Position numbers and translations under genes: made by a program. The notes below the pieces were generated by a model. That model worked only from the letters and a program-made list of their open reading frames with translations. It was not told the origin of the DNA and did not search any database. This document shows, piece after piece, positions 1 to 64,000 of a stretch of DNA of 64,000 nt. How positions within the stretch are numbered: position 1 is the stretch's first letter; each line of letters begins with the position of its first letter. Location of the stretch: NCBI GenBank assembly GCA_028703835.1, contig JAQVMB010000003.1, positions 5,493-69,492 on the forward strand, in the 5' to 3' direction. The stretch comes from Candidatus Peribacteraceae bacterium. Lineage in GTDB: Bacteria; Patescibacteriota; Gracilibacteria; Peribacterales; Peribacteraceae.

Positions 1-370
1 CGGGCTGTGGGAATCCCTTGTTCGCATCTTTCAGCCACTGCTGGTCCAATCCCTGGACTGTCCCGTACGCGACGGTGGACAGGCTGTACCGGTCGGAGAC
101 CACGACAGTCCCTTCCAGGAGTGCAGGTCGGATGACGCGTTCCACATGCCACGCGCGGTCCGCCGTGAAGAGCATCTGGAGGGCGGATGCAGGCATCACT
201 TCGCGTCCCCGCAATATTTCCCGGATCCACGCGCCGATGGGGCCCTCCGTCGGTTCGGCCGTCCGCAGCACTTTCTTGCCCGCCTGTTCCAGCCGTTCGG
301 CCAGCAGTTTCGCGTGGAGGGATGTGCCCGCCCCGTCGGGGCCTTCGAGGACGATGAAGGTGCCGTGCAT
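1..370 (-). CDS. tmk: thymidylate kinase (partial; C-terminus runs off window start)
   Basis: Own minus-strand translation from the ATG at 368-370 gives MHGTFIVLEGPDGAGTSLHAKLLAERLEQAGKKVLRTAEPTEGPIGAWIREIL...SDRYSLSTVAYG. The P-loop and DRY..S..AYG motifs fit dTMP kinase. Absent from the ORF track because it is truncated by the window edge. Confidence 0.75.
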   Translation of the reverse strand, partial: MHGTFIVLEGPDGAGTSLHAKLLAERLEQAGKKVLRTAEPTEGPIGAWIREILRGREVMPASALQMLFTADRAWHVERVIRPALLEGTVVVSDRYSLSTVAYGTVQGLDQQWLKDANKGFPQP

Positions 371-528
371 AGGAGACTGATTGTACATGAATTCCATTTT
401 CGAATCGTGTAGAGACTTCATGACACTGACGTCTCAACGGATACCTGCGACGGGACGATGGTGGACGGGGGAAACAAAAAACGCAGCCGGGAGACGAGCA
501 GAAACCCGGCCGCGCATGGTGTACTACG

Positions 529-3066
529 TTATTCCATGATGCAGGGAACACCTCTTCCGCACGGAGAGGGGTTTTCCGCAACGGGATACGTGACGCTGCC
601 CTGCTCCTTCAGGTCCGAGAGCGCGTTGGCTTGCACCACGCCGTCACTGACGGTGTAGAGGCTCTCGCCGATGCGCGTGACGCGCTGGATGTCCTTGCCC
701 GTGCCGTACCAGTAATCGCCGGCTTTCACGTACTCCTCGTCCGTGTAATGCGTGATCCGTCCGCGCAGCGTGAAACCGCTGAGGAGCGAGATGCGGTACA
801 CGTACGCTCCCTGGAAGACGGGAGAGCCGTACGCGCTGTCGTTGCCGGGCGTCTTCTGGTCCGCCGGAATCTCGTACACCGTCACGGGGAAGCTGAGCAG
901 GCCGCGCTGCTTGTCGAAGAGGAGTGCCTTGTGGTTTTGCAGCAGAGGACTGTCCGTCCCGCGGTCCCCGATGCCGGTCTGGAACATCTCCTTCGGGTTC
1001 GCCACGTCCGTCACGTCGAAGATGGCCATCTTCATGCCCTGTTGCCAGGCGAACGTGCCGTCTTTGGATTCCACCGCTTCTTTGCCGAAGCCGATGATGT
1101 GGTTCTCGTCGTACGGGTGGAGGTAATCGCTGAAGCCCGGAATTTTCAGCTTGCCGAGGATGGCGGGATTGCGCGGATCCGAGGTATCGATGACGAAGAG
1201 GGGATCGATGGTGCGGAACGTCACCATGTAGGCGCGGTCGCCGAGGAAGCGCACGGCGTAGATGGTTTCCCCGGGTGCGATCTCTTCGATCTTGCCCACG
1301 TTCTCCAGCGACATGTTCATGATGTAGAGGTTGTTCGTGGAGGGGGAATTGCCGTTGTTCCAGGATCGGCCCTTCGTCGTGGCGATGCGGAACGTGTTCT
1401 CGTGCTCATCCATGGAGAACTGGTTGAGGATGTGGCCGGGAACGGAGCCCTGGCTCTGCAGCGTCACGCCGCCGTCCGTGAACCGGAAGCGGTACACGTT
1501 CGTCTTCTCTTCGCCGCCGCCCGTTCTGTCCCAGTGATACGTCCATTCGGGCGCCGCCACGAACAGGTTCTGCAGCGAGGCGTAGACGTTCTGCGCGTTG
1601 CCCAGCACCGTCGTGCGGGCCACGTCGCCCGTCGGCTTCGACACGTCGATCACGCCGACCGTGAGGTACTGCGGCGAGGGCACGTGCGGGAGGATCATCA
1701 CGTTCCCGCACCGGGTGACGGGTTGCGCCGCATCGCCCACCTTCGAGTCGGAAAACTGGGGGAGCACCGTGTCTTCCGTCGCTTGCGTGAGGGGTTGTGC
1801 GCCGTCGTACCAGCGCATCGGCTGGTTCACCACCAGGTAGAGTTTGTGGCCGATCATGCGCGTGGAGACGGACGACCCGTCGAAGGAGACCTTGCGTTCC
1901 AGCGTCGGCTTCGCGCGGTCCGACACGTCGTAGATGCGCGCCTGCGTGCGCTGCACGGAAGGGTAGTACGGATAAACGGACGGCATCATCTTGCCGTTCA
2001 TGATGCGCGGCGTTCCCTGCGCGGCCCATGCGTTGCCGATGACGACCAGGCGGTCGCCGTCGATGTACAAGTCTTGCGGGCTGAACGTGGAATCTTCGTC
2101 GAAGATCTCGCTCATTTTCCGCATGCCGTCGGCGGGCACCGCCTTCACGATGCGGACGGCGCCGCCCGAAACGATGTAGAGGTACGTGCCGTCCGTCTTG
2201 ACGATGTCCCCTTCGTCCACGCCCTCGGTCTGGACGTTCGTGCGCGCGTAATCGCCGTCATTCCCGGCTTTCGCCGCCGAGTCCGTCATGGGGGCGGCCG
2301 TCGGCACGGCCTCGTTCCGCATGAGTTCCGCAGGCCCTCCTCCCACGCCCCAGCCGCCGCCGCTGCGGCTGCCGGCTTCGCGCATGAACGCCTGCAGGTC
2401 GGTGCAGGAAGCGGCGGTCTGCACGGTGTCGGCGGACAGGTTCACGGTCATGTCGGGGTACTTCACGTTGAGGTAGCCTATCGACGGCTGGTCGGTGACG
2501 TTCTCCGAAAGCCGCCACATCATTTCCGCCATCTCGGCGCGCGTGATCTGCTTCGTGAGGCCGTTCATCGTCGGCGGAATGGCCTTGGAGCTTTCCAACG
2601 CGCGGACGAAGCCCTCGTACCATTCGACGCCCGCTTGCGGATCCTGCTTGTAGGCGACGGAAAAGATTTTTGCCGCCTCCGCGAACGTGACGGGTTTTTC
2701 CGGCCGGAAGAGGCCGTCGTCGTAGCCGGCGACGATGCCCTGCTCCTTTGCCGTGCAGACGTAGGGCGCGAACCACTGTTCCTGCACGTCGGGGAAGCAC
2801 TGTGACGCCCCGGCAATGTCTTCTTTCTTCGCTTCGAGGATGATCTTCAGGAGTTCGGCGCGGTTGATCGTGGCGTCCGGCTTGAAGGTGCCGTCGGCGT
2901 AGCCTTCGATCACGTTCTCGTTCTTGAGGGTGCCGATGGCGCGGGCGTACGGGGTGGACGACGAGACGTCGCGGAACGCACTCGACGCCGCGAAAGCGGG
3001 GGCAAGCTGCATGGACACGGCGAGACCGAGAGCCGTGAACACCAGCCATCGCATGGGATGTCGCAT
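529..3066 (-). CDS. secreted SLH-domain protein with C-terminal beta-propeller domain (S-layer associated)
   Basis: ORF 529..3096. The internal ATG at 3066 gives signal peptide MRHPMRWLVFTALGLAVSMQLAPAFA. SLH-like repeats are present (EGYADGTFKPDATINRAELLKIIL; AGYDDGLFRPEKPVTFAEAAKIF). TNVQTEGVDEGDIVKTDGTYLYIV and the following region resemble the secreted beta-propeller family (PF09826-like, from memory). Confidence 0.75.
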   Translation of the reverse strand: MRHPMRWLVFTALGLAVSMQLAPAFAASSAFRDVSSSTPYARAIGTLKNENVIEGYADGTFKPDATINRAELLKIILEAKKEDIAGASQCFPDVQEQWFAPYVCTAKEQGIVAGYDDGLFRPEKPVTFAEAAKIFSVAYKQDPQAGVEWYEGFVRALESSKAIPPTMNGLTKQITRAEMAEMMWRLSENVTDQPSIGYLNVKYPDMTVNLSADTVQTAASCTDLQAFMREAGSRSGGGWGVGGGPAELMRNEAVPTAAPMTDSAAKAGNDGDYARTNVQTEGVDEGDIVKTDGTYLYIVSGGAVRIVKAVPADGMRKMSEIFDEDSTFSPQDLYIDGDRLVVIGNAWAAQGTPRIMNGKMMPSVYPYYPSVQRTQARIYDVSDRAKPTLERKVSFDGSSVSTRMIGHKLYLVVNQPMRWYDGAQPLTQATEDTVLPQFSDSKVGDAAQPVTRCGNVMILPHVPSPQYLTVGVIDVSKPTGDVARTTVLGNAQNVYASLQNLFVAAPEWTYHWDRTGGGEEKTNVYRFRFTDGGVTLQSQGSVPGHILNQFSMDEHENTFRIATTKGRSWNNGNSPSTNNLYIMNMSLENVGKIEEIAPGETIYAVRFLGDRAYMVTFRTIDPLFVIDTSDPRNPAILGKLKIPGFSDYLHPYDENHIIGFGKEAVESKDGTFAWQQGMKMAIFDVTDVANPKEMFQTGIGDRGTDSPLLQNHKALLFDKQRGLLSFPVTVYEIPADQKTPGNDSAYGSPVFQGAYVYRISLLSGFTLRGRITHYTDEEYVKAGDYWYGTGKDIQRVTRIGESLYTVSDGVVQANALSDLKEQGSVTYPVAENPSPCGRGVPCIME

Positions 3067-3170
3067 AGTAAAAAGGGGGAAGACGGACGTTGTCACCCTA
3101 TCCTACGTGCGTGGACCTCATTCGTTACACGGTTTGGTGTTGACGAAAGAATCGGGCATTGAGTATCGCG

Positions 3171-3359
3171 GTCATTCCCTTTGGTTCGATACCCCGAAGC
3201 CTGCTTCGGTTCCTTGTTTTCCCGCGGGACCATGACGCTGTTTTCTACCCCACCCCGCTCCCCCGCGGCGGCGGGGTCGCACCCCTCCCCATGACGGGGA
3301 GGGGTTGGATGTTCTTTTGCCGCCGGATACTGCGGCAGCTTGCCGCGCGGTAGTTCATT
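3171..3359 (+). repeat. dispersed ~185-bp hairpin-rich repeat, copy 1
   Basis: About 90% identical by eye to 52881..53060 in the same orientation. Contains ccgaag-CCTG-cttcgg, the cccgcggg palindrome and cccctcccc-atgac-ggggagggg hairpins. Lies between two minus-strand genes. Confidence 0.8.
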
Positions 3360-3368
3360 GTCCGTTCG

Positions 3369-3935
3369 TCAGCGGTAGTACGTGGACGTCGTGGTTTGAG
3401 CGGAGGACTTGGCGTACGGCGTGGATGCGATGACGGTGCCGTCGAAGAGGACGTAATCCACGCTGCCGTCCAGGAACGTGTCGCCCTGCTTGCGTCCGTG
3501 GTCGCGGATGGTGAGGGACGTGAAGGGGCGTTTGGATCCGGCGCCCGTGACGGCGACGCGTCCGGCGCGGAGGAGCGGCTGGATGAGCTCCAGGACGTAG
3601 GCGTCATCGAGGGGCACTTCGGGGATGCGCGTGATGTCCACGTCGTCGTAGACGGTGATGCGGCGCTGGATCTTCGCGCTGAGTTCCCGGCCCGTGTATT
3701 TGTGGTTGCCGCGCGGGATGACCAACGCGAGGATGTCGCGGTACGCCATGGTGAGCACGGTCTTCTTGCTCTCGACGGTGTAGGAGACGCTCTTGCGCGG
3801 CAGGCGCCGCAGGAGCCTGACCGTTTCGGTGCGGTCCCACGAAACGACGGGCACCGCGGGTGCGTTGTCGGCGAGGGCGGCGGGTGCGGCCCAGGCAAGG
3901 AAGAGTGCGGCGAGGAGAGGGCGGAGGAGCGTCAT
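3369..3935 (-). CDS. hypothetical secreted protein
   Basis: 188-aa ORF with an ATG start and signal peptide MTLLRPLLAALFLAWAAPAALA. No family recognised. Confidence 0.6.
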   Translation of the reverse strand: MTLLRPLLAALFLAWAAPAALADNAPAVPVVSWDRTETVRLLRRLPRKSVSYTVESKKTVLTMAYRDILALVIPRGNHKYTGRELSAKIQRRITVYDDVDITRIPEVPLDDAYVLELIQPLLRAGRVAVTGAGSKRPFTSLTIRDHGRKQGDTFLDGSVDYVLFDGTVIASTPYAKSSAQTTTSTYYR

Positions 3936-3980
3936 GGGATGCGGAGAGAAAAGGGACGTACCATACGCCGTTCCTTGCCT

Positions 3981-4629
3981 TCAGGGAAGCGGCCGGTGCG
4001 GTTCGTTGGGGAAATCGGTCTCTTCACGGAAGATTTCCCGCCGCAGGCGTTGCACTTCCCGCAACGAGAAGTAGCGGATTTGGATCGCGTCCAGGTTCGA
4101 CAGTGTTCCGCTGTGCCCCACGGTCAGCAGGCGGAGCAGCTTGGCGCGGATGAGGGACGCATCGAACAGGGGATCGTCTTCCCATCCGTGCATGGATTCC
4201 CCTTGCAAGGCATCGTACAGGCGGCGGCGGGCGAGCATGCGCGCGTGTGAAGACCCGGTCGGGCAGCATGAGGCCCGCCTCGAACGCAATGTCGTCAATG
4301 TTCGGGAAGGTGTAGCGCAGGAATCGCGTTTCGTCCGCGATCCAACACGGAACCGGGCGTGTGCCGTCTTGTTCCCAAATGCGTGTATCCATTTCCCGCC
4401 TGCGCCAAACGCGGACGCCGATCAGGGCGGGCGGCGCGGCAACGTGGTGCGGGAGGATCACTTCCGGCGGTGCCGCATACAGGGAGGGCGGGACATGTCC
4501 CCTGCATGCGTACTGGACTTCCGCGCGCGCCCATTCTCCGATCAATATTGCAGCCGTTCCGGCATCGAGGCATTGCTCATGGACCCGCCTGAGCAGCACG
4601 TCATCGGAAGGATACGAAATATGATTCAT
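3981..4629 (-). pseudogene. hypothetical protein, apparently frameshifted
   Basis: Protein-like sequence starts in ORF 4024..4629 (MNHISYPSDDVLLRRVHEQCLD...IAFEAGLMLPDRVFT). It continues in ORF 3981..4298 (HARMLARRRLYDALQGESMHGWEDDPLFDASLIRAKLL...). The frames switch at a cgcgcg tract near 4239-4246. Confidence 0.45.
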
Positions 4630-4745
4630 TTGAATTAATTATACTCAACATGTCAAGTTTCAGTACAGGCTTCTTTCGGCAGGAAATCCTTGCCTCCTTC
4701 CTCTGATCGTAGAGAATGAGAAGATGCTTCTTTCCCCCTTTACCC

Positions 4746-4982
4746 ATGAGGCTCAACGCCATCGACTGGATCTCGCAGGTCCTCATCATCATCGGCGCCC
4801 TCAACTGGGGCATCGTCGGTCTGTTCGGGATTGACGTCGTCGCGTCCGCGCTCGGCGGATTCACGGTCGCCGCCCGGACGGTGTACGTCCTTGTCGGTAT
4901 CGCCGGCATCTACGAAATCATCTCGCTGGGATACAAAGCATCGGCGCGGGGAGTCCGCGATACGCGCGAAACGGCGCGCTGA
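4746..4982 (+). CDS. DUF378-family small membrane protein
   Basis: Internal ATG of ORF 4716..4982 gives MRLNAIDWISQVLIIIGALNWGIVGLFGIDVV..., containing the GALNWG.VG motif typical of DUF378. Confidence 0.75.
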   Translation: MRLNAIDWISQVLIIIGALNWGIVGLFGIDVVASALGGFTVAARTVYVLVGIAGIYEIISLGYKASARGVRDTRETAR

Positions 4983-5011
4983 GGCGGCCGCATCCGGCAC
5001 GGCGGGCGGCG

Positions 5012-5149
5012 TCACGACGGCGTCCGCTCGTCGTCCGCTGCCTTTCGTTCCCCGTTTTTCCGGGCGGCGTTGTCTTGTCCGTTCCGTGCGGCGTAGGCCA
5101 GAAGGCCTGCGACGGCCACGAGGAGGATGATGGTGCCGAGCAACGCCAT
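5012..5149 (-). CDS. candidate 45-aa single-TM micro-protein
   Basis: Own translation: MALLGTIILLVAVAGLLAYAARNGQDNAARKNGERKAADDERTPS. One hydrophobic helix plus a charged tail. Below the ORF-track size cutoff. Same strand as the sortase cluster. Confidence 0.3.
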   Translation of the reverse strand: MALLGTIILLVAVAGLLAYAARNGQDNAARKNGERKAADDERTPS

Positions 5150-5154
5150 GATGG

Positions 5155-5295
5155 TCAAGGAAGGGAAGGGAAGGAGCCCGACGCACGGCGGTGCCGCGGA
5201 TGGGCGTGGTGGTGTTTGAGCGCGTCGGCTATCGCGGCGCCGATGAGGACGGGACCGGCTGCGAAGACGATGAGGAGGACGGCGAGAGAATCCAT
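5155..5295 (-). CDS. candidate 46-aa single-TM micro-protein
   Basis: Own translation: MDSLAVLLIVFAAGPVLIGAAIADALKHHHAHPRHRRASGSFPSLP. Hydrophobic helix followed by a His/Arg-rich tail. Its stop lies 5 nt upstream of the next micro-ORF start. Confidence 0.3.
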   Translation of the reverse strand: MDSLAVLLIVFAAGPVLIGAAIADALKHHHAHPRHRRASGSFPSLP

Positions 5296-5408
5296 GGCGG
5301 GCAGGGAAGCCTGTTGTATTGACGGGTGTCTCCGCCTGTCATTACGAAGAGCGCCCCCGTTCGTTACGGAGGACGCTCCATTTTCCGCAGATTCTTTCCT
5401 CGCTGCCG

Positions 5409-5585
5409 TCAGCGTCCGGCCGTTGCGCCGAAGCCGCCGCCGGTCTCCGGCAGGCCGCCGGGAACCGAACTGTCCATCAGGGAACTGCTGGAACTCTCGT
5501 CGAGCTGTGCGAAGGCGGCGCCGCCCGCGAAGAGGAGGCCGGTAAGGCCGGCCACCAGCGCCAAGGAGAGCATCAGGTGCTTCAT
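5409..5585 (-). CDS. 58-aa secreted mini-protein carrying an LPETG motif
   Basis: Own translation: MKHLMLSLALVAGLTGLLFAGGAAFAQLDESSSSSLMDSSVPGGLPETGGGFGATAGR. It has a signal peptide ending AFA-Q and an LPETG motif. It lies 90 nt downstream of the sortase homologue on the same strand. Confidence 0.5.
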   Translation of the reverse strand: MKHLMLSLALVAGLTGLLFAGGAAFAQLDESSSSSLMDSSVPGGLPETGGGFGATAGR

Positions 5586-5675
5586 GGGTAAAATGGGGAA
5601 AGGATGATACCTATCACGACGTCCGATGGCCGTCGCCCTTTCGCGGATCCTGCCGAATTGCGATGTACTTTTCCC

Positions 5676-6389
5676 TCATTGCATCGTCGCATACACCACC
5701 AACCTGCGGTCGTAGTGTCCGATGCCCGTGTCCCACGTCCCGTCGCACGTGATGAGGTGCAGGCCGGCGACGGAGGGGTCACCGCGGTAAATCCGTCGTA
5801 TCGGCGCGTCCTTGACGTGGTAGGACTCCGCAACGGTGACGAGGAACGTCCGCTCCCGCCCCTCGGCGTCCGTAACGACGATCGCGTCGCCGGTGCGGAG
5901 ATCCCGCAGGCGCCAGAACACCGCCGGTCCGCCCGCGGTATCGAGCACGCCGTCCATGACGGACGTCCCTTTCTCGCCGGGTTTCCTGCTGCCGCTGAAC
6001 CATCCCGCGCGATACGGGCTGGTCGGGACGCCGGGCTTCTTCCCGTCCGGCGTCAAGCCCACGGTTTCCACGGCCGTATCGAGGCCGATGGCGGGGATGC
6101 GCAGGCGGACGGGTGCGGCGGGGGGAAATGATTCCGCATGCGTGGTGGGGACCAATCCGATGGCATTTCGTTCGGGCGCCGCGGTTTGCGACGACGCCGA
6201 AGGTACGTCCGCTGCCGGCGGGTGCGGCGCCGTCTCCTCCCGTTCCCGCGTGAGGCTCACCGAGGCGTGTGGCGGGACGGATGACGCGGCGTGCATGGCG
6301 AGGCGCTGCATGCTCGGCGGAGCCTGCACGTCGGGAATCCACGCATAGGCGAGGATGGCGGCGCTTAGGAAAAGGGTGGGTCGCAACAA
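5676..6389 (-). CDS. membrane-anchored sortase homologue (class F-like)
   Basis: 237-aa ORF with a TTG start and N-terminal TM anchor. PVRLRIPAIGLD...GPAVFWRLRDLRTGDAIVV...LHLITCDG...YDRRLVVYA matches the class F sortase layout, with the Cys in LITC and the Arg retained. Confidence 0.75.
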   Translation of the reverse strand: MLRPTLFLSAAILAYAWIPDVQAPPSMQRLAMHAASSVPPHASVSLTREREETAPHPPAADVPSASSQTAAPERNAIGLVPTTHAESFPPAAPVRLRIPAIGLDTAVETVGLTPDGKKPGVPTSPYRAGWFSGSRKPGEKGTSVMDGVLDTAGGPAVFWRLRDLRTGDAIVVTDAEGRERTFLVTVAESYHVKDAPIRRIYRGDPSVAGLHLITCDGTWDTGIGHYDRRLVVYATMQ

Positions 6390-6542
6390 GGGAGCCGGGG
6401 CCGGGGTGCGGACACTCTAGGGAAGCCGCCGCCTCCGATGCACGGAAATTCCGGAAGAAATCATGAATCGTCAAACACAGTCCGTACACGGAAGTCTGGA
6501 CACACTGGACAAGATGGGTATCATCGCGTCTCTTCATCTTCC

Positions 6543-6963
6543 ATGCGACGCATTCTTCTCCTCGATGACGACTGTTCCATCCTCGAATCCGTCGGGACGA
6601 TGCTCCGGGAGGACCTGGACGCGGACGCCGGAGGAAGCCATCGACATCCTGCGGCGGCAATTTCTATCCCGTATGTCCGATGCGGGACTCAACGCATTCA
6701 TTGCGGATTTCCGGCTGGAACCGACGGGGACCATCACGTCACTCGAAGTATTCGAAGTGGTGCAAAGCATTGCGCCCCGCGATTTCGTGCGGTCACGGTC
6801 CGCTCTCTGCACCAGTGAGGAAGAACCGGCATTGAGGATTCTGTTCGAAACGAGACGGCTGTTGTTCCCCGGCAGGTTTCTCTCCAAGGCCAGACTGATC
6901 GACCTCCGCACGTTCGTACGTTCCGTACCGGATGACAATATGAGAGCTTCGCCCGGACCGTGA
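6543..6963 (+). pseudogene. receiver (REC) domain protein, apparently frameshifted
   Basis: MRRILLLDDDCSILESVGTMLREDLDADA is read from the ATG at 6543 in the ORF 6438..6818 frame. It continues as TPEEAIDILRRQFLSRMSDAGLNAFIADFRLEPTGTITSLEVFEVV... in the ORF 6463..6963 frame. The frame switch is near 6618-6630. Confidence 0.55.
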
Positions 6964-7073
6964 AGAATGATTGTTTCATACGTTTCCGCGCGTTTGTGCA
7001 GTTGAGAATTCCCCGAAGGGCGGGGAAAATGACGGGAAAGCCCCTTCGGGCCATCTCTCTTCCCCCTACCCGT

Positions 7074-7274
7074 ATGAAGATTCTGCAGAATCTCGTCATG
7101 CTTCTCCTCATCGTCGGAGGGCTTAACTGGGGCCTTGTCGGCCTCTGGAATTACGACCTCGTCGTGGAGCTCCTCGGTTCCATGCCCTCGGTCGTGACCG
7201 CCGTGTATGCGCTCGTCGGCCTCGCCGCGGTGCTGGCCGTCGTGCCGTACGTCACGAAATTGGTGCGCAAGTGA
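7074..7274 (+). CDS. DUF378-family small membrane protein (second copy)
   Basis: Internal ATG of ORF 6960..7274 gives MKILQNLVMLLLIVGGLNWGLVGLWNYDLV... Confidence 0.75.
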   Translation: MKILQNLVMLLLIVGGLNWGLVGLWNYDLVVELLGSMPSVVTAVYALVGLAAVLAVVPYVTKLVRK

Positions 7275-7292
7275 TACTCCGTTTCATCGGAA

Positions 7293-7322
7293 GACCGCTC
7301 CTGCAATCGGGGCGGTTTTTTT
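7293..7322 (+). terminator. putative intrinsic terminator
   Basis: gaccgc..(loop)..gcggt stem followed by a T7 run, 19 nt after the DUF378 stop. Confidence 0.45.
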
Positions 7323-7421
7323 GGACGGTCAGTTGTTTCGAACGTCGTGCCCGGTGGCGGAGAGCACATCCCGGCACAGTTGCGCGACTTCCGTGACCTC
7401 ATCGATGATCGCGGGGTCCCG

Positions 7422-7565
7422 CTACATCGCCGCTTCCATGCGCTCGATGAGGTCGTCCGGCGGCGGAACGCCCGTGTTCATTGATTCCGCATATGCGGCG
7501 ATGTCCTCGTCGGTGACGCCCGTGCGGGCGCGGAAATTGTCGGTGTCGGGGGGCAGTGAGACCAT
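7422..7565 (-). CDS. small acidic hypothetical protein
   Basis: MVSLPPDTDNFRARTGVTDEDIAAYAESMNTGVPPPDDLIERMEAAM. This is the protein-like C-terminal part of ORF 7422..7703. It may be the tail of a decayed larger gene. Confidence 0.25.
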   Translation of the reverse strand: MVSLPPDTDNFRARTGVTDEDIAAYAESMNTGVPPPDDLIERMEAAM

Positions 7566-7599
7566 GGGGGCGGGGGTGAGGACGAAGCAGAATGCACTG

Positions 7600-7839
7600 T
7601 CAATTGGCGCTCGGATGTCGTTCCGGGTGCAGCGTCGGTTCTTCGAGGGCAAGCAGCTGTTCCACGAACGCGCGGACATTCGGATCCGCACGCATGGATT
7701 CATCCACCCGTTTGGCTGCTTCCAGTTCCCGGAGGGTCCCGTCGCGCGTCAGGCGCACGTGCAAGTAATCGGCGACGTCATCCGGATGCACGTCCGGCGG
7801 GCCGGGAGGGAGAGGTGCGGTCATCGGGACAGTATACAT
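7600..7839 (-). CDS. small hypothetical protein
   Basis: 79-aa ORF with an ATG start: ...DVADYLHVRLTRDGTLRELEAAKRVDESMRADPNVRAFVEQLLALEE. Overlaps the next ORF in another frame, so a frameshift is possible. Confidence 0.3.
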   Translation of the reverse strand: MYTVPMTAPLPPGPPDVHPDDVADYLHVRLTRDGTLRELEAAKRVDESMRADPNVRAFVEQLLALEEPTLHPERHPSAN

Positions 7840-7872
7840 GAAATCCGCTTCCGTGTCAGTGCTTTTCGCCTT

Positions 7873-8136
7873 TCACGGGCACCGGAAAGCGCACGCGAAG
7901 CATCCCGCCACGCTCATGCCATCTACGCACTCCTTTTCATCCCGGGATGCCTTGGCGGTGAGGTTGGCACAGTTCTGCAATCCACCTTCTTTCAGTCGAA
8001 CCTGCTCGCACACTTCGGCCGGATCGCGCGTGTCGGCCACGAAGTCTCCCTGCGGGACGGAGCGGAGCACGATACGTGAGGAGGAGCAGGCGGTGAGGAG
8101 CGAGACGGAGGCGAGGGCGAGGAGGAAAAACTTCAT
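7873..8136 (-). CDS. small Cys-rich lipoprotein
   Basis: Internal ATG of ORF 7873..8241 gives MKFFLLALASVSLLTAC-SSS, containing a lipobox. The mature part has 6 Cys. Confidence 0.6.
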   Translation of the reverse strand: MKFFLLALASVSLLTACSSSRIVLRSVPQGDFVADTRDPAEVCEQVRLKEGGLQNCANLTAKASRDEKECVDGMSVAGCFACAFRCP

Positions 8137-8239
8137 GGGCGCAAGTGTACGCCTGACATTTTCGCATGACGAAGGACTATATGATAGGTGTCGTTGGTCG
8201 CTGCTTGCGTGACGCTTCCTACAGGGACAAAATGAAGAC

Positions 8240-8650
8240 ATGAATGAGAAGCGTTGTGTTCTGGTTGTGGAAGATGATGACGAGTTTCAGGAAATCCTGG
8301 TGGAAGGTCTTGGCAAGCGATTGCACGAAATGAGAATAGTGGTTGCTGCTACAGTTGAAGACGCCGTTGATGCGTTTCAGTCACAACCGAACTGCGCGGT
8401 GGTTCTTGACTACGACAACGGCGTGACAGGAAATCTTAACTACCTGCCCTTCTATCTGTGGCTGGAGCAGACGGCGCCGGATTTCGCTCGCGACCGCGTC
8501 ATCCTCCATACGGTACGATATCGCGATGAGATGCGGGAGATCTTTGAAGCGGCGCACACGAAATTCTTTCCCGCCTATGCCCATAAAGGAAAGATCGATC
8601 AACTCGCGACGTTCATCCAATCGTTGCCGCCGTTGTCGGAGAAGGAATAG
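8240..8650 (+). CDS. stand-alone receiver (REC) domain protein
   Basis: VLVVEDDDEFQEIL...AVVLDYDN...ILHTV...AHKGK gives the acidic pocket, phospho-acceptor Asp, and Thr and Lys at the expected spacing. GC is visibly lower than in neighbouring genes. Confidence 0.7.
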   Translation: MNEKRCVLVVEDDDEFQEILVEGLGKRLHEMRIVVAATVEDAVDAFQSQPNCAVVLDYDNGVTGNLNYLPFYLWLEQTAPDFARDRVILHTVRYRDEMREIFEAAHTKFFPAYAHKGKIDQLATFIQSLPPLSEKE

Positions 8651-8800
8651 TGATAGAACACAGGGTCAGTCTTCGAGGCTCCTTGCTCCGCAAGGAGAAC
8701 CTCAGGCTGACACGACACTTTGACTGAGCGCTATTGAAAGATAGTCGCGAAGGCAGGCTGTGCCTGCCTGGAGCGACACCTTGAAGGGAAGGGTTTATCA

Positions 8801-8830
8801 AAAAGGGGAACCGTCAAGGTTCCCCTTTTT
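8801..8830. terminator. bidirectional intrinsic terminator
   Basis: aaaa-ggggaacc-gtcaa-ggttcccc-ttttt lies between the convergent REC gene and groEL. Confidence 0.6.
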
Positions 8831-8837
8831 GCATTTC

Positions 8838-10481
8838 TCAGAAATCCATCCCTCCCATCCCGCCCATTCCTCCATCCCCGCCGGGCATCGCCGGAGCCTT
8901 TTCCTTCTCGGGGATATCGGTGACGGCGACTTCGAGGGTGAGGAACATCGCGGCGACGGAGGCCGCGTTTTCCAGCGCGGAGCGCGTCACCTTCTTCGGG
9001 TCGATGACCATGGCCTTCACGAGGTCCTCGTATTTGTGGGTCATGGCGTTGTAGCCCATGTTGCCCTTCTCGTGGCGGACCTTCTCGACGATCACCTTGC
9101 CCTCCACGCCCGCGTTGTTCGCGATGTGCATGCAGGGGGCGGTGAGCGCGCCCTTCACGATCTCGACGCCGATCTGCTCGTCTTCGTTGGCGCCCTTCAC
9201 CTTGTTCAGGGATTCGATGGCGCGGATGTACGCCGTGCCTCCGCCGGGGACGATGCCTTCTTCCGCGGCGGCGCGAGTGGCGGACAGGGCGTCCTCCACG
9301 CGGTGCTGCTTCTCCTTCTGCTCGATCTCCGTGGCCGCGCCGACCTTGATGACGGCGACGCCGCCGGAGAGCTTGGCCAGGCGTTCCTGGAGCTTCTCGC
9401 GGTCGAAGTCGGACTTCGTCGTCTCGATGAGCGCCTTGATCTCCTTCACGCGCGCTTCGATCTCCTTCTTATTGCCGCCGCCGTCGATGACGGTCGTGTC
9501 ATCCTTGGTGGCGATCACGCGGCGTGCGGTGCCGAGGTCGTCGAGCGTCGCGTTCTCCAGCTTCAGGCCCACCTCTTCCGAGATGACGCGTCCGCCCGTG
9601 AGGATGGCGATGTCCTTCAGCATGTCCTTGCGGCGGTCGCCGAAGGCAGGGGCCTTCACGGCGAGCGTCTGGAACGTGCCGCGCAACTTGTTCACCACGA
9701 GCGTGGCGAGCGCCTCGCCCTCCACGTTCTCGGAGATGATGACCAGTTCCTTGCGGCCGCGCTGCGCGAGCGCCTCGAGGAGCGGGAGGATCTCCTGGAT
9801 GGAGGAGATCTTCTTGTCCGTAATGAGGATGTAGGGCTTCTCGAAGACCGCCTTCATCCCGGCGGGATCCGTGACGAAGTAGGCGGAGATGTAGCCTTGG
9901 TCGAACTGCATGCCTTCCACGAATTCCTTCTCCAGGCCCAGCGTCTGGCCGGCTTCGACCGTGACGACGCCGTCCTTGCCCACCTGGTCGATGACGTCGG
10001 CGATCATGCCGCCGATCTCCGGGTCCTGCGCCGAGATCGTGGCGACGGCTGCGTACTCTTCTTTCTTGGAGACGTTCTTTTTGATGGTTTCGAGGAACGC
10101 ATCCACCGCATCCACGGCCTTCATGATCCCGTTCTTGATGGAGATGGCGTTCTTGCCGGAGCCGAGGTGTTTCAGGCCTTCCTGCATGATGGCGTGGGCC
10201 AGGACCGTGGCGGTCGTGGTGCCGTCGCCCGCGGCGTCATTCGTCTTCGTGGCGGCTTCCTTCACGAGCTGGGCGCCCATGTTCTCGAAAGCATCCGGCA
10301 GCTCGATTTCTTTCGCGACGGAGACGCCGTCTTTCGTGACGGTCGGCCCGCCGTACTTCTTCTCGATGCAAACGTTGCGGCCCATGGGGCCCATCGTGGC
10401 GGAGACGGCTTGGGCGAGCTTCGCGACGCCCTTGAGGAGCCGCTCGCGCGCTTCGTTGCTGAAGATCAATTGCTTTGCCAT
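8838..10481 (-). CDS. groL: chaperonin GroEL
   Basis: 547 aa. [19 protein letters not shown]...[12 protein letters not shown]...[12 protein letters not shown]-terminus. Confidence 0.97.
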
Positions 10482-10536
10482 GGTTCTGGATGGGGAAAGA
10501 AATGGTGAAGCGGCGGCCGTTCCCGGCCGCCGGATA

Positions 10537-10878
10537 TTAACGGACGATGCCGAGGATCGAATCGATGTGGAGAACCTTCACTTCCACATCCTTGCCGTCG
10601 GCGCCTTTCAGTTTCACATCATCGCCGGCGTACTTGCCGAAGAGGACGCGGTCGCCGACCTTGAGGAACTTGGTCGGATCGACGGTGTCCTTGCCGATGC
10701 CGCCCTTGCCGAGCGCCAGCACGACGCCTTCCTGCGGCTTCTCGCCGGAGGCGGTCTCCGGGATGACGATGCCGGAGGCGGTTGTGGTTTCCTTCTCCAG
10801 GGGATGGACGACGACGCGGTCGCCGATGGGCTCGATGGAGACGGCGAGCTTGGGAATATCCTTTTTTCCTGCGGACAT
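10537..10878 (-). CDS. groS: co-chaperonin GroES
   Basis: Internal ATG of ORF 10537..10977 gives [57 protein letters not shown]... Lies directly upstream of groEL. Confidence 0.9.
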
Positions 10879-10947
10879 AGAAAGTGGGGGAAAAGGGAGG
10901 GAAGTAACGGGAGGATTGCGCCTCGGAGGGATGTCGTTTTCCCTTCG

Positions 10948-10974
10948 TTGGCAGTCGTAATTTAGGAGTGCCAG
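10948..10974. promoter_or_regulatory. CIRCE-like inverted repeat upstream of groES
   Basis: TTGGCAGTC-N9-GAGTGCCAG compared with the CIRCE consensus TTAGCACTC-N9-GAGTGCTAA, 7/9 matches in each arm. Lies 70 nt upstream of the groES ATG. Confidence 0.4.
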
Positions 10975-11124
10975 CACTTGCAGTCAAGAGGTGCCAACAG
11001 CGGATCGTCAGAAGTTCGTGAAGTGATGGACGTACCTGGGAATCGATGCAAATATGAATTTTCTGCACGACGTACGTGCAGGGAATCGCTTCTTTCCCAT
11101 CGTCGGCACTCGGAGAAGAATGAC

Positions 11125-11499
11125 ATGATGGATCAGGAGTTTTTGCAGTTTGCCGCTTCGCTCGCGCTCGCGAGCAACCAACAGGATTCGGACATGCGGC
11201 TCGGCATCGAGGAGAGGAATCTCATTCTCAACTCTCTGCCCGGCATCCTCTGCGATGATGACCCGCAGCGGCGCAAGATGCTGGAAACCGCCGTGCTCAC
11301 GGGACGCAACGATCGGTCCGAAGCGTTCCTGGCTGCGGCTTCGGTGACGCGTTTCATGCGAAAAGGTTTGTACGGCGCGACCGATGAAGAGCTCCTGCAG
11401 TTCCTCCTGCATCCGGAACAGTGGACGCAGGTGCTGGAAGCCATTGTTTCCGCCGATCACCGCTGCCTGGTGCATGCCGATTGGCCGATTCGCCGGTGA
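11125..11499 (+). CDS. hypothetical protein
   Basis: Internal ATG of ORF 10978..11499 gives MMDQEFLQFAASLALASNQQDSDMRLGIEERNLILNSLPG... No family recognised. Confidence 0.45.
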   Translation: MMDQEFLQFAASLALASNQQDSDMRLGIEERNLILNSLPGILCDDDPQRRKMLETAVLTGRNDRSEAFLAAASVTRFMRKGLYGATDEELLQFLLHPEQWTQVLEAIVSADHRCLVHADWPIRR

Positions 11500-11627
11500 C
11501 AGACGTGCGGAAAGAAGCTCGAACCGTTCCGCAGTCGCGGAGCGGTTTTTTCGAAAGAATCACGGACCGCCGTCGTCCCATATACCGGAGGGAAGCCGGC
11601 GGGGTTTTACACTGTTCCCACGCGCAT

Positions 11628-12377
11628 ATGAAGAAACGGCAGCTCATCATCGGCGGCCTGACGGGGATCGTCCTGACGGGAACGGCGGGCCTCGCGGCGG
11701 TATCGCCCGCCTTTGCGGAACAGGTGATCGTCACCGTTCGCGACGGCATCGTGTCGGTGTCGGGCGATGAGGACATGCAGGTCACGCGTTCGCCCGACGG
11801 GTCGTCGGTGCGGGTGCAATCCCGCTACGGCGGCTCCACGCACATTTCCGTCTCGACGGAAGACGCGGGAAATTCCCGCATCGATGATTCCCGTCCGTCG
11901 GGATTGCTGGGTTCCGATATCCTTCCGACGGTGGACGATGCGATCCAGGATGGCTTGCAGGACGGTTCCGACGACCTGAGGCGGTTGGATTTGCCCTTGC
12001 CCGGCGGATTCGATTCCGCGTATGTGCCGCAAGGCATTGTCGCAGGAGAAGAGCAAGTGATCGTCGGGGAACCGTCGGCGCCGGTGTACTACATCGACGA
12101 GGACGGCGTCCGCACCGTGGACGTGTTGTCCGCGCAGCAGGCGTTGGAACGCAGCGGCGGCGAAAGCATTTACATCGGTGAGACGTCGGCGGGACGTTCC
12201 GACGGAACGAGTGTCGGGAACAACAGCCTGCTGACGGATTTGGGATTGGACATGACGTGCGGGGACGGCCTTGACGTTCTTCCCGATGAATTGCCGGGAA
12301 ACGGTGCGCGCTCCGCATGCATCCTCAAATCCCCGTTTACAGGAGGATTCGGTGAAGAATGGCTGAATGCGTGGTAA
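11628..12377 (+). CDS. hypothetical secreted protein (C-terminal Cys-Cys/SPF/LNAW motif)
   Basis: Internal ATG of ORF 11421..12377 gives signal peptide MKKRQLIIGGLTGIVLTGTAGLAAVSPAFA. The C-terminus is homologous to that of the next gene. Confidence 0.6.
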   Translation: MKKRQLIIGGLTGIVLTGTAGLAAVSPAFAEQVIVTVRDGIVSVSGDEDMQVTRSPDGSSVRVQSRYGGSTHISVSTEDAGNSRIDDSRPSGLLGSDILPTVDDAIQDGLQDGSDDLRRLDLPLPGGFDSAYVPQGIVAGEEQVIVGEPSAPVYYIDEDGVRTVDVLSAQQALERSGGESIYIGETSAGRSDGTSVGNNSLLTDLGLDMTCGDGLDVLPDELPGNGARSACILKSPFTGGFGEEWLNAW

Positions 12378-12423
12378 ATGCAGAACTTGATAAAGTTAGG
12401 AAAGTATGTAGGATATACTTTCC

Positions 12424-13353
12424 ATGGGCGGTCGGAGCATCATCATCGGCGGCGTGTGCACACTCCTGCTGGTGGCGTGCGGAGGAGGCGCTTCGCGGCA
12501 GGCGGAACCGCTCGTGCGCAACCGGCTTCCGCAGGAGGAGGGGATTGTCCGTTCGGAGCCCGTGGCCGGAGAACATGTTTCTTCCGCGTCCGGTCGCCGG
12601 TCGTCTTCCCAAAGGGAGCCCGGTGGTTTACGCAACAGGATTATCGAGGGGGGTGCATTCGGGAGCGGTGACGGTTCGTTTGCTTTCAATGACAGGGTAA
12701 CCCGCGGGCTCGGGGCATCGGGGAAGGGCACGAGTGCAGACTGGAGGACATGGCCTCTTGCGCGGTGGATTGTTTTTGCGGGGAACGGGACTGATCCGGG
12801 CGTGGCGGGATGGGGCGGCTTGTCGGGAAAGCCCGGTGCCATGCCATTGGGCGCATCGCAGCCGGCGCGGCAGGACGGCGCAAACGGGGGCGGGCCGGGG
12901 ACATCGGGTGGCGCAGGGAAAAATGGGAGATCCATCGTTGATCCTTCATCGCAGGGCGGGGATAGCGGCACGTCGGGCGGTGGGGCAGCCGGGGAAACGG
13001 GTACCGGCTCCGGTCTCGCATGGCCGGGCGGCCGATTGTCCGGGTTGAACGGCGGCATCAGGAGTGTGTCTTTCGGCAACCGCGCGCGGACCGGGGAGTA
13101 CGCATCCTACTTCCGTGAGAAGTACGGCATGTTGCCGCGCCTGCAAGCGCAACTCAATACGGGCTCTGCGCTGCGGGCCGGAGACGGCGATGCGTGGCGG
13201 TGGGGGGACAGCCTCTCCGTCCTGGACAGTACTTCCTGCGGAGGCGCCGGTTATCTCATCCCGGGGCTCCCCGGCGGCAACGATCCTCTGTCGTTCTGCA
13301 TCGCGCGGTCGCCGTTCGAGTCGCAAATCAGGTCCACGCTGAACGGCTGGTAG
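12424..13353 (+). CDS. hypothetical Gly-rich lipoprotein (C-terminal Cys-Cys/SPF/LNGW motif)
   Basis: MGGRSIIIGGVCTLLLVAC-GGG contains a lipobox. The C-terminus CGGAGYLIPGLPGGNDPLSFCIARSPFESQIRSTLNGW parallels that of the previous gene. Confidence 0.6.
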   Translation: MGGRSIIIGGVCTLLLVACGGGASRQAEPLVRNRLPQEEGIVRSEPVAGEHVSSASGRRSSSQREPGGLRNRIIEGGAFGSGDGSFAFNDRVTRGLGASGKGTSADWRTWPLARWIVFAGNGTDPGVAGWGGLSGKPGAMPLGASQPARQDGANGGGPGTSGGAGKNGRSIVDPSSQGGDSGTSGGGAAGETGTGSGLAWPGGRLSGLNGGIRSVSFGNRARTGEYASYFREKYGMLPRLQAQLNTGSALRAGDGDAWRWGDSLSVLDSTSCGGAGYLIPGLPGGNDPLSFCIARSPFESQIRSTLNGW

Positions 13354-13362
13354 GACGGATGT

Positions 13363-14697
13363 TCACCCGTCGGTCGCAAGCAGATCCCTTCTCCGCCGGA
13401 AGCCGAGAGCTTTGAGGCCGCGCTGCACGGGCGGAAACGCATGGAACGCATGGCGGATCCGATCGTCGTGCAAGTGATTGTCCAGGGCGAGCAGTGCGGC
13501 GCCGACATCGATCCCGACGACATCGCCGCTGACCCATGTTCCGTTTTCCAGGTTGATGTTGCCGTACCCGTAACGACCGCGTGCATTCGGTATGTCGTCC
13601 GCAAGAAGCAGGTTTCGCAGTACGGCGGCCTGGTCGTGCGCGATGGAAGCGACGGACGACATCACGTGCGCGGTGCCGTCGCAGGACCGTGGCGTGTAGA
13701 TGCGATAAGCGCTGTCCGGCCCGGACGGACCGTCCCCGGCCGAGAGCCCCCACAAGCCCGTCCGGAACGTGGAAAAATCTTTGCTCATCGCCTGCGACGC
13801 GAGAATGTTCGCGCGCGTGGCCAGACGCGCCTGTTCCAAGAGGTCTATCGAACCGGGATTCTTCCACTCCCGGAGATGCAGCAGATCGAATCCATACTGA
13901 TGCGCAAAGAGGCCAAGGTCCGCGCTTGCGAACTTCACGCCGGCTACTTCTCCGTCGAATGTGCCGAGCTGTTTCCAGGAAGAAAGGTCCAGACGCTTAT
14001 TTCCCTCTGCGCCGGCAGCGAGCACGTACATGAACGCAGTCTCGTTGTTGAGCCGGTCCCAGCGTCCGGGAAGCACGTCGCCGTCGCCGTTTTTCCCATG
14101 CAGGAGCATGCCCGTTTCCTTGCAGCTCCAGTACCGCCAATCCACCCGGTCGTGCAATGCGGCCGCCGCCTCGCGCAACGCATCGTCATGCAACAGTTCG
14201 GCGGCGCATCCGGCCCCCGCCACGAGCCACGCCGTTTCCACGGTGCTGCGGGCGTCATCGCCCCATACCGCCAATTGCTTTCCTTTCACGTAGTGGGGGA
14301 GGACGCCGTGGTCTTGCGGCAATTTGCCTCTCGCCGTATCGCATGTTTGCCCGCACCGTTCCGACGCTTCCGATGGCGTCAACAGCCGGTGCGGTTTCTG
14401 CGCGGCCACGGCGAGCGCGATCAGTCCCATCCCGGTTGCGCTGAGGCTGCAGGGCACGGCATCGAGATCGTAGCGTTCGCCGCGGTTGCGCTGGCGGTCT
14501 GCGAAGAGGCCTTCTTCCGTCCGGTTCTCCAGGAAGTAGAGGAGACAATCACGTTCGATCCGGTCGAGATCCGCGGCGCTTTCCCGGCCTTCCGCCGCGG
14601 CGGGAAAGCCGAACATGCCGACGGCGCCGCCCAACGTGCCGCGAAGGAAGTCCCTGCGGGGAAGCCTCTCCGGGGGAGGGGAGCGCTCCATTTCCAT
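13363..14697 (-). CDS. Tat-signal (alpha/alpha)6 glycoside-hydrolase-like protein (GH144/DUF3131-like)
   Basis: ORF 13363..14727, read from the ATG at 14697. Contains twin-arginine motif RRDFLRG. The C-terminal GRYGYGNINLENGTWVSGDVVGIDVGAALLALDN resembles the putative glucoamylase / beta-1,2-glucanase family (from memory). Confidence 0.5.
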   Translation of the reverse strand: MEMERSPPPERLPRRDFLRGTLGGAVGMFGFPAAAEGRESAADLDRIERDCLLYFLENRTEEGLFADRQRNRGERYDLDAVPCSLSATGMGLIALAVAAQKPHRLLTPSEASERCGQTCDTARGKLPQDHGVLPHYVKGKQLAVWGDDARSTVETAWLVAGAGCAAELLHDDALREAAAALHDRVDWRYWSCKETGMLLHGKNGDGDVLPGRWDRLNNETAFMYVLAAGAEGNKRLDLSSWKQLGTFDGEVAGVKFASADLGLFAHQYGFDLLHLREWKNPGSIDLLEQARLATRANILASQAMSKDFSTFRTGLWGLSAGDGPSGPDSAYRIYTPRSCDGTAHVMSSVASIAHDQAAVLRNLLLADDIPNARGRYGYGNINLENGTWVSGDVVGIDVGAALLALDNHLHDDRIRHAFHAFPPVQRGLKALGFRRRRDLLATDG

Positions 14698-14827
14698 CGA
14701 GACTACGTCGGTTGCCGCGAGAGTCAAATATCCGCGTCATCGGCGCGGCAAAGAAGGCTTACGGCCGTGCCGAAATGAATCGCTTCGCATCTCGTGTAAG
14801 ACGGCGATGCGCAGCGCGTCAGTGAAC

Positions 14828-15469
14828 ATGATGCATGGAATATCCGTCCACCGCCGCCCGGGAATGACGGCGTTTGCGGCCGCCGTCGTGGTGACGCTTG
14901 TCTCCGTGATCGGCCATGCGGAAGCCCGCAACGGCGCGCCGCCCGTCGCGGGGCCGTCGTCATACTTCATCCTTCCCGGAGAGGCGCTCGGATTCTGGGG
15001 CGACCACTTCCTGCCCAGAGAACGCATCGTCCTCACCGATGGCCGCGGAAGGCGCGCGACGTTCACGACGGACGGGAACGGTTCCTTCGTGTTTCCTTCC
15101 GCAGGGAAAGTGCCGTTTTCGTGGGCGGGAGCGGAGAAGACGTTCCGTTTCACCGGGGAGCGGATGAGCAGGAGCTACGCGTTCACGGTGACGGTCGGGC
15201 GGTTCTATCCGCAGATCGCGCCGTCGACCTACTACGTGCCCGTCGGATCGACATTCGTCGTGCGGGGGAGGGGATTCGCGCCGGGCGAGCCCGTGGAATT
15301 GCTCGTGGAAGGAAACCGGCAGGCCACTGCCAACGCTGACATTGGTGGTAATGTCATGTTCCGGTCCGCCACCATCCCCGTATCGTCAAACGGTGAGTGC
15401 TATCTGAGTGCACGAGGTTTGTGGAGCGGCGAGGAAAGCGCGCGGACGGTGACGGTGGCGCGGGAATAG
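14828..15469 (+). CDS. hypothetical secreted protein
   Basis: Internal ATG of ORF 14615..15469. Signal peptide ...MTAFAAAVVVTLVSVIGHAEA. Confidence 0.55.
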   Translation: MMHGISVHRRPGMTAFAAAVVVTLVSVIGHAEARNGAPPVAGPSSYFILPGEALGFWGDHFLPRERIVLTDGRGRRATFTTDGNGSFVFPSAGKVPFSWAGAEKTFRFTGERMSRSYAFTVTVGRFYPQIAPSTYYVPVGSTFVVRGRGFAPGEPVELLVEGNRQATANADIGGNVMFRSATIPVSSNGECYLSARGLWSGEESARTVTVARE

Positions 15470-15501
15470 TTTCCGGGGTTCTCTCGTCTAGCGCCCAGCG
15501 C

Positions 15502-16419
15502 ATGCGGTACAGTCATGTCATGCGCGTATGCTTCGTCCTGTGCCCGGTCTTCATGGCTGCACTCAGCCTTCCCGTCTTTGCATTTGCCTCCGGCAGCGGC
15601 TCTCTCGCCGTGACGGCCCGGCCTTCGCAGGCGCTGGTTTCCATTCCGCAGGGCGCGCAACGCGTGCGCATGCTCTCGCTTCGGCTTCAGGCATCCTGTG
15701 ACGCCGATGTCCAGGTCACTTCCCTGATGATGCGGCATGCGGGTCTCGGCGCCGTGACGGACATCCTGCGCATCTACATGCTGAACGGCGATCGTCGCAT
15801 TTCTTCCGCCGTGTCGGTGCCGGCGCGGGAGGACCGTGAGCTTCGTCTGCGCAGATTCACGGTACCTGCATGCGGTTCGGCGGAGGTGACGCTCGCAGCG
15901 GACTTCGCTTCGACGGCACAGTCCGGCGCGGAACACCGTTTCTCGCTTGCGGCCGTGAACGCAGACGCATCGGTGACGATCGGAGCGGACGGACAGGACC
16001 CGTTGTCCACGCTTCAGGTATCACCCCATACGAAGCAGGCTTCCGTGCGCGTGACGTTTCGCGATGTGCTGACGAGCCTGTATTACGGTTCCAACAGGAC
16101 CGTTGCCCGTCTGCTCCTCACGGGTATCGGCTCCGACCAACGCATCCGGTCGATCACGTTCACGAACGAAGGATCGGCGCGGGATGCGGATCTGCGCAAC
16201 CTTTTTCTGGAGACTGCGTCCGGCATTCGTCTTTCCGAAACGGTACCGCATATGGACGATCGCAGAGTGACGGTGATGCTGGATCCCGGTTTGGAACTGC
16301 GCCGCAACGAAGCGAAACTGCTGCATTTGAAAGCGGACATCCGGGCGGGACGGTCGCACACGATCGATTGGGCCATCGAAGAGCCGTCGGACATCATGGC
16401 GGAGGAGGTTAGTCGGTAA
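15502..16419 (+). CDS. hypothetical secreted protein
   Basis: Internal ATG of ORF 15397..16419. Signal peptide MRVCFVLCPVFMAALSLPVFAFA. The remainder is rich in beta-strand-like sequence. Confidence 0.55.
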   Translation: MRYSHVMRVCFVLCPVFMAALSLPVFAFASGSGSLAVTARPSQALVSIPQGAQRVRMLSLRLQASCDADVQVTSLMMRHAGLGAVTDILRIYMLNGDRRISSAVSVPAREDRELRLRRFTVPACGSAEVTLAADFASTAQSGAEHRFSLAAVNADASVTIGADGQDPLSTLQVSPHTKQASVRVTFRDVLTSLYYGSNRTVARLLLTGIGSDQRIRSITFTNEGSARDADLRNLFLETASGIRLSETVPHMDDRRVTVMLDPGLELRRNEAKLLHLKADIRAGRSHTIDWAIEEPSDIMAEEVSR

Positions 16420-16428
16420 TGCGACCTC

Positions 16429-16521
16429 GGCCCGCACGTCAAAGACGTGCTCTCGATTTGCGAAGAAGACGAATGGTCAAATGTTTCAATCACGAGAGCG
16501 GGTCTTCGACCCGCGGGCAAA
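16429..16521. repeat. REP doublet (two inverted palindromic units), left of RAYT
   Basis: ggcccgcacgtcAaagacgtgctctcg (16429-16455) and gagagcggGtcttcgaCccgcgggcaaa (16494-16521). Each unit is a hairpin, and the two are approximate reverse complements. Confidence 0.75.
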
Positions 16522-16558
16522 TACCCCAGAATTTCAATCAGGGGTATAGTAGTTCCTT

Positions 16559-16993
16559 ATGTCACAGCGGCATTTCATCCAAAACGACGAGATGATGTTG
16601 GTGACCACAATCACTTTCCGACGCCAGAAGTTCTTCTTGAATCCTGCACTGGCACGTGAAGCCATTGACCAACTCTATCGATTACAGCAGATCATTCCAT
16701 TTTTCCTGTTTGGTTTTGTCATTATGCCGAACCATTGTCATTTTCTCATTAATGTTCCGGCACCTGCGAGAATATCAAGCGTCATGCGGTCATTTAAAAT
16801 GGGATTGTCTTTTCAGACAGGCATTTCACCGCTCTGGCAACCGCGCTTCGATATTCGATGTGTGAAAAATGGTGGTGAGGCATTGCACTACATCCATTCG
16901 AATCCCGTCAAAGAACAACTTGTGAAAGACGCGAGGGATTATCCATGGTCCTCTGCAACCGGAACATGGGATGTGACACCATTAGGATTGTGA
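16559..16993 (+). CDS. REP-associated tyrosine transposase (RAYT; IS200/IS605 Y1 family)
   Basis: 144 aa. HUH motif in MPNHCHFLI and catalytic Tyr region ALHYIHSNPVKEQLV. GC is clearly lower than the surroundings. Confidence 0.8.
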   Translation: MSQRHFIQNDEMMLVTTITFRRQKFFLNPALAREAIDQLYRLQQIIPFFLFGFVIMPNHCHFLINVPAPARISSVMRSFKMGLSFQTGISPLWQPRFDIRCVKNGGEALHYIHSNPVKEQLVKDARDYPWSSATGTWDVTPLGL

Positions 16994-16995
16994 CC

Positions 16996-17102
16996 TTTTG
17001 CCCGCACGTCGAAGACGTGCTCTCGGTATAGGGGGTGCGAAGTCAGGGTGGGAAAGCGCCTCTCTACCAAAGATGAGAGCGGATCTTCGATCCGCGGGCA
17101 AA
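16996..17102. repeat. REP doublet, right of RAYT
   Basis: ttttgcccgcacgtcGaagacgtgctctcg (16996-17025) and gagagcggAtcttcgaTccgcgggcaaa (17075-17102). Near-identical to the left doublet. Confidence 0.75.
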
Positions 17103-17112
17103 CACACATTGT

Positions 17113-19359
17113 TCAGATCAGCGGCTCCTCGAACGTCTCCGAGACCATCGCCACTTCTTCTTTGGAGGGAGGCGCCGACGCGGCTTCGTCCCACTTCGCC
17201 AGCATCTCTTCCACCTCTTTGCGCGGCGTGCAGTATTTGCGCCGTGACGCGTCGATGATCTCCTTCGTGTAATCTTCGGCGGGTGCCGGAGCGTTCAGTG
17301 TCTTGCCGGAGAACGCATCGCGCAATTCGCCATTCACCGACATCTTGATGTAGAAATCGCGGACGCCCAAGTTGATGATGTCGCGCTCCTTGAAGACCGG
17401 GTTGTATTCGCCTTCCAGGATCATCGCGTCTTCGGCTCCGACGCGGAAACTGATCATGGAACCCACGTTGCCGAAGACCGTCTTGCGAACAAAGTCGGAG
17501 AGCTGGCCCATGTACTGGTGGGCGATGGTGAGGTTGAGCTTGTACTTGCGCGCCTCCGACAAGATTTCCGAAAACGTGTCCGTGGCGAAGTTCTGGAATT
17601 CGTCGACGTAGAAGTAGAAGTCTTTGCGCTGGTCTTCCGCGGTGTCCGCGCGGCTCATGGCGGCCTGGTAGAGCTTCGTGATGAACATCGCGCCGATGAG
17701 CGATGAGTTCTCCTCGCCGAGCAATCCTTTGGATACTTTCATCAGGAGGATCTTCTTCTTGTCCATGATCTCGCGGATGTCGAACTTGGTCTTCGGCTGG
17801 CCGATCATGTTGCGGATCATGTTCGTCGCCACGAACTGACCGACTTTGTTGAGGAGCGGCGTGATGGCGTCGGCGTCGAACTTTTCGGACCATGCGGCGA
17901 ATTCCGACACCCAGAAGTTTTTCACCACGGAGTCCTGGATGCGCGACACGATCTTCTGGCGGTAGTTCTTGTCCGTGAGCATCTTGAGGATGGACAGGAC
18001 CGTCGTGTTCGGGCTGTCGAGGAGGGCGAGCGTGGTGTAGCGCAGCACGTGTTCCAAACGGTCGGACCAGTTGTTGCCGAAAAGCTTTTTGAAGATCTGC
18101 AGGAAACCGATCGTCACTTGCATCTTGTACGCCTCCTCCACGCGCTCGAGCGGGTTGAAGGCGATGGGGAAGTCGATGTCGCCGGGATCCAGGAGCACGA
18201 CGTCTTCGATGCGGTGTTTCGGCACCATGCGCAGGACGGCGTCGACCAGGTCGCCGTGCGGGTCCAAGACGGAGATGCCTTCGCCGTTCTTCAGGTCTTC
18301 GTTGATGAGGAGCTCCAGCAGCTTGCTCTTCCCCACGCCGGACTTGCCGACGATGTAGAGGTGACGCCGGCGGTCGGCGCGGCGGATGCCGAAGGGGACG
18401 AAGTTGTTGTGGTAGTTCGTCACGCCGAAGCCGCTCACGTCGCTTTCTCCGATCTTGGGCAAGTCCTGCGGCGGGTCGGACTTGCGCGCGAGGACGTGGA
18501 CGATGTGCGGGACGTAATCCGCGTTCGGGAAGTGGAAGAGCGTGGCGACTTCCTTCGCGTTGAGGATACGCAGCGTCGCGTGGGACCGTTCGCGGTATTT
18601 CCGCAGGAACGAGGCGGCGTTCTTCACGGGTACGCCGTGGAACCCGTTGATATCCTTGTCGTTGAATTGCGAGAAACTGTCCGTGACGGCGTTGAGTTTC
18701 AGGCGGGCTGCCTCCTCGTTATCGCTGATGTACGCGCAGCGGATGCTGACGCGGTACGGCTTGATCTCCGCCTTGTCTTTTGCTTTCGCATGTCGAACTT
18801 CGCCGATCCCTTTGCGTCCTCCTTCGCGCAGGCGGTCGCGGATGCTGAAGAAGTGGCGGATGTGCGCCAGCCGGATGCGGATGCGGCGGGCGAGATGGAA
18901 GAAGCCCGTGTCATCGCAAGGTTCCGCGATGATCTGCACCCACACCTGGTCGCTCGGCCCGATCTTGGAGATGACGGAGAAGAGGCGCGACGCGCTGTCC
19001 TCCTCGAAGACGTCGAAGGTCTTGATGGGGTAGATGTCCGAATGCTTCAGTTCCACGTTGGCGCAGGCGATCGACTGTTTCTTGGGATCAAAGCGCGTCG
19101 TGTAATCGTCCGTCTCGCGGATTTCGGCGTCCGGGAACGTCGCGTAAATCAAGCTCTCCACCGTCGAGAACAACTGCTGGTCGACGACCATGAAGAAATA
19201 CGTGTACTGCGCGAAGCCGAAGAACTCCAGCGACACGCGCTTCCCCGTGAACGTGTTGCGCATGTTGATCAGAAGCTCCTGGAACTTGGATTCCAGCTTC
19301 TTGTTCCCTTCCGTGCCCTGGGGAATGACGATGTGGAGATAGCGGAGCGTACCGGCCAT
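17113..19359 (-). CDS. TraD/TraG/VirD4-like (FtsK/HerA-superfamily) ATPase with uncharacterised N-terminal domain, no TM helices
   Basis: ORF 17113..19362, read from the ATG at 19359. Contains Walker A GKSGVGKS, Walker B-like FYFYVDEFQNF, and ARKYKLNLTIAHQYMGQL. The N-terminal ~330 aa are not recognised. Confidence 0.75.
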   Translation of the reverse strand: MAGTLRYLHIVIPQGTEGNKKLESKFQELLINMRNTFTGKRVSLEFFGFAQYTYFFMVVDQQLFSTVESLIYATFPDAEIRETDDYTTRFDPKKQSIACANVELKHSDIYPIKTFDVFEEDSASRLFSVISKIGPSDQVWVQIIAEPCDDTGFFHLARRIRIRLAHIRHFFSIRDRLREGGRKGIGEVRHAKAKDKAEIKPYRVSIRCAYISDNEEAARLKLNAVTDSFSQFNDKDINGFHGVPVKNAASFLRKYRERSHATLRILNAKEVATLFHFPNADYVPHIVHVLARKSDPPQDLPKIGESDVSGFGVTNYHNNFVPFGIRRADRRRHLYIVGKSGVGKSKLLELLINEDLKNGEGISVLDPHGDLVDAVLRMVPKHRIEDVVLLDPGDIDFPIAFNPLERVEEAYKMQVTIGFLQIFKKLFGNNWSDRLEHVLRYTTLALLDSPNTTVLSILKMLTDKNYRQKIVSRIQDSVVKNFWVSEFAAWSEKFDADAITPLLNKVGQFVATNMIRNMIGQPKTKFDIREIMDKKKILLMKVSKGLLGEENSSLIGAMFITKLYQAAMSRADTAEDQRKDFYFYVDEFQNFATDTFSEILSEARKYKLNLTIAHQYMGQLSDFVRKTVFGNVGSMISFRVGAEDAMILEGEYNPVFKERDIINLGVRDFYIKMSVNGELRDAFSGKTLNAPAPAEDYTKEIIDASRRKYCTPRKEVEEMLAKWDEAASAPPSKEEVAMVSETFEEPLI

Positions 19360-19454
19360 CAAAGGAGGAGAATACGAATATTATAGCAGAAAATGAGCTT
19401 TTACTGAAGGATGAAGCGTTCTGCCAAAGGGGAATGGTAGCGGTAAAACGAGCA

Positions 19455-21131
19455 CTAATACACCATTTTCAGATAGCAGGATTCACAGTAGACGATCTCC
19501 GGTCTTTCCGGGGCGTAGTTCGTGCTGATGGCCGCGTTGCACCGGGCGCAGTTCCTCTGCCAGAGTTTCCGTGGATTTCGCAGTGCCATGCGGTCAGCAT
19601 GCCGTTGGTCGGGGCATCGGCGCGGGACGGGGAGGCCCATCGTGCGGTAGAACTTCAATTCCTGCGGGATGATCTTGAACGGTCTGCCTGTGGACTCGCA
19701 GATCAGGATCCGGTCGCAGATGTCGTCGGGAACGTCCCTGATTGCGGCGGGGACCGGGACGGGCGGCCCTTTGTATGATTCCTTCTTTTCCTGCGGTTCG
19801 TTGTACCAGTTCCATCCCTGCTTCTTCGCTTCTTCCTCCGTGAGCGGGAAATTCTCCTGCGCCAGCGTCTCGTTGTAGCCCATGTAAGAAAGATGCGGTT
19901 GCAGGTAATCGCCCCACTCGCCGGTCTTGCGCATGTGTTCAATGATGCGCGGCACGAGCGCTTCATACTCTTCCTTCGTGTACTGCTTGTTCAGGATGCA
20001 GTACTTCTTGCGTCGCATGCTGATGCAGCCGAAGACATTCTGGCAATGGTGAATTTCGCGGCTGTAGTAGTTGTCGCTACCGTACCAGCAGAGGAACGTA
20101 CCCATCGTTCGCTGTCCGCCGACGGTCGATCCCACATTGAAGCTGAACTCGATGCCGTCAGGTGCCGTGTAGTTTCCGTCCTGGCTGTACTTGCTCTTCG
20201 GCGAGTTCCACAGGTACGTGCAATCCTCGCATGCGGTGCAGTCAAACGTGTACTTGCAGTTCTTGCTGTTGAAGACCATGTCTCCCGTACAGTCCTCGCT
20301 GCCCAGGGTATGCGCTGCACGATGGGGGAGCGGCTTCTTCAACTCTTCGAACTTCTCACGCAGGAGGCGCATCTTTTCGGGCGTGAAGGGGCGCAGTTCT
20401 GCCAGACGCTTCTCATATTCTTCTTTGCTGAGAGGTTTGTTCAGGAAGCAGTATTCCTTGTTCTGCAGGCCGAAGCACAGAAAGCAGTTCTTGCACGACT
20501 GGCAATCTTCCACCATGAGGCAGTCGGTACAGTTGCGGCAGTTCATGAAGTGGAAGCATTGATAGCACTGTTGCGACGCGATGCCCTCGTAGCACCACTC
20601 GCAGGAGTAGAGCGACAGGCCGTCCACGACATCTTTGGAATCGATCACGAAGCGACCGTAGAGGCAGTTCTCGGCATTGGTGATGCCGGCGACGAGGTAG
20701 CAGTCGCGGCAGTTGAGGGAGTGGTTGGTGTAGTAGCTGTTCTGTTCGTTGGTGGTGAAGAGCGACTGGTGCGGGACCGCCAAACCCAGTGCGGCGAATT
20801 GTTCCGAGAAAGTCTCGTTGAAGTCGAAGGGGCGACCGTACGACAGCTCGTCCCACCTGTCGCTCCAGAACTCCTCCTGGTCGTAGACCTTGTACGGTTT
20901 GTCCGGAGCGTAGATGGAAACGATCTGCTTGCCGGAGAGATCGGATTTCCGGTGGTAGAGGTTCAGGTCGTTGCGGAAGGCAAGACGTCGGCGAAAGCGG
21001 CAGTCCGGGCAGAATACCGGCGGTGGGATCTGCTCCTTCTTGCCGTTGAAGACAGGGGAGACCGTGTCGTAAAACACGAGGTCATTCGGAGTGATCTCAA
21101 AGGCAGCCGAGCATTGTTTGCAGGTGGCCAT
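19455..21131 (-). CDS. Cys-rich zinc-ribbon paralogue A (unnamed family)
   Basis: ORF 19455..21239. The internal ATG at 21131 (MATCKQCSAAFEITPNDLVFY...) aligns with its sisters and overlaps the upstream stop by 1 nt (TAATG). About 35 Cys by hand count. Ends ...NCARCNAAISTNYAPERPEIVYCESCYLKMVY. Confidence 0.85.
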   Translation of the reverse strand: MATCKQCSAAFEITPNDLVFYDTVSPVFNGKKEQIPPPVFCPDCRFRRRLAFRNDLNLYHRKSDLSGKQIVSIYAPDKPYKVYDQEEFWSDRWDELSYGRPFDFNETFSEQFAALGLAVPHQSLFTTNEQNSYYTNHSLNCRDCYLVAGITNAENCLYGRFVIDSKDVVDGLSLYSCEWCYEGIASQQCYQCFHFMNCRNCTDCLMVEDCQSCKNCFLCFGLQNKEYCFLNKPLSKEEYEKRLAELRPFTPEKMRLLREKFEELKKPLPHRAAHTLGSEDCTGDMVFNSKNCKYTFDCTACEDCTYLWNSPKSKYSQDGNYTAPDGIEFSFNVGSTVGGQRTMGTFLCWYGSDNYYSREIHHCQNVFGCISMRRKKYCILNKQYTKEEYEALVPRIIEHMRKTGEWGDYLQPHLSYMGYNETLAQENFPLTEEEAKKQGWNWYNEPQEKKESYKGPPVPVPAAIRDVPDDICDRILICESTGRPFKIIPQELKFYRTMGLPVPRRCPDQRHADRMALRNPRKLWQRNCARCNAAISTNYAPERPEIVYCESCYLKMVY

Positions 21132-22819
21132 TAGTAGACGGAAGCGAGGTAACACTCTTCGCAGTAGACGATCTCGGAACGGTCGGGAGCGTAGGTTGTC
21201 CGCATCTCTTTGCTGCAGTTCATGCACGGACGAAGCCACAGCTGGCGGGGATTGCGGAGGGCAAGCCGCAGGTCGTAACGCACGTCAGGATGGAGGCGAG
21301 GAACGGGTAATCGCTGCTTCCTATAGAAGTCCAGTTCCTGCTTCGTCACTTTGAACGGACGCTTTGTTATGTCGCATTCGATGGCCCAGTTCGTTATGTC
21401 ATCGGGAATGTCATCGATGAAGTCGGGCAGGCGGGAAGCCGGGATGGTTTTCGCTACCTGCAATTGCTTCTCCTCGCTATCACGCCAATAAAAGCCCCGA
21501 GTGAGAGCTTCCTCTTTCGTCAGCGGCAGGTATTCCCCCGCGAGTGATTCGTTGTAACCGAAGGCGGAGAGTGCCGGCGGGAAGAATTTTCCCCATTCTT
21601 CCGTTCTCTTCATCTTCTCGATGATCTTGGGCACGAGCGACTCATACTCGCTCTTTGAATACTGTTTGTTCAGGATGCAGTACTGCTTGTGGCGCAGCGC
21701 GACGCAGCCGAAGCAGTCATGACAGTTGAAGCAGTATTCGCAATAGAGAAGGTTCTGGCTGTGGAAGACGTATAGACAGTAGGCCGTGCTGTAGGTCTCG
21801 ATCGTTCCGAGCGTTTCGTACGCAAGCTCTGGTTTGACGTACATGTTCGAGCAGTCGTAGTTGTCCTTTACCCCAACGCCCACGGTCACGTAGCGGCTGT
21901 CCTGGCTGTCGTTCACGTCGTAGCAGTCCAAACAACGTTGCGAATTCTCGATGTAATCACCGCTGCACACCTCGCTGTTCACGATGTTCGAGCCGCGATG
22001 GATGGTTGTCTGCCGCAAGGCAGCGAGTTTCCGCTTCAGCTCTTCCGACCGCGCATGGAACCCGCGCACTTCCCGGACTTTCCTCTCGTATTCTTCTCTC
22101 GGCAGGGGCTTGTTTTCAAAGTGATATTCCTTCTGCCGCAAGTTGCTGCAGAGGAAGCAGTTGCTGCATCCTACGAGGTTGAGGGACCAGGAACAGTCGC
22201 GGCAATTCTTGCTGAACGAGACGTGGTTGCAGTTATAGGAGTCATACACCGAGAAGCATTCGTAGCAGAGCTCGGAGTTGTAGAGGTAGGAGCAATCCAC
22301 CGAGCTCTTGCAGCTTTGGTAGAGCTTTCCATAGTAACAATCCTCGCAGTACTCCGAGGAGTTGATGAGGTAACAGTTTTTGCAGTAGGCGGTCCCTGCT
22401 GAAAAATCTGAATTCTCATTCTGCAGAATCATCATGCCGAGGCGCGGCGCATCTTTATGGAGAGCGGCAAACTGCGGGAAGAAAGGTTTGCCGAAGTCGT
22501 ACGGCCGTCCCAGTTCCGTGTTATCGAGCTTGTCGTCATAGAACTCATCGGAGGTGTAGACCTTGTCGGGCTTTCCCCACAGGGGAATCTCATGGAACGT
22601 CGAAACCATGTCTTTGCCCGAGAGCGTGGAAGAACGTTTATAGAAGCTGCGCTCGTTGCGGTGACAGGTGCGGATCCGCAGCCGACACTCCGGACAGAAG
22701 ACTGGCAGTGGCGGATGAATGGCTTGTTCCCCGAACGTAAACGTCATCTTCTGAACGAATGTTTCTTCGTCAGGAGCAATGGCGAACGGCGCCTGACAAC
22801 GAAGACACGTCTTCTGCAT
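21131..22819 (-). CDS. Cys-rich zinc-ribbon paralogue B
   Basis: 562 aa. Starts MQKTCLRCQAPFAIAPDEE... and ends ...CMNCSKEMRTTYAPDRSEIVYCEECYLASVY. Its start is 4 nt downstream of the stop of C. Confidence 0.85.
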   Translation of the reverse strand: MQKTCLRCQAPFAIAPDEETFVQKMTFTFGEQAIHPPLPVFCPECRLRIRTCHRNERSFYKRSSTLSGKDMVSTFHEIPLWGKPDKVYTSDEFYDDKLDNTELGRPYDFGKPFFPQFAALHKDAPRLGMMILQNENSDFSAGTAYCKNCYLINSSEYCEDCYYGKLYQSCKSSVDCSYLYNSELCYECFSVYDSYNCNHVSFSKNCRDCSWSLNLVGCSNCFLCSNLRQKEYHFENKPLPREEYERKVREVRGFHARSEELKRKLAALRQTTIHRGSNIVNSEVCSGDYIENSQRCLDCYDVNDSQDSRYVTVGVGVKDNYDCSNMYVKPELAYETLGTIETYSTAYCLYVFHSQNLLYCEYCFNCHDCFGCVALRHKQYCILNKQYSKSEYESLVPKIIEKMKRTEEWGKFFPPALSAFGYNESLAGEYLPLTKEEALTRGFYWRDSEEKQLQVAKTIPASRLPDFIDDIPDDITNWAIECDITKRPFKVTKQELDFYRKQRLPVPRLHPDVRYDLRLALRNPRQLWLRPCMNCSKEMRTTYAPDRSEIVYCEECYLASVY

Positions 22820-22823
22820 ACGT

Positions 22824-24503
22824 TCAATATACTTCCTTCAGATAGCATTCTTCGCAATAGACCTTTTCCGGCCGTTCGGGGGCGTAGGTCGTCTGCATCT
22901 CCTTTCCGCAATGCATGCACTTCCTTCCCCAAAGCGTGCGGGGATTGCGCCGGAGCATCCTCCGACGGTGTCGTTCGTCGGGATGGAAATGAGGAAGGGG
23001 GAATCCGCGTTCTCGGTAGAACTCCAGTTCCTTCTTCACGATTCTGAACGGGCGGTTTGTTGCTTCGCACTTGATTGCCCACTGGAGAATGTCGTCAGGT
23101 ACCTGCGTGATATCCGTCGGCAGCGTCGAGGCTGCGATGATTTTCTTCACGTCCGGCAATTCCGTTTCTTCCTCGCGCCACGGCCAGCCGCGGCTCTTCG
23201 ACTCCATTTCCGTAAGCGGGAAATACTGCTGCGCCGTCGTTTCGTTGTAGGCGAACGGTGAGATTCCTGCAGGAAAGAATTCTCCCCATTCTTGCGTTGA
23301 TCGCATGTGTTCGATCACTGTCGGTACGAGCGATTCATACTCTTCCTTCGTGTATTGCTTGTTCAGGATGCAGTGCTTCCCGGGCTTCATGGAGACGCAA
23401 CCGCACATGTGTGATCCAGACTGGACGATGTCGCAGTAGAGCAGGTGCTTGCTGCCCCAGGAGCCGTGCGTAAAGATGGCGTTGTAAGAGCCGTAGCCGA
23501 GGCTGAGCGATTCGTACCCTAGCTGGGCGTCCGTGGTGTGGCAGACATCCAATAGGTCTTTGATCTGAAAGCCGGTGAAAATGTTTGCACAGTCTTCGCC
23601 GTACGAAACGTCGAAGCAGTTCTGCAGGTTCCGCGAGTTCTTCAGGTAGTCGCCCGTCACGTTCTCGCAGCTCACTACTTCGCGCGCCCGATGGATGCTC
23701 TGCTCTTTGAAGCGGGAGAATTCTTGCCGCATCTTCGGCAGCCCGCCCTTTGCCATTTCTTGAAGCAGCGCGCGCTTCTCTTTCGCGTACTCTGCGGGAG
23801 TGAACGGCTTGTTGCGGATGTGGAAGCGTTTGTTGCGAAGATTGACGGAGAAGAGGCAGTCTGCGCAGCCTTTGCAGTCGAAGAGGAACATGCTGTCCGA
23901 GCAGTTGGTGCAGTTTTGGGAGAACGACACGGTGTGGCACTTGTCGACGTCGGTCACTTCGAAGCAGTACTGCGACTCCGTGCAGTCTCCGGCGTCGATG
24001 CAGCCCGTCGACTTGATGACCTGGTAGCCGTAGAGGCAGTCTTCGTTGAACTCCGCGGCGAAGAGCAGGTAGCAGTTCTTGTTGGAGCCGGAGAGATTGA
24101 TGAATTCCGAGTTCTCGTTATTCACCACGTTGAGCGCGAGGCGCGGAACGACGTTCTGCAGCTCATTGATCTGCGGGAAGAACGGACGGTTGAAATCGAC
24201 ATTCCGCCCGAAGCTGCGCGGGTCCCACTTGTCCGACCACCAGCACTCCGTGCAGTAGACGGGGAATGCGCTCTTCGTCGGGTAGACGGAGATGATGGAC
24301 TTCTTGCACGCGTCACAGGTGCGGCGGTACAGCGTCCGCTCGTTACGCCAGAAGAGCCTTCGCTGCTGACGGCAGTCGGGGCAGAGCGTGGGCGCAGGGA
24401 TCTCGAAGCGCTTGCCGCCGAACTCGGGCGCCATCTTGGCACGGAGCTCTTCTTCGAGCGGAGTGACGGTGAAGGCCGAGGAGCATTGCTTGCAGGTTGG
24501 CAT
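22824..24503 (-). CDS. Cys-rich zinc-ribbon paralogue C
   Basis: ORF 22824..24602, read from the internal ATG at 24503 (MPTCKQCSSAFTVTPLEE...). Ends ...CMHCGKEMQTTYAPERPEKVYCEECYLKEVY. Confidence 0.85.
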   Translation of the reverse strand: MPTCKQCSSAFTVTPLEEELRAKMAPEFGGKRFEIPAPTLCPDCRQQRRLFWRNERTLYRRTCDACKKSIISVYPTKSAFPVYCTECWWSDKWDPRSFGRNVDFNRPFFPQINELQNVVPRLALNVVNNENSEFINLSGSNKNCYLLFAAEFNEDCLYGYQVIKSTGCIDAGDCTESQYCFEVTDVDKCHTVSFSQNCTNCSDSMFLFDCKGCADCLFSVNLRNKRFHIRNKPFTPAEYAKEKRALLQEMAKGGLPKMRQEFSRFKEQSIHRAREVVSCENVTGDYLKNSRNLQNCFDVSYGEDCANIFTGFQIKDLLDVCHTTDAQLGYESLSLGYGSYNAIFTHGSWGSKHLLYCDIVQSGSHMCGCVSMKPGKHCILNKQYTKEEYESLVPTVIEHMRSTQEWGEFFPAGISPFAYNETTAQQYFPLTEMESKSRGWPWREEETELPDVKKIIAASTLPTDITQVPDDILQWAIKCEATNRPFRIVKKELEFYRERGFPLPHFHPDERHRRRMLRRNPRTLWGRKCMHCGKEMQTTYAPERPEKVYCEECYLKEVY

Positions 24504-24617
24504 CCAGCCCACTGTACGGCCGGATATGCCGTCATACAATTGTCGCATGAGGGTTTCCGATTTTGCCCTGGCAGAAGAGCCGTTCGTGAACCCGATATTC
24601 ACGCGCCACTGTGAAGA

Positions 24618-25406
24618 TCACGCCCCCACGCCCTGCTTCCACATCGATTCGAACTGGTTGCGATAGAGTTCGATAAGTTCCGGTTGCCGGATGACGATGA
24701 CGCGCGGGTTCGTGTCGTCACAGATGAAGTGGCTGACGTGGGCGTCGGCGAAGGCGAGGTAATCGTCCGTCACGGGGATGTCATCGACGAGGCGGCTTGT
24801 GCGCAGTTCACGTGAATCCCTCTTTGCGAATGTTTCCGCTTCGGGCGTGCGGGGATTGAAGATGCGGCAGTAGATGCCGCGGTCCAGACGCTTGCGGCGG
24901 AACGCCAATTCTTCGGGCGCCTCGTCGGACAGACCCGCCACTCGCCAGTAGTTCGCCATGTTTCCGAGATGCAGGTACTCGTCGGTGCAGCAATCGGGCA
25001 GCTTCAGATATTCCTCCCGGAACGCTTCCACCCCTTCCCGGATCTCCACGGGTTCCGCTTCGTCGATCTTCGCTTCGTTGTCCAGGTACGGAAGCAGCGA
25101 GTCCAGACCGGCCAAGGCCAGCCGGAGCTTTCGCATCTTCCGCTGGTCTGCGTCCAGCTTCGTGATGATGGCGCGGAGCGTGAGGGGCGAGAAGACCGAT
25201 TGCTTCCGGTTCAGCTTCATCGGGGAAACGAGTCCGCGATCCTGAAGTCTCTTCATGGTGCGATAGGCCGTCATCACGTTGAGGCCGCTCGCGGCGATCA
25301 GTTCCGTCATCGATGCACGGCGCAGCTTCAGCAGCTGCAGGTACAGCGCAATTTCCTCCTCGCGGAGTCCCGCCAGCCGAAGAAGATCCTGGATGCGGCT
25401 ACGCAT
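24618..25406 (-). CDS. TrmB-family winged-helix transcriptional regulator
   Basis: 262 aa. The N-terminal LGLREEEIALYLQLLKLRRASMTELIAASGLNVMTAYRTMKRLQDRGLV fits a TrmB-type wHTH. It is embedded between paralogues D and C on the same strand. Confidence 0.7.
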   Translation of the reverse strand: MRSRIQDLLRLAGLREEEIALYLQLLKLRRASMTELIAASGLNVMTAYRTMKRLQDRGLVSPMKLNRKQSVFSPLTLRAIITKLDADQRKMRKLRLALAGLDSLLPYLDNEAKIDEAEPVEIREGVEAFREEYLKLPDCCTDEYLHLGNMANYWRVAGLSDEAPEELAFRRKRLDRGIYCRIFNPRTPEAETFAKRDSRELRTSRLVDDIPVTDDYLAFADAHVSHFICDDTNPRVIVIRQPELIELYRNQFESMWKQGVGA

Positions 25407-25433
25407 GGAAGAGGCAGTATAGCTCAGTTGGCT

Positions 25434-27122
25434 TCAATACACCTCTTTGAGATAGCATTCTTCGCAATACACGATTTCCGGCCGCTCCGGAGCATACGTC
25501 GTCCTCATCTCCTTCCCGCATTTCATGCAGGAGCGGATCCAGAGTTTGCGGGGGTTGCGCAGCGCCATGCGTCGTTTATGTCGCTCGTCAGGATGGAAAT
25601 GCGGAATCGGAAGCCGCATCTTCCGGTAGAACTCCAGCTCTTGCTTGATGACCTTGAAGAGGCGCCCCGAGACCGGGCAGCGGATCGCCGCGTGCAGGAT
25701 GTCATCCATGACGTCGTTGATACGGTCGGGAAGATTCTTCGCGTCCAGCGTTCGCGTCGCTTGCGGCGGCTCTTCCGCTTCCTCCCGCCACGACCATCCG
25801 CGCTTACGAGCTTCTTCTTTGGTGACCGGGAAGTACTCGGGCTCGTTCGCCACCGATTCGTTGTAAGCGTACGGAGAGGCGTCGACGGGGAAGAACTCGC
25901 CCCATTCGCCCGTCTTCCGCATGTGTTCGATGATCTTCGGTACGAGCGTTTCGTATTCTTCCCTCGTGTACCGCTTGTTGAGGATGCAGTACTTTCCGTT
26001 CCTGATGCCCACGCAGCCGAAACAATCGGATGAAGTGATGGCCAAGTCGCAATAGAGGAGATCATGGTTCACCGTGCTGTAGCTCCCGTGCGTGAAGAGG
26101 ACGTTCCTGCCGGTGATCGTGAGGCCTTCGTACGCAAGTTCCTGGAATGCGCCGTGGTCGACATCCATCGACGAGACCACTTGCTCGTCGAGACGGGTGC
26201 AGTGCTTCAAGTCCTGGCATTTGTCGCCGTCGAAGCAGGAGTGGCAACGGAGAGAGTGTTGGAGGTAGTCGCCGGTGCAATCTTCGCATTGGATGTTGTG
26301 TGAAGCCCGTCGCAGGGCTTGCGGGAGAAGGTTCTTGAACGTTTCACGATGTTTCTCGAATGCGGCATGCGAACCGGACAGGATATCCGCGACCGTACGC
26401 TCAAATGCTTCCTTGCCGACTTCTTCATTGAAGATGCAGTACTTTTTCCCGCGAAGATTGCTGCAGAACGCGATGTTCTGGCATTGCTGGCAGTCGATGC
26501 TGAAGAATGCGTCGGAGCAGTTCTTACAGTCCACGAGAGAGACGCAGTGATAGCAGAGAGTGGAGTCGAGGAGGTCATAGCTGCGCTCCGCGTCGCGGGA
26601 GAAGGCGCAGTCGGAGGAATCTTTCGAATGGTACGTGGCGTGACAGTACAGGTCGTTCTCATTGAATCCGCCGTCGATGCACATGTAGCAATTCTTGGAC
26701 TGCCAGACTTGGTTCACGTAGGGGCAGTTTTCATTGTTGATGACCGCGAGCGACAGGCGCGGGACGTTGTTCCGCAGTTCCCGGAATTGATCGAAGAAGG
26801 GCCGGTAGAAGTCGAACGGACGGCCGTAGGAGAACGGGTCCCACGCATCCGTGTACCACGCCTCCGTCTCGAAGACGGGAAAGGGCTTCTCCGGGGCGTA
26901 GGTCGAGATGATGGGTTTGTTCGTCAGGCCGCACTGTCGACGGTACAGGTTCCGTTCATTGCGAAATGACAGGCGACGTTGCGAGCGGCAATCCGGACAC
27001 AGCGTCGGAGGCGGGATCAACTTTTTCTTTCCGCTGAAGACGGGCGATACTTTCTCGTAGAACACGAGATCGTCGGGAGTGATGTCGAAGGAAGCCCGGC
27101 ATTGGCGACACGTTCTATGCAT
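25434..27122 (-). CDS. Cys-rich zinc-ribbon paralogue D
   Basis: ORF 25434..27221, read from the internal ATG at 27122 (MHRTCRQCRASFDITPDDLVFYEKVSPVF...). Ends ...CMKCGKEMRTTYAPERPEIVYCEECYLKEVY. Confidence 0.85.
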   Translation of the reverse strand: MHRTCRQCRASFDITPDDLVFYEKVSPVFSGKKKLIPPPTLCPDCRSQRRLSFRNERNLYRRQCGLTNKPIISTYAPEKPFPVFETEAWYTDAWDPFSYGRPFDFYRPFFDQFRELRNNVPRLSLAVINNENCPYVNQVWQSKNCYMCIDGGFNENDLYCHATYHSKDSSDCAFSRDAERSYDLLDSTLCYHCVSLVDCKNCSDAFFSIDCQQCQNIAFCSNLRGKKYCIFNEEVGKEAFERTVADILSGSHAAFEKHRETFKNLLPQALRRASHNIQCEDCTGDYLQHSLRCHSCFDGDKCQDLKHCTRLDEQVVSSMDVDHGAFQELAYEGLTITGRNVLFTHGSYSTVNHDLLYCDLAITSSDCFGCVGIRNGKYCILNKRYTREEYETLVPKIIEHMRKTGEWGEFFPVDASPYAYNESVANEPEYFPVTKEEARKRGWSWREEAEEPPQATRTLDAKNLPDRINDVMDDILHAAIRCPVSGRLFKVIKQELEFYRKMRLPIPHFHPDERHKRRMALRNPRKLWIRSCMKCGKEMRTTYAPERPEIVYCEECYLKEVY

Positions 27123-27229
27123 GGATGGAACGTTGGGAAGTGTTTGCAGATGCGGAAAATGCCGGATGCAAGTGAATATTCTCCCCATCCGCTGTCTGCT
27201 GCTTACTGTCGCCGCTATCATGACCGTCC

Positions 27230-27490
27230 ATGGCGAAGAAGCCCGCCCCCATCACGCTCCGTACCGTCCTGCGGCACATGCAGGAGATGAAGCAGGACCT
27301 CCTGCAGCATATGCAGGGGATGAAACGGGAACTTGTGACGAAGGTGGACGCCGTGGAGATGCGTTTGACGGAGCGTATCGACCGCGTCGAACGGAATCTG
27401 ACGATGCAGATCGACGGATTGGACAAGCGCCTCGATGACATCGAAGTGTTCCAACTCCCGAAGCTGAAGAAAGCGGTCGGCATGCGTTAA
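27230..27490 (+). CDS. small coiled-coil protein
   Basis: 86 aa. Heptad-rich MQEMKQDLLQHMQGMKRELVTKVDAVEMRLTERIDRVERNLTMQIDGLDKRLDDIE. Divergent from D. Its stop overlaps the stop of E (TTAA). Confidence 0.55.
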   Translation: MAKKPAPITLRTVLRHMQEMKQDLLQHMQGMKRELVTKVDAVEMRLTERIDRVERNLTMQIDGLDKRLDDIEVFQLPKLKKAVGMR

Positions 27491-29136
27491 TAGACTTCTT
27501 TAAGGTAGCACTCCTCGCACAGGGTCCTCCCGTCATATTCCTGGGGCCAGCTCGTCTGCGTCTCCTTCTTGCACTTGCCGCAGGCGACCGTCCGCAGTTC
27601 GCCGTTGAACGGAATGAGGCGGAAGTTTTCCTGCAGGCGGCGCATGTAATAGGTGTGCGGTAACGGCGCGCAAAGGTCTTTCGCGAACGCGATGTCCACG
27701 TCCGCGATCTGGAACGGCCGCTTTGCGACAGGATCCCAGAACACTTTCTTGGACAGATCCGTACCGGCATCATCGCTCCGGTCGGGGACCTGTGATGCGT
27801 CGATGGCGTCGGATATCCGTTCCGGCTTCTCCGTGCTCATGCGGAACCCGCGCTTCGTTCCTTCTTCCCGCGTGAGCGGCCAGTAGAAACCGGCAAGGCT
27901 TTCTTCATAGGGATTCGCCGCGAAGTGTCCGGGAAAGAATTGTCCGTACTCTCCGGTTCTCTTCATCGCCGCGATGATGTCCGCTTTGCGTTTCTCATAC
28001 TCCTCCGGTGTGTACGGTTTGTTGAAAATGTGATATTTCTTCCCGACCAACCCGCAGCAGCCGAAGCAGTGCTGGCACTGGAAGCAGTGTGCACTGTATT
28101 CCATTTCTTTGGATTGGACGACAAGATAGGAAAAGCGAACATTATAACACTTATCGAGTGCCGAAGAGCTGAAAAATACTAATTCATCTTCGTAAAAATT
28201 CGTATTGTCTAAACAATCTTTGGAATGAACACCTCCCCGGAAGCAGTTTATGCAATCCTCGGCTCCAGTCGATGTAAAATAACAATTTACGCAATTTCTG
28301 CATTCCTCGAGGTAGTTGCCAGTCGAATCTTCCGACTGGTCGAGCATTTGTGATCGATGCCAAGCGTTTGTCCGCAGCATATTACGGAAAGATATGTGAG
28401 TGGCTTCATAGATTTTCCACGACCGCAGATTTAGTTCACGAAGCTTCTGCAAATATTCCTCCTTCGAAAATTGGCGGTTGCCAATGCAATATTGCTTGTT
28501 TCGCAAATTGCAACATAGAACGCAATTGCTGCAATTTCGGCAATCATAGAGAAATGCGCTGTCGCTGCATTGCCAGCAGTTGAGTGCAAAAATAGTCTGA
28601 AAGCAGAAGTGACTGAAAGTGATATCAATACAACGCTGCGAGTCGAAGGAAAAAACTGCATATTGGGAATCCTTCACGCGTAAAACACGAAAACAATAAC
28701 GTACATCTTCGTCCTCCACTCCCGAATGACTTAAATAGCAATTCTTTGAGTACCACCAATCATCGGTGTATTCACAGTTTTCGTTTCCAGCGCCTAAATT
28801 ATGTGCGATGGGAGAATTTTGAAAAATCTCCCACATTTGAGGGAACAGCGGCTTCGTCAGATCCGCGTCCGCGGACGGAGGATTCGCATTCTTGATCCAC
28901 TCGTCCTTGTGCCACACGGGATACGGGCAGTCCTCGGAAAACACGGAGATGATCTGCTTGCCGGTCTTGTCGCACTTTCGTTTATGCAGCGTCCAATGCT
29001 GCCAAAATGCTCCAACGATTTGCCAGCGGACAATGGGGTGGAGGTCCGGCTCGCCGTCGATGCCGAGTTTCTTCCGCAAAGCTGTCTCCTGTTCACTGAC
29101 CGTGAACGTCCTGCCGGTGACGCGGCAAACGGGCAT
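27487..29136 (-). CDS. Cys-rich paralogue E (divergent; N-terminal zinc ligands lost; low-GC core)
   Basis: ORF 27487..29142, read from the ATG at 29136 (MPVCRVTGRTFTVSEQE...). Shares KYHIFNKPYTPEEYEKRKADIIAAMKRTGEYGQFFP and ...CGKCKKETQTSWPQEYDGRTLCEECYLKEVY with its sisters. Confidence 0.8.
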   Translation of the reverse strand: MPVCRVTGRTFTVSEQETALRKKLGIDGEPDLHPIVRWQIVGAFWQHWTLHKRKCDKTGKQIISVFSEDCPYPVWHKDEWIKNANPPSADADLTKPLFPQMWEIFQNSPIAHNLGAGNENCEYTDDWWYSKNCYLSHSGVEDEDVRYCFRVLRVKDSQYAVFSFDSQRCIDITFSHFCFQTIFALNCWQCSDSAFLYDCRNCSNCVLCCNLRNKQYCIGNRQFSKEEYLQKLRELNLRSWKIYEATHISFRNMLRTNAWHRSQMLDQSEDSTGNYLEECRNCVNCYFTSTGAEDCINCFRGGVHSKDCLDNTNFYEDELVFFSSSALDKCYNVRFSYLVVQSKEMEYSAHCFQCQHCFGCCGLVGKKYHIFNKPYTPEEYEKRKADIIAAMKRTGEYGQFFPGHFAANPYEESLAGFYWPLTREEGTKRGFRMSTEKPERISDAIDASQVPDRSDDAGTDLSKKVFWDPVAKRPFQIADVDIAFAKDLCAPLPHTYYMRRLQENFRLIPFNGELRTVACGKCKKETQTSWPQEYDGRTLCEECYLKEVY

Positions 29137-29172
29137 GGCCACAAGTGTACCAAACTTACCTTTCGTTCACTA

Positions 29173-29733
29173 TCATCCGCGCAGTTGCCACTCTTTCACC
29201 GCCGTGAGCGGATAGAGCAGCATGAGAATATTCAGGGTCAGGTTATCGCGGAAAAACCAAAGCATCAGCAGTTCCACGGCAATCACGAGAAGAACGGAAA
29301 CCCAGCGGGGAAGTTTCCATGCCAGGTAATAGCCGAACGCCGCGGCGAGCATGTCGCCGGTGGAGTTGAGGATGCTGTCGCCTTCATACCCGAGGGCGGC
29401 CGTCTGCGTGCGGTACCGGTCGATGACGAAGGGGGTGTTCTCCAGGATCTCCCATCCCGCCTCGAGCACGAGCGCGATGAGCAAGCGTTGGCGGACGGGG
29501 AGGCGGCGCAGGAGGAGCCAGAGCAGTGCGAAGAAGAGAAAGCCGTGCAGCAGGTGGGAAAAGGTGTACGGGTCCGCAAGGAGCTGTGATGTGCACGGGC
29601 TTGCGATATCCGTCGTCCATAGCCCGAAGCCGCCGGCACACCACGGGATCCTCCCCATGAGAGCCAGGATGACGCCGGACACGACCATGATCGCAGCCGC
29701 CCCCGCGCCGATGATGAGCGTGGAACGCTTCAT
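29173..29733 (-). CDS. DUF2585/UPF0314-family membrane protein
   Basis: DPYTFSHLLHGFLFFALLW...EAGWEILENTPFVIDRYR...GDSILNS...FRDNLTLNILMLLYPLTAVKEWQ matches the UPF0314 pattern as remembered. Confidence 0.7.
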   Translation of the reverse strand: MKRSTLIIGAGAAAIMVVSGVILALMGRIPWCAGGFGLWTTDIASPCTSQLLADPYTFSHLLHGFLFFALLWLLLRRLPVRQRLLIALVLEAGWEILENTPFVIDRYRTQTAALGYEGDSILNSTGDMLAAAFGYYLAWKLPRWVSVLLVIAVELLMLWFFRDNLTLNILMLLYPLTAVKEWQLRG

Positions 29734-30368
29734 TCGCTCTCAGGTGCCGCGCAGAGCGGCGGGGGAGGGGAGGAGAAAGGGGTTCCGTAGTGCACGGTGA
29801 GGTAGTACTTGTCCTTCTCCGGACTCAGCCCCAATCCGACGCCGATGGATGTGAAATGCGCATTCACGATGCTGTTGTAGTGGGCGCGGGAAGCTTTGTT
29901 CCGTTCCGCAAGATAGAAGCGGAACGTTTTGCGGATGGCGTCGATGGCCGCAAGCGTGCAGTCATTGTCCTTGCAGGCGTAGGTTCCCCAGCCGATGTTC
30001 TCCGTGAACGTGATGCGCTCGATGTTCTTGAAGTGGAGCCCGCGGTTGGCGAACCACTGCTCGATGGCGGGATAGTCGTAGTACGCCGCATCTGCCGCCC
30101 GCTTATGGTCGATGAAACCACGCTGCACGGCATAGATCGACCAGTTCGTTGCGGAGGCATTGAGGTGCCCGTCGAGCGCGTACGGTTGCAGCTTGAGGCG
30201 CCGGCGCAGGCGGTTATTCCAGCCCAGCCAAGTCTTGCGCACCCGTTCCATATCGATGCTCGGCCCGTTCGTCGCGGATGTCGTCAAACAGAGCGGTTCT
30301 TCGGCCTTCGCGACCGGGATGGCGAGCAGGCAAAAGACGAACAATGTCCGGATGGATAGGGAAGTCAT
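29730..30368 (-). CDS. secreted CAP/SCP (PR-1-like) domain protein
   Basis: Has a signal peptide. ...RAHYNSIVNAHFTSIGVGLG...YYLTVHYG is typical of the CAP domain. ATGA overlap with the downstream gene. Confidence 0.65.
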   Translation of the reverse strand: MTSLSIRTLFVFCLLAIPVAKAEEPLCLTTSATNGPSIDMERVRKTWLGWNNRLRRRLKLQPYALDGHLNASATNWSIYAVQRGFIDHKRAADAAYYDYPAIEQWFANRGLHFKNIERITFTENIGWGTYACKDNDCTLAAIDAIRKTFRFYLAERNKASRAHYNSIVNAHFTSIGVGLGLSPEKDKYYLTVHYGTPFSSPPPPLCAAPESE

Positions 30369-30510
30369 GGGGGCATCCTATCGCTTCCGGTCTGCATTTT
30401 CAGAATGACCGAAGCTCTGTACAATGTCCTCGTGCCGATGTGGCGGCCCTTCGTCTGCGCTCAGGACCGCTCGCAGACAGTATGGGCACTGATCTTTCCT
30501 CATTATTTGT

Positions 30511-30597
30511 GCCGATGTGGCGGAATTGGTAGACGCGCACGCTTCAGGAGCGTGTATCCGTAAGGATGTGAGAGTTCGAGTCTCTCCATCGGCACCA
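30511..30597 (+). tRNA. tRNA-Leu (anticodon CAG), CCA encoded
   Basis: GCCGATG acceptor stem pairs with CATCGGC. GGAATTGGTAGAC D-loop, anticodon loop cTTCAGGa, long variable arm, GTTCGAGTC T-loop. Confidence 0.9.
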
Positions 30598-30644
30598 GAG
30601 AATCAGGACTGCACGAATCTCAAAAGTTATGCCACTATAAAGGT

Positions 30645-32591
30645 ATGAACTCCAAAGCCCTCGAAACGATCAGTCATTTCCTGCTCTTCGCGCTCCTCGT
30701 CTTCGTCATCTTCTGGCGCGGGGGAAAGGGGATAGAGGCCACGTGGCTCCTCACCGGAGCGGCGGGAGTAGCGGTCCTCATTCAAGCATGGATCCGTCGG
30801 AAGGACGGAGGCGGGGCGGAGGTGCCTGCATTCGTCTGGACGGCGGGTGTGGCATTCTTCCTGTGGACGGTGCTCAGTTACGTTTTTTCCCGCACGCAGA
30901 ATTACGGTCTTGATGAAGTGCTGCGGGACGGGTCATTGCTCCTTCTCTTATTCTGGATCGTGCGGTGGCAGAAGAAAGAAGGAAGCCTCTCACCCTTCCT
31001 CGATCGATTCTTCCGCCTTCTCGTTTGGTTCACGGCGGCCGCTTCCATCGTTGGGTTGGCGGTCTACGTTCTGCAGCCGGTGAACCGTTTCGTGGGCACC
31101 TTCTTTTACGTCGGCGCCGTCACGGATTACTGGCCGAACGCCTGGGCTGAATTCGTCCTGCTCACGTGGCCGGTCATTCTCTGGTGGGCGCTGCGCGGGC
31201 GGGCCGGGAAGAACCGCGCACTGCGTTTCCTCCTCCTCGGCTTCGTAATCGGGTGCCTCTTCCTCAGTTATTCCCGCGGCGGTGTCATCGCCTTCGCCGG
31301 GCAGGTCGTCCTCCTTGCCCTTGTCCGGCTTCCCGCCGTTCGCGGCATGCGATGGAGGACTGCCTTGGGTGACGCCGCGCTTGTCGCCGTCATGGCCATT
31401 GGCGTCTTCTTCGGTGCGAATGCGCTGCGCGGACAGTTCCATGACGTCGAATCCATCGGGCGCAAAGTGACGTTTACGGCCGCGGAGGGCGCGTCGTCCC
31501 TGACGGAGCGCACGGCTTTCTACCGTCAGGCGTGGGAGCTCTCGCTCCGGCATCCGTTCGTCGGCTGGGGGCCGTACAGCTTCCGGTTCGTGCAGACCCG
31601 CCTGCAGGAAGATGTGACGGTGACATCCGACCATCCGCATAACGTGTTCCTGAAGGTCGCCGTGGAGCGCGGCTGGCCGGCGGCATTGCTGCTGGCACTC
31701 CTTGCCGCGGCGATTCTGCTTCCCGCGGCGCGGCGTTCTTTCGCGGAAAGAACCGCGGAGGGATCCGTCACGCCGTTCCTCCTCACGGCCGCAGCCGGGG
31801 TCCTGGCGCACAACCTCATCGACTTCAACCTGCAGTTCGTCGCCATCGCCTATCCCGGCGTCGTCCTCCTCGGGGCGTTGCTTCCCGCGTCCGCCCGCAC
31901 CGCATCACGCGGGAGTACCGCGCGGCGCCGGATGGAGATCGCGCTTGCGGTTTTCCTCCTGCTGGCAGCTTTCGTCGAAGGAGTGTTCCTTGTCACTTCC
32001 TCCCTCGGGAGGCATGCGGAGGTTGCGGGCAGGACTGATGCCGCCGTGTCATGGTATGCGAGGTCGCAACGGCAGTTCTTTGACCGGGACCTGCGTCTCA
32101 GCCAAGCGCACATATTGCTGGAACGCCAAAACTTCACGGGCGCGGAACAGGCGATGCTCACGTACGTTCGCCGCAATCCGGAGGATGCGCGCGGATGGAA
32201 GCTCTTGGGTGAAATCCATACGACATTGTTCCGCTATCCCGAAGCGCGCAGGGATTATGAACAGGCCTTCGTCCTGAACCGTTACAACGATCCGGGCGCA
32301 GCGGTCGATTACCTGATGGCCCTCGCACGGACGGGCGACGGGACGGACGTTGAGGCCGCCCGAGAAGAAACCGTTCATCTCGTGCGTGCCTATGCGGATG
32401 CCATCATACGCAACACCCATTTCATCGCGATATCGCCGCGGGTGAAAGATGTCGCGGAACTGGTGCGCATCGCGTCGATCCTCTACCCGCAGCACAAGGA
32501 AGAATTGGAGCGTTTGGGCGGACAGGGATTGATACAAGCCGAAAGGACACGGGAGCGGTTCGAGAACTCACAAGCCGGCTACCTTTGGTGA
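30645..32591 (+). CDS. O-antigen ligase-like (Wzy_C) polytopic membrane protein with C-terminal TPR-like repeats
   Basis: 648 aa with many TM segments. LFLSYSRGGVIAFAG and HPHNVFLKVAVERGW motifs are present. The C-terminal ~200 aa are helical-repeat-like. Confidence 0.7.
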   Translation: MNSKALETISHFLLFALLVFVIFWRGGKGIEATWLLTGAAGVAVLIQAWIRRKDGGGAEVPAFVWTAGVAFFLWTVLSYVFSRTQNYGLDEVLRDGSLLLLLFWIVRWQKKEGSLSPFLDRFFRLLVWFTAAASIVGLAVYVLQPVNRFVGTFFYVGAVTDYWPNAWAEFVLLTWPVILWWALRGRAGKNRALRFLLLGFVIGCLFLSYSRGGVIAFAGQVVLLALVRLPAVRGMRWRTALGDAALVAVMAIGVFFGANALRGQFHDVESIGRKVTFTAAEGASSLTERTAFYRQAWELSLRHPFVGWGPYSFRFVQTRLQEDVTVTSDHPHNVFLKVAVERGWPAALLLALLAAAILLPAARRSFAERTAEGSVTPFLLTAAAGVLAHNLIDFNLQFVAIAYPGVVLLGALLPASARTASRGSTARRRMEIALAVFLLLAAFVEGVFLVTSSLGRHAEVAGRTDAAVSWYARSQRQFFDRDLRLSQAHILLERQNFTGAEQAMLTYVRRNPEDARGWKLLGEIHTTLFRYPEARRDYEQAFVLNRYNDPGAAVDYLMALARTGDGTDVEAAREETVHLVRAYADAIIRNTHFIAISPRVKDVAELVRIASILYPQHKEELERLGGQGLIQAERTRERFENSQAGYLW

Positions 32592-33245
32592 CATGACTGA
32601 ATAACGTTTGTTGCGCTTGTCAACTTTCAAGACGTTCGTCTTTACCTGTGTCCGCGGGGCGAAGCGGGAAGAAGAATGCATCCCGGCGGGCAGCTGCGCA
32701 GGGTTCAAAGAACCTCCCGTCGCCGGAGCGAGGAGGTGTGGTGGGGTGTGTCTGTCGCCCTGCGTCCGCGGGGCGTCGTGGCGTTCACTCCTTTACCCGA
32801 ATGCCGGGAAGCGCATCACCATGTTCACTGCGAGGAGGGTGATGAGCGCCGCGTGCATGAGCACGTGGGGGAGTGAAGCGTTGTCTGTGAATTGCTTCAC
32901 GCGTTTCATAATAGCCTCTGTGGAAGAGGGGGAGAGTGTACGGATCTGAGATGTCATGTCCAGTATGCATTGACGACAGTTTCCAGCTTGTGATCTTACA
33001 ACGTTAGACGACATATTTTGCATTAGAAAGGAGAACAAAGCATGAATTCAGTATGTAGTATTACACAATAACGAATAAGGTTTGTGTTCACTTGAAAGCA
33101 AAATTCAATAATACCACACTATAAATAATATGAATGTCCATCTTGCGACGCATGGTCATGTCAAATCGGCGGGAGACGACAAGTGACCCCGGCCGATACA
33201 GATGCACTGTTCAGAGTGAAGAAGCATGCTACTATCCCGTGGCTT

Positions 33246-33322
33246 CGGGGCGTAGCTCAGTTGGCTAGAGCGCACGGTTCGGGACCGTGAGGTCGAAGGT
33301 TCGAGTCCTTTCGCCCCGACCA
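33246..33322 (+). tRNA. tRNA-Pro (anticodon CGG), CCA encoded
   Basis: CGGGGCG/CGCCCCG acceptor stem, anticodon loop tTCGGGa, GGTTCGAGTCC T-arm. Confidence 0.9.
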
Positions 33323-33415
33323 GAGTCATTACATCAAACAACATTCCGTAAGAAAGGATTATCTGCGAACGAAAGGCGAGAAGTATATGGTGAGCGAGCG
33401 ATGTGAGTCGAACCA

Positions 33416-33434
33416 AGTCCTTTCGCCCCGACCA
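33416..33434 (+). repeat. displaced copy of tRNA-Pro 3' end (19 nt)
   Basis: agtcctttcgccccgacca is identical to 33304-33322 and lies 93 nt downstream of the tRNA. Confidence 0.85.
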
Positions 33435-33574
33435 TTCGTCACCCCGCGTTCGCGAGGCTACTCATGGCAGCCCGTCAGGTTCGAGCTTGTTCTGAGGAAC
33501 GTACGTCGTGGTCTTGTCGAACGCAAAGATTGGAACGATCTGCTATACTGGGCAGGTTCTTTCCCCGTTCTCAC

Positions 33575-34141
33575 ATGAAGACACGTTCCATCCTCATCGG
33601 CGTCGGCATCGTCGTCGTCGCCATCCTTGCGTGGGCATGGTCCGGCTACAACGGCCTCATCGGCGCGCGCGAAGGCGTGGACGCAAGCTGGGCCCAAGTG
33701 CAGACCACGTACCAGCGACGGTTCGACCTGGTGCCGAATCTCGTGAGCACCGTGCGCGGCGCGGCCGCCTTCGAGCAGCAGACGTTCACGGCCATCACCC
33801 AGGCCCGCAGCGCCTGGCAGGGGGCGCAGACCCGCGAACAGCAGATCTCCGCGGCCCAGGGGCTGGACGGCGCTCTCGCGCGCCTGCTCGTCACCGTCGA
33901 GAATTATCCGCAACTCCAGGCGACGCAGGCTTTCCGCGACCTCATGACGCAGCTGGAGGGCACGGAGAACCGGATTTCCACCGCGCGCCGCGATTACAAT
34001 GAGACCGTGCGCGGATACAACATCCGCGTGAAACGCTTCCCCACGAACGTGCTTGCGGGGACGTTCGGGTTTGAGCCCGCGGAGCTCTTCGAGAGCGCGC
34101 AAGGGGCGGAGACGGCTCCCGCCGTTAATTTTGAACAGTAA
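33575..34141 (+). CDS. lemA: LemA-family protein
   Basis: Internal ATG of ORF 33464..34141. N-terminal TM helix, then YNGLIGAREGVDASWAQVQTTYQRRFDLVPNLV...NYPQLQATQAFRDLMTQLEGTENRISTARRDYN. Confidence 0.85.
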   Translation: MKTRSILIGVGIVVVAILAWAWSGYNGLIGAREGVDASWAQVQTTYQRRFDLVPNLVSTVRGAAAFEQQTFTAITQARSAWQGAQTREQQISAAQGLDGALARLLVTVENYPQLQATQAFRDLMTQLEGTENRISTARRDYNETVRGYNIRVKRFPTNVLAGTFGFEPAELFESAQGAETAPAVNFEQ

Positions 34142-34158
34142 CCGTTCTCTCTTCGACC

Positions 34159-35031
34159 ATGAGTTTCTTCGAATGTTCCGCCTCCCGGCGCATCCATCGG
34201 GCGATGGCAGTCCTGCCGCTGCTGGCGCTCCTTCCGCTTCTGGCCGCCTTCACGGTCCCGCCGAATGACGGGTTCGTGACGGACTCAGCGAACGTCCTGA
34301 CGCAGCAGCAGAAGAGCGAACTGGACGCGACGCTCGCGGCGTACCGCAACGAGACGAGCAACGAGATCGCCATCCTTCTCGTGCCGTCCTTGGGCGGCGA
34401 AGCCATCGACGAGGTGGGCGTGCAGGTAGGCAGGGCGTGGGGCGTCGGGGCGAAGGAGAAGAACAACGGCATCTTGGTCCTTGCGGCGTTGGAGGAACGG
34501 CAAGTGACGATCCAAACCGGTTACGGACTCGAAGGCGCGGTGCCGGACATCGTCGCCAAAGGCATCATCGACGAGGACATCGTCCCGCGGTTCCGCGACG
34601 GCAAGTACTACGAAGGATTGCTGGCGGCGACGGAGTCCCTCCGGAAGCACATCGGAGGCGAATACACGGCCGATCGGTACGCGGAAGGCGGCATGCCGGA
34701 CGCGGCGGGGTTCGTGTTTTTCCTGGGTTTCATGGTGCTGAATTTTCTCGGCGCTTTCCTCGCACGGTCCAAGTCCTGGTGGATGGGCGGCGTGCTGGGC
34801 GGCGTGTTCGGGCTCATCCTCACGGTGATGTTTTCCTGGTGGTTGGCCATTCCCGGGCTGATTCTCCTCGGCCTGATCTTCGATTTCATCGTCTCCCGCA
34901 TGCCGCGATCCCGTCACGGCCGCGGCCGCTGGTGGGGAGGAGGCCTCGGCGGCGGAGGGTTCGGGGGAAGGGGGGGAGGCGGATTCGGCGGCGGGTCGTT
35001 CGGAGGGGGCGGTGCGTCGGGGAGGTGGTGA
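34159..35031 (+). CDS. TPM-domain (YgcG-like) membrane protein with Gly-rich tail
   Basis: FVTDSANVLTQQQKSELDATLAAYRNETSNEIAILLVPSLGGE...NNGILVLAALEERQVTIQTGYGLEG. Has TM helices and a GGGFGGRGGGGFGGG tail. This is the classic partner of LemA. Confidence 0.8.
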   Translation: MSFFECSASRRIHRAMAVLPLLALLPLLAAFTVPPNDGFVTDSANVLTQQQKSELDATLAAYRNETSNEIAILLVPSLGGEAIDEVGVQVGRAWGVGAKEKNNGILVLAALEERQVTIQTGYGLEGAVPDIVAKGIIDEDIVPRFRDGKYYEGLLAATESLRKHIGGEYTADRYAEGGMPDAAGFVFFLGFMVLNFLGAFLARSKSWWMGGVLGGVFGLILTVMFSWWLAIPGLILLGLIFDFIVSRMPRSRHGRGRWWGGGLGGGGFGGRGGGGFGGGSFGGGGASGRW

Positions 35032-35143
35032 GTGTCGAAGGAGACCGACGAAGCCTTTCCTTCGCCATGTCCTTTCGCGCTTGAATCCCACTGGAGATTC
35101 CCGCGCATATGGTGCACACTGACATCCGGTCTTTTACCCGCCC

Positions 35144-36049
35144 ATGCGCCGTCTGACGATCCACGGCATCATCGGGGTCCTGCTGCTGGCTGGCTGCGGA
35201 TGGAACCGCTTGCCGCCCGAGGAAATGCTCCAGAGGGCCGTGGCGCAGAACCGAACCCTAGGTTCGGCCCGCTTCGAAGCGGAGGGATTGCTTCGCGGCA
35301 CGCTGGCGGGAAGCACGCGGACGATGCGGTTTCTCGTGACGGACGGTCTCGTGCACGAAGGCGGGAAACAAGTGAAAGGCGACGTGCAGGTTTGGCAGGA
35401 AGGGGAAAACGACGCGGAGAGGTTTCGCGCCGAAGCCGTGATTTTGCAGGAATCGGAAGCGTACGTGCGTGTCGCCTCCGAAGGCTCCGTCGCCCCGTTC
35501 CTTCCGTTTTCACTGTCGTCGCTTCGACTGTCCAGCGGCGCCTGGTTGCGGCTCCCGTTGCGCCCGGACCATGTGTCGACCGGAGCCATCACGCCCGATC
35601 CGCGCCTGTTGCGGGAACAGGGCGACGTCATACGGGTGCTCTCGGACGCCGGGGAGGAAGAAGTGGACGGACGGAAAACGCGTCACTTGTTCATAGCAGT
35701 GGACACGGAGAAATTGTCGAAATTCTTGTCCCGCGTGACTGCGGAAGAACGCCGGTCCATGGAAGGGGACCTGCTTGCATCGTTCCTTATGGCATCGCAA
35801 GCGCACGGAGAGATCTGGATCGACCGACAGTCATTGCACATCCGGCGCCTGTCATGGGTGATCAAGGAGCAAGACAAGGATGCCGAGATCAGTTTTTTGC
35901 TGACACTGCGCGATCACGACGCCGCTCCCGCCATAGAACCGCCCCGCGCGGATGAAGTCATTCGGACCGAACCGTCGGGAGCGCAGGAAGAAAGCGGCGA
36001 GGCCGAACGCGGCGACAGTCTCCGATCTTCTTCCGTTTCCGTCCCGTAA
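35144..36049 (+). CDS. hypothetical lipoprotein
   Basis: MRRLTIHGIIGVLLLAGC-GW contains a lipobox. No family recognised. Confidence 0.6.
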   Translation: MRRLTIHGIIGVLLLAGCGWNRLPPEEMLQRAVAQNRTLGSARFEAEGLLRGTLAGSTRTMRFLVTDGLVHEGGKQVKGDVQVWQEGENDAERFRAEAVILQESEAYVRVASEGSVAPFLPFSLSSLRLSSGAWLRLPLRPDHVSTGAITPDPRLLREQGDVIRVLSDAGEEEVDGRKTRHLFIAVDTEKLSKFLSRVTAEERRSMEGDLLASFLMASQAHGEIWIDRQSLHIRRLSWVIKEQDKDAEISFLLTLRDHDAAPAIEPPRADEVIRTEPSGAQEESGEAERGDSLRSSSVSVP

Positions 36050-36051
36050 CT

Positions 36052-38127
36052 ATGGACACCCAGCCCGCCCCGCTTCCGAATCCGGACGTTTCCGTGCCGG
36101 CATCCGTCGACGGACTCACGTCAGCCCCGCAGCCTGCCCCCGTCAGCGCGCCGCCTCCGGTGGCACCGACGGCAGTCAGGGCGCAGAAGCGGGTATTGGT
36201 CGGCATCGGATTTCTTTTCTACGCACTGTATGCGGGTTGGTGCCTCTGGATCATGGCTCAGTTGCCCACCATTGACATCCAATTGTCACGTTTGCAACAG
36301 CCCGCACTGGCCAGCGTCGCCATCGGGGGCGTCTTCTTCATCGGGCTTGCGTTGATCCTGTTGCAACGGGTGGCGCGCGCGGACGTGGGCATGGGTACGC
36401 GGCAGCAGGGGTTGATACGTGTGCTGCTGGCCGTGGTTCCCGGGATTGCGCTCAGTGCGGCCGTTCCTTTCGTCATCCTGCAGGCGCCGTCGTTTCCCAT
36501 GGATACCGATCCCGCTGACGCCGCTTCTTTTGTTGCTCCGCTCTCCATCACGCTCAATGTCGCAAGAAGCGCCGCGTTTCTCCAGGCACAGGGGAAGAAG
36601 CCGTCCAAATACATGTGGTACACGGATGCGAGCGGGAAGGCCACGGAGACGACGGTGGCGCCGGAGACGACGATGGTCTTTCAGCGTGCGGGCATCTATC
36701 CCATAAGCGTTCGCCTCGTGTATGCGGACGGCACGTATCAGAAAATCTCAAAGCAGATCATCATCGGCGATGAGGTATTCGCGGTATCGCCGTTGTACCC
36801 CATCGTCGACCAGCCCGCCCGTTTCAGCATCGCGCAGTTGATCCCGGACGTGAAGCAGCTCAAGCAGGCGCAATGGGATTTTGACGGAGACGGGACGGCG
36901 GAAGAAACGACGAAAGGGACGGATGCCGTCCATACGTACTACGCGACGGGAGACGTGACGGTGACCGTTATCGTCGATCTCGCCAACCAGACACAGAAGA
37001 CATATTCACGCATGGTCACGGTTCAGGATCCTCCGTCGTTGCCGTTTCCGGTAACGCTCAAGACGGAACCCAAGACATTGCTCGGGCCGTCGCCGTTCGG
37101 CGTGCTCTTCACGTTGGAAACGGAGGAGTCTCTCAAGGAAATCACGTGGTCGTTCGGTGACGGCAAACAGGAGAGAGGCGCGGATCTCACACGCATCGGA
37201 CACTCCTTCGACAAACCCGGCATCTATTCCGTCATGGCGCGTGCGCGTTCCGGCAGCGGGAAATTGGCGGAGCTCTCCGCGCTCGTTCGTGTGACGGACA
37301 CGTTGCAGATCGCGGATCTGACATATGAGGGGAAGCCGGAAGTTCGGAACAATATCGTCACGGGCGAAGTGCCGCTCACTGTTCAGCTCACGCCCAAGAC
37401 GGCGCTTCCGCTCATCCAGTTTTCCTGGGAAGCACCGGATGAAATGGGCGCGGAGATCACGGGAAACACCGTTGCGGCCGTCCTCCGGCGCGAAGGGGCG
37501 TATACCTTGACGCTCATCGCGCAGGGTCCCGACGGGAACACCATGCGCCAACCGATCAAGATCAACGTTCGCCCGCCCGCCGCGGAACCGGTCATCGACA
37601 TGCGTCCGGAGGGAGGAACGGCGCCCCTGCGCGTGACGTTCGACGCGTCACGCACGTACGTTCCGCCCAACGAAGTGATCGCGGGTTTCCGTTGGCAATT
37701 CGGCGACGAAGCGCAAGGTGCGACGCCCGAACTGGGCGGTTCGAGGCTGGAACATACGTACGAAAAAGCGGGTGAATACAAGGTGAAACTGACCCTGGTG
37801 ACGACGAAAGGGAAGGAATATTCCGCCGAGCGGACGCTCATCATCCGGAAACCCGTCCTCTCCGCATGCGCGACGGCAAGCCGCGTGCAATTGAGCGCCG
37901 GCGGAGGCGTGCGTTTTGACGCATCCTGCACGACGGGCAAGCCCACCCAGTATCTTTGGGATGTCCGTTCGGAAGCCAGGCCGGGCACGACGTTGGCGCA
38001 GAGCGAAGAGAAGACCTACGATCACGTGTTCGCGGAACCGGGCGAGTACCGCGTGACGCTGACGGTGCATGACGGTGCGGGCAGCCAGGATGCCAAGACC
38101 TTATCCATTTCCGTTTCCGCGCCATGA
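36052..38127 (+). CDS. membrane protein with multiple PKD-like domains
   Basis: N-terminal TM helices followed by repeats such as WDFDGDGTAEETTKGTDAVHTYYATGDVTVTVIV, WSFGDGKQE...HSFDKPGIYSV and WQFGDEAQ...HTYEKAGEYKVKLTLV. Confidence 0.75.
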   Translation: MDTQPAPLPNPDVSVPASVDGLTSAPQPAPVSAPPPVAPTAVRAQKRVLVGIGFLFYALYAGWCLWIMAQLPTIDIQLSRLQQPALASVAIGGVFFIGLALILLQRVARADVGMGTRQQGLIRVLLAVVPGIALSAAVPFVILQAPSFPMDTDPADAASFVAPLSITLNVARSAAFLQAQGKKPSKYMWYTDASGKATETTVAPETTMVFQRAGIYPISVRLVYADGTYQKISKQIIIGDEVFAVSPLYPIVDQPARFSIAQLIPDVKQLKQAQWDFDGDGTAEETTKGTDAVHTYYATGDVTVTVIVDLANQTQKTYSRMVTVQDPPSLPFPVTLKTEPKTLLGPSPFGVLFTLETEESLKEITWSFGDGKQERGADLTRIGHSFDKPGIYSVMARARSGSGKLAELSALVRVTDTLQIADLTYEGKPEVRNNIVTGEVPLTVQLTPKTALPLIQFSWEAPDEMGAEITGNTVAAVLRREGAYTLTLIAQGPDGNTMRQPIKINVRPPAAEPVIDMRPEGGTAPLRVTFDASRTYVPPNEVIAGFRWQFGDEAQGATPELGGSRLEHTYEKAGEYKVKLTLVTTKGKEYSAERTLIIRKPVLSACATASRVQLSAGGGVRFDASCTTGKPTQYLWDVRSEARPGTTLAQSEEKTYDHVFAEPGEYRVTLTVHDGAGSQDAKTLSISVSAP

Positions 38128-38210
38128 AAAAGTCCACCATCCGCATTGCGGCCGTCATCGGCCTTCTCGCCATCGTCATGGGCGCCGTTTTGCCCGGGCT
38201 CGCGTTCTGA
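38124..38210 (+). CDS. candidate 28-aa TM micro-protein, translationally coupled (ATGA) to the PKD gene
   Basis: Own translation: MKKSTIRIAAVIGLLAIVMGAVLPGLAF. Confidence 0.3.
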   Translation: MKKSTIRIAAVIGLLAIVMGAVLPGLAF

Positions 38211-38286
38211 TGCTCTGACCATTCCGGCCCCATAGTAGAACATTTCTTCCTCGCAGACCGATGCGATGGAAGCGCCACGAATCAGG

Positions 38287-39327
38287 TTATTTTTGGGATA
38301 ACGTGTCGTTGAGCGGAAGTGCTGCGACTGTCCGGAAAGCCGCATCTACGGCATCGGGCTGTTCCAGGCGAAGGAAGAAGCCCGCCGCGGCGATCATGGC
38401 TGCGTTGTCCGTGCAGTATGCGATGGCGGAGGGATGGCGGAGAGTGACGCGGCGGTCCCGGCAAACGTCCGCGGCAAGCGTTCGCAAATGCAGGTTGGCG
38501 GACACGCCGCCGACCAGGTGCACTTCACGGATGTCTTGATGCGTCCGAAGCGCCCGCCCGAGACGGTCGCAGAGATGGAGGCAGAGCGCGTGTTCGTACG
38601 AAGCGGCGACATTCCGCGTGTCGTCGCGCGCGTCGCTGCGGTCGCGCAGGAGGTATTTGAGCGAAGTTTTCAAGCCCGAGAAACTGAAATCCAACGTCGC
38701 GTCCTCATGCAAAGGCATGGGGAAATCGTACAGGTGTATATCACCGTGTTCCGCCGCCGCGGCGATGCTCGGTCCGCCGGGATACGGGAGGCCCAGCATG
38801 CTCGCGCCTTTGTCGAACGCTTCGCCCGCGGCATCATCGCGCGTCCGTGCGATGAGACGACCTTCGAGGTGCGAGGTGCGGTGCCAGAGGTCCGTGTGCC
38901 CCCCGGATGCCGACAGCGTCAGGACGGGGAAACGGATACCGGCTTCAGGTTGACCTGCGGGAACCAGCCAAGGGGAGCTGAGATGTCCGAGCGTGTGGTG
39001 GACGCCGATGACGGGGATTCCCCATGTCGCGCCCAGCACGCGCGCCGAAGTCGTGCCGACCAGGAGGGACCCCAGCAAACCGGGGCCTTTCGTGACGGCG
39101 ATGAGGCTGATATCCCTCCATGTGCAGCGGGCTTCTTTCAGCGCCGCATCGAGGACGGGCGTCATGCAGGCCACCTGCTGCCGTGCCGCTTCCTCGGGAA
39201 TCACGCCGGCCAGACGCTCAAACGATTTCTTCGAACTCGAAATGACATTCGACAGCACCTGCGTGCCGTCGCGTACGACGGCAACTGATGTTTCATCGCA
39301 CGATGTTTCGATCCCGAGCGTCAGCAT
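38287..39327 (-). CDS. tsaD: tRNA N6-adenosine threonylcarbamoyltransferase TsaD
   Basis: MLTLGIETSCDETSVAVV...GVHHTLGHL...SGGHT... is the canonical Kae1/TsaD pattern. Confidence 0.93.
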   Translation of the reverse strand: MLTLGIETSCDETSVAVVRDGTQVLSNVISSSKKSFERLAGVIPEEAARQQVACMTPVLDAALKEARCTWRDISLIAVTKGPGLLGSLLVGTTSARVLGATWGIPVIGVHHTLGHLSSPWLVPAGQPEAGIRFPVLTLSASGGHTDLWHRTSHLEGRLIARTRDDAAGEAFDKGASMLGLPYPGGPSIAAAAEHGDIHLYDFPMPLHEDATLDFSFSGLKTSLKYLLRDRSDARDDTRNVAASYEHALCLHLCDRLGRALRTHQDIREVHLVGGVSANLHLRTLAADVCRDRRVTLRHPSAIAYCTDNAAMIAAAGFFLRLEQPDAVDAAFRTVAALPLNDTLSQK

Positions 39328-39458
39328 TTAAGGAAGAATATTCAAGGATACAAGAGAGCAAGAGACAACATCCGGACGCTTCGCATTATACATTTCTTGT
39401 CTCTTGGACATCGGATATTGAACATTGAATTGTTGACAGGGGATTCTACACTGGAAGC

Positions 39459-40238
39459 ATGTTTGACTTGTTTCCGTCGCGGACCGTGGCCGTGGAGATC
39501 CTCGGCTTCCCAATTCACTGGTACGGTATCCTGTACGTTCTGTCCTTCATCATAGCGATGGTTCTGCTGCCGCGCTTGCAGCGGTACAGGAGTCTTTCGC
39601 TCCGTTCGGAGCAATGGCTTGACGTCATCTCGTGGGGCATCGTCGGCGTGCTCGTGGGGGGACGGCTGGGCTTCGTGCTCTTCTATGAACCCTCGTATTT
39701 CCTGCAGGCTCCCTGGAAAATCATCGCGGTGTGGGAGGGCGGCATGTCTTCGCATGGCGGGTTCATCGGCGTTGCGGTTGCGATGCTTCATGCGTTTCGC
39801 AAGCACGGCATTCCCGTCTGGAAAGCGGCGGATCTCGTGAGCGTTCCCGCCGCCATCGGGTTGTCATTCGGCCGCATGGGCAACTTCATCAACGGAGAAC
39901 TGTACGGCACCGTGACCGATCTTCCGTGGGGCATGGCTTTTCCCGGCGCACAAGGACTCCGGCATCCCGTGCAGTTGTACGCCGTGGCGCTCGACCTGTG
40001 CATCGCTTTGGCGTGTTTCTTCCTGCTTGCCCGGGGAACGCCGAAAACGGACGGGCGCCTCTTCGCCGTTTTCCTCATGCTCTATGGCATCGTCCGGTTC
40101 TCCCTGGAATTCCTGCGTGACCAAACATATGAGCCGTTGTTGTTCCTCACGCGCGGACAGGCGCTGACAGTGCCCCTGTTGCTGGCCGGTTTGGCGTTGT
40201 GGTTTGTCCTTCCGAACTTGGCCAAAGATACGCGCTGA
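39459..40238 (+). CDS. lgt: prolipoprotein diacylglyceryl transferase
   Basis: IHWYGILYVLSF...WEGGMSSHGGFIG...GRMGNFINGELYG... Confidence 0.92.
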   Translation: MFDLFPSRTVAVEILGFPIHWYGILYVLSFIIAMVLLPRLQRYRSLSLRSEQWLDVISWGIVGVLVGGRLGFVLFYEPSYFLQAPWKIIAVWEGGMSSHGGFIGVAVAMLHAFRKHGIPVWKAADLVSVPAAIGLSFGRMGNFINGELYGTVTDLPWGMAFPGAQGLRHPVQLYAVALDLCIALACFFLLARGTPKTDGRLFAVFLMLYGIVRFSLEFLRDQTYEPLLFLTRGQALTVPLLLAGLALWFVLPNLAKDTR

Positions 40239-40263
40239 TATTCCCGCGTCCGGGATTCGAGGT

Positions 40264-40905
40264 TTACTGCCGCGGCGGGGAAAGAATGTTCGCCAGAAAA
40301 CTGCGGCGATGCAGCGGACACGGCCCGTGCCGCTTGATCCGCATGCAATGCTCTTCCGTTCCGTAGCCTTTGTGTTTGTCGAAACCGAAGGCGGGAATCA
40401 GAGAGCCCCAGCGCCGCATGATCCTGTCACGCGTCACCTTTGCGAGAATGGATGCGGCGGCGATGCAAGGCTCCGTTTGATCTCCGCGAATCACGGAAAT
40501 ATGGGGAAGGTCGAACCGGAAACGGTCCCGGCCATCTACGAGAAGAAATTGCGGATCTGCACGGAGACGAAGCCTTCTCACTGCTTCTTGCATGGACAGT
40601 TCCGTGGCCCGCAAGATGCCGTCACGCTCGATGATTTCTTGTGACACGATGCCGATGCCGTACGCACAATGCGTCGCAATCCATTCATAGGAAATTGATC
40701 GCTGTTCCGGCGTGAGCACCTTACTGTCTGCGATCTTCACGCCCTTCCCGAGACGCCGGGGTGACCAGCAGGGGAATGGTGTCCTTCGCTTTCGGACGAG
40801 AGGCTCCGTCAGGATGGCTGCCGCGGCGACCACCGGCCCCGCGAGCGCGCCCCTGCCTGCTTCATCGATGCCTGCGATGAGTGAAATGGAAGTTGACAGG
40901 AACAT
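40264..40905 (-). CDS. rnhB: ribonuclease HII
   Basis: IAGIDEAGRGALAGPVVAAA...DSKVLTPEQR...LVDG... Confidence 0.9.
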   Translation of the reverse strand: MFLSTSISLIAGIDEAGRGALAGPVVAAAAILTEPLVRKRRTPFPCWSPRRLGKGVKIADSKVLTPEQRSISYEWIATHCAYGIGIVSQEIIERDGILRATELSMQEAVRRLRLRADPQFLLVDGRDRFRFDLPHISVIRGDQTEPCIAAASILAKVTRDRIMRRWGSLIPAFGFDKHKGYGTEEHCMRIKRHGPCPLHRRSFLANILSPPRQ

Positions 40906-41036
40906 ATAATCAATTAATATACACTTTCAGTTCTTTCTTACAGTACAACGAAATCAACAGTGTTTCATTGAGGATCAGTCGGATGGCACGCTGTTGATTT
41001 CTCAGGGGGGTTCCCTAACCGAAAGGAGGAGCAAAC

Positions 41037-41159
41037 ATGAATGCTCTCCGGGAGCTTCTCTCCATGGACGAGGGATTGCGAATGCAAGCATTTGCAATCG
41101 TCTGTCTTGCACTCTTTGCCGCCGTCGGCGGTCTCTGGACCGTCATACGAAAGCGCTGA
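41037..41159 (+). CDS. candidate 40-aa TM micro-protein with strong Shine-Dalgarno
   Basis: AAAGGAGGAGCAAAC-ATG. Own translation: MNALRELLSMDEGLRMQAFAIVCLALFAAVGGLWTVIRKR. Confidence 0.45.
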   Translation: MNALRELLSMDEGLRMQAFAIVCLALFAAVGGLWTVIRKR

Positions 41160-41222
41160 GTGCGGAGAGGGAATCAACAACGAATGCCGCCGACACTCCT
41201 TCGGGAGCTGAAGGCGGTATTT

Positions 41223-42542
41223 TTATTGCCTGACAGCGTTGAGCAACATCCGTGCGATCTCCCGTTCATTCCAGGGAATCTGACCAACGTTCGTCATCAT
41301 CGTCGTATCGCTGCCTTTGCCGCAGAGAAGGACCACGTCTCCTTCCTTCGCCTGTGAGAAGAGATAGCGGATGGCTTCCAGACGATCCGGAATCTTCCGT
41401 GCGATCGCGCGTGATTGGTCGATGCCCGACCACACTTCCTCGATGATGCGTCCCGGATCTTCGGTATAGGGGTCTTCGTTGCTCACCACCACGACGTCCG
41501 CATACGAACTGCAAATGCGGCCCACTTCCGGACGCTTCTCGCGCATGCGGTCGCCGCAGCTGCCCGTGAGCACCAGCAGGCGCTTGCCTTCGGTCAACGA
41601 GGAGCGGATGGACGACAGTGTTTTCTCATATGCGACGGGCGTGACGGTGAAATCCACATAGACCGTGAACGATTGCGGCCCCTCGATCGATTCGAGGCGG
41701 CCGGGAATGCCCGTGAAGGTTTCCAGGGACCTGACGCTTTGCGCCGGGGAAATGCCCGCCGCTTCAGCGCACGCCAGCGCGCAGAGCGCGTTCTCCACAT
41801 TGAAAAGCCCCGGGACGGAGAGCCGCAGCAATCCCGCGTCTTCCGTATTTCCGTTGCGAGCCGTCCTGTGCAGGGAAGCGGTAACGCCGGGGGGTCCGGA
41901 ACGCAATGCGTCCGCCCACAAAATCGTGTCTTCACGGACGGATTCGGTCGAGGGGGCTGCTGTGGCGTAGCCGATGGTCCGCTCTGACGGATAGGAGCAG
42001 TAGGGCGCAAACGTGGGATCTTCCCGGTGCAGGACTTTCGTGCCGCGGCCGCGCAGCATGGCGAAGAGCAAGCCTTTGTCCCGCCGGTACTGTTCCATGC
42101 TGCCGTGGTAGTCGAGGTGCTCGAACGACGTGTTCGTGATGGCTGCGACGGAAGGCCATGTCCATCCGCTGCGTCCTTGCACAAGGCCGTGCGACGAGTA
42201 TTCCAGGACCGCGTGCGTGCACCCGGCGCGGACCAGCGTGCGCAGGAAACGCTGGATGACGAAGGGAGACGGGGACGTCTTCTGCGTCGCGTTCCATGTG
42301 ACATCGTCCTTCACGCGGAAGAACGCCGTGGACAGCGCTCCCGTGGAGAAACCCGATGCCTGCAGGATGTGCGCCGTCATGCCCACCGTCGTTGTTTTTC
42401 CATCCGTGCCGGTGATGCCGATGACGGTGAGGCGGCGCGCTGGAAAACCATACAACGCCGCCGCCGCCAAAGCTTTGCCGCGATGCCACAGGAGGCGAAG
42501 CGGATTGCGCGCGTGGATGAGGCGTTTGAGTCGTCGGATCAT
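41223..42542 (-). CDS. murE: Mur ligase family protein (MurE-like)
   Basis: VIGITGTDGKTTT P-loop, central and C-terminal Mur ligase domains. VVVSNEDPYTEDP occupies the position of the MurE DNPR motif. Confidence 0.7.
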   Translation of the reverse strand: MIRRLKRLIHARNPLRLLWHRGKALAAAALYGFPARRLTVIGITGTDGKTTTVGMTAHILQASGFSTGALSTAFFRVKDDVTWNATQKTSPSPFVIQRFLRTLVRAGCTHAVLEYSSHGLVQGRSGWTWPSVAAITNTSFEHLDYHGSMEQYRRDKGLLFAMLRGRGTKVLHREDPTFAPYCSYPSERTIGYATAAPSTESVREDTILWADALRSGPPGVTASLHRTARNGNTEDAGLLRLSVPGLFNVENALCALACAEAAGISPAQSVRSLETFTGIPGRLESIEGPQSFTVYVDFTVTPVAYEKTLSSIRSSLTEGKRLLVLTGSCGDRMREKRPEVGRICSSYADVVVVSNEDPYTEDPGRIIEEVWSGIDQSRAIARKIPDRLEAIRYLFSQAKEGDVVLLCGKGSDTTMMTNVGQIPWNEREIARMLLNAVRQ

Positions 42543-42970
42543 GGCTGCTGCGGAGACGACAGGATAGCATGCGCCACCTTGATGTCGGACTTGATTTGTT
42601 CCTGCAGCACTTCGCGCAGTGGAAAGTCCGTGACGTCGCGGATGAATGCCACGACGTGTATGCGAAGAGCGTCGGGCGCATCGGGAATCGCTTCGCCCGG
42701 GACGTGCACTTCGCAGGAAATCGTGTCGTCGTACACCGGACGAGGCCCGTAGTGCATCACCGCTTCTTTTCGTTCATCGTCCAGCCACGTGAAGCAGGCG
42801 TAGATGCCCTGCGCCAGTTCCGCGGGCACGTCCTTCAAATGGAGATTGATGGTCGGCGTCCCGATCGTCCTACCTCGTTTCCTGCCCGGAACAACGCGTG
42901 CGGTGAAATCGATGGCAGATGCTTGTGGCACGGCGAAAGAATAGGGGATCGGCGGGTGAGACGGAAGCAT
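42539..42970 (-). CDS. monofunctional riboflavin kinase (RibF C-terminal-domain type)
   Basis: Internal ATG of ORF 42539..43072. VVPGRKRGRTIGTPTINL...MHYGPRPV... ATGA overlap with the Mur ligase start. Confidence 0.7.
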   Translation of the reverse strand: MLPSHPPIPYSFAVPQASAIDFTARVVPGRKRGRTIGTPTINLHLKDVPAELAQGIYACFTWLDDERKEAVMHYGPRPVYDDTISCEVHVPGEAIPDAPDALRIHVVAFIRDVTDFPLREVLQEQIKSDIKVAHAILSSPQQP

Positions 42971-43269
42971 TATCGCGCCGTAGCGGTCGGTATGACGGGC
43001 GCTTGCAGCACGGCTTTGCCCGCCAGGCGAGCCGTCCCGCCGATGAGCGCGGCGATGCGTCCCCAGGTCCATCCAGCAATGCCTCCGATCGCACGGGTGG
43101 TCAGGCGAAGCGGTTCTTCAACCGCAACCTTCGAAAGCGTGCCTCCCACGGCATTGCTGATGTTCGCATGCAATCCTTTCGATCGGTCATATTTCAAAGG
43201 ACTGAGAATATTCTTCCCCGTTTGGACCACTTCCTTCCCGGCCGTATTGACGAAGCCTTCAATACTCAT
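42970..43269 (-). CDS. hypothetical protein
   Basis: Internal ATG of ORF 42970..43287 (MSIEGFVNTAGKEVVQTGKN...). TAATG overlap with the riboflavin kinase start. Confidence 0.45.
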   Translation of the reverse strand: MSIEGFVNTAGKEVVQTGKNILSPLKYDRSKGLHANISNAVGGTLSKVAVEEPLRLTTRAIGGIAGWTWGRIAALIGGTARLAGKAVLQAPVIPTATAR

Positions 43270-43374
43270 GTGTATATTATACAACAAAGTTCATTCCGGT
43301 ACAATCTGCCGATTCAACGTTGCCTTCTGTCAGATGAGTATTCGAAAACCGTATGAGGCTTGTATACTGCCTGT

Positions 43375-43465
43375 GGTGGGATGGCCGAGTGGTCGAAGGC
43401 GACCGACTTGAAATCGGTTAAACCTCATAAGGGTTTCGTGGGTTCGAATCCCACTCCCACCGCCA
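43375..43465 (+). tRNA. tRNA-Ser (anticodon UGA), CCA encoded
   Basis: GGTGGGA/TCCCACC acceptor stem, GCCGAGTGGTCGAAGGC D-arm, loop cTTGAAa, long variable arm, GTGGGTTCGAATCCCAC T-arm. Confidence 0.9.
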
Positions 43466-43564
43466 TCCGGCTTCGTGTGATTCACTTCGTTCATCACACT
43501 ACGCCGTGATTGTCTGCTACCACAGGCTCGGCGAAGTTCCGAACGAAGCGAGGAACGAAGACGG

Positions 43565-43580
43565 CCCACTCCCACCGCCA
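43565..43580 (+). repeat. displaced copy of tRNA-Ser 3' end (16 nt)
   Basis: cccactcccaccgcca is identical to 43450-43465. Confidence 0.8.
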
Positions 43581-43656
43581 GAATTGTTTGCGTCAAACCG
43601 ACCCAGTTACATTATGATCTGCGATAAAGCCCGCGAAGCCCGGAGGGCGAAGTGGG

Positions 43657-43668
43657 CTCCCACCGCCA
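43657..43668 (+). repeat. second, shorter displaced copy of tRNA-Ser 3' end (12 nt)
   Basis: ctcccaccgcca is identical to 43454-43465. Confidence 0.6.
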
Positions 43669-43816
43669 TGAACCAGAGCTCGCTTCGCTCGCTCGGTTCA
43701 TGGCAAGCCACCCCTTACACACGCCAAACACTCGAGGCGCTCTTGGTTCCAGGCAACGCCATCATACTTCATTCAATGCTCTCTGCATGCCGAACTGTGC
43801 AGGAATTGACGGCGGA

Positions 43817-46114
43817 TCATTCATCTCCCGCAAGCCTTCGTCGCAGTTGTTCATTGGAAGGAAGCCTGTCCGGAGAGACCGTCCGCTTCCTCCAAATCTC
43901 CCGCAGCAGGTCCAGGTACGCAGGGTCCGTTTGCAGCCTGTCTACGAAAATTTTTGCGCTCTCGAGGAAGCGGCTCTGTTTTTGGTTGGCTGCAAATGCA
44001 AAGATGGCCGTAACAAATATATCTTCGCCCCCCGTCACTTCCGAGCGCACCTCATCCTGCACGGCATCCATAATGCTGTCGACATCCAATCCTGCGAGGA
44101 ACTTCAGGTCCTCCGCAGTACCCGAGGGGAAGTAGTGGTTCACGCCGAGGCGGCGCAAGGAAGCGGGGAGCTGGAAATCCGCGATGACATCTGCAACTTG
44201 CGAAGCAAGTCCGCCTTCACTGTGGTGATCTTCCACCACGATGAGATGCATCGTTTCCAATGCGGCCTGGAGAATCGCCGAAGCATCCAGCGGGCGGATG
44301 CAGGAGACGTTGAGGACGCGCACCTGGATCTTCTCTTCTGCCAGAAGCCGGTCGGCGGCTTTCACGGCGTCATGCACGGTGATGCCCGTGGCGATGATCG
44401 TCGCGCGGTCGGAGACGTCGCCCGCGCCGCGCACGATGTCGATCTTTCCGTCGAAGACGTAGTCCTTGCCGTAGAGGACGTGCCCCTCCGGCGTCTTCAG
44501 TTGCTCGTGGCCGGTACGCGCGAAGAATGTGTAGACGCTCTGCTCACCCTCCGCCACCAATTGCATGGCCCGTTCAGCCGTCGCCCCCGCTTGGTTCGAA
44601 TCGGCCGGCATCCACACTTGCGTGCGATCGAAGGGAATATTCAGGTAATTGCGGTCCTGGTGCGTTTCGCCGTCTTCCCCGACGGACAATCCCGCGTGCG
44701 TACAATCGTGGAGAACGGAGCAAGGGATATGTCCGGCATTGATATCGATGAGCCGCGCATTCGCCCTGGCCTCATTCGTGCCGAAGGCTGCGAAGGTGTA
44801 CGTGAGCGGAAGGAAGCCTGCCTGCCGCATTCCCGACGCCATCATGTACATGTTCGCTTCCGCGGCGCCGCAGTTGATGACGCGGCCGGGGAACTCCTTC
44901 TCGACGACGTTGAAGCCCCCGGATCCGGCCAAATCCCCGTGAAGGACAACGATACGCGGATCCGCTTTCATTAAATTCTTCAGGTGCACCGCGCCGAAAT
45001 CCGTGCGTGCCGCGCCTTTCTCCGTCGTGATGATACGGTCGACGGGAGCAGGCGGGGGGAGGGGAGTGGAAGCGGGAGGGGCGCCTTCATAGCGCTGCTG
45101 CAAGCGGAGACGGTGCTTCTCATACTTCTGCGTCACTTCCGCCAGGGGGGGAAGATTCTTCAGTTCCTTCTCCGCGTCGGGATCTTTCATCGGGGAGCCG
45201 TGGAAAGCGGCGGAACCCTTGTTCGCAGCCGCTTCCATGGTGGGGATGCCGTGCCCCATCGTCGTGTAGTAACAGACGAACACCGGACGACCGTTACCGG
45301 CCAGGGTATCCGCCGCATCCAATCCCGCTTCCACCTGCGCGGGGTCATTGCCATTCTGCACTTCCACGACCGCCCATCCCATGGATTGGAATATCGCTGC
45401 GATGTCCGATGCCGCGACTGTCGACGGGATCCCCGACAATTGGATGTCATTGATATCACCGTGTACGACGAGCCTGTCCGTACCGAGCTTGCTCGCCTGA
45501 CGCGCCGCTTCCAAGACCTGCCCCTCCTGCGAGTCGCCGTCGCCGATGAGGACGTCGGTGAAGCCGGTTTTCCCTAGCATCTTCCATCCCAGCGCATGGC
45601 CGAGACCGTTACTCATGCCTTTCCCGAGCGGGCCGAAGCCGAACGGAATGTCGCCGATGCCCGCTTCCACGTGTCCGGGGAGTCCGTCCGGCACTCGGAA
45701 TGCGTCGATGATGGCTTGCGGGGACGCGAGGCGGGGATCGCGGATGCCGCGGCCTCCCAAGTACTGCAATCCGTACGCGAGGACGGAAAGATGGCCGGCG
45801 CTCATGCGCAGGGCGGCGTCCTTCTGCGGATCACGCCGTCGCAGGAGCGCGTAGGCGAACGTGAAGGCGGAAAGCGGCCCGCCCGGATGCCCGGACTTGT
45901 GCTTCCGCGGCGCTTCGATGGCCAGATGCATCAGGATCTTGTGTGCCAAGTCGTACGCTTCCGTTTCGTCGGAGGTGAGCGTCTTCGCTTCATCCGGCCC
46001 TATCCAAATGCGGGGCGTTTGTGATTCTGCGGCGAGGATGCGCTGCGCGGAAAGGGGGACGACGGAGGGATCCTGCCCGACGAGCGTGTGTGGATCAGGA
46101 CGAGAGTGCGGCAT
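43817..46114 (-). CDS. tkt: transketolase (single-chain, with linker insert and ~100-aa C-terminal extension)
   Basis: ORF 43817..46240, read from the ATG at 46114. HPGGPLS, GDGDSQEG (TPP/Mg motif) and the Pyr domain ...GEDGETHQ... are present, followed by a C-terminal domain and an extra tail. Confidence 0.88.
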   Translation of the reverse strand: MPHSRPDPHTLVGQDPSVVPLSAQRILAAESQTPRIWIGPDEAKTLTSDETEAYDLAHKILMHLAIEAPRKHKSGHPGGPLSAFTFAYALLRRRDPQKDAALRMSAGHLSVLAYGLQYLGGRGIRDPRLASPQAIIDAFRVPDGLPGHVEAGIGDIPFGFGPLGKGMSNGLGHALGWKMLGKTGFTDVLIGDGDSQEGQVLEAARQASKLGTDRLVVHGDINDIQLSGIPSTVAASDIAAIFQSMGWAVVEVQNGNDPAQVEAGLDAADTLAGNGRPVFVCYYTTMGHGIPTMEAAANKGSAAFHGSPMKDPDAEKELKNLPPLAEVTQKYEKHRLRLQQRYEGAPPASTPLPPPAPVDRIITTEKGAARTDFGAVHLKNLMKADPRIVVLHGDLAGSGGFNVVEKEFPGRVINCGAAEANMYMMASGMRQAGFLPLTYTFAAFGTNEARANARLIDINAGHIPCSVLHDCTHAGLSVGEDGETHQDRNYLNIPFDRTQVWMPADSNQAGATAERAMQLVAEGEQSVYTFFARTGHEQLKTPEGHVLYGKDYVFDGKIDIVRGAGDVSDRATIIATGITVHDAVKAADRLLAEEKIQVRVLNVSCIRPLDASAILQAALETMHLIVVEDHHSEGGLASQVADVIADFQLPASLRRLGVNHYFPSGTAEDLKFLAGLDVDSIMDAVQDEVRSEVTGGEDIFVTAIFAFAANQKQSRFLESAKIFVDRLQTDPAYLDLLREIWRKRTVSPDRLPSNEQLRRRLAGDE

Positions 46115-46451
46115 GCGCCGAGTGTATGGCTCCGTGTCCCGTTCGTAAAGAATCAGAGGGGCTTGCAGGCGCGCCTGCGATGCACAGGGAAACCTGCTGC
46201 AACGCCGCAAGCCTCTTGTCGATAAGCCGCCCCGGATCACCCGAAGCTTTCAGGACATGCAATGCTTGTTGGCGTACCAGGAGCGCTTCATGGAGCGCAT
46301 GCTGTGTCTCCCCTCCGAATAAGACGTGCAACGCCAAGCGGTACCGGTCATGGAGCGTCAAGACAGTGCAACCGTTCCGCATCATTTCATCACTGTGGTG
46401 CAGGGCGATGTTCTCGCCGCAGCCGACCAGGATGTCCGCAAAGGTCCGCAT
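46095..46451 (-). CDS. hypothetical helical protein
   Basis: 118-aa ORF with an ATG start: MRTFADILVGCGENIALHHSDEMMRNGCTVLTLHDRYRLALHVLFGGETQHALHEALLVRQQALHVLK. Its tail overlaps the tkt start by 20 nt. Confidence 0.35.
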   Translation of the reverse strand: MRTFADILVGCGENIALHHSDEMMRNGCTVLTLHDRYRLALHVLFGGETQHALHEALLVRQQALHVLKASGDPGRLIDKRLAALQQVSLCIAGAPASPSDSLRTGHGAIHSAHAALSS

Positions 46452-46487
46452 GAAATTGAAGTATACGACGACAGCATCATGCGTCCA

Positions 46488-47282
46488 TCACGGTTCGATG
46501 ATGAGCATCGCCTTTCGCCCTTCCCGGACCGTTTCTTTGACGCCCGTCCAATCATGGATGGCGGTGAGAAGGATGTCTTTGTCATACCGGTAGCGTTCAC
46601 CGCGCCGCGTGCCGGGGTCATTGACGATGAAATGGTCCTTGTCATACCCGATGATCACGAGCATGTGGTACCAGGGACCGTCGCCGCTGAAGAACGGGTT
46701 GCCGAGATCTCTTCCCGCAGCGGGGACGATGACGGGTTTCCCCGTACGAAGAATACCTTCCAAGGATTCCCTCGTGACGTCCGTCCGGACGGACGCCGAA
46801 AGGCCGAACCGTTCCCGAGCGATGGCCGCGAGTTGTTCCACGGTCACGTCATCGGGAAAATCCCTCTCTTGCTCCCACGCGATGAGCGCTTGCAACCGGT
46901 CTTCCGCGCCTTGGCGATCCAGCGGTTCGCCCAAAATATAGTGCATAACCATCAGGAGTGACATTTCTTCGCACGCCTCTTCATGCAAGGCGTCCCAGAG
47001 GGCGAACGGGGCTTGCGGCGAAAACGGCACGTCGATGAGGACGCTGGAGGGCATAGAAGACGATGACGGCGTTACGGGCGCAATCCCTCTGTCTGAAGAA
47101 AGGAAACCGCTTCCTGCGGCGGACGAGGCACGGCTGTCCGCAGGTGACCGGTACAACACTTCCATTTGCCGCGGGTCCGCGGGCACCGGCTCCCCCGTGC
47201 ACCCCCACAGAAGCAGTGCGAAGCCGCAAACAATGACACGACGCATGGCCGGAGCGTACCGCAACGGCGTCTTCTTGCCCAT
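46488..47282 (-). CDS. peptidase C39-like domain lipoprotein
   Basis: ORF 46488..47360, read from the ATG at 47282. ...VIVCGFALLLWGC contains a lipobox. HEEACEEMSLLMV (Cys), WYHMLVIIGYD (His) and VNDP fit C39_2-like papain-fold peptidases. Confidence 0.6.
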   Translation of the reverse strand: MGKKTPLRYAPAMRRVIVCGFALLLWGCTGEPVPADPRQMEVLYRSPADSRASSAAGSGFLSSDRGIAPVTPSSSSMPSSVLIDVPFSPQAPFALWDALHEEACEEMSLLMVMHYILGEPLDRQGAEDRLQALIAWEQERDFPDDVTVEQLAAIARERFGLSASVRTDVTRESLEGILRTGKPVIVPAAGRDLGNPFFSGDGPWYHMLVIIGYDKDHFIVNDPGTRRGERYRYDKDILLTAIHDWTGVKETVREGRKAMLIIEP

Positions 47283-47354
47283 TTTCTCCCGTAAACGCTG
47301 TACAGCATCCGCGAAAGGAACGATCATGATCGCTTCACACATTCCCCAGACACT

Positions 47355-48479
47355 ATGCACAAGAGTATTCCATCATTGCTGATGTTCCTGACGCTCCCGT
47401 TGTCTGCGGCGGCCGCCGTGACCGATCCGGTCATCGTCACGGTGGAAGGCCAAACGGTCGTCCTGACCGATGTCGCTTCCGACCGGTGGTATGCCACGTT
47501 CATCCGTGATGCCGTCGCATCGGAAATCGTCAGCGGGTATCGGGACGAAGAAGGCAACCCCACGGGCAAGTTCGGGCCCGCCGACGACGTGACGATCTCA
47601 CAGGCGTTGAAGATCGCCGTACTCGGCGCGGGATACGATCCGGACCGCTTCCCCGCCGTGGAAACCGACCTCGGCGCACATTGGGTCCTGCCGTACCTGT
47701 CGGTTGCCTCTTCGGAGGAATTCACGTTATTCGACCAGCGCATTGCCATAGACCGTCCCGCCACACGGGCGGAAGTGGCGAGCCTTTTCGCGGACGCCTT
47801 CCGCATCGATACCGAGACATCCGTCGGCAACAGATATGACGACGTCGGCTTCTCCACTCCCTACGCATTTCCCATCGAAGCCCTCAGCAGGGACGGCGTC
47901 CTCAACGGTGACACGGATGACCGCGGCAATCCTGTCGGTCGTTTCCGGCCGATGAGTTTCATCAACAGGGCGGAAGTGACCAAGATGATCATGGTGGCCC
48001 GTTCCAAATACGGCATGCCGGGCGAAGGCAGAGGAGAAACGCAGTCGTCCTCGTCGTTCACCTCCTCGGCACGCTCGTCATCCTCATCAAGCAGGTCATC
48101 CTTGTCATCTGCATCGTCATTCTCTTCCTCTTCCGCCTCATCGCATTCAGGTTCGTCACGTTCCGGCCTCAGCAGCAGCGCGGTTTCTTCGTCGGCCTCA
48201 TCGGTCTTGTCCGCAACCGTCACGCTGACCGATGCCGGCTTCTCCCCGTCCGAGTTGCGGATCCAGGCGGGCGCCACCGTACGATTCCGGAACGATTCCT
48301 CGGGACTGATGCGTATCGTTTCCGATCCCCACCCCGCCCATACGGATTTCCCGGCGCTCGACGCTCTGCAGAATTACAACCCCGGCGAAAGCTTCTATTT
48401 CACGTTTGCCCAGCAAGGGACTTGGGGATACCACAACGAAACGACGCCGACGACAGGGGGAACGGTCGTCGTCGAATAA
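47355..48479 (+). CDS. secreted SLH-domain protein with Ser-rich linker and C-terminal cupredoxin-like domain
   Basis: Signal peptide MHKSIPSLLMFLTLPLSAAAA. SLH-like repeats (SGYRDEEGNPTGKFGPADDVTISQALKI; NGDTDDRGNPVGRFRPMSFINRAEVTKMI). Poly-Ser linker. C-terminal TVTLTDAGFSPSELRIQAGATVRFRNDS...GGTVVVE. Confidence 0.7.
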   Translation: MHKSIPSLLMFLTLPLSAAAAVTDPVIVTVEGQTVVLTDVASDRWYATFIRDAVASEIVSGYRDEEGNPTGKFGPADDVTISQALKIAVLGAGYDPDRFPAVETDLGAHWVLPYLSVASSEEFTLFDQRIAIDRPATRAEVASLFADAFRIDTETSVGNRYDDVGFSTPYAFPIEALSRDGVLNGDTDDRGNPVGRFRPMSFINRAEVTKMIMVARSKYGMPGEGRGETQSSSSFTSSARSSSSSSRSSLSSASSFSSSSASSHSGSSRSGLSSSAVSSSASSVLSATVTLTDAGFSPSELRIQAGATVRFRNDSSGLMRIVSDPHPAHTDFPALDALQNYNPGESFYFTFAQQGTWGYHNETTPTTGGTVVVE

Positions 48480-48671
48480 GGGTCCAAGAATTCAGGATTG
48501 CATGAAAAGAAGGTGGATTCCAAGGATCATGATGCCAATGGCCCTTGGAATCTGTCATGTGTGTTCGTTTCTGTATTCCTGAAATCATGAAATCCTGCAA
48601 TCCTTGAGTCACACATGGATTCTCCCGCAATCCCGGAGCATACTGTCCGCGTCATTCCCTTCCGCTCCCCC

Positions 48672-49313
48672 ATGAAACTTTTCCTTGATACGGCCAATGT
48701 CGCCCACGTCGCCGAAATCGCCTCGTGGGGCGTCCTCGACGGCGTCACCACGAATCCCAGCCTGGTGGCCAAAGAAGGGAAGGACTTCAAGCAGACGGTC
48801 CTGGAAATGTGCAAGCTCGTTCCGTGCGTGAGCGCGCAAGTGACCGCCGCGGATGCCCCGGGCATGATGGAACAGGGGGAAGAATACGCGGGCTGGCACA
48901 AGCATGTGGTGGTGAAAGTGCCGATGACAACGGAAGGCTTGAAGGCGCTCACGCATTTCAAATCCAAAGGCATCAAGACGAATACGACGCTTGTTTTTTC
49001 CGTCACGCAGGCGATCCTCGCGGCCAAGGCCGGGGCGACGATCATCAGCCCCTTCGTGGGGCGCATCGATGATACGGGAGAAAACGGCATGGCGCTCATC
49101 GCCGACATCATGCGTGCGTGGGAGCACTACGGTTTCGACTGCGAGGTGCTCGTCGCATCCACGCGCAATACGGAACACATCACGGAAGCGGCGCGGCTCG
49201 GTGCCCACATCTGCACCATCCCGTACGCGGTTTTCAAAGAACTCCCGCAGCATCCGCTCACGGATACGGGCTTGAAGAAGTTCCAGGATGATTGGGAGAA
49301 GGTGAAAAAATGA
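48672..49313 (+). CDS. tal: transaldolase (short, Fsa/TalC type)
   Basis: Internal ATG of ORF 48615..49313. MKLFLDTANVAHVAEIASWGVLDGVTTNPSL...VKVP...ISPFVGR. Confidence 0.92.
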   Translation: MKLFLDTANVAHVAEIASWGVLDGVTTNPSLVAKEGKDFKQTVLEMCKLVPCVSAQVTAADAPGMMEQGEEYAGWHKHVVVKVPMTTEGLKALTHFKSKGIKTNTTLVFSVTQAILAAKAGATIISPFVGRIDDTGENGMALIADIMRAWEHYGFDCEVLVASTRNTEHITEAARLGAHICTIPYAVFKELPQHPLTDTGLKKFQDDWEKVKK

Positions 49314-50737
49314 GAGAGAAGGTGCACACTGTCCGCATGATCAACCACATAGGCGTCATCGGTCTCGGTACCATGGGCGCGAATCTCGCACGGAATGCCG
49401 CCCGCAACGGCGCGACGGTCGCCGTTTTCAACAGAACCGGCGTAAAGACCGAAACATTCATCAAAGAACATGGGAAGGAAGGAACATTCCTGGCTTGTCA
49501 TACGGCGAAGGAATTTTGCATGAAGCTTCCTCAACCGCGCGCGCTTCTGCTGATGGTCAAAGCCGGCGAAGCGGTGGACGACATGATTGCCGAGCTGACG
49601 CCGCATCTTGAGCGCGATGACATTCTCATCGACGGAGGCAACAGCCACTACGCGGATACCGAACGGCGTTGCCGTGAACTCGCGAAGCACGGCATCCGCT
49701 TCGTCGGCATGGGCGTAAGCGGAGGCGAGAAAGGCGCGCTCGAAGGACCGAGCATGATGCCGGGCGGCGATCCCGAAGCCGTGGAACTCCTGCTTCCTCT
49801 TTTGCGCACGATGGCTGCGGATGACGGGGAAGGCGGAAAATGCGTGGCGTATATGGGACCGGGAGGAGCCGGCCACTTCGTGAAGATGGTGCATAACGGC
49901 ATCGAGTACGGCGTGATGCAGCTGATCGCGGAGGCGTACGCCATTCTTCAAAGTATGGGCTTGGATCAAGCGAAGATCGCGACGACAGTGAAGGGCTGGA
50001 ACACGGGTGACCTTCAAAGCTATCTCATCGAAATCACCGCAAAGGTTCTGGCGAAGAAAGATCCGGAAACGGGAAAGTATCTGGTCGAGCTGATCAAGGA
50101 CGAAGCGGGACAGAAAGGGACGGGACGATGGACCGTGGAAGCGGCGATGCGATACGGAACGTCCGTTCCCGTGATGACGGCAGCGGTGGAGGCGCGCGAG
50201 CTCTCGGCACATCGGGAGCATCGAGTGAAGCGGAGCGAAACATTCCCTTCTGCAACGATGGAGACGTCGATGGAGCCGTTCGGAACGGACGCCGTCAAGT
50301 CGGCTCTGACATTGGCGACGATCGCAACGTATGGACAGGGTTTCGAATTACTCGACGCTGCGTCGAAAGAAGAAGGATGGTCCCTGTCATTGGCGGAGAT
50401 CGTACGCATCTGGCGGGGAGGCTGCATCATCCGTTCCTCGCTCCTCGGAACCCTCCAAGAAATCTATCAAGAAAAGGAAACGACACAGAAGAAACTGAAA
50501 CGAGAATGCCTGAAGCGATTCGAAGGGCAACCACAGCTCTCTTGGCGTATCACGACGGCGTACGCGATCAGCCGCGGGATCCCGGCGCCCGCCCTCGCCG
50601 CTTCCATCGCATACTATGACACCCTTCGTGCCGCATCACTCCCGCAGAACCTGATCCAGGCGCAGCGGGATTTCTTCGGCGCGCATACGTACGAACGGAC
50701 GGACAAGGACGGCGCATTCCATACCGAATGGGAGTAA
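49310..50737 (+). CDS. gnd: 6-phosphogluconate dehydrogenase, decarboxylating
   Basis: IGVIGLGTMGANLARNAARNG..., GGNSHY, GVSGGE. The ATG at 49310 overlaps the tal stop (ATGA). An alternative start is at 49337. Confidence 0.92.
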   Translation: MREKVHTVRMINHIGVIGLGTMGANLARNAARNGATVAVFNRTGVKTETFIKEHGKEGTFLACHTAKEFCMKLPQPRALLLMVKAGEAVDDMIAELTPHLERDDILIDGGNSHYADTERRCRELAKHGIRFVGMGVSGGEKGALEGPSMMPGGDPEAVELLLPLLRTMAADDGEGGKCVAYMGPGGAGHFVKMVHNGIEYGVMQLIAEAYAILQSMGLDQAKIATTVKGWNTGDLQSYLIEITAKVLAKKDPETGKYLVELIKDEAGQKGTGRWTVEAAMRYGTSVPVMTAAVEARELSAHREHRVKRSETFPSATMETSMEPFGTDAVKSALTLATIATYGQGFELLDAASKEEGWSLSLAEIVRIWRGGCIIRSSLLGTLQEIYQEKETTQKKLKRECLKRFEGQPQLSWRITTAYAISRGIPAPALAASIAYYDTLRAASLPQNLIQAQRDFFGAHTYERTDKDGAFHTEWE

Positions 50738-50747
50738 CCTAGCAGCC

Positions 50748-51281
50748 ATGATTTTCTCGCCTCTGCCCGGCACGCCGCTCATCACCCAAGGGTTTGGCCA
50801 GAATCCGGATCTCTATGCGCCGTACGGGTATGCCGGTCATAACGGCTTCGATTTCGGCGTGCCGGAAGGGACGCCCGTCTTCGCCCCGCATGACGGCGTC
50901 GCCGCCGTGAAAGACGACGGGCCGAACGGATACGGTTTGTACATCGTCATCGAGGCGCCGAACCGCCGCAGCATCCTTGCACACCTGTCGCAGACGACGC
51001 TCGTGAACGGCCAAACCGTGTACCAAGGCGATCCGATTGCGGCGAGTGGATCCTCCGGAACCGGTACCGGCCCGCACCTCCATTGGACGTTCAAGATCCT
51101 GAAGAATGGCGCCGTCCAGAACAAATCCAACGGCTACGACGGCGCGATGGACGTTTCGGAATTGACGCGCCTGCGGCTCCCGCAGGATTTGCATGCGGAT
51201 GCGCTGTACGCCGGCGACGCAACACCGTACCTTTCCGCGGTTTTCGCCGCCGATCAAGTCCTGCACAGGGTCGTATCATGA
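50748..51281 (+). CDS. M23-family metallopeptidase
   Basis: HNGFDF (HxxxD) and GPHLHW (HxH) motifs. Confidence 0.8.
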   Translation: MIFSPLPGTPLITQGFGQNPDLYAPYGYAGHNGFDFGVPEGTPVFAPHDGVAAVKDDGPNGYGLYIVIEAPNRRSILAHLSQTTLVNGQTVYQGDPIAASGSSGTGTGPHLHWTFKILKNGAVQNKSNGYDGAMDVSELTRLRLPQDLHADALYAGDATPYLSAVFAADQVLHRVVS

Positions 51282-51322
51282 GAAATTCTGTCCCCATAGA
51301 GAACGAACCCCCGACGATATCG

Positions 51323-52204
51323 TCAGTTTGATGTCGGTGATGCGTCCAGTGCCAGCATCGCCGCACCGCGCGTCGCGGCATCGTCCAGCATTCTGATGGC
51401 GAGGGAGGGGAGGGGAGTGCCGGGCAACGTCCAACGTGCGAGTTCTTTCCCTATGGCAGGCAAGAACGGACGCAGCGCCCTGCCCGTGCTGCCGCCGAAG
51501 ACGATGATCGAGGGGTTCAGGAAATGCGTCAGGTTCGTGCAGAGCCAAGCGGTTTCGAGCACGACGTGCGGGTGGAGGAACGCGCATGCCTCACCCGCGA
51601 GCAGGTCATCGGGTTTCTCGGCCGCCGCACAACGTTTCCTCATGGCGGTTCCGGAGAGGAATTGCTCCGTCTCGCCGCGCTTTTCGTCCGTTTCGTACGG
51701 AGGGAGACCCGGGACAAGGAGCGTATGGCCGATTTCCCCGGCGCAGCCGTCCGCGCCCGCGTAGAGCTTGCCGTCGATGACGATGCCGCCGCCCACGCCC
51801 GTCCCCATCGTGACGCCCACGACGACGCGCAAACCTTTTCCCGCACCCGCGCGCGCTTCCCCGAGCGCGAAACACTGAGAATCGTTCCCGACAGCGACTT
51901 TCATGCCCAATCGTTCCGAAAGGAGGTCCCGCAGGGGGAACCCGTCGCCGCCTTCGATGTTGGGAATGCGGAGAATGGACCCGTTCCCTTGCGAAACGAG
52001 GCCGGGTACGCCGATGCCGCACGCGACCGTATCTGGGCGTTTCCAAGCGGACGCGTGGCGAATGACGTCGTCCACGACGGCTGCGAACCCTCTCTCGCGC
52101 TCCGTCGGCACCCGTTCCGACCGCAAGAGTTCCAGCGTCGACGCATCGTACAAGCCGTAGAGTACTTTCGTGCCGCCGATATCGATACCGAGGACGGTCT
52201 CCAT
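51323..52204 (-). CDS. ROK-family sugar kinase (glucokinase-like)
   Basis: ORF 51323..52291, read from the ATG at 52204. METVLGIDIGGTK..., GVPG, GCAGEIGH. Confidence 0.8.
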   Translation of the reverse strand: METVLGIDIGGTKVLYGLYDASTLELLRSERVPTERERGFAAVVDDVIRHASAWKRPDTVACGIGVPGLVSQGNGSILRIPNIEGGDGFPLRDLLSERLGMKVAVGNDSQCFALGEARAGAGKGLRVVVGVTMGTGVGGGIVIDGKLYAGADGCAGEIGHTLLVPGLPPYETDEKRGETEQFLSGTAMRKRCAAAEKPDDLLAGEACAFLHPHVVLETAWLCTNLTHFLNPSIIVFGGSTGRALRPFLPAIGKELARWTLPGTPLPSLAIRMLDDAATRGAAMLALDASPTSN

Positions 52205-52327
52205 GGCGCCACTGTACCACAGCGTGCCGCCCATCCTCACGACGAATTGCTGGTTCGATGGACGGGACTTTTGGTATACTGCATTCCTCACCGATTTCCA
52301 GAGGTTGAGTACGGTTCTCTCCCGAGC

Positions 52328-52846
52328 ATGGCACGTTCATCCCCCACACCGGAAGAAGAGCTGGCCGATGCGTACGGCAAGTATGCCGATGCCATATTTC
52401 GACACTGCTATTTCCGCGTGTTTGACCGTGAGCGCGGGAAGGAGCTGATGCAGGAAACGTTCATGCGCGCGTGGACGTATGTGGCGGACGGCAAGAAGAA
52501 GAAAGTGGAAAACATGCGGGCATTCCTCTACCGGATCGCGAATAACCTCATCGTCGACGAAGTGCGCAAGAAGAAGGAACTGTCGTTGGATGAACTGCAG
52601 AAAGGAGGGTGGGATCCCGGCTATGACGGCCTTGCGGACATGCAAAAGAAAGTCGAACAGAACAAAATTTTCTCCCTCTTGCATAAGGTGCCCCGTGACT
52701 ACCGCGAAGTGCTGGTGATGCGGTACATCGACGGCCTGACCCCCGCGGAAATCGCCGAGATTCTCGGGGAATCACCCAATGCCGTGTCGGTGCGCCTCCA
52801 CCGCGGAATCAAGCAACTCCATGCGCTCATGGGAGGGGGGCATTGA
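52328..52846 (+). CDS. ECF-type sigma-70 family RNA polymerase sigma factor
   Basis: Internal ATG within ORF 51524..52846. Region 2 (AIFRHCYFRVFDRERGKELMQETFMRAW) and region 4 (YREVLVMRYIDGLTPAEIAEILGESPNAVSVRLHRGIKQL). Confidence 0.85.
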   Translation: MARSSPTPEEELADAYGKYADAIFRHCYFRVFDRERGKELMQETFMRAWTYVADGKKKKVENMRAFLYRIANNLIVDEVRKKKELSLDELQKGGWDPGYDGLADMQKKVEQNKIFSLLHKVPRDYREVLVMRYIDGLTPAEIAEILGESPNAVSVRLHRGIKQLHALMGGGH

Positions 52847-52880
52847 TGCTTCAACGTTCCGCGCCATCCTTCTTCATCAC

Positions 52881-53060
52881 GTCATTCCCCGTGGTTTGAT
52901 ACCCCGAAGCTTGCTTCGGTTCCTTGTTTTCCCGCGGGACCATGACGCTGTTTTCTACCCCACCCCGCTCACTCCGTTCGCACCCCTCCCCATGACGGGG
53001 AGGGGTTGGATGTTCTTCTGCCGCCGGATACCGCTTCAGCTTGCTGCGCGGTAGTTCATT
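52881..53060 (+). repeat. dispersed ~185-bp hairpin-rich repeat, copy 2
   Basis: See copy 1 (3171-3359). Inserted between the sigma factor stop and the DUF5667 gene start. Confidence 0.8.
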
Positions 53061-53126
53061 TCCGTCGGTCCAATCAAATACACATCGTTGTAAGCCGGGT
53101 TCGCGGCAGTCGTCTACTACTCGTAG

Positions 53127-54488
53127 ATGAAAGACGGGCCGACCATCCTGAGGGCAGCGGGGACATCAGTCTTCCTTTCGCCGGAAGAAAAGGAGGCTCT
53201 GTGGCAACCAATCCTCAGGCTCACGATAGCGGAGAGATCGCAACCGATGCCTTGGCTTGCATTGCAAAGACTCTCCCGATTCAGTCTTGCGGCGACGGGC
53301 TTGTTCGCAGGCGTCGTCCTGTTGTTTGCGCTGGCACATGCCGCCTCCGACCGTGCCATGCCGGGAGACATGCTGTACGCCGTCAAACTGCGCATCCTGG
53401 AGCCGATCGTCGGTGCCATCCGTTTGACGCCCATGGCGAAAGCGCAGTGGGAGGGGGAACGCGCGCTGCGCCGTCTCGAAGAAGCGGAAAAATTGGCTGC
53501 GGTCGCCGCCCTCGACGGAATGAAGCAGGAAGTGCTGATGCGCAACATGACGGAACACCTGACGCAGGCGGAACGGCATGCCGGCGACCTATCTGCGCAA
53601 GGCGATCCCGAAGGCGCGACCAGCCTCCTCGATGACTTGGAAACATCGCTGGGCGCCCATGCGGCGGTACTGCGGGTCATACGACAGATCCAACCGCAGG
53701 AATCGGGTGAGTATACGGCGGTAGGGGGCTTCCTTGACTCCGTGCAGGAAGCCGAGGAAGAAATCTCCGTTTCGCGGGAACGTCACGAACGGACCGTTGC
53801 GGAGACGCAAGGATCGGATGCCGCCTTGGCGTCCGCAAAAATCGAACAAACGGAGCGTCGGTTGAATGAAGCACTCGCCCTGTTCCGCGAGTCGGACGGT
53901 CTTCCCCACGCCGCGATGAGGGAGGCGGCGGCGAAAATCTCTTTCGCCGACAGGATGCTGTCGTATGCACGGACCTACGAACGAAACGGCAAAGAAGAGG
54001 ATGCTCTTGCCTTGGCACGCACGGCATACAAGTCCGTGGAGGAAGCGCACGTGCTGTTGCGCATGCAAGCGGGCGGCCTGACGGCATCGGGCACCGTGTC
54101 ATTACCCGGGGGCGAAGATGATGCAATGACCGCTTCAGGTGCCAGCGTGTCGCCGTCGGCAATCTCGGCTGAGCGGGTGACGGAAAGCATCAGGATGACG
54201 GACGAAGGGTTGCAGGATGCGCGAGCGGTTTGGATGCGGTACGGCGGCACGGCGGATCCGATGGAAACCGATGAGGCGCGGCGCCTGTTCACGGAGTCCG
54301 AAGACGCCCTGCAATTGGCCCGCGGCCTTTTGGATCGGGGAGAAACCGACGAGGCCTATCGCCAGGTGCAACGGGCGCAGCAGACACTCTGGCACGTCGG
54401 ACAAATGCAATATCCGCCGTCATCTGCCACAGAAGACAATTCGCCTTACGGCGAAAACGGCCCCGATCCATCCGACGGAAACGGCTGA
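53127..54488 (+). CDS. DUF5667-domain membrane protein (sigma-factor partner, anti-sigma-like)
   Basis: One TM helix, then PGDMLYAVKLRILEPI, which is typical of the DUF5667 N-terminus. Long helical Ala/Glu-rich remainder. Confidence 0.65.
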   Translation: MKDGPTILRAAGTSVFLSPEEKEALWQPILRLTIAERSQPMPWLALQRLSRFSLAATGLFAGVVLLFALAHAASDRAMPGDMLYAVKLRILEPIVGAIRLTPMAKAQWEGERALRRLEEAEKLAAVAALDGMKQEVLMRNMTEHLTQAERHAGDLSAQGDPEGATSLLDDLETSLGAHAAVLRVIRQIQPQESGEYTAVGGFLDSVQEAEEEISVSRERHERTVAETQGSDAALASAKIEQTERRLNEALALFRESDGLPHAAMREAAAKISFADRMLSYARTYERNGKEEDALALARTAYKSVEEAHVLLRMQAGGLTASGTVSLPGGEDDAMTASGASVSPSAISAERVTESIRMTDEGLQDARAVWMRYGGTADPMETDEARRLFTESEDALQLARGLLDRGETDEAYRQVQRAQQTLWHVGQMQYPPSSATEDNSPYGENGPDPSDGNG

Positions 54489-54686
54489 ATGGTCATGGGG
54501 AAAGCGGGCGAACAGCTTTTCCCGTGATTATGGCATGTCCGATGTAAGAAGCCGCGAGAGCGCGCGTCTACATCATCAGTTTCTCATGTCACACGCGTTG
54601 CTCCGAAGGGCAAACACCATTCCATCTTTATTTCTTTCCTTCATACAAATCTATGTCTATACATAGAAAAAGGCCAAATACACGTT

Positions 54687-54703
54687 CCGTACGGACCGTA
54701 CGG
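54687..54703. promoter_or_regulatory. tandem 8-bp palindromes CCGTACGG-A-CCGTACGG in leader of repeat-protein gene
   Basis: Seen directly. Lies 31 nt upstream of the ATG at 54734. Function unknown. Confidence 0.2.
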
Positions 54704-54733
54704 CGATTGGGCCAGCGAAATCCGGACGCGTCG

Positions 54734-57700
54734 ATGCACCCCATGACCAGGACGGTCGCATCGGTCAGCGCCATCGCTGTCCTGTTCGCATCGGTGGCGT
54801 CGGGCATGACGTACGCCGCAGGCGATTCGTTCGCGGGCGTGGGCAGCAGCCTGATGCAGCTTGCATGGTCGCCTTTCTGGGCGTATCAGGATGCGACGGA
54901 CGCGTCGAACGCGGACACGGACGTCGATGCGTTGGTCAATGCCGGCACATCGAACGAGACGCTCCTCCTGCAGGACGGAGACGGCCTGCTCCCGGGGTTT
55001 TCGTTCCAGCATGCCGATGTCTTCAACGCCGCGGATACGGACGTCCTTTCTCCCGTCAATGCGGGGGCGTGGAACGAGTCGTTGATCCTCCAAACGGGAG
55101 GCGGCTTCCAGACGGCGGCTGCGGCGGCTGACGCCGCGACGGACGTCCAGTCGCTCATCAACGCCGGTTCGTCCAACGACACGGGCGTCATCCAGAGCGG
55201 CGGCGGCGTACAAGACGCAACGGTGGTCAATACGGCCTCCACCGGAGTGGATTCGCAGATCAATGCGGGTTCCTCGAACACCATCGGCATTTTCCAGGGT
55301 AACTCCCCGTACGTCGGAGGAGTGTCCTGGGGTCCTTCCGTCGGCGGCAGCACGCAGACGTCGGGCGGATGCGGAACGAATTGCAGTTCCTCGTCCGTGA
55401 GCGGAGGTTGCGGATCTAACTGCAGCTCATCGTCCAGTCTGCCGTGTACATCTGACTGCGGCTCTTCTTCTTCGAGCGTAAGCTCCTATTCGTCAAGCAA
55501 CGGCTGCGGTTACGGCTGCAGCTCGTCATCCAGCAGCCCGTGTACTTCCGGCTGCGGCGGCGTCCTCGGGAATCAGGCTGCGGAAATCATCGCTTCTGCA
55601 AACACAAACGTTGACTCCACCAACAACGCCGGCAGCCAGAACAACACGACGGTCGCCCAGAACGGAACGGGCGGCTGGGATTGGCTGGGTGGTTGCGGTT
55701 CCTCCGGTTGTCCAAGCGGCTGCCAGTACGGCGGCTACGGATGCCAGCAGCCATGTGATGACGGTTGCGGAGGCGGCACGCCTGCCGTCCAGAACGCGGA
55801 CGTGACGAGCGTGGCCCTCTCGGGAATCGGATCGATGATCAACGCGGGTTCCGAGAATAATCTGGGCATCTTCCAGCTCGGCGATGCATGGAACACCTTC
55901 CAGACGGCGCTCCTTGCCGCGTCGGCAAACACCAATGTCAATTCCACGAACAATTCCGGTGCCAGCAATTCCACGGGCATCTTCCAGAACGCTGCCGGAT
56001 GGGGAGTGTCCCAGAACGCAGACGCGACGAATGTCGCTCTGTCGGGGATTGACTCTCTCATCAACGCAGGCTCCCAAAACAACCTTGGCATCTTCCAGGT
56101 GGGAGGTGGAGTAGTGGGTGGAGGATCTGCGGAGCAGTACGCAGCGATTGGCGCGTCAGCGGATACGTCTGTTGATTCCATGAACAATTCAACGGCTACG
56201 AACGATCTTGGTATTTTCCAGAACGCCGTTGGCGGCGGATTGGGCGTTTCCCAGGATGCCGATGCGACGAACGTCGCCGCTTCCGGTATCGACTCCGACA
56301 TCAATGCGGGTTCCCAAAATAACATCGGCCTCGCGCAAATCGGAGGGCCGGTATTGGACGGCACCGCTTCGCAGTATGCCGAAGTGGTCGCTCCGGCCAT
56401 GACGGTCGTGAACTCCACGAACAACTCCGGCGCAGACAACAACCTCGGCATCTTCCAGAATGCCGTCGGGTCCGACCCGTGCGGCGACGGTTGCGCTGAC
56501 GGTGTCGCCCTCCAAGATGCGGATGCGACGAACGTCGCCGCTTCCGGTATCGACTCGGACATCAATGCGGGATCGGTCAATAACATCGGGCTCCTGCAGG
56601 TGGGAGGCAACGTCAATAACGGTGCCGCTTCACAATATGCGGGTATTTACGCGCCCGCAACGACGGTCGTGGACTCCACGAACAACTCGGGGGCAAATAA
56701 CGACCTCGGCATCTTCCAGAACAGCGTGAACGGTGACGGGACGTCCGCTCAGGACGCAGACGCCACGAACGTCGCGCTCTCCGGCATCGACTCGGACATC
56801 AACGCCGGTTCGGTCAATAACATCGGCGTGAACCAGGTCGGCGGCAACGTCAACCACGGCGCTGCGGCGCAGTACATCGAAGTGAATGCGCCCGCAACGA
56901 CAGTCGTGGACTCCACGAACAACTCAGGTGCGGAGAATGACCTCGGCATCTTCCAGAACAGCGTCGGCGGAGAATGCGGGGACGGATGCGCCGACGGCGT
57001 CGCAGTCCAGGATGCGGATGCGACGAACGTCGCGGAATCCGGCATCGACTCCGACATCAACGCCGGAGCGGTGAACAATATCGGCGTGAACCAGGTCGGC
57101 GGGAACGTCGATCACGGCGCCATGGCCCAGTACGTTGAAATCAACGCACCGTCCACGACGGTCGTCGATTCCACGAACAATTCCAACGCATCCAATGACG
57201 CGGGCATCGTCCAGAACCAGGGAGGCACGACGGTTTACACCGCCGGCTTCCAGGGCGCTTCCATGGGCAATACCGCCGGTTCGGGCATCGACTCGGACAT
57301 CAACGCCGGTTCCCAGAACAACATCGGCGTCAACCAGCTGGGCGGCGACGTGAACCACGGCGCCATGGCCCAGTACGTTGAAATCAACGCACCGTCCACG
57401 ACGACCGTCGATTCCACGAACAATTCCAACGCATCCAATGACGCGGGCATCGTCCAGAACGCGGAAGGCGGTGCCGATTGTGACGGCGACGGTTGCGCCG
57501 ACGGCATCGTTCTTCAGGATGCCACGAACTGCAACGATGCAGAGTCCGCGGTGGACTCGGACATCAACGCGGGTTCGGAGAACAACATCGGCATCGTGCA
57601 GGCGGGCGGTTCCGTCTCGGACGGCGGTGTAGCCAATCAGGAGGTCGTGGTGACGACTCCTGCGACGACAGCGGTAGATTCCACGATCAACGCGGGCGCG

Positions 57701-58024
57701 TCCAATGACTCCGGCATCGTCCAGAACGCCGAAGGTAGGGAGGGATGCGACCCCTGCGAAGCTGACGGCGGCGCGGTGCAACAAGCTTCCGCCGGCAACA
57801 GCGCGGACACGGATGTCGATTCCGACATCAACGCCGGTTCGGAAAACAACATCGGCGTGGTGCAGGAAGGCGGTGACAATCAGTCCGCCGAGATCTGCAC
57901 GACGGCGGACACGACCGTCGATTCCACCATCAACGCGGGTTCCTCCAACAACACGGGCATCGTCCAGAACGGCGGCGGCGCCCCGGTCATGCCGGTCTTC
58001 ACCATGCCGGCTTTCAGTTTCTGA
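54734..58024 (+). CDS. large secreted curlin-like Q/N-ladder repeat protein with Cys-rich inserts
   Basis: ORF 54653..58024, read from the ATG at 54734, which gives signal peptide MHPMTRTVASVSAIAVLFASVASGMTYA. About 23 copies of the motif D-S-x-[IN]-N-[AS]-G-x-x-N-x-x-G-[IV]-x-Q, for example SDINAGSQNNIGVNQ and STNNSGANNDLGIFQ. Confidence 0.8.
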   Translation: MHPMTRTVASVSAIAVLFASVASGMTYAAGDSFAGVGSSLMQLAWSPFWAYQDATDASNADTDVDALVNAGTSNETLLLQDGDGLLPGFSFQHADVFNAADTDVLSPVNAGAWNESLILQTGGGFQTAAAAADAATDVQSLINAGSSNDTGVIQSGGGVQDATVVNTASTGVDSQINAGSSNTIGIFQGNSPYVGGVSWGPSVGGSTQTSGGCGTNCSSSSVSGGCGSNCSSSSSLPCTSDCGSSSSSVSSYSSSNGCGYGCSSSSSSPCTSGCGGVLGNQAAEIIASANTNVDSTNNAGSQNNTTVAQNGTGGWDWLGGCGSSGCPSGCQYGGYGCQQPCDDGCGGGTPAVQNADVTSVALSGIGSMINAGSENNLGIFQLGDAWNTFQTALLAASANTNVNSTNNSGASNSTGIFQNAAGWGVSQNADATNVALSGIDSLINAGSQNNLGIFQVGGGVVGGGSAEQYAAIGASADTSVDSMNNSTATNDLGIFQNAVGGGLGVSQDADATNVAASGIDSDINAGSQNNIGLAQIGGPVLDGTASQYAEVVAPAMTVVNSTNNSGADNNLGIFQNAVGSDPCGDGCADGVALQDADATNVAASGIDSDINAGSVNNIGLLQVGGNVNNGAASQYAGIYAPATTVVDSTNNSGANNDLGIFQNSVNGDGTSAQDADATNVALSGIDSDINAGSVNNIGVNQVGGNVNHGAAAQYIEVNAPATTVVDSTNNSGAENDLGIFQNSVGGECGDGCADGVAVQDADATNVAESGIDSDINAGAVNNIGVNQVGGNVDHGAMAQYVEINAPSTTVVDSTNNSNASNDAGIVQNQGGTTVYTAGFQGASMGNTAGSGIDSDINAGSQNNIGVNQLGGDVNHGAMAQYVEINAPSTTTVDSTNNSNASNDAGIVQNAEGGADCDGDGCADGIVLQDATNCNDAESAVDSDINAGSENNIGIVQAGGSVSDGGVANQEVVVTTPATTAVDSTINAGASNDSGIVQNAEGREGCDPCEADGGAVQQASAGNSADTDVDSDINAGSENNIGVVQEGGDNQSAEICTTADTTVDSTINAGSSNNTGIVQNGGGAPVMPVFTMPAFSF

Positions 58025-58046
58025 CGGAGAATATGGAATGACGGTT

Positions 58047-58081
58047 GCGGGGGAAGGGTCAGCCCTTCCCCCGCGTTTTTC
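58047..58081. terminator. bidirectional intrinsic terminator
   Basis: gcgggggaaggg-tcag-cccttcccccgc followed by a T run. Lies between the convergent repeat-protein gene and mscL. Confidence 0.7.
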
Positions 58082-58568
58082 ATGCGGCCAGCAATTGCGA
58101 CGTGCACTGCGGACAGCGCGTCGCTTTCATCGCCACGTTCGTGAAGCAGAAAGGACACTCTTTCGTGTCGGGCGGCGGCGGTTCCAGCCCCTTGCGTTTC
58201 CAGCGGTTGATTTGTCGCACCACGAAGAACGTCACGACGGCGACAATGGTAAAATCCAGCAGTGTATTGAGGAAAAGGCCGTAATTTACGGTTGCCGCGC
58301 CCGCGGCCTTTGCCTGCGCCACGGACTCATATTCATCGCCGGACAAATTGATGAACAGATTGGCAAAATCCATCCTCCCGACGATGACGCCGATGGGCGG
58401 CATGATGATGTCATTGACGAGAGACGTGACGATCTTGTTGAAACCGCCGCCGATCATGATGCCGACGGCAAGGTCGATGACATTGCCGCGAACCGCGAAT
58501 TCACGGAATTCCCGCAGGATCTTGCTCTCTTTCACGCGATGGATGTGTTCGGTCGCTTTCTGCAGCAT
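58080..58568 (-). CDS. mscL: large-conductance mechanosensitive channel MscL with C-terminal CxxC...CxxC tail
   Basis: Internal ATG (58568) of ORF 58080..59117. [40 protein letters not shown]. Ends [27 protein letters not shown]. Confidence 0.88.
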
Positions 58569-58649
58569 GTTGCCAGCATAGGACAACCATCCGGATGATG
58601 CGAGACGGTTGCATTGCGGGGGAAGGCCGGGAAACCGTACGATGGTTCC

Positions 58650-59390
58650 ATGAGTGCCGTCCGAACCCGCAACATCTTTGACCCGATGTCCCAAGAGCCC
58701 TTCAAGCTCAGCAGGAGCAAATTGGAGGCGTTCCTGAACTGTCCGCGCTGCTTTTACCTGGACCGGCGATGCGGCATCGGCCAACCGCCCATGCCTGCTT
58801 TCACGCTCAATTCCGCAGTGGATGTCTTGCTGAAGAGAGAATTTGATACGTACCGGCACCAGGCGAAACCGCACCCCCTCATGCTTTTGCACGACATCGA
58901 AGCCGTCCCCTTCGCACATCCTTCGTTGGAACAATGGAGGGACAACCGCACGGGCGTTCGGCACCTGCATGAACGGACGAACTTCCTCGTTTTCGGCGCC
59001 ATCGATGATGCGTGGGTGACTGCAGAAGGCGAACTGCATGTCGTGGATTACAAGTCCACCAGCTCCGACCACGAAGTATCCCTCGATGGACCGTGGAAAG
59101 AAGCCTACAAACGACAAGCGGAAATCTACCAGTGGTTGCTGCGGCGCAATGGTTTCGCCGTCTCCGATACGGCGTACTTCGTGTACGTGAACGCGGACAA
59201 GTCGAAGCCCTCGTTCAACGGCAAGCTCGAATTCAGCACCCGCCTCTTGCCGTACGAAGGGAAAGATGACTGGATCGACGATGCGCTCGGCGAAGCGCGG
59301 CTTTGTCTGGAACGTTCAAGCCCGCCCCTGCCTCACCCGGAATGTCCGTGGTGCGCGTACCGGGCGGCGGCAAGTACTGTGCAGCAATGA
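58650..59390 (+). CDS. PD-(D/E)XK nuclease, Cas4/AddB-like with 4-Cys cluster
   Basis: CPRCFY near the N-terminus, GAIDD...VVDYKS (D..DxK), QAEIYQWLL (QxxxY), and C-terminal CPWCAY. Confidence 0.65.
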
Positions 59391-59578
59391 TCGAATTTTT
59401 GCTTATCAAGAGTGGCGTGCCACGTGACGGCACCGCCGTTGTACGTAGCTGTGCGCAATCACGTGGTACGTAAAAATTTGCTGCTCGCTTTGCTCGCTTA
59501 CCATAAACTTCTCATCCCCCCGCTTCCTGATTGAAGGTATTGGAAATCACGGCATAGCTCCCATGGAGCGGAGCCCGA

Positions 59579-59672
59579 TGGCGGAGAGGGGGGGATTCGA
59601 ACCCCCGATACGGGTTTAATACCGTATACCACATTAGCAGTGTGGCGCTTTCGACCACTCAGCCACCTCTCC
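59579..59672 (-). tRNA. tRNA-Ser (anticodon GCU), CCA encoded
   Basis: Reverse complement reads GGAGAGGTGGCTGAGTGGTCGAAAGCGCCACACTGCTAATGTGG...GGGGGTTCGAATCCCCCCCTCTCCGCCA. Long variable arm. Confidence 0.88.
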
Positions 59673-59711
59673 GCGCCTTGGGAGTATAATCGAGCCTTGG
59701 CGGGGCGCCAG

Positions 59712-60281
59712 TCACTTTCGAGCCGCAGTGAAGGCTGTTTTTTCTGTCGGAAGTAATGCCGTCTCGGCCTTCCTGGTCGTGATTACCCTCAAAGTTCCTC
59801 CGTTCGCGTCGAGCGTTCGCGCAACGATGTCCAAGATCGGTTCACTGACAATGATACATCCCATGCTCCGGTAACGCTTTTCTTCTGACAGCATCTCTTC
59901 GGCGCTCATATGCCCGTGGATCCCGTACGCCGTCCGCTCACCGTCATCCAAGAATAGCCGCAGGAAGCGACCCGACGGGCCGAACGTGACGGACTTCCCC
60001 TTGTTTTCGTGCGTTCGTACCGTCCACTGCCGTTCCGGCGTCGCCGCGAAATACGTCAATCCGATGTAGTGAACGGTGCGGCGCTGTCCGGTGACAACGG
60101 GAAAGGAGAAGACATCGCCGTTTTCGTGAACCAAATAGCCGATGTTTTCCTGCACATCGACGACGAAACGGTCGTTCGTACGGGGAATCCAAAAATTGCC
60201 TGTATCCATTCCTTCCGCGTGGGCCGTTTGGGCGGACCATGCGAAAACCAAGCCGATGAACAAAAGGGCCTTAGGGAACAA
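59712..60281 (-). CDS. L,D-transpeptidase (YkuD domain), secreted
   Basis: TTG start. Signal peptide FPKALLFIGLVFAWSAQTAHA. YGIHG...SMGCIIV catalytic His/Cys motif. Confidence 0.75.
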   Translation of the reverse strand: MFPKALLFIGLVFAWSAQTAHAEGMDTGNFWIPRTNDRFVVDVQENIGYLVHENGDVFSFPVVTGQRRTVHYIGLTYFAATPERQWTVRTHENKGKSVTFGPSGRFLRLFLDDGERTAYGIHGHMSAEEMLSEEKRYRSMGCIIVSEPILDIVARTLDANGGTLRVITTRKAETALLPTEKTAFTAARK

Positions 60282-60439
60282 AGTAAAACATTCTACTATC
60301 TATCGTATTTATGTCAATACCTCTTCAATGCGATTTATCGCTGTATACAGCGGGAATCAGAAGTTTCTAGCATGGAGAATCAGCGGTTGGAGCGGAACAA
60401 GAAACGGGGATCGAACGAAAGGGGATTGCACGGTATCCT

Positions 60440-61378
60440 TTGCCGGTGACCGCCACCCCCCGACACCGTTCCGTCCTGGGCGAAAACTCAGGAAGCCTTT
60501 CCGTCTTCGACATCTTGCAACCGCAACCCGGTGATGCAGTCTTGGACGCGACACTGGGACTCGGGGGTCATGCTGAAGGATTTCTTCGGGCGACAGTACC
60601 TGACGGGCGTTTGTTCGGTGTTGATGCCGATGAACGGAATTTGGACGTTGCGCGCAAGCGTTTGGAACCTTTCGGGGACCGTTGCACGTTCATCAAGGGC
60701 AATTTCCGGGATATCGCTTCGTGTGGTCTCCCACCCTTGGATGTCATTTTTGCAGATCTCGGCGTCAGTTCGCCGCACTTTGATGATCCGGAGAGGGGAT
60801 TCACATTCCGCGACGACGCGCCGTTGGACATGCGGTACGACCGGTCGAAAGGCGAGACGGCATCGGAGCTCATCGCGAAGGCGTCTGAAGAAGATTTGAA
60901 GCACGTGTTCCGGTCCTATGGTGAATTACAGGACGCCGGACGCCTCGCCAGGGCCGTGTACGGAACCGCAAGGCATGCCGGCATCGCGCGAACCGCCGAT
61001 GTGCGAAAGGTCGTCGAAACTCTGTTCGGCTACAAGGCAGATGCGATGTTGCCGCAAGTATTTCAGGCGCTTCGCATCTGGACCAATGACGAACTCGGCG
61101 CGCTTGAACAATTTTTGCGAGACGCTTCGGGCATGCTTGCTTCCGGAGGGCGAATAGGCGTCATCAGCTACCACTCCCTGGAAGACAGGATGGCGAAACA
61201 AGCATTCCGTTCCCTGACGACGGTGACGAAAGACGTGCTCACGGGCGCACCGGTCGGCCCGGCAACATTCGAACTTCTCACGAAGAAGCCTGTCGTACCG
61301 TCACAGCATGAGCAGTCGGAGAATCCAAGGTCACGGAGCGCCAAATTCCGGGCAATGAAACGCCTGTCCCGCTCTTGA
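60440..61378 (+). CDS. rsmH: 16S rRNA (cytosine1402-N4)-methyltransferase RsmH
   Basis: TTG start. HRSVL...DATLGLGGHAEG...FADLGVSSPHFDDPERGFTF...SYHSLEDRMAK. Confidence 0.88.
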   Translation: MPVTATPRHRSVLGENSGSLSVFDILQPQPGDAVLDATLGLGGHAEGFLRATVPDGRLFGVDADERNLDVARKRLEPFGDRCTFIKGNFRDIASCGLPPLDVIFADLGVSSPHFDDPERGFTFRDDAPLDMRYDRSKGETASELIAKASEEDLKHVFRSYGELQDAGRLARAVYGTARHAGIARTADVRKVVETLFGYKADAMLPQVFQALRIWTNDELGALEQFLRDASGMLASGGRIGVISYHSLEDRMAKQAFRSLTTVTKDVLTGAPVGPATFELLTKKPVVPSQHEQSENPRSRSAKFRAMKRLSRS

Positions 61379-61468
61379 TCACCCCTGCGTGCCCCCGCAA
61401 CGTCTGCTACACTCTGCGCGTTGGACTCCACGGTTTCTCCATCAACGGAACGAAAGCGTCGTCCTTCC

Positions 61469-61771
61469 ATGGGCAGGCTGGTGACGCAGAGCACCGTTTT
61501 GCTGATGTCCAGCATCGGCGCCATCATTCTCGCGCTCGCGCTCCTGATCCTCTTTCATGAGAACGCCAATGCCACGAAGGGGTATCAGCTGCGCGGTCTG
61601 GAGAAAGAGAGATCCATGCTGTTGCTGGAACAGGAAATACTCAACATGCAGATCGCGGAAGCCCAATCCCTCGGGCGTTTGCAGGGCGATGCGCAGATCC
61701 AGTCCATGACGGCGGCAACGAAGCCGCGTTTCGTGACGCAGGATTTGTCCGTCCCGGCAGGCAATCCATGA
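61469..61771 (+). CDS. FtsL-like cell-division protein (TM + coiled coil)
   Basis: Internal ATG of ORF 61421..61771. TM helix LLMSSIGAIILALALLILF, then KGYQLRGLEKERSMLLLEQEILNMQIAEAQS. The position after rsmH fits the dcw gene order. Confidence 0.55.
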   Translation: MGRLVTQSTVLLMSSIGAIILALALLILFHENANATKGYQLRGLEKERSMLLLEQEILNMQIAEAQSLGRLQGDAQIQSMTAATKPRFVTQDLSVPAGNP

Positions 61772-61777
61772 TGCGGT

Positions 61778-63208
61778 TCAGGGGATGCGCCGCAATTGCA
61801 CGGTGTTGACGGATTCATCGCCCGCTTTCGAGTCGGAGACGAGGACGACATGGTCTCCTTTGTGGAGGACATCCATCGCCTTGCCTGCGGCGATGGCATC
61901 CCGCACCGTCTTCTCAGGATCCTTGCTACTGAAAGGAATGAGGATGGGCACGACGCCGAACGTGAGTTGGAGTGCACGCTGTGTCTCCACCACGTCCGTG
62001 AAAGCGATAATGGGGACATTCGGACGATACTTAGCGACATCGCGGGCGGTCTGGCCGCTGCGGGTCATGACGAACAGGGAATCCGCGCGCGTCGTGACCG
62101 CAAGCGTGACGGCGGCATGCGCCCGTGCGGCGCGTTCATTTTCCACGGGCGATTCCTCCATGGCCGTGTTTTGCGTGATGTGTTCTTCCGTCGCGAGGAG
62201 GACGCGGTCCATCGCACCGACGGACTCGAACGGAAACTCACCGCTCGCCGTTTCACCGGAAAGCATCGTCGCATCGGTGCGGCTCATCGCCGCGTGTGCG
62301 ATGTCCGTCACCTCCGCGCGGGTCGGCATCGGCTGGTCGATCATACTTTCCAGCATGTGCGTCGCCACGATCACCGGCTTGCCCGCGCGTCTGCTGCTCA
62401 GCACCAAGTCGTCCTGGATGGCCGGAACGGATTCAAAGGGCACTTCCACTCCCAGATCCCCCCGCGCGACCATGATGCCGTCGGACGCCTCGATGATTTC
62501 CTGGATATTCCGGACGGCCTGTCGCGTCTCGATCTTCGAAATGAGCGCGATGCGTGCACTGTGGCCCGTCAGGAATCCGCGCACTTCTTCCACTTCCTTG
62601 GCTTCTCGGATGAACGACAAGGCGAGGAAGTCGACGCCCTCCTTCGCGGCGAACGCGATATCCTCCCAATCCTTGGGGGTGATGGACGGCATGGAAAGGT
62701 TGGCGCCCGGCAGGTTGACGTGTCGGCGCGATCCGATGGAGCCGTTCTCCAGCGCCTTCGCGGTCACCGTGCCGGATTTTCGGTCGGTGGAAACGATATC
62801 GAAACTCAGAAGCCCGTTATCGATGAGTATGAGCTCCGCTTCCAGCACGTCCTTGTCGAAGTGTTCATGGTTGACCATGATCACCGTCCGCTTTTCCTTC
62901 GGAAGGGGCTTCGATGAGAAGAGCACTTCCTGGCCCGCTTTGATCTGGATCTTTTCCGTGACATCGCCCGTGCGGATCTCCGCACCCTTGGTGTCGAGGA
63001 GGATGCCGACGCATGTGGGGATGCGTGCGGCCGCCTTGAGTTCTTCATTGATCTCCTTCACGGTTCTGATCGTCTGCAAATGTTGCTCCAGTGAACCGTG
63101 GGAGAGGTTGATGCGCGCGACGTTCATGCCCGCATCCACGAGTGATCGGATACTTTCTTTCGTGTTCGTGGAAGGGCCGAGGGTACAAACAATTTTTGTG
63201 AAACGCAT
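61778..63208 (-). CDS. pyk: pyruvate kinase
   Basis: ORF 61778..63295, read from the ATG at 63208. MRFTKIVCTLGPST...NVARINLSHG...MVARGDLGVE... Confidence 0.93.
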   Translation of the reverse strand: MRFTKIVCTLGPSTNTKESIRSLVDAGMNVARINLSHGSLEQHLQTIRTVKEINEELKAAARIPTCVGILLDTKGAEIRTGDVTEKIQIKAGQEVLFSSKPLPKEKRTVIMVNHEHFDKDVLEAELILIDNGLLSFDIVSTDRKSGTVTAKALENGSIGSRRHVNLPGANLSMPSITPKDWEDIAFAAKEGVDFLALSFIREAKEVEEVRGFLTGHSARIALISKIETRQAVRNIQEIIEASDGIMVARGDLGVEVPFESVPAIQDDLVLSSRRAGKPVIVATHMLESMIDQPMPTRAEVTDIAHAAMSRTDATMLSGETASGEFPFESVGAMDRVLLATEEHITQNTAMEESPVENERAARAHAAVTLAVTTRADSLFVMTRSGQTARDVAKYRPNVPIIAFTDVVETQRALQLTFGVVPILIPFSSKDPEKTVRDAIAAGKAMDVLHKGDHVVLVSDSKAGDESVNTVQLRRIP

Positions 63209-63310
63209 ACGTATGGAAGCAAGGGAAGCCATGCAGGTGCAAGGCGGCGCAAGTATGCACGCGGCAGAACCGCCGCGCAACGTACCTGCGCGCATGACGG
63301 CCTCGGGAAT

Positions 63311-64000
63311 TCAGCGTTTGGCGCGGGCGTCCGCCGCGAGCAATTCCGCATTCGTTTTCACGCTCACGGCGAGAGAAGCCACGGAAGGAGACAGTTCCGT
63401 CGCCTTGTCCGCGATGAACCAACTGTCCTTCGACAATCCGATCGCCTCTTCGTACCGTTTCTCGGTCAGAGCGCGGTAGCCCCGCACGAGCGCCCGATAG
63501 GCTTCCGTCAGCTTCAGTGCGCCCTTCACCAGGGATTCATCCGGCATGGACGTGAGTGCCCCGCGCGCAGCAAGGAGCGCGCGCGCCGAAGCATATTCCG
63601 CCGTCCGGACATCTTTGGCGTTCAAGGCCCGAACCGTCGCGAGCGCATCTTCCTCCACCGATTCCAGCAGTGCTTGGACACGCTCACCGTCCTTGTATTG
63701 CAGCAAACGGTACAGGAACAGCGCGACGTCCCCCCTGGTGAGGTCACGTTCCGGCCCCAGATACCCCGTTTTCCCCACCTGCGTGACGGACATGGCTATG
63801 GCAAGGCGGCAAAAAGGATAATGCCACGCGGACACGTCACTCTCGTCCGGAGCGAGCGGAAGACGTATCTCCCCGTACGCGTCCTTGTCCATGCCGTGCG
63901 CGAGGAGCAGCATTTTGAGGAATTCCGCTTTCTTCACAATACGACCCGGGTGGAATTGCTGCGTTTCGGATGCATCGTCGATGATGCGTGCCTCGACCGC
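63311..64000 (-). CDS. hypothetical protein, partial (N-terminus beyond window end; SLH-like segment at edge)
   Basis: ORF 63311..63937 stays open upstream to the window end (own translation ...AVEARIIDDASETQQFHPGRIVKKAEFLKMLLLAHG). The FHPGRIVKKAEFLKML stretch is SLH-like. Confidence 0.5.
   Translation of the reverse strand, partial: AVEARIIDDASETQQFHPGRIVKKAEFLKMLLLAHGMDKDAYGEIRLPLAPDESDVSAWHYPFCRLAIAMSVTQVGKTGYLGPERDLTRGDVALFLYRLLQYKDGERVQALLESVEEDALATVRALNAKDVRTAEYASARALLAARGALTSMPDESLVKGALKLTEAYRALVRGYRALTEKRYEEAIGLSKDSWFIADKATELSPSVASLAVSVKTNAELLAADARAKR

What the first reader, a model, noticed from the sequence alone, without database searches (positions are those of the whole stretch)
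28110..28850. Sharp low-GC segment inside paralogue E (compositional mosaic gene)
Seen by eye:
- About 28.11-28.85 kb is AT-rich. Examples are aaaaatactaattcatcttcgtaaaaattcg and caaattgcaacatagaacgcaattgctgcaatttcgg. My rough estimate is near 40% GC.
- Both ends of the same ORF, and all four sister genes, look close to 60% GC.
- The segment encodes roughly residues 95-342 of E. That covers Cys block 1, the helical linker and part of Cys block 2.
- The reading frame stays intact throughout.

Inference: an internal cassette was replaced by recombination with a foreign or much older allele. That would fit the central Cys blocks being the variable, specificity-determining part. Similar low-GC patches occur at the RAYT gene (16.56-16.99 kb) and the orphan REC gene (8.24-8.65 kb).
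Basis: partly seen in the sequence, partly recalled or inferred. Interest (0 to 1): 0.6.

Follow-up and report, generated by a model that had tools for sequence, protein, structure and literature searches.

The report
Foreign low-GC core in a gene
The middle 750 bases of one conserved, cysteine-rich gene of unknown function in a groundwater Peribacteraceae (candidate phyla radiation) genome use the codons of a much lower-GC organism; this is most likely an ordinary case of gene-internal recombination, and read mapping could not be done to rule out an assembly artefact.

Summary
Window 28090-28842 (codons 101-351 of gene E, 27487-29142, minus strand) has 41.7% GC, the lowest 740-bp stretch in the 64-kb window (mean 59.8%).

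- **Where the drop is:** almost all at third codon positions. GC3 is 0.44 inside and 0.77 outside. The change-point LLR is 30.9, against a maximum of 11.5 in 200 shuffles. Each edge is sharp to within a few codons. The frame is intact, and 51 of 52 highly conserved core residues are kept.
- **What E is:** not a recent local duplicate. It belongs to an old subfamily with full-length orthologues (48-74% identity) across Peregrinibacteria. None of 43 orthologue genes shows a comparable step (core minus ends: -0.12 to +0.13, against -0.32 in E).
- **Family-wide mosaic:** core and ends have different histories (AU p = 0.0014 and 5e-7). Some pairs have ends 90-99% identical but cores about 58-60% identical.
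- **Junctions:** the 3' junction abuts, and the 5' junction lies 16 codons from, the two longest islands of exact nucleotide identity in the subfamily.

Best reading (0.6): double-crossover replacement of the core by an orthologous allele from an unsampled relative of about 43% GC. No donor was found, and read mapping was closed, so a MAG chimera (0.15) and local drift (0.15) remain. This is a new member of a known kind; the protein's function is unknown.

The parts
27487..29142 (-). Gene E, 551 aa. A Cys-rich protein of an uncharacterised family in candidate phyla radiation (CPR) bacteria, and a member of an old 'E-type' orthologue group.
   Evidence: ORF. Full-length orthologues at 48-74% identity in Peribacteria, Peregrinibacteria and Gracilibacteria. 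No Pfam or NCBIfam hit. AlphaFold2 model with pTM 0.85 and no PDB fold match.
28090..28842 (-). Low-GC3 core segment, codons 101-351: Cys block 1, the helical linker and most of Cys block 2. This is the putatively imported cassette.
   Evidence: GC 41.7%. GC3 0.44 against 0.77 outside, LLR 30.9 against a permutation maximum of 11.5. 51 of 52 columns that are at least 90% conserved are kept. No other copy in the genome. In the model it covers residues of lower pLDDT (111-220 and 291-370) plus helices 227-258.
28843..29142 (-). N-terminal end of E (codons 1-100), with host-like composition.
   Evidence: GC 59.0%. GC3 0.70-0.85.
27487..28089 (-). C-terminal end of E (codons 352-551), with host-like composition.
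   Evidence: GC 57.5%. GC3 0.62-0.88.
28051..28089 (-). 3' junction motif HCFQCQHCFGCCG (codons 352-364). It is the strongest island of exact nucleotide identity with orthologues and the likely crossover site.
   Evidence: A 35-nt exact match to L010 and 20-23-nt matches to L003, L006, L012 and L081, all starting at codons 352-357. These residues are nearly invariant. GC3 switches between codons 351 and 352.
28888..28923 (-). Second island of nucleotide identity (codons 74-85, YPVWHKDEWIKN), 16 codons upstream of the 5' junction.
   Evidence: 33-nt (L003) and 24-27-nt exact matches to six other orthologues. The 5' switch in GC3 lies at codon 100/101, inside the conserved FPQMWE(I/L)F motif.
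19455..27221 (-). Sister genes A (19455-21239), B (21131-22819), C (22824-24602) and D (25434-27221), with a TrmB-type regulator (24618-25406). They serve as context and as compositional controls.
   Evidence: 29-44% identity to one another and to E. GC3 0.72-0.78 with no internal dip. TrmB is hit by PF01978.

Best explanation
Gene E is a functional mosaic. Its two ends (codons 1-100 and 352-551) are long-term residents of this roughly 60%-GC Peribacteraceae genome. Its core (codons 101-351) was replaced, in frame, by the equivalent part of an orthologous E-type gene from a related but much lower-GC lineage (about 43% GC), which has not been sampled.

The inferred mechanism is uptake of foreign DNA followed by RecA-dependent double crossover. 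The exchange would resolve at or near the two motifs of the gene that are most conserved at nucleotide level. It happened recently enough that synonymous sites have not drifted to the host's composition.

Such core-for-core exchange appears to be a general habit of this subfamily: conserved ends act as recombination handles around a more variable core.

**Shown:**
- the GC3 step;
- its absence from orthologues;
- the discordance between core and end trees across the family;
- conservation of the core's key residues;
- the presence of recA and comEC.

**Inferred:**
- the direction of transfer, the donor and the timing;
- that the junctions exist in the cells rather than only in the assembly.
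For: 1. The drop is confined to synonymous positions. GC3 is 0.44 inside and 0.77 outside, while GC2 is unchanged and GC1 is only slightly lower. Codon choice flips: for Ala, GCG is used 0 times in the core and 12 times in the ends. For Thr, ACG is used 1 and 11 times; for Pro, CCG 0 and 12 times.
2. Both edges are sharp to within a few codons.
3. The step is lineage-specific. The 42 orthologue genes have change-point LLR of at most 11.2. Their core-minus-ends GC3 ranges from -0.12 to +0.13, against -0.32 in E (Fisher p = 5e-15). At least 15 of them sit in similarly high-GC genomes. A partial orthologue (L133) is 85% identical in residues 101-148 and has GC3 0.77 there, against 0.40 in E.
4. 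Across 64 orthologue loci, gene GC3 predicts surrounding GC (r = 0.93). GC3 0.44 maps to about 43% GC, and 0.77 maps to about 57%.
5. Recombination around the same core is demonstrable in the family.
   - The core tree has a 100%-supported clade: E, L001, L003/P0001, L002/P0002 and P0003.
   - The ends reject that clade (AU p = 0.0014).
   - The ends put E with P0005 and P0007, a grouping the core rejects (p = 5e-7).
   - Maximum chi-square for E against P0005|P0003 is 35.2, against a permutation maximum of 16.9.
   - Some pairs have ends 84-99% identical but cores 58-60% identical. Core identity is bimodal at a fixed end identity.
   - Other orthologues carry smaller core shifts in both directions.
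6. The 3' junction abuts, and the 5' junction lies 16 codons downstream of, the longest exact-identity islands shared with orthologues (35 nt and 33 nt).
7. The core is under purifying selection. 51 of 52 columns that are at least 90% conserved are retained, and the frame is open.
8. The genome encodes RecA and ComEC. Ca. Peribacter riflensis was reported to encode recA and the Ruv pathway (PMC4736985).
9. It is not a conversion from a copy within the genome, because blastn finds only the segment itself.
Against: - No donor was found. The best core identity anywhere is 71% at the amino-acid level (P0003). This comes from a 5.8-billion-protein database, 185,579 species genomes and the JGI metagenomes.
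- Synonymous sites are saturated against every relative, so no timing is possible.
- By topology, E's core type is the one expected from vertical descent. L001 and L003 share both the core type and the neighbouring ends. For E itself, the evidence of foreign origin is therefore compositional only.
- The genome is a 40-contig MAG and read mapping was unavailable. No independent assembly of this exact gene is on record.
- The identity islands by the junctions are also places where an assembler could cross between co-occurring orthologues.
Confidence: 0.6

Rival explanations
1. Assembly chimera. The metagenome assembler crossed twice between the E gene of this population and the E orthologue of a co-occurring lower-GC Peribacteraceae population, at short shared k-mers in the conserved motifs. 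On this reading the mosaic exists only in the contig.
For: - The genome is a 40-contig MAG with 2.3% estimated contamination.
- Exact matches of 20-35 nt between different species' E genes sit next to the 3' junction and 16-25 codons from the 5' junction.
- No independent record of this exact protein exists.
- Read mapping could not be done.
Against: - It needs two in-frame crossings within 750 bp, at repeats of 35 nt or less. That is shorter than the final k of the usual metagenome assemblers (established knowledge, not tested here).
- The genome holds no leftover high-GC core fragment or second E-type gene. All 11 family hits are full-length.
- The supposed co-occurring donor, or anything near it, is absent from all searched collections.
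- The same kind of mosaic (ends alike, cores unlike) recurs in many independent assemblies, including two genes on one contig.
Confidence: 0.15
2. Drift in place. The core is vertically inherited but has locally escaped whatever keeps GC3 high in this genome. One candidate is GC-biased gene conversion, if divergent core types rarely recombine with conspecific alleles. The core would then have decayed toward the AT-rich mutational equilibrium.
For: - E's core type matches that of L001 and L003, its neighbours by the ends.
- GC1 and GARP amino acids in the core are only mildly shifted (GC1 0.43, against 0.45-0.51 in the other four members of its core clade).
- Two other paralogues in this genome (C10:43838-45385 and C28:5893-7392) have lower GC3 over much of their length.
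- E's terminal branch is longer in the core tree (0.30) than in the end tree (0.14).
Against: - None of at least 15 high-GC orthologues with the same architecture and the same core-type polymorphism shows a comparable dip.
- A regional process would not be expected to give edges sharp to a few codons that lie at or within about 16 codons of nucleotide-identity islands.
- The other two paralogues show no significant step (LLR 10.0 and 5.9).
Confidence: 0.15
3. A programmed diversification system acting on the core, such as a diversity-generating retroelement or silent-cassette gene conversion.
For: The affected region includes the most variable part of the protein (residues 226-351). DGRs are common in CPR genomes (general knowledge, not tested here).
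Against: - There is no second copy, template repeat or cassette of the segment anywhere in the 1.34-Mb genome.
- The segment is 750 bp and differs in base composition, not by adenine-specific substitutions.
- 51 of 52 conserved residues are intact.
Confidence: 0.02

Closest known systems
Mosaic genes made by interspecies homologous recombination (classical examples: penicillin-binding-protein genes pbp2x and penA of Streptococcus and Neisseria; from general knowledge)
   Same: An internal block of an otherwise resident, functional gene is replaced in frame by the homologous block of a related species. The edges are sharp and the block has a different history from the ends.
   Different: - In the classical cases the donors are known and the blocks are recognised by DNA divergence; no donor is known here.
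- Here the block is recognised by a GC3 step of 0.33.
- The selective agent and the protein's function are unknown.
- The host is a CPR bacterium known only from a MAG.
Segmentally variable genes (Zheng, Roberts and Kasif 2004, PLoS Biol 2:e81, PMC387263)
   Same: A gene family with well-conserved end regions and a markedly more variable internal region. The linker and Cys block 2 have mean majority-residue frequency 0.57-0.58, against 0.66-0.73 elsewhere.
   Different: That concept is defined by sequence variability alone. This case adds a compositional step in one member and significant core-versus-ends tree discordance.
Exchange of target-recognition domains in type I restriction-modification specificity (HsdS) genes (general knowledge)
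   Same: Conserved regions bracket a variable module and act as handles for homologous recombination, so modules are swapped between alleles and species.
   Different: There is no evidence that the core of E determines any specificity. The family has no known function and no Pfam, NCBIfam or PDB match. This is an analogy only.
zf_Tbcl_2 (PF23477) / TIGR04272 CxxC-x17-CxxC treble-clef zinc-finger domain
   Same: Sisters A-D end in a CxxC...CxxC module that weakly matches these models (16-25 bits). E keeps the corresponding C-terminal Cys pairs (C521, C524, C542, C545).
   Different: All hits are below the curated cut-offs (27 and 36 bits), and E itself gives no hit. The domain lies outside the low-GC segment.

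Membership tests
Mosaic gene by intragenic homologous recombination | An internal segment with composition or divergence distinct from the rest of the gene, with sharp boundaries and an intact frame | tested here: met
   GC3 0.44 against 0.77, LLR 30.9 against a permutation maximum of 11.5. Edges at codons 98-108 and 346-354. ORF open.
Mosaic gene by intragenic homologous recombination | Segment and flanks have significantly different phylogenies | tested here: met
   AU tests give p = 0.0014 (ends reject the core clade) and p = 5e-7 (core rejects the end grouping). Maximum chi-square is 35.2 against a permutation maximum of 16.9. Caveat: parsimony allows P0005, P0007, L002 and P0003 to be the recombinants by topology, rather than E.
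Mosaic gene by intragenic homologous recombination | An identifiable donor lineage carrying a near-identical segment | tested here: not met
   Best core identity is 71% at the amino-acid level and 68% at DNA level. Synonymous sites are saturated.
Mosaic gene by intragenic homologous recombination | The junctions are real in the DNA of the organism (read support) | not testable with these tools
The exact protein is not on record in other assemblies.
Segmentally variable genes (PMC387263) | A long variable region flanked by conserved regions in an alignment of homologues | tested here: met
   Residues 226-351 have mean majority-residue frequency 0.57-0.58, against 0.66-0.73 for the other parts, in 135 distinct orthologues. 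The paper's own quantitative threshold was not applied.
Diversity-generating retroelement target or silent-cassette variation | A template repeat or donor cassette homologous to the variable region elsewhere in the genome | tested here: not met
   blastn (word size 11, E 1e-3) of the 753-bp segment against the whole genome finds only itself.
zf_Tbcl_2 (PF23477) / TIGR04272 | Score at or above the curated gathering threshold | tested here: not met
   E has no hit. A-D score 16.4-25.0 bits against a cut-off of 27; TIGR04272 scores 17.7-20.2 against 36.

The most novel reading that the evidence does not exclude
The Cys-rich core of this CPR-specific protein family may be a swappable module. It would occur as discrete types that move between species, even across a 15-20 point GC gap, by recombination at the conserved zinc-finger-bearing ends. 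That pattern would suggest diversifying or frequency-dependent selection on an interaction surface. Candidates are self/non-self or host/episymbiont recognition, or a conflict system working with the neighbouring TrmB regulators and VirD4-like ATPase. On this reading, E in this genome is the most recent such swap caught before its codon usage drifted to the host's.
Probability: 0.25. Interest if true: 0.6.

Novelty: new member of a known kind. Interest (0 to 1): 0.35.

Why it matters
If the junctions are real, this is a clean, datable-in-principle case of homologous recombination between CPR lineages that differ by about 15 GC points, inside a conserved gene.

CPR bacteria are uncultivated, so their gene flow is known almost entirely from genomes.

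It also shows that this large, uncharacterised Cys-rich family is built as conserved ends around an exchangeable core. That narrows where functional specificity may lie and which part to vary in experiments.

For genome curation, it flags a place where MAG chimerism must be excluded.

The phenomenon itself, a mosaic gene, is textbook.

Tried and rejected
- **Independent assemblies of the same gene:** the exact protein is not on record. The JGI metagenome scan gave nothing closer than 73% full-length identity, plus one partial contig at 81% over residues 5-148.
- **Donor search:** the protein database, the species genomes and the metagenome contigs hold no low-GC orthologue with a core closer than the high-GC relatives.
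- **Dating by synonymous divergence:** only 40-60% of codons for identical residues are the same codon, in both core and ends, against all relatives. The sites are saturated and uninformative.
- **Intragenomic gene conversion from a paralogue:** rejected, because no other copy of the segment exists. The local sisters are 29-35% identical.
- **DGR or cassette variation:** rejected for the same reason.
- **A dip shared by the whole family or subfamily (a selected codon-usage feature):** rejected. It is absent from 10 paralogues and 42 orthologues.
- **Function by homology or fold:** Pfam, NCBIfam, PDB sequence search and Foldseek against PDB gave nothing above threshold. A literature search for the family found nothing.
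- **Failed scripts:** my first change-point script timed out, and my first maximum-chi-square script had a scaling bug. Both were redone.
Full report
**1. The observation**

A 200-bp sliding window shows GC falling from 0.57-0.62 to 0.375-0.47 between about 28.0 and 28.9 kb, then recovering. The fitted interval 28090-28842 is 41.7%. That is the lowest 740-bp window in the whole 64 kb (mean 0.598, sd 0.039).

The interval lies inside a single open frame, gene E (27487-29142, minus strand, 551 aa). Splitting by codon position shows that the drop is almost entirely at third positions. GC3 goes from about 0.75-0.85 to 0.33-0.55, while GC1 and GC2 stay in the range of the four sister genes.

A two-breakpoint likelihood fit on GC3 places the low segment at codons 101-351:
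- GC3 is 0.442 inside and 0.767 outside.
- LLR is 30.9; 200 shuffles gave a mean of 5.6 and a maximum of 11.5.
- The 2-log-likelihood support is codons 98-108 and 346-354.

Reading the codons confirms how abrupt the change is:

| Codons | Ending in G or C |
|---|---|
| 70-100 | 26 of 31 |
| 101-131 | 13 of 31 (4 are ATG or TGG) |
| 320-350 | 12 of 31 |
| 351-381 | 25 of 31 |

Codon choice flips for whole amino-acid classes:

| Codon | Core | Ends |
|---|---|---|
| GCG (Ala) | 0 | 12 |
| ACG (Thr) | 1 | 11 |
| CCG (Pro) | 0 | 12 |

**2. What the gene is**

The window is contig C31:5493-69492 of a MAG:
- 1.34 Mb in 40 contigs;
- 60.3% GC;
- 98.5% complete, with 2.3% estimated contamination.

Hit names place it in Candidatus Peribacteraceae (Peregrinibacteria, CPR). 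The genome holds 11 full-length members of the Cys-rich family. Five of them are the tandem array A-E.

E is not a recent local duplicate:
- It is only 29-35% identical to the other ten members.
- It has full-length orthologues at 48-74% identity in dozens of Peribacteria, Peregrinibacteria and Gracilibacteria assemblies, including Ca. Peribacter riflensis at 66%.

The E subfamily has lost most of the N-terminal CxxC...CxxC cysteines that the sisters keep.

No function can be assigned:
- E has no Pfam or NCBIfam hit.
- The sisters match treble-clef zinc-finger models (PF23477, TIGR04272) only below threshold.
- The PDB sequence search with sister D gives nothing meaningful.

An AlphaFold2 model built on 49 orthologues is confident overall (pTM 0.85, mean pLDDT 81):
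- The ends are well defined (residues 1-110 and 371-551, pLDDT about 85-95).
- There is a helical linker (227-258).
- There are two less confident Cys-rich blocks (111-220 and 291-370, pLDDT 57-73).
- The model has no PDB fold match (best E-value 2.4).

The low-GC segment therefore corresponds to the structural core: Cys block 1, the linker and most of Cys block 2.

**3. Is the step special to this gene?**

Within the subfamily it is.
- I extracted 42 orthologue coding sequences (L001-L027, L080-L094). None has a change-point LLR above 11.2. The ten paralogues in this genome reach at most 15.5, and those signals are start and end effects.
- Using E's own coordinates, core-minus-ends GC3 is -0.32 in E (Fisher p = 5e-15). 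In the orthologues it ranges from -0.12 to +0.13.
- At least 15 of those orthologues sit in comparably GC-rich genomes and have GC3 0.70-0.83 throughout.
- A partial metagenomic orthologue (L133) is 85% identical to E over residues 101-148. It has GC3 0.77 there, against 0.40 in E.

Within the genome the step is not unique.
- There are 41 patches of at least 600 bp below 47% GC.
- In a crude scan of 657 long ORFs, E ranks about 21st.
- Genuine partial-gene cases include a histidine kinase whose N-terminal sensor half has GC3 0.36 against 0.73, a restriction-modification-like gene, and secreted Cys-repeat proteins.

This genome, or this assembly, therefore carries a good deal of lower-GC DNA. 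E is one instance of it.

**4. Evidence for recombination**

*(a) Family-wide discordance between core and ends.*
- A tree of the core (64 sequences) has a 100%-supported clade: E, L001, L003/P0001, L002/P0002 and P0003.
- A tree of the ends puts E with P0005 and P0007, next to L001 and L003. It puts L002 and P0003 elsewhere.
- Each grouping was named from one partition and tested on the other. The ends reject the core clade (AU p = 0.0014). The core rejects E+P0005+P0007 (p = 5e-7).
- A maximum-chi-square scan of E against P0005|P0003 gives 35.2 (permutation maximum 16.9). The best segment is residues 53-339. Inside it, E sides with P0003 at 63 sites and with P0005 at 25. Outside it, E sides with P0005 at 43 sites and with P0003 at 11.

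*(b) The pattern is general.*
- Some orthologue pairs have ends 84-99% identical but cores only 58-60% identical. These include two genes on one 31.5-kb contig and two genes in one MAG.
- At a fixed end identity, core identity is bimodal.
- In close pairs the core is more conserved than the ends.
- This is what discrete core 'types' exchanged between lineages would give.

*(c) Smaller compositional offsets in both directions.*
- L002 and P0003 carry E's core type on discordant ends, and both are at -0.11.
- L019, L010 and L014 are at +0.11 to +0.13.
- This fits older exchanges between lineages of different GC that have partly drifted to the host's composition.

*(d) The junctions lie at or near the best substrates for homologous recombination.*
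- The longest exact nucleotide matches between E and orthologues cluster in two places:
  - Codons 352-364: 35 nt with L010, and 20-23 nt with four others. This island starts exactly at the 3' switch.
  - Codons 74-85: 33 nt with L003, and 24-27 nt with six others. This island lies 16 codons before the 5' switch.
- The 5' switch itself falls in the conserved FPQMWE(I/L)F motif.

*(e) The machinery is present.* The genome encodes RecA and ComEC. recA and Ruv genes were reported for Ca. Peribacter riflensis (PMC4736985).

*(f) The core is functional.* 51 of 52 columns that are at least 90% conserved are retained, as are 85 of 86 in the ends.

**5. Source of the core**

Across 64 orthologue loci, gene GC3 tracks surrounding GC (r = 0.93):
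- GC3 0.44 corresponds to about 43% GC (residual sd 2.7 points).
- GC3 0.77 corresponds to about 57%, the host's range.

An old allele maintained in the same population would carry host-like GC3. The composition therefore argues for a foreign source rather than an 'older' one.

The amino-acid make-up of the core is only mildly AT-shifted. GC1 is 0.43, the lowest of the set, and GARP residues are 14%.

No donor was found:
- The best core match anywhere is 71% at the amino-acid level (P0003).
- The sampled low-GC orthologues are only 45-53% identical in the core.
- Synonymous sites are saturated against everything.

By topology, E's core type is the one its neighbours L001 and L003 also carry. 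The most economical reading is a like-for-like replacement by a same-type allele from an unsampled lower-GC lineage. For E itself the evidence of import is compositional. The topological evidence establishes that such exchanges happen in the family.

**6. Rivals**

- For it: shared 20-35-mers by the junctions could also mislead an assembler.
- Against it:
  - Two in-frame crossings are required.
  - The shared words are short compared with typical final k values (general knowledge).
  - The genome contains no orphan high-GC core fragment.
  - No donor-like sequence appears in any collection.
  - Comparable mosaics recur in many independent assemblies.

*Drift in place (0.15).* This could happen, for example, through local escape from GC-biased gene conversion.
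- For it: E's core type agrees with its neighbours.
- Against it: the dip is absent from all other high-GC orthologues, and the edges are only a few codons wide.

*Programmed diversification (0.02).* DGR or cassette mechanisms are excluded, because there is no second copy of the segment.

**7.

Variability is concentrated in the linker and Cys block 2 (residues 226-351), where the mean majority-residue frequency is 0.57-0.58. Cys block 1 (0.73) is as conserved as the ends (0.66-0.69). Whether the core sets any specificity is unknown.

**8. Verdict**

This is a real and statistically strong compositional mosaic in a conserved, functional gene. It is best explained by orthologous core replacement through homologous recombination from a lower-GC relative, in a family where core exchange is demonstrably common.

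It is a new member of a well-known kind: mosaic genes, or segmentally variable genes (PMC387263). Interest is moderate. It would be higher if read data confirm the junctions and if the family's function turns out to involve recognition.

Earlier notes of this scan on the paralogue array, the family's zinc-finger ends and the low-GC RAYT patch agree with what I saw. They did not change my reading.

Noticed in passing
L016 (contig CAYFOO010000010.1; proteins P0064 and P0083); L017 and L024 (MAG CAYFMH01): Low-GC Peribacteria carry two E-type genes on one contig or in one genome. Their ends are 84-99% identical but their cores are only 58-60% identical. This looks like homogenised ends around distinct core types.
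   Followed up: partly
L096 (Ga0208246_1000064), 3-1490 and 1501-3147: Two E-type genes in tandem, 62% and 73% identical to E. In this window there is a single E-type gene.
   Followed up: no
G000 C11:38556-40322 (+): A histidine kinase whose N-terminal membrane sensor half (codons 24-341) has GC3 0.36, against 0.73 in the kinase half. This is another partial-gene compositional mosaic in the same genome.
   Followed up: no
G000 C18:32928-36065 (+); C40:14532-15857 (+); C11:15141-18875 (+); C36:47489-52114 (-): Further genes with internal low-GC3 blocks: a restriction-modification-like enzyme (codons 494-866), a secreted protein (codons 105-257, GC3 0.24), and two large secreted Cys-repeat proteins.
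   Followed up: no
G000 C6:29601-33700; C10:68701-71700; C11:33201-39900; C24:24201-28900: Multi-kilobase islands with minimum 600-bp GC of 32-38% in a 60%-GC genome. They are among 41 low-GC patches in the genome and are probably acquired DNA.
   Followed up: no
window 27487-29142 (E) compared with 19455-27221 (A-D): The E subfamily has lost the N-terminal CxxC...CPxC cysteines that A-D keep. Only Cys6 remains, and the motif reads LHPIVRWQ instead of LCPDCRxQ. The N-terminal zinc site of E-type proteins is therefore probably gone.
   Followed up: partly
window 27487-29142: The AlphaFold2 model of E (pTM 0.85) has no Foldseek match in the PDB (best E-value 2.4). The fold of this widespread CPR family appears to be undescribed.
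   Followed up: partly
L092, L094 compared with window 24618-29142: In relatives the E-type gene is followed directly by a TrmB-family gene and then by another family member. In this window, paralogue D and a 265-bp spacer lie between E and the TrmB gene.
   Followed up: no
The genome search relatives: Three of seven same-genus genomes lack an E-type gene. The same-genus orthologues (63-68% identity) are less similar to E than L001 and L003 (73-74%). This suggests patchy distribution or transfer of the whole gene as well.
   Followed up: no
G000 C10:43838-45385 (+) and C28:5893-7392 (+): Two other family members in this genome have lower GC3 overall (0.59 and 0.65, against 0.72-0.85 in the rest), but without a significant internal step.
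   Followed up: partly

What the first reader, a model, noticed from the sequence alone, without database searches (positions are those of the whole stretch)
54734..58024. 1097-aa secreted protein built from about 23 curlin-like Q/N-ladder repeats
Seen in sequence:
- After a signal peptide, the protein is almost entirely a repeated core motif D-S-x-[IN]-N-[AS]-G-x-x-N-x-x-G-[IV]-x-Q. Examples are SLINAGSSNDTGVIQ, SDINAGSQNNIGLAQ and STNNSGADNNLGIFQ. I counted 23 copies by hand.
- Two alternating repeat subtypes (SDINAGS..NNIG and STNNSGA.NDLGIFQN) form a super-repeat of about 81-87 aa.
- The protein is very rich in N, Q, G, S, A and D, and has no Lys/Arg-rich regions.
- It ends in a hydrophobic tail, GGGAPVMPVFTMPAFSF.

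Established knowledge: CsgA-type curlin repeats are S-x5-Q-x-G-x-G-N-x-A-x3-Q strand-loop-strand units that stack into a functional amyloid through Gln/Asn ladders.

Inference: this is a giant curlin-like beta-solenoid fibre or adhesin. No csgB/E/F/G-like secretion genes are visible in the window, so export and nucleation would have to differ from the Proteobacterial pathway.
Basis: partly seen in the sequence, partly recalled or inferred. Interest (0 to 1): 0.75.

Follow-up and report, generated by a model that had tools for sequence, protein, structure and literature searches.

The report
Giant new Gln/Asn-repeat surface protein
A candidate-phyla-radiation (Peribacteria) bacterium encodes a secreted, extremely acidic 1,100-residue protein built from 23 copies of an uncatalogued 29-residue Gln/Asn repeat; it probably stacks into a curli-like beta-solenoid rod but is not related to curli, and its gene has its own ECF-sigma-type promoter.

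Summary
The ORF carries exactly 23 copies of a rigid unit, Q-x16-N-x4-N-x5-Q (0.03 expected in shuffles), in alternating A and B subtypes. The mature part has no Lys, and the hydrophobic C-terminal tail is conserved. The start is more likely 54653 than 54734.

The curli reading is only partly right. Pfam Curlin_rpt scores 10.6 bits against a 20.7-bit cut-off, while an E. coli CsgA control scores 95.8. hhalign gives 1.4% probability, no PDB sequence matches, and no csg genes were found. The unit is in neither Pfam nor NCBIfam.

An exhaustive profile search of 1.84 billion proteins found 42 carriers. Every one that could be placed taxonomically is from Peribacteria or Patescibacteria.

AlphaFold supports an all-beta stacked fold, but only moderately. 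One of five models reached pLDDT 82 on a six-unit fragment. Foldseek returned almost only beta-solenoids, with the amyloid FapC on top, but all TM-scores were at most 0.13.

New here: a TGTAAG-N16-CGTC ECF-type promoter is invariant upstream of the giant gene in five genomes. It also sits upstream of the neighbouring DUF5667 gene and of small 3-4-unit paralogues elsewhere. An ECF sigma gene lies two genes upstream.

Verdict: a new, lineage-specific repeat family that is curli-like in predicted architecture only. Whether it forms amyloid is untested.

The parts
52328..52846 (+). ECF-type sigma factor gene (172 aa), two genes upstream
   Evidence: Pfam Sigma70_r2 (1.8e-10) and Sigma70_r4_2 (5.5e-16). 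Start Met located. A sigma gene lies upstream of the giant gene in the same arrangement in L001 and on the P0002 contig.
53089..53115 (+). TGTAAG-N16-CGTC promoter-like motif upstream of the DUF5667 gene
   Evidence: Pattern match. The same position relative to the gene is matched in L001 at 8603-8628.
53127..54488 (+). DUF5667 protein with one hydrophobic, probably membrane-spanning, segment near the N-terminus (putative anti-sigma partner; inference)
   Evidence: Pfam DUF5667 at 26.9 bits, just under the 27-bit cut-off. Present in L001, absent from the P0002 contig.
54543..54569 (+). ECF-type promoter-like motif TGTAAGA-N15-CGTCT, about 85 nt upstream of ATG 54653
   Evidence: Three matches in the window against 0.02 expected. 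The TGTAAGA and GCGTC blocks are invariant in a five-genome alignment of otherwise divergent upstream DNA.
54577..54587 (+). Conserved leader element CAGTTTCTCAT (core TTCTC invariant across five genomes)
54653..58024 (+). Full coding sequence of the repeat protein (1123 aa plus stop). The finding's start at 54734 is an internal Met.
   Evidence: ORF list. The N-terminal basic extension is conserved in P0001 and in P0002/L007.
54653..54817 (+). Signal peptide: basic n-region, hydrophobic core, predicted cleavage TYA|AG
   Evidence: Read from the sequence. The motif SGM(S/T)YAAG is invariant in four proteins.
54887..55300 (+). Repeat units 1-4
55301..55573 (+). Ser/Cys-rich spacer (91 aa) containing five CxxxC pairs
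55574..55663 (+). Repeat unit 5
55664..55789 (+). Gly/Cys-rich spacer (42 aa, 6 Cys)
55790..57970 (+). Repeat units 6-23, alternating A type (QDADATNVAxSGIDSDINAGSxNNIGVNQ) and B type (QYxEVNAPATTVVDSTNNSGAxNDLGIFQ). Conserved GGNVNHGAxA linker after A-type units in the regular central part of the array, and variable linkers after B, some with Cys-pair mini-loops.
   Evidence: The AlphaFold model of residues 594-839 has pLDDT 82.1.
57971..58021 (+). C-terminal Gly3 plus hydrophobic/aromatic tail, GGGAPVMPVFTMPAFSF
   Evidence: Equivalent tails occur in the orthologues.
58046..58085 (+). Intrinsic-terminator-like hairpin (13-bp stem, 10 G-C pairs) plus T-run, 22 nt after the stop codon and shared with the convergent mscL gene

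Best explanation
The ORF, most likely 54653-58024, encodes a Sec-exported, Lys-free, extremely acidic cell-surface protein of a Peribacteria-class (Peregrinibacteria, CPR) bacterium.

It is made of 23 copies of a 29-residue repeat that no database describes. The family consensus is Q-N-A-x-V-x-[N/A]-x-A-x-T-x-V-[N/D]-S-x-I-N-A-G-S-x-N-x-[T/I/V]-x-[V/I]-x-Q. Every odd position is conserved. Even positions are variable and polar or acidic, apart from invariant N18 and partly conserved N/D14 and G20.

Most likely the units stack in register as parallel beta rungs into a flat two-sheet beta-solenoid. The conserved face would be buried, and the invariant Gln and Asn residues would form ladders along the axis. 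This gives a rod or plate about 5-11 nm long, depending on whether a rung is one unit or an A+B pair. Ser/Cys-rich spacers interrupt it, and short Cys-pair loops, probably disulfide-bonded, decorate it. In that sense it works like a covalently pre-assembled curli/Fap-type cross-beta stack, but it is not a homologue of CsgA.

The gene is its own transcription unit. It runs from an ECF-type promoter (TGTAAG-N16-CGTC), presumably read by the ECF sigma factor encoded two genes upstream, to a strong terminator. Small paralogues with 3-4 units carry the same promoter motif in related genomes, so they are probably co-expressed with it.

Probable role: a structural surface rod, scaffold or adhesin of these very small, probably host-attached cells.

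Shown: the repeat anatomy, the absence of homology to curlin, the lineage restriction, the promoter footprint and the synteny. Inferred: the fold, the ladders, which sigma factor reads the promoter, the surface location and the function.
For: Repeat anatomy: 23 units, 0.03 expected by chance. Across 205 distinct units the mean top-residue frequency is about 0.73 at odd positions and 0.36 at even positions (my averages of the per-position frequencies).

Real, conserved gene: orthologues at 48-51% BLASTP identity in syntenic loci of Peribacteraceae genomes. Another 23-unit orthologue is L003.

Uncatalogued repeat: no Pfam or NCBIfam match in the target or in ten relatives. No PDB sequence match.

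Rarity and lineage: 42 proteins among 1.84 billion representatives. A strict DNA pattern for the unit hit 5 loci among 185,579 species genomes, all Peribacteria or Peregrinibacteria.

Fold: the AlphaFold model of six units has pLDDT 82.1 and pTM 0.65, and is all-beta with strands coinciding with the unit cores. In the full-length model the strands also coincide with the units. Foldseek hits are almost all parallel beta-solenoids, headed by FapC at E = 3.7e-4, with CsgA at ranks 5 and 9.

Export: signal peptide and a conserved cleavage motif.

Regulation: the motif occurs 3 times in the window against 0.02 expected. It lies upstream of the giant gene in 5 of 5 genomes and upstream of small paralogues in L008/L009 and L010. 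It stands out as a phylogenetic footprint. A sigma factor gene is nearby. A terminator follows the gene.
Against: - Only one of five AlphaFold models was confident; the others had pLDDT 37-49.
- The alignment for that run was hand-built from repeat-shifted rows. That can itself suggest in-register stacking to AlphaFold.
- The full-length run was unconfident, pLDDT 32.7.
- Foldseek TM-scores were at most 0.13, so no solved structure truly superposes.
- A net charge of about -105 would oppose tight stacking without counter-ions.
- A mutual-information analysis of 205 units gave no clear contact register.
- The sigma gene is not adjacent in L003, and no experiment links it to the motif.
- There are no localisation or expression data.
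Confidence: 0.6

Rival explanations
1. A two-component (or larger) extracellular functional-amyloid system. The giant 23-unit protein would be a cell-attached template or nucleator. Co-regulated small secreted paralogues with 2-5 units, whose arrays end uncapped at the last Gln, would polymerise on it or on each other by stacking rungs. This is analogous to CsgB/CsgA but uses Sec only. It overlaps with the best explanation and differs in requiring stacking between molecules.
For: - Most family members are small secreted proteins with only 2-4 units at the extreme C-terminus: 26 of the 44 proteins tabulated have at most 2 residues after the last unit, though several short ones are fragments. 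Two rungs are unlikely to be stable alone (inference; compare HET-s, from my own knowledge).
- Giant and small forms co-occur in one genome: P0001 and P0005 are on the same 1.38-Mb contig.
- Both forms carry the same promoter motif.
- The small paralogue holds a conserved syntenic slot.
- L006 has a tandem pair of 4-unit genes.
- The top Foldseek hit is the amyloid FapC.
Against: - No fibre, Thioflavin-T or Congo-red data exist.
- The giant protein has aromatic segments at both ends that look like solenoid caps, which would block end-to-end growth.
- The extreme negative charge disfavours polymerisation.
- No chaperone or nucleator genes are linked.
- Some paralogues carry their own C-terminal anchors or tails.
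Confidence: 0.25
2. An acidic, cation-dependent or largely disordered repeat protein. It would fold only on binding Ca2+ or another metal, as RTX beta-rolls and Ca-dependent antifreeze/adhesin solenoids do. Its function would be binding cations, minerals, ice or polysaccharide on flat Asp/Asn/Thr-rich faces, rather than acting as a Gln/Asn-ladder structural rod.
For: - 106 acidic residues against 1 basic residue in the mature protein.
- Asp/Asn-rich even positions and the conserved GG(N/D)V(N/D)HG linkers.
- Low AlphaFold confidence for the full-length protein and in 4 of 5 fragment models.
- Ice-binding proteins appear among the weak Foldseek hits.
- Relatives combine the unit with acidic double-disulfide repeats.
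Against: - No match to Pfam HemolysinCabind or other beta-roll families even at E <= 10.
- There is no GGxGxDxUx nonapeptide periodicity.
- The strict odd/even conservation over 29 residues points to a buried face in a defined fold.
- One model does reach pLDDT 82 without any ions.
Confidence: 0.15
3. A genuine, divergent member of the curli (CsgA/CsgB, Curlin_rpt) family.
For: - The sub-motif spacing is shared: N18-x-G20-x2-N23-x5-Q29 against curlin Q-x-G-x-G-N-x-A-x3-Q (read from the sequence).
- There is a 10.6-bit Curlin_rpt match on one N-terminal unit.
- CsgA structures appear among the Foldseek hits.
Against: - The Curlin_rpt score is far below the 20.7-bit cut-off, while the CsgA control scores 95.8 bits.
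- hhalign probability is 1.4%.
- The unit profile matches no PDB chain sequence; that library is expected to contain the CsgA chains hit by Foldseek.
- Unit length is 29 residues plus a linker, not 19-23.
- No csgB/E/F/G genes are in the window or in syntenic loci.
- The host lineage is thought to lack an outer membrane (my own knowledge; sortase and S-layer features are noted in PMC4736985).
Confidence: 0.03

Closest known systems
Curli subunits CsgA/CsgB (Pfam PF07012, Curlin_rpt)
   Same: Secreted. Almost entirely tandem Gln/Asn/Gly/Ser/Ala-rich repeats with invariant Gln at the strand ends and an invariant Asn after a Gly-containing turn. Shares the sub-motif spacing [Q/N]-x-G-x2-N-x5-Q. 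Predicted stacked-rung beta architecture. Small paralogues are CsgA-sized: a signal peptide, a variable N-terminal region, then repeats running to the C-terminus.
   Different: No detectable homology. The core is 29 residues with a 34-47-residue period, against about 22. There are 23 units in one chain, against 5. Extremely acidic and Lys-free. Contains Cys-pair loops and Ser-rich spacers. No csgB/E/F/G genes and no outer membrane expected. Controlled by an ECF sigma factor rather than CsgD.
FapC functional amyloid of Pseudomonas (PDB 9u4u)
   Same: Best Foldseek hit to the confident model, E = 3.7e-4. A secreted amyloid built from imperfect repeats rich in Gln, Asn, Ala, Thr and Ser (composition from my own knowledge), with rungs longer than in curli.
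   Different: TM-scores are 0.08-0.12, so there is no real superposition. No sequence similarity. The Fap system needs the FapF outer-membrane channel and the fapA-F operon, and nothing comparable is linked here.
Monomeric parallel beta-helix and beta-solenoid surface proteins (pectate-lyase-like folds, tapirins, ice-binding proteins, SufD-type)
   Same: These make up most of the remaining Foldseek hit list. Asn ladders and capped ends are typical of such folds. Many are adhesins or surface proteins.
   Different: No Pfam beta-helix family matches. All Foldseek E-values are at least 0.09 and all TM-scores are at most 0.09.
ECF sigma regulons of monoderm bacteria (for example B. subtilis SigX/SigW-type promoters, TGTAAC/TGAAAC-N16-17-CGxx; recalled from my own knowledge)
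   Same: A '-35' element ending in AA(C/G), 16-nt spacing and a CGTC '-10' element. A sigma gene followed by a membrane protein gene that carries the same motif. The target genes encode extracytoplasmic proteins.
   Different: The -35 element ends in AAG rather than the canonical AAC. The sigma gene itself appears to have a sigma-70-like TATACT promoter rather than the ECF motif. Nothing has been tested experimentally.

Membership tests
Curlin repeat / CsgA family (PF07012) | Significant match to the Curlin_rpt profile (gathering score 20.7 bits) | tested here: not met
   No hit on the full-length protein at E <= 10. The best fragment hit is 10.6 bits, E = 0.56. An E. coli CsgA control scores 95.8 bits, E = 1.4e-27. 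hhalign probability is 1.4%.
Curlin repeat / CsgA family (PF07012) | Repeat of 19-23 residues with consensus S-x5-Q-x-G-x-G-N-x-A-x3-Q | tested here: not met
   The unit core is 29 residues with a 34-47-residue period. Only the spacing [Q/N]-x-G-x2-N-x5-Q is shared.
Curlin repeat / CsgA family (PF07012) | Genetic linkage to csgB and the csgE/F/G secretion genes | tested here: not met
   None appear among the Pfam assignments of neighbours in three syntenic loci or among the 20 large window ORFs tested. Small window ORFs were not all scanned.
Curlin repeat / CsgA family (PF07012) | Strand-arc-strand rungs stacked into a beta-solenoid with Gln/Asn ladders | tested here: inconclusive
   One of five AlphaFold models is confident (pLDDT 82.1) and all-beta. 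Foldseek finds solenoids but with TM-scores at most 0.13. Coordinates could not be inspected, so the rung topology is unresolved.
Curlin repeat / CsgA family (PF07012) | Forms extracellular amyloid fibres that bind Thioflavin-T and Congo red | not testable with these tools
   Needs experiment.
Fap functional amyloid (FapC) | Sequence or structural similarity to FapC, and a fapA-F operon | tested here: not met
   Foldseek E = 3.7e-4 but TM-scores of 0.08-0.12. The profile search of PDB chain sequences found no match. No linked operon.
RTX / Ca-binding beta-roll | GGxGxDxUx nonapeptide repeats; Pfam HemolysinCabind match | tested here: not met
   No Pfam hit at E <= 10. No 9-residue periodicity in the sequence.
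Sortase (LPXTG) substrates | C-terminal LPXTG motif, then a hydrophobic helix, then a basic tail | tested here: not met
   The tail GGGAPVMPVFTMPAFSF has no LPXTG and no basic end. One paralogue in L006 does have an LPDIAPGG...KKR-like end.
SLH-anchored S-layer proteins | SLH domains | tested here: not met
   No SLH match in the target. SLH proteins do occur elsewhere in the window and in the syntenic loci.
ECF-sigma-dependent gene | Promoter with a -35 AAC-type element and a -10 CGT-type element at 16-17 nt spacing, conserved, near an ECF sigma gene | tested here: met
   TGTAAG-N16-CGTC: 3 matches in the window against 0.02-0.23 expected. Invariant in five genomes. The sigma gene lies two genes upstream. 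Use of the site by that sigma factor is inferred, not shown.
The new 29-residue repeat family itself (the 42 proteins) | Two or more units matching the unit profile, preceded by an N-terminal signal peptide, with the array at or near the C-terminus | tested here: met
   23 domains, full-sequence E = 8.8e-291. The array ends 17 residues before the C-terminus.

The most novel reading that the evidence does not exclude
Peribacteria may have a lineage-specific, Sec-only, ECF-controlled cross-beta assembly system that needs no CsgG- or FapF-type channel. In it, the 23-rung giant protein is a cell-bound template. Small 2-5-rung secreted subunits, and large adhesins carrying 2-5 units at their C-terminal ends (with DUF11, SpaA or acidic-disulfide domains), dock onto or extend it by stacking rungs. 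The repeat would then be a general amyloid-type attachment tag. This would be the first functional-amyloid machinery described in the Candidate Phyla Radiation.
Probability: 0.15. Interest if true: 0.85.

Novelty: new variant of a known kind. Interest (0 to 1): 0.6.

Why it matters
CPR/Patescibacteria cells are very small and live attached to hosts, and their surface structures are almost unknown.

This finding defines a repeat family that neither Pfam nor NCBIfam covers. It is very rare (42 proteins among 1.84 billion representatives), and every carrier that could be placed taxonomically is from Peribacteria or Patescibacteria. It recreates the sequence logic of curli (Gln/Asn-punctuated beta rungs) with no detectable homology and without an outer-membrane secretion apparatus.

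If the fold and any assembly between molecules are confirmed, this would be an independent invention of a Gln/Asn-ladder cross-beta surface material. It would come with a built-in natural series of 2- to 23-rung proteins for studying how solenoids avoid or exploit amyloid growth.

The conserved ECF promoter also gives a concrete, testable regulon for a CPR sigma factor.

Tried and rejected
- Pfam and NCBIfam scans of the whole protein, of five fragments and of ten relatives gave nothing covering the repeat.
- PDB sequence searches with the protein and with the unit profile gave nothing meaningful. The only hit was a thioredoxin at E = 3.2.
- hhalign of the unit profile against CsgA gave 1.4% probability and was rejected.
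- Full-length AlphaFold with a 4-sequence alignment gave pLDDT 32.7. It was unusable except to show that strands coincide with units.
- An exact look-up of the 1123-aa product found that it is not on record.
- The search for related loci with the broad unit alignment A5 failed because no stretch was conserved enough. It was replaced by a hand-written degenerate DNA pattern. That pattern misses the VNN-type units of distant relatives, so it does not delimit the whole family taxonomically.
- Mutual information with APC correction over 205 units, meant to find the hairpin register, gave no anti-diagonal signal.
- Shared 7- and 8-mers between the upstream regions of the sigma gene and the repeat gene: none. 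The sigma gene appears to have a sigma-70-like TATACT box instead.
- In L004 the promoter motif lies on the strand opposite to the 9-unit gene, and L006 has no motif. Not all paralogues belong to the putative regulon.
- Two literature searches for CPR combined with curli, amyloid or beta-solenoid found no description of this family.
- Considered and rejected because no Pfam profile matched and the motifs differ on reading: trimeric-autotransporter Hep_Hag repeats, filamentous-haemagglutinin repeats, PPE-MPTR NxGxGNxG repeats, and chlamydial Pmp GGA(I/L/V)/FxxN repeats.

Full report
**1. The observation**

The window has an ORF at 54653-58024 (+), 1123 aa. The finding's start at 54734 is an internal Met giving 1096 aa.

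The extra 27 residues (MSIHRKRPNTRSVRTVRRLGQRNPDAS) form a basic n-region. Orthologue P0001 has an equivalent stretch. P0002/L007 has no Met at the shorter position. So 54653 is the likelier start. A hydrophobic core follows, then a cleavage-type motif: SGMTYA|AG here, and SGM(S/T)YAAG invariant across four proteins.

After that the protein is one repeat.
- There are exactly 23 copies.
- Q1, N18, N23 and Q29 are invariant in all 23.
- The bare pattern Q-x16-N-x4-N-x5-Q occurs 23 times, against a mean of 0.03 in 5000 shuffles.
- A profile HMM of the unit finds 23 domains, and nothing else in the six-frame translation of the window matches.

A-type and B-type units alternate, with A-to-A spacings of 74-88 aa. 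At DNA level TRF finds a 237-nt period with only 77% matches. The units are therefore old and diverged, not a recent expansion or an assembly artefact.

The mature protein has no Lys and 106 Asp+Glu against 1 Lys+Arg. The tail GGGAPVMPVFTMPAFSF is present.

They split the array into 4 + 1 + 18 units. Of the 26 Cys, 22 lie in eleven closely spaced pairs (Cx2C to Cx4C), all in the spacers or linkers.

Verdict on the observation: confirmed.

**2. Is it curlin?**

No, by every sequence test available.
- Pfam and NCBIfam give no family for the whole protein, even at E <= 10.
- When 142-169-residue fragments are scanned, the only Curlin_rpt match is 10.6 bits (E = 0.56), against a 20.7-bit cut-off.
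- hhalign of the 23-unit profile against CsgA gives 1.4% probability.
- Neither the protein nor a 74-unit family profile matches any PDB chain sequence; that library is expected to include the CsgA and FapC fibril chains that Foldseek hit, 8enq and 9u4u.

What is shared is visible only by eye. N18-x-G20-x2-N23-x5-Q29 has the same spacing as curlin's Q-x-G-x-G-N-x-A-x3-Q. The unit is otherwise longer (29 residues, 34-47 with its linker) and different.

**3. Relatives and distribution**

A word-indexed search of 5.8 billion proteins found three homologues at 48-51% identity. Two are named, as Candidatus Peribacteraceae and Patescibacteria. They share the whole architecture, including the signal peptide, the Cys/Ser spacer and an aromatic C-terminal tail (GGGFMFSFPF, GGGLPFVFPF, MAPVFPTGLFVH).

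An exhaustive HMMER search with a 70-unit profile against 1.84 billion representatives found only 42 proteins at E <= 1e-3. Reading them shows two classes:
- Small secreted proteins of about 130-300 aa. They have a signal peptide, an acidic, Cys-, His- or aromatic-rich region, then 2-5 units ending within 0-2 residues of the C-terminus.
- Large surface proteins with DUF11, SpaA/prealbumin-like and 'acidic double-disulfide' repeats and Ser-rich linkers. They carry 2-5 units near the C-terminus, usually followed by a short hydrophobic/aromatic tail (...RLWP...KRWF...RKLFP...ARFF).

No Pfam or NCBIfam model covers the unit in any of them.

A strict degenerate DNA pattern for unit positions 9-29 was scanned over one genome for each of 185,579 species. 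It hit five loci, all labelled Candidatus Peribacteria or Peregrinibacteria.

Single genomes hold several paralogues:
- P0001 (21 units) and P0005 (4 units) lie on the same 1.38-Mb contig.
- L003 (23 units) and L004 (9 units) belong to one MAG.
- P0020 (5 DUF11 domains plus 3 units) and the tandem pair of 4-unit genes in L006 belong to one assembly.
- The small paralogue keeps a conserved syntenic slot in two genomes: HSP70 - GAPDH - AP endonuclease - CCA enzyme - [small repeat protein] - ... - malic enzyme.

**4. Context and regulation**

The neighbourhood is syntenic with Peribacteraceae genome GCA_041661065.1. The gene order is transaldolase, 6PGD, M23 peptidase, ROK kinase, ECF sigma, DUF5667 protein, repeat protein, mscL (convergent), PDDEXK, RsmH, pyruvate kinase and an SLH protein.
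- On the P0002 contig the sigma gene is directly upstream of the repeat gene and the DUF5667 gene is absent.
- In L003 the sigma gene is not adjacent.

Comparing upstream regions revealed a motif, TGTAAG-N16-CGTC. In the window it occurs three times, against 0.02 expected for the strict form and 0.23 for the relaxed form:
- 54544-54569, about 85 nt before ATG 54653.
- 53090-53115, just before the DUF5667 gene.
- 14796-14821, just before a signal-peptide protein gene.

The same motif lies upstream of the giant gene in L001, L002, L003 and L007. In L001 it also lies upstream of the DUF5667 gene and of a secreted cupredoxin-like gene. It lies about 75-85 nt upstream of the small paralogues in L008/L009 and L010.

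In a five-genome alignment of the otherwise divergent upstream DNA, TGTAAGA and GCGTC are invariant blocks, together with a TTCTC leader element. The architecture is that of ECF promoters, with a -35 element ending AA(C/G) and a -10 element CGTC (my own knowledge).

A 13-bp G+C-rich hairpin with a T-run sits 22 nt after the stop codon. The gene is therefore a self-contained transcription unit, probably in the regulon of the neighbouring ECF sigma factor together with the small paralogues. That last step is inference.

No CsgG/E/F families appear among the neighbours in three syntenic loci or among 20 large window ORFs. The lineage is described as having peptidoglycan, S-layer genes and a sortase (PMC4736985). 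It is generally regarded as lacking an outer membrane (my own knowledge).

**5. Structure**

Full-length AlphaFold with four sequences was unconfident (pLDDT 32.7). Its strands nevertheless coincide with the units.

A second run used residues 594-839 (six units) with an 18-row alignment of repeat-shifted segments from the window protein and three orthologues. One model reached pLDDT 82.1 and pTM 0.65; the other four scored 37-49. In that model each 29-residue core is continuous DSSP strand. The only breaks are at the Pro of B-type units, and a short strand lies in the conserved GGNVNHG linker.

Foldseek against the PDB returned almost only parallel beta-solenoids and beta-helices. The FapC amyloid was first (E = 3.7e-4), the CsgA fibril fifth, and Pontibacter CsgA ninth. 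SufD, pectate lyases, tapirins and ice-binding proteins made up most of the rest. All TM-scores were at most 0.13.

Across 205 distinct units from the family, every odd position from 1 to 29 is conserved: Q, A, V, N/A, A, T, V, S, I, A, S, N, T/I/V, V/I, Q. The mean top-residue frequency is about 0.73 at odd positions. Even positions are variable and polar or acidic (about 0.36), except N18 and partly N/D14 and G20. This is the signature of one buried face along a long beta element.

Linkers can be as short as 4 residues (GGGF, GGGV, GGDN). Q29 of one unit must therefore sit next to Q1 of the next.

Two topologies fit these data:
- Each unit is a strand-arc-strand rung, as in curlin: 23 rungs, about 11 nm.
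- Each unit is one long strand, with A and B units forming the two sheets: about 11-12 rungs, roughly 5.5 nm long and 9 nm wide.

I could not inspect coordinates. My alignment, shifted by whole A+B periods, could bias AlphaFold towards the second topology. A mutual-information analysis did not settle the question.

The stacked-beta reading is therefore moderately supported. The Gln/Asn ladders follow from it by inference.

**6. Best explanation, rivals and novelty**

Best explanation (confidence about 0.6): a Sec-exported, highly acidic, Lys-free surface protein of a Peribacteria-class CPR bacterium. It is built from a new repeat that stacks into a flat Gln/Asn-laddered beta-solenoid. In effect it is a covalently pre-assembled curli/Fap-like stack, with aromatic N- and C-terminal segments that may act as caps or anchors. 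It is expressed from an ECF-type promoter.

Rivals:
- An assembly system between molecules, in which the small 2-5-unit paralogues polymerise on the giant protein (about 0.25; overlaps with the best explanation).
- A cation-dependent or largely disordered acidic repeat with a binding function (about 0.15).
- True curli homology (about 0.03).
- A spurious ORF. This is excluded by the conserved, syntenic orthologues.

Novelty: a new variant of a known kind. It is an uncatalogued repeat family, found so far only in one CPR lineage, with a curli-like design principle reached independently of CsgA. No paper in the searchable library describes it.

Noticed in passing
window 14796-14821 (+) and the downstream ORF, about 14828-15469: A third copy of the TGTAAG-N16-CGTC motif sits about 10 nt before the ATG of a roughly 210-aa signal-peptide protein (MMHGISV...TAFAAAVVVTLVSVIGHAEA...). 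It is probably another member of the same ECF regulon. In L001 the third copy precedes a secreted cupredoxin-like protein with a Ser-rich linker (L001 20311-21041).
   Followed up: partly
window 17113-29142 (-): A VirD4/TrwB-like type IV coupling ATPase (17113-19362; T4SS-DNA_transf, DUF87) is followed by five consecutive ORFs of about 550-595 aa on the same strand (19455-21239, 21131-22819, 22824-24602, 25434-27221, 27487-29142). They have no Pfam match apart from one sub-threshold zinc-finger hit. The region also has lower G+C (0.53-0.59) than its flanks, so it may be a mobile or secretion-related island.
   Followed up: no
window 529-3096 (-) and 63311-63937 (-): An 855-aa protein with two SLH domains and a full Beta_propel domain (E = 8e-164) looks like an S-layer or wall-anchored protein. 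By its position next to pyruvate kinase, the ORF at 63311-63937 appears to correspond to the SLH protein of the syntenic loci; this ORF itself was not scanned. The cell evidently uses SLH anchoring for other surface proteins, but not for the repeat protein.
   Followed up: partly
window 54577-54587 (+): The leader element CAGTTTCTCAT lies between the promoter motif and the start codon. It is identical in L001 and L002, and its TTCTC core is invariant in all five genomes. Its function is unknown; it could be a transcription-start region or a regulatory site.
   Followed up: partly
L006 550-1404 and 1408-2634 (+): Two adjacent genes each encode a 4-unit protein. The first ends exactly at the last repeat Gln. 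The second continues into a Ser/Gly-rich stalk and an LPDIAPGG-hydrophobic-KKR end that resembles a sortase sorting signal. This is a secreted-plus-anchored pair reminiscent of csgA/csgB. No ECF motif was found upstream.
   Followed up: partly
L004 633-2357 (-): A 9-unit paralogue from the same MAG as the 23-unit L003 protein has a Lys/Pro/His/Cys-rich basic insert (…HHVKPVKVPKPHYDMPHGCQNDCKPEYKKPEV…) between units 7 and 8. This contrasts sharply with the Lys-free giant protein.
   Followed up: no
window 54734-58021, unit positions 23-26; also the relatives: N-x-S/T sequons are frequent in the window protein (24 in all), several at or next to the invariant N23 (N-E-T, N-D-T, N-S-T, N-N-T). Similar sequons at N23/N24 (for example NNT, NDT) recur in units across the wider family. 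This could reflect glycosylation or simply beta-strand propensity.
   Followed up: no
window 36052-38127 (+) and 30645-32591 (+): A 691-aa protein with four PKD domains, and a Wzy_C (O-antigen ligase-like) membrane protein fused to TPR repeats. Both are further envelope or surface functions in the same window.
   Followed up: no
window 52200-52300 (+); L001 7985-8000: The ECF sigma gene itself lacks the TGTAAG-N16-CGTC motif and has a TATACT box upstream in both genomes. It may therefore not be autoregulated, unlike most ECF sigma factors. The motif sits instead in front of the downstream DUF5667 gene.
   Followed up: partly
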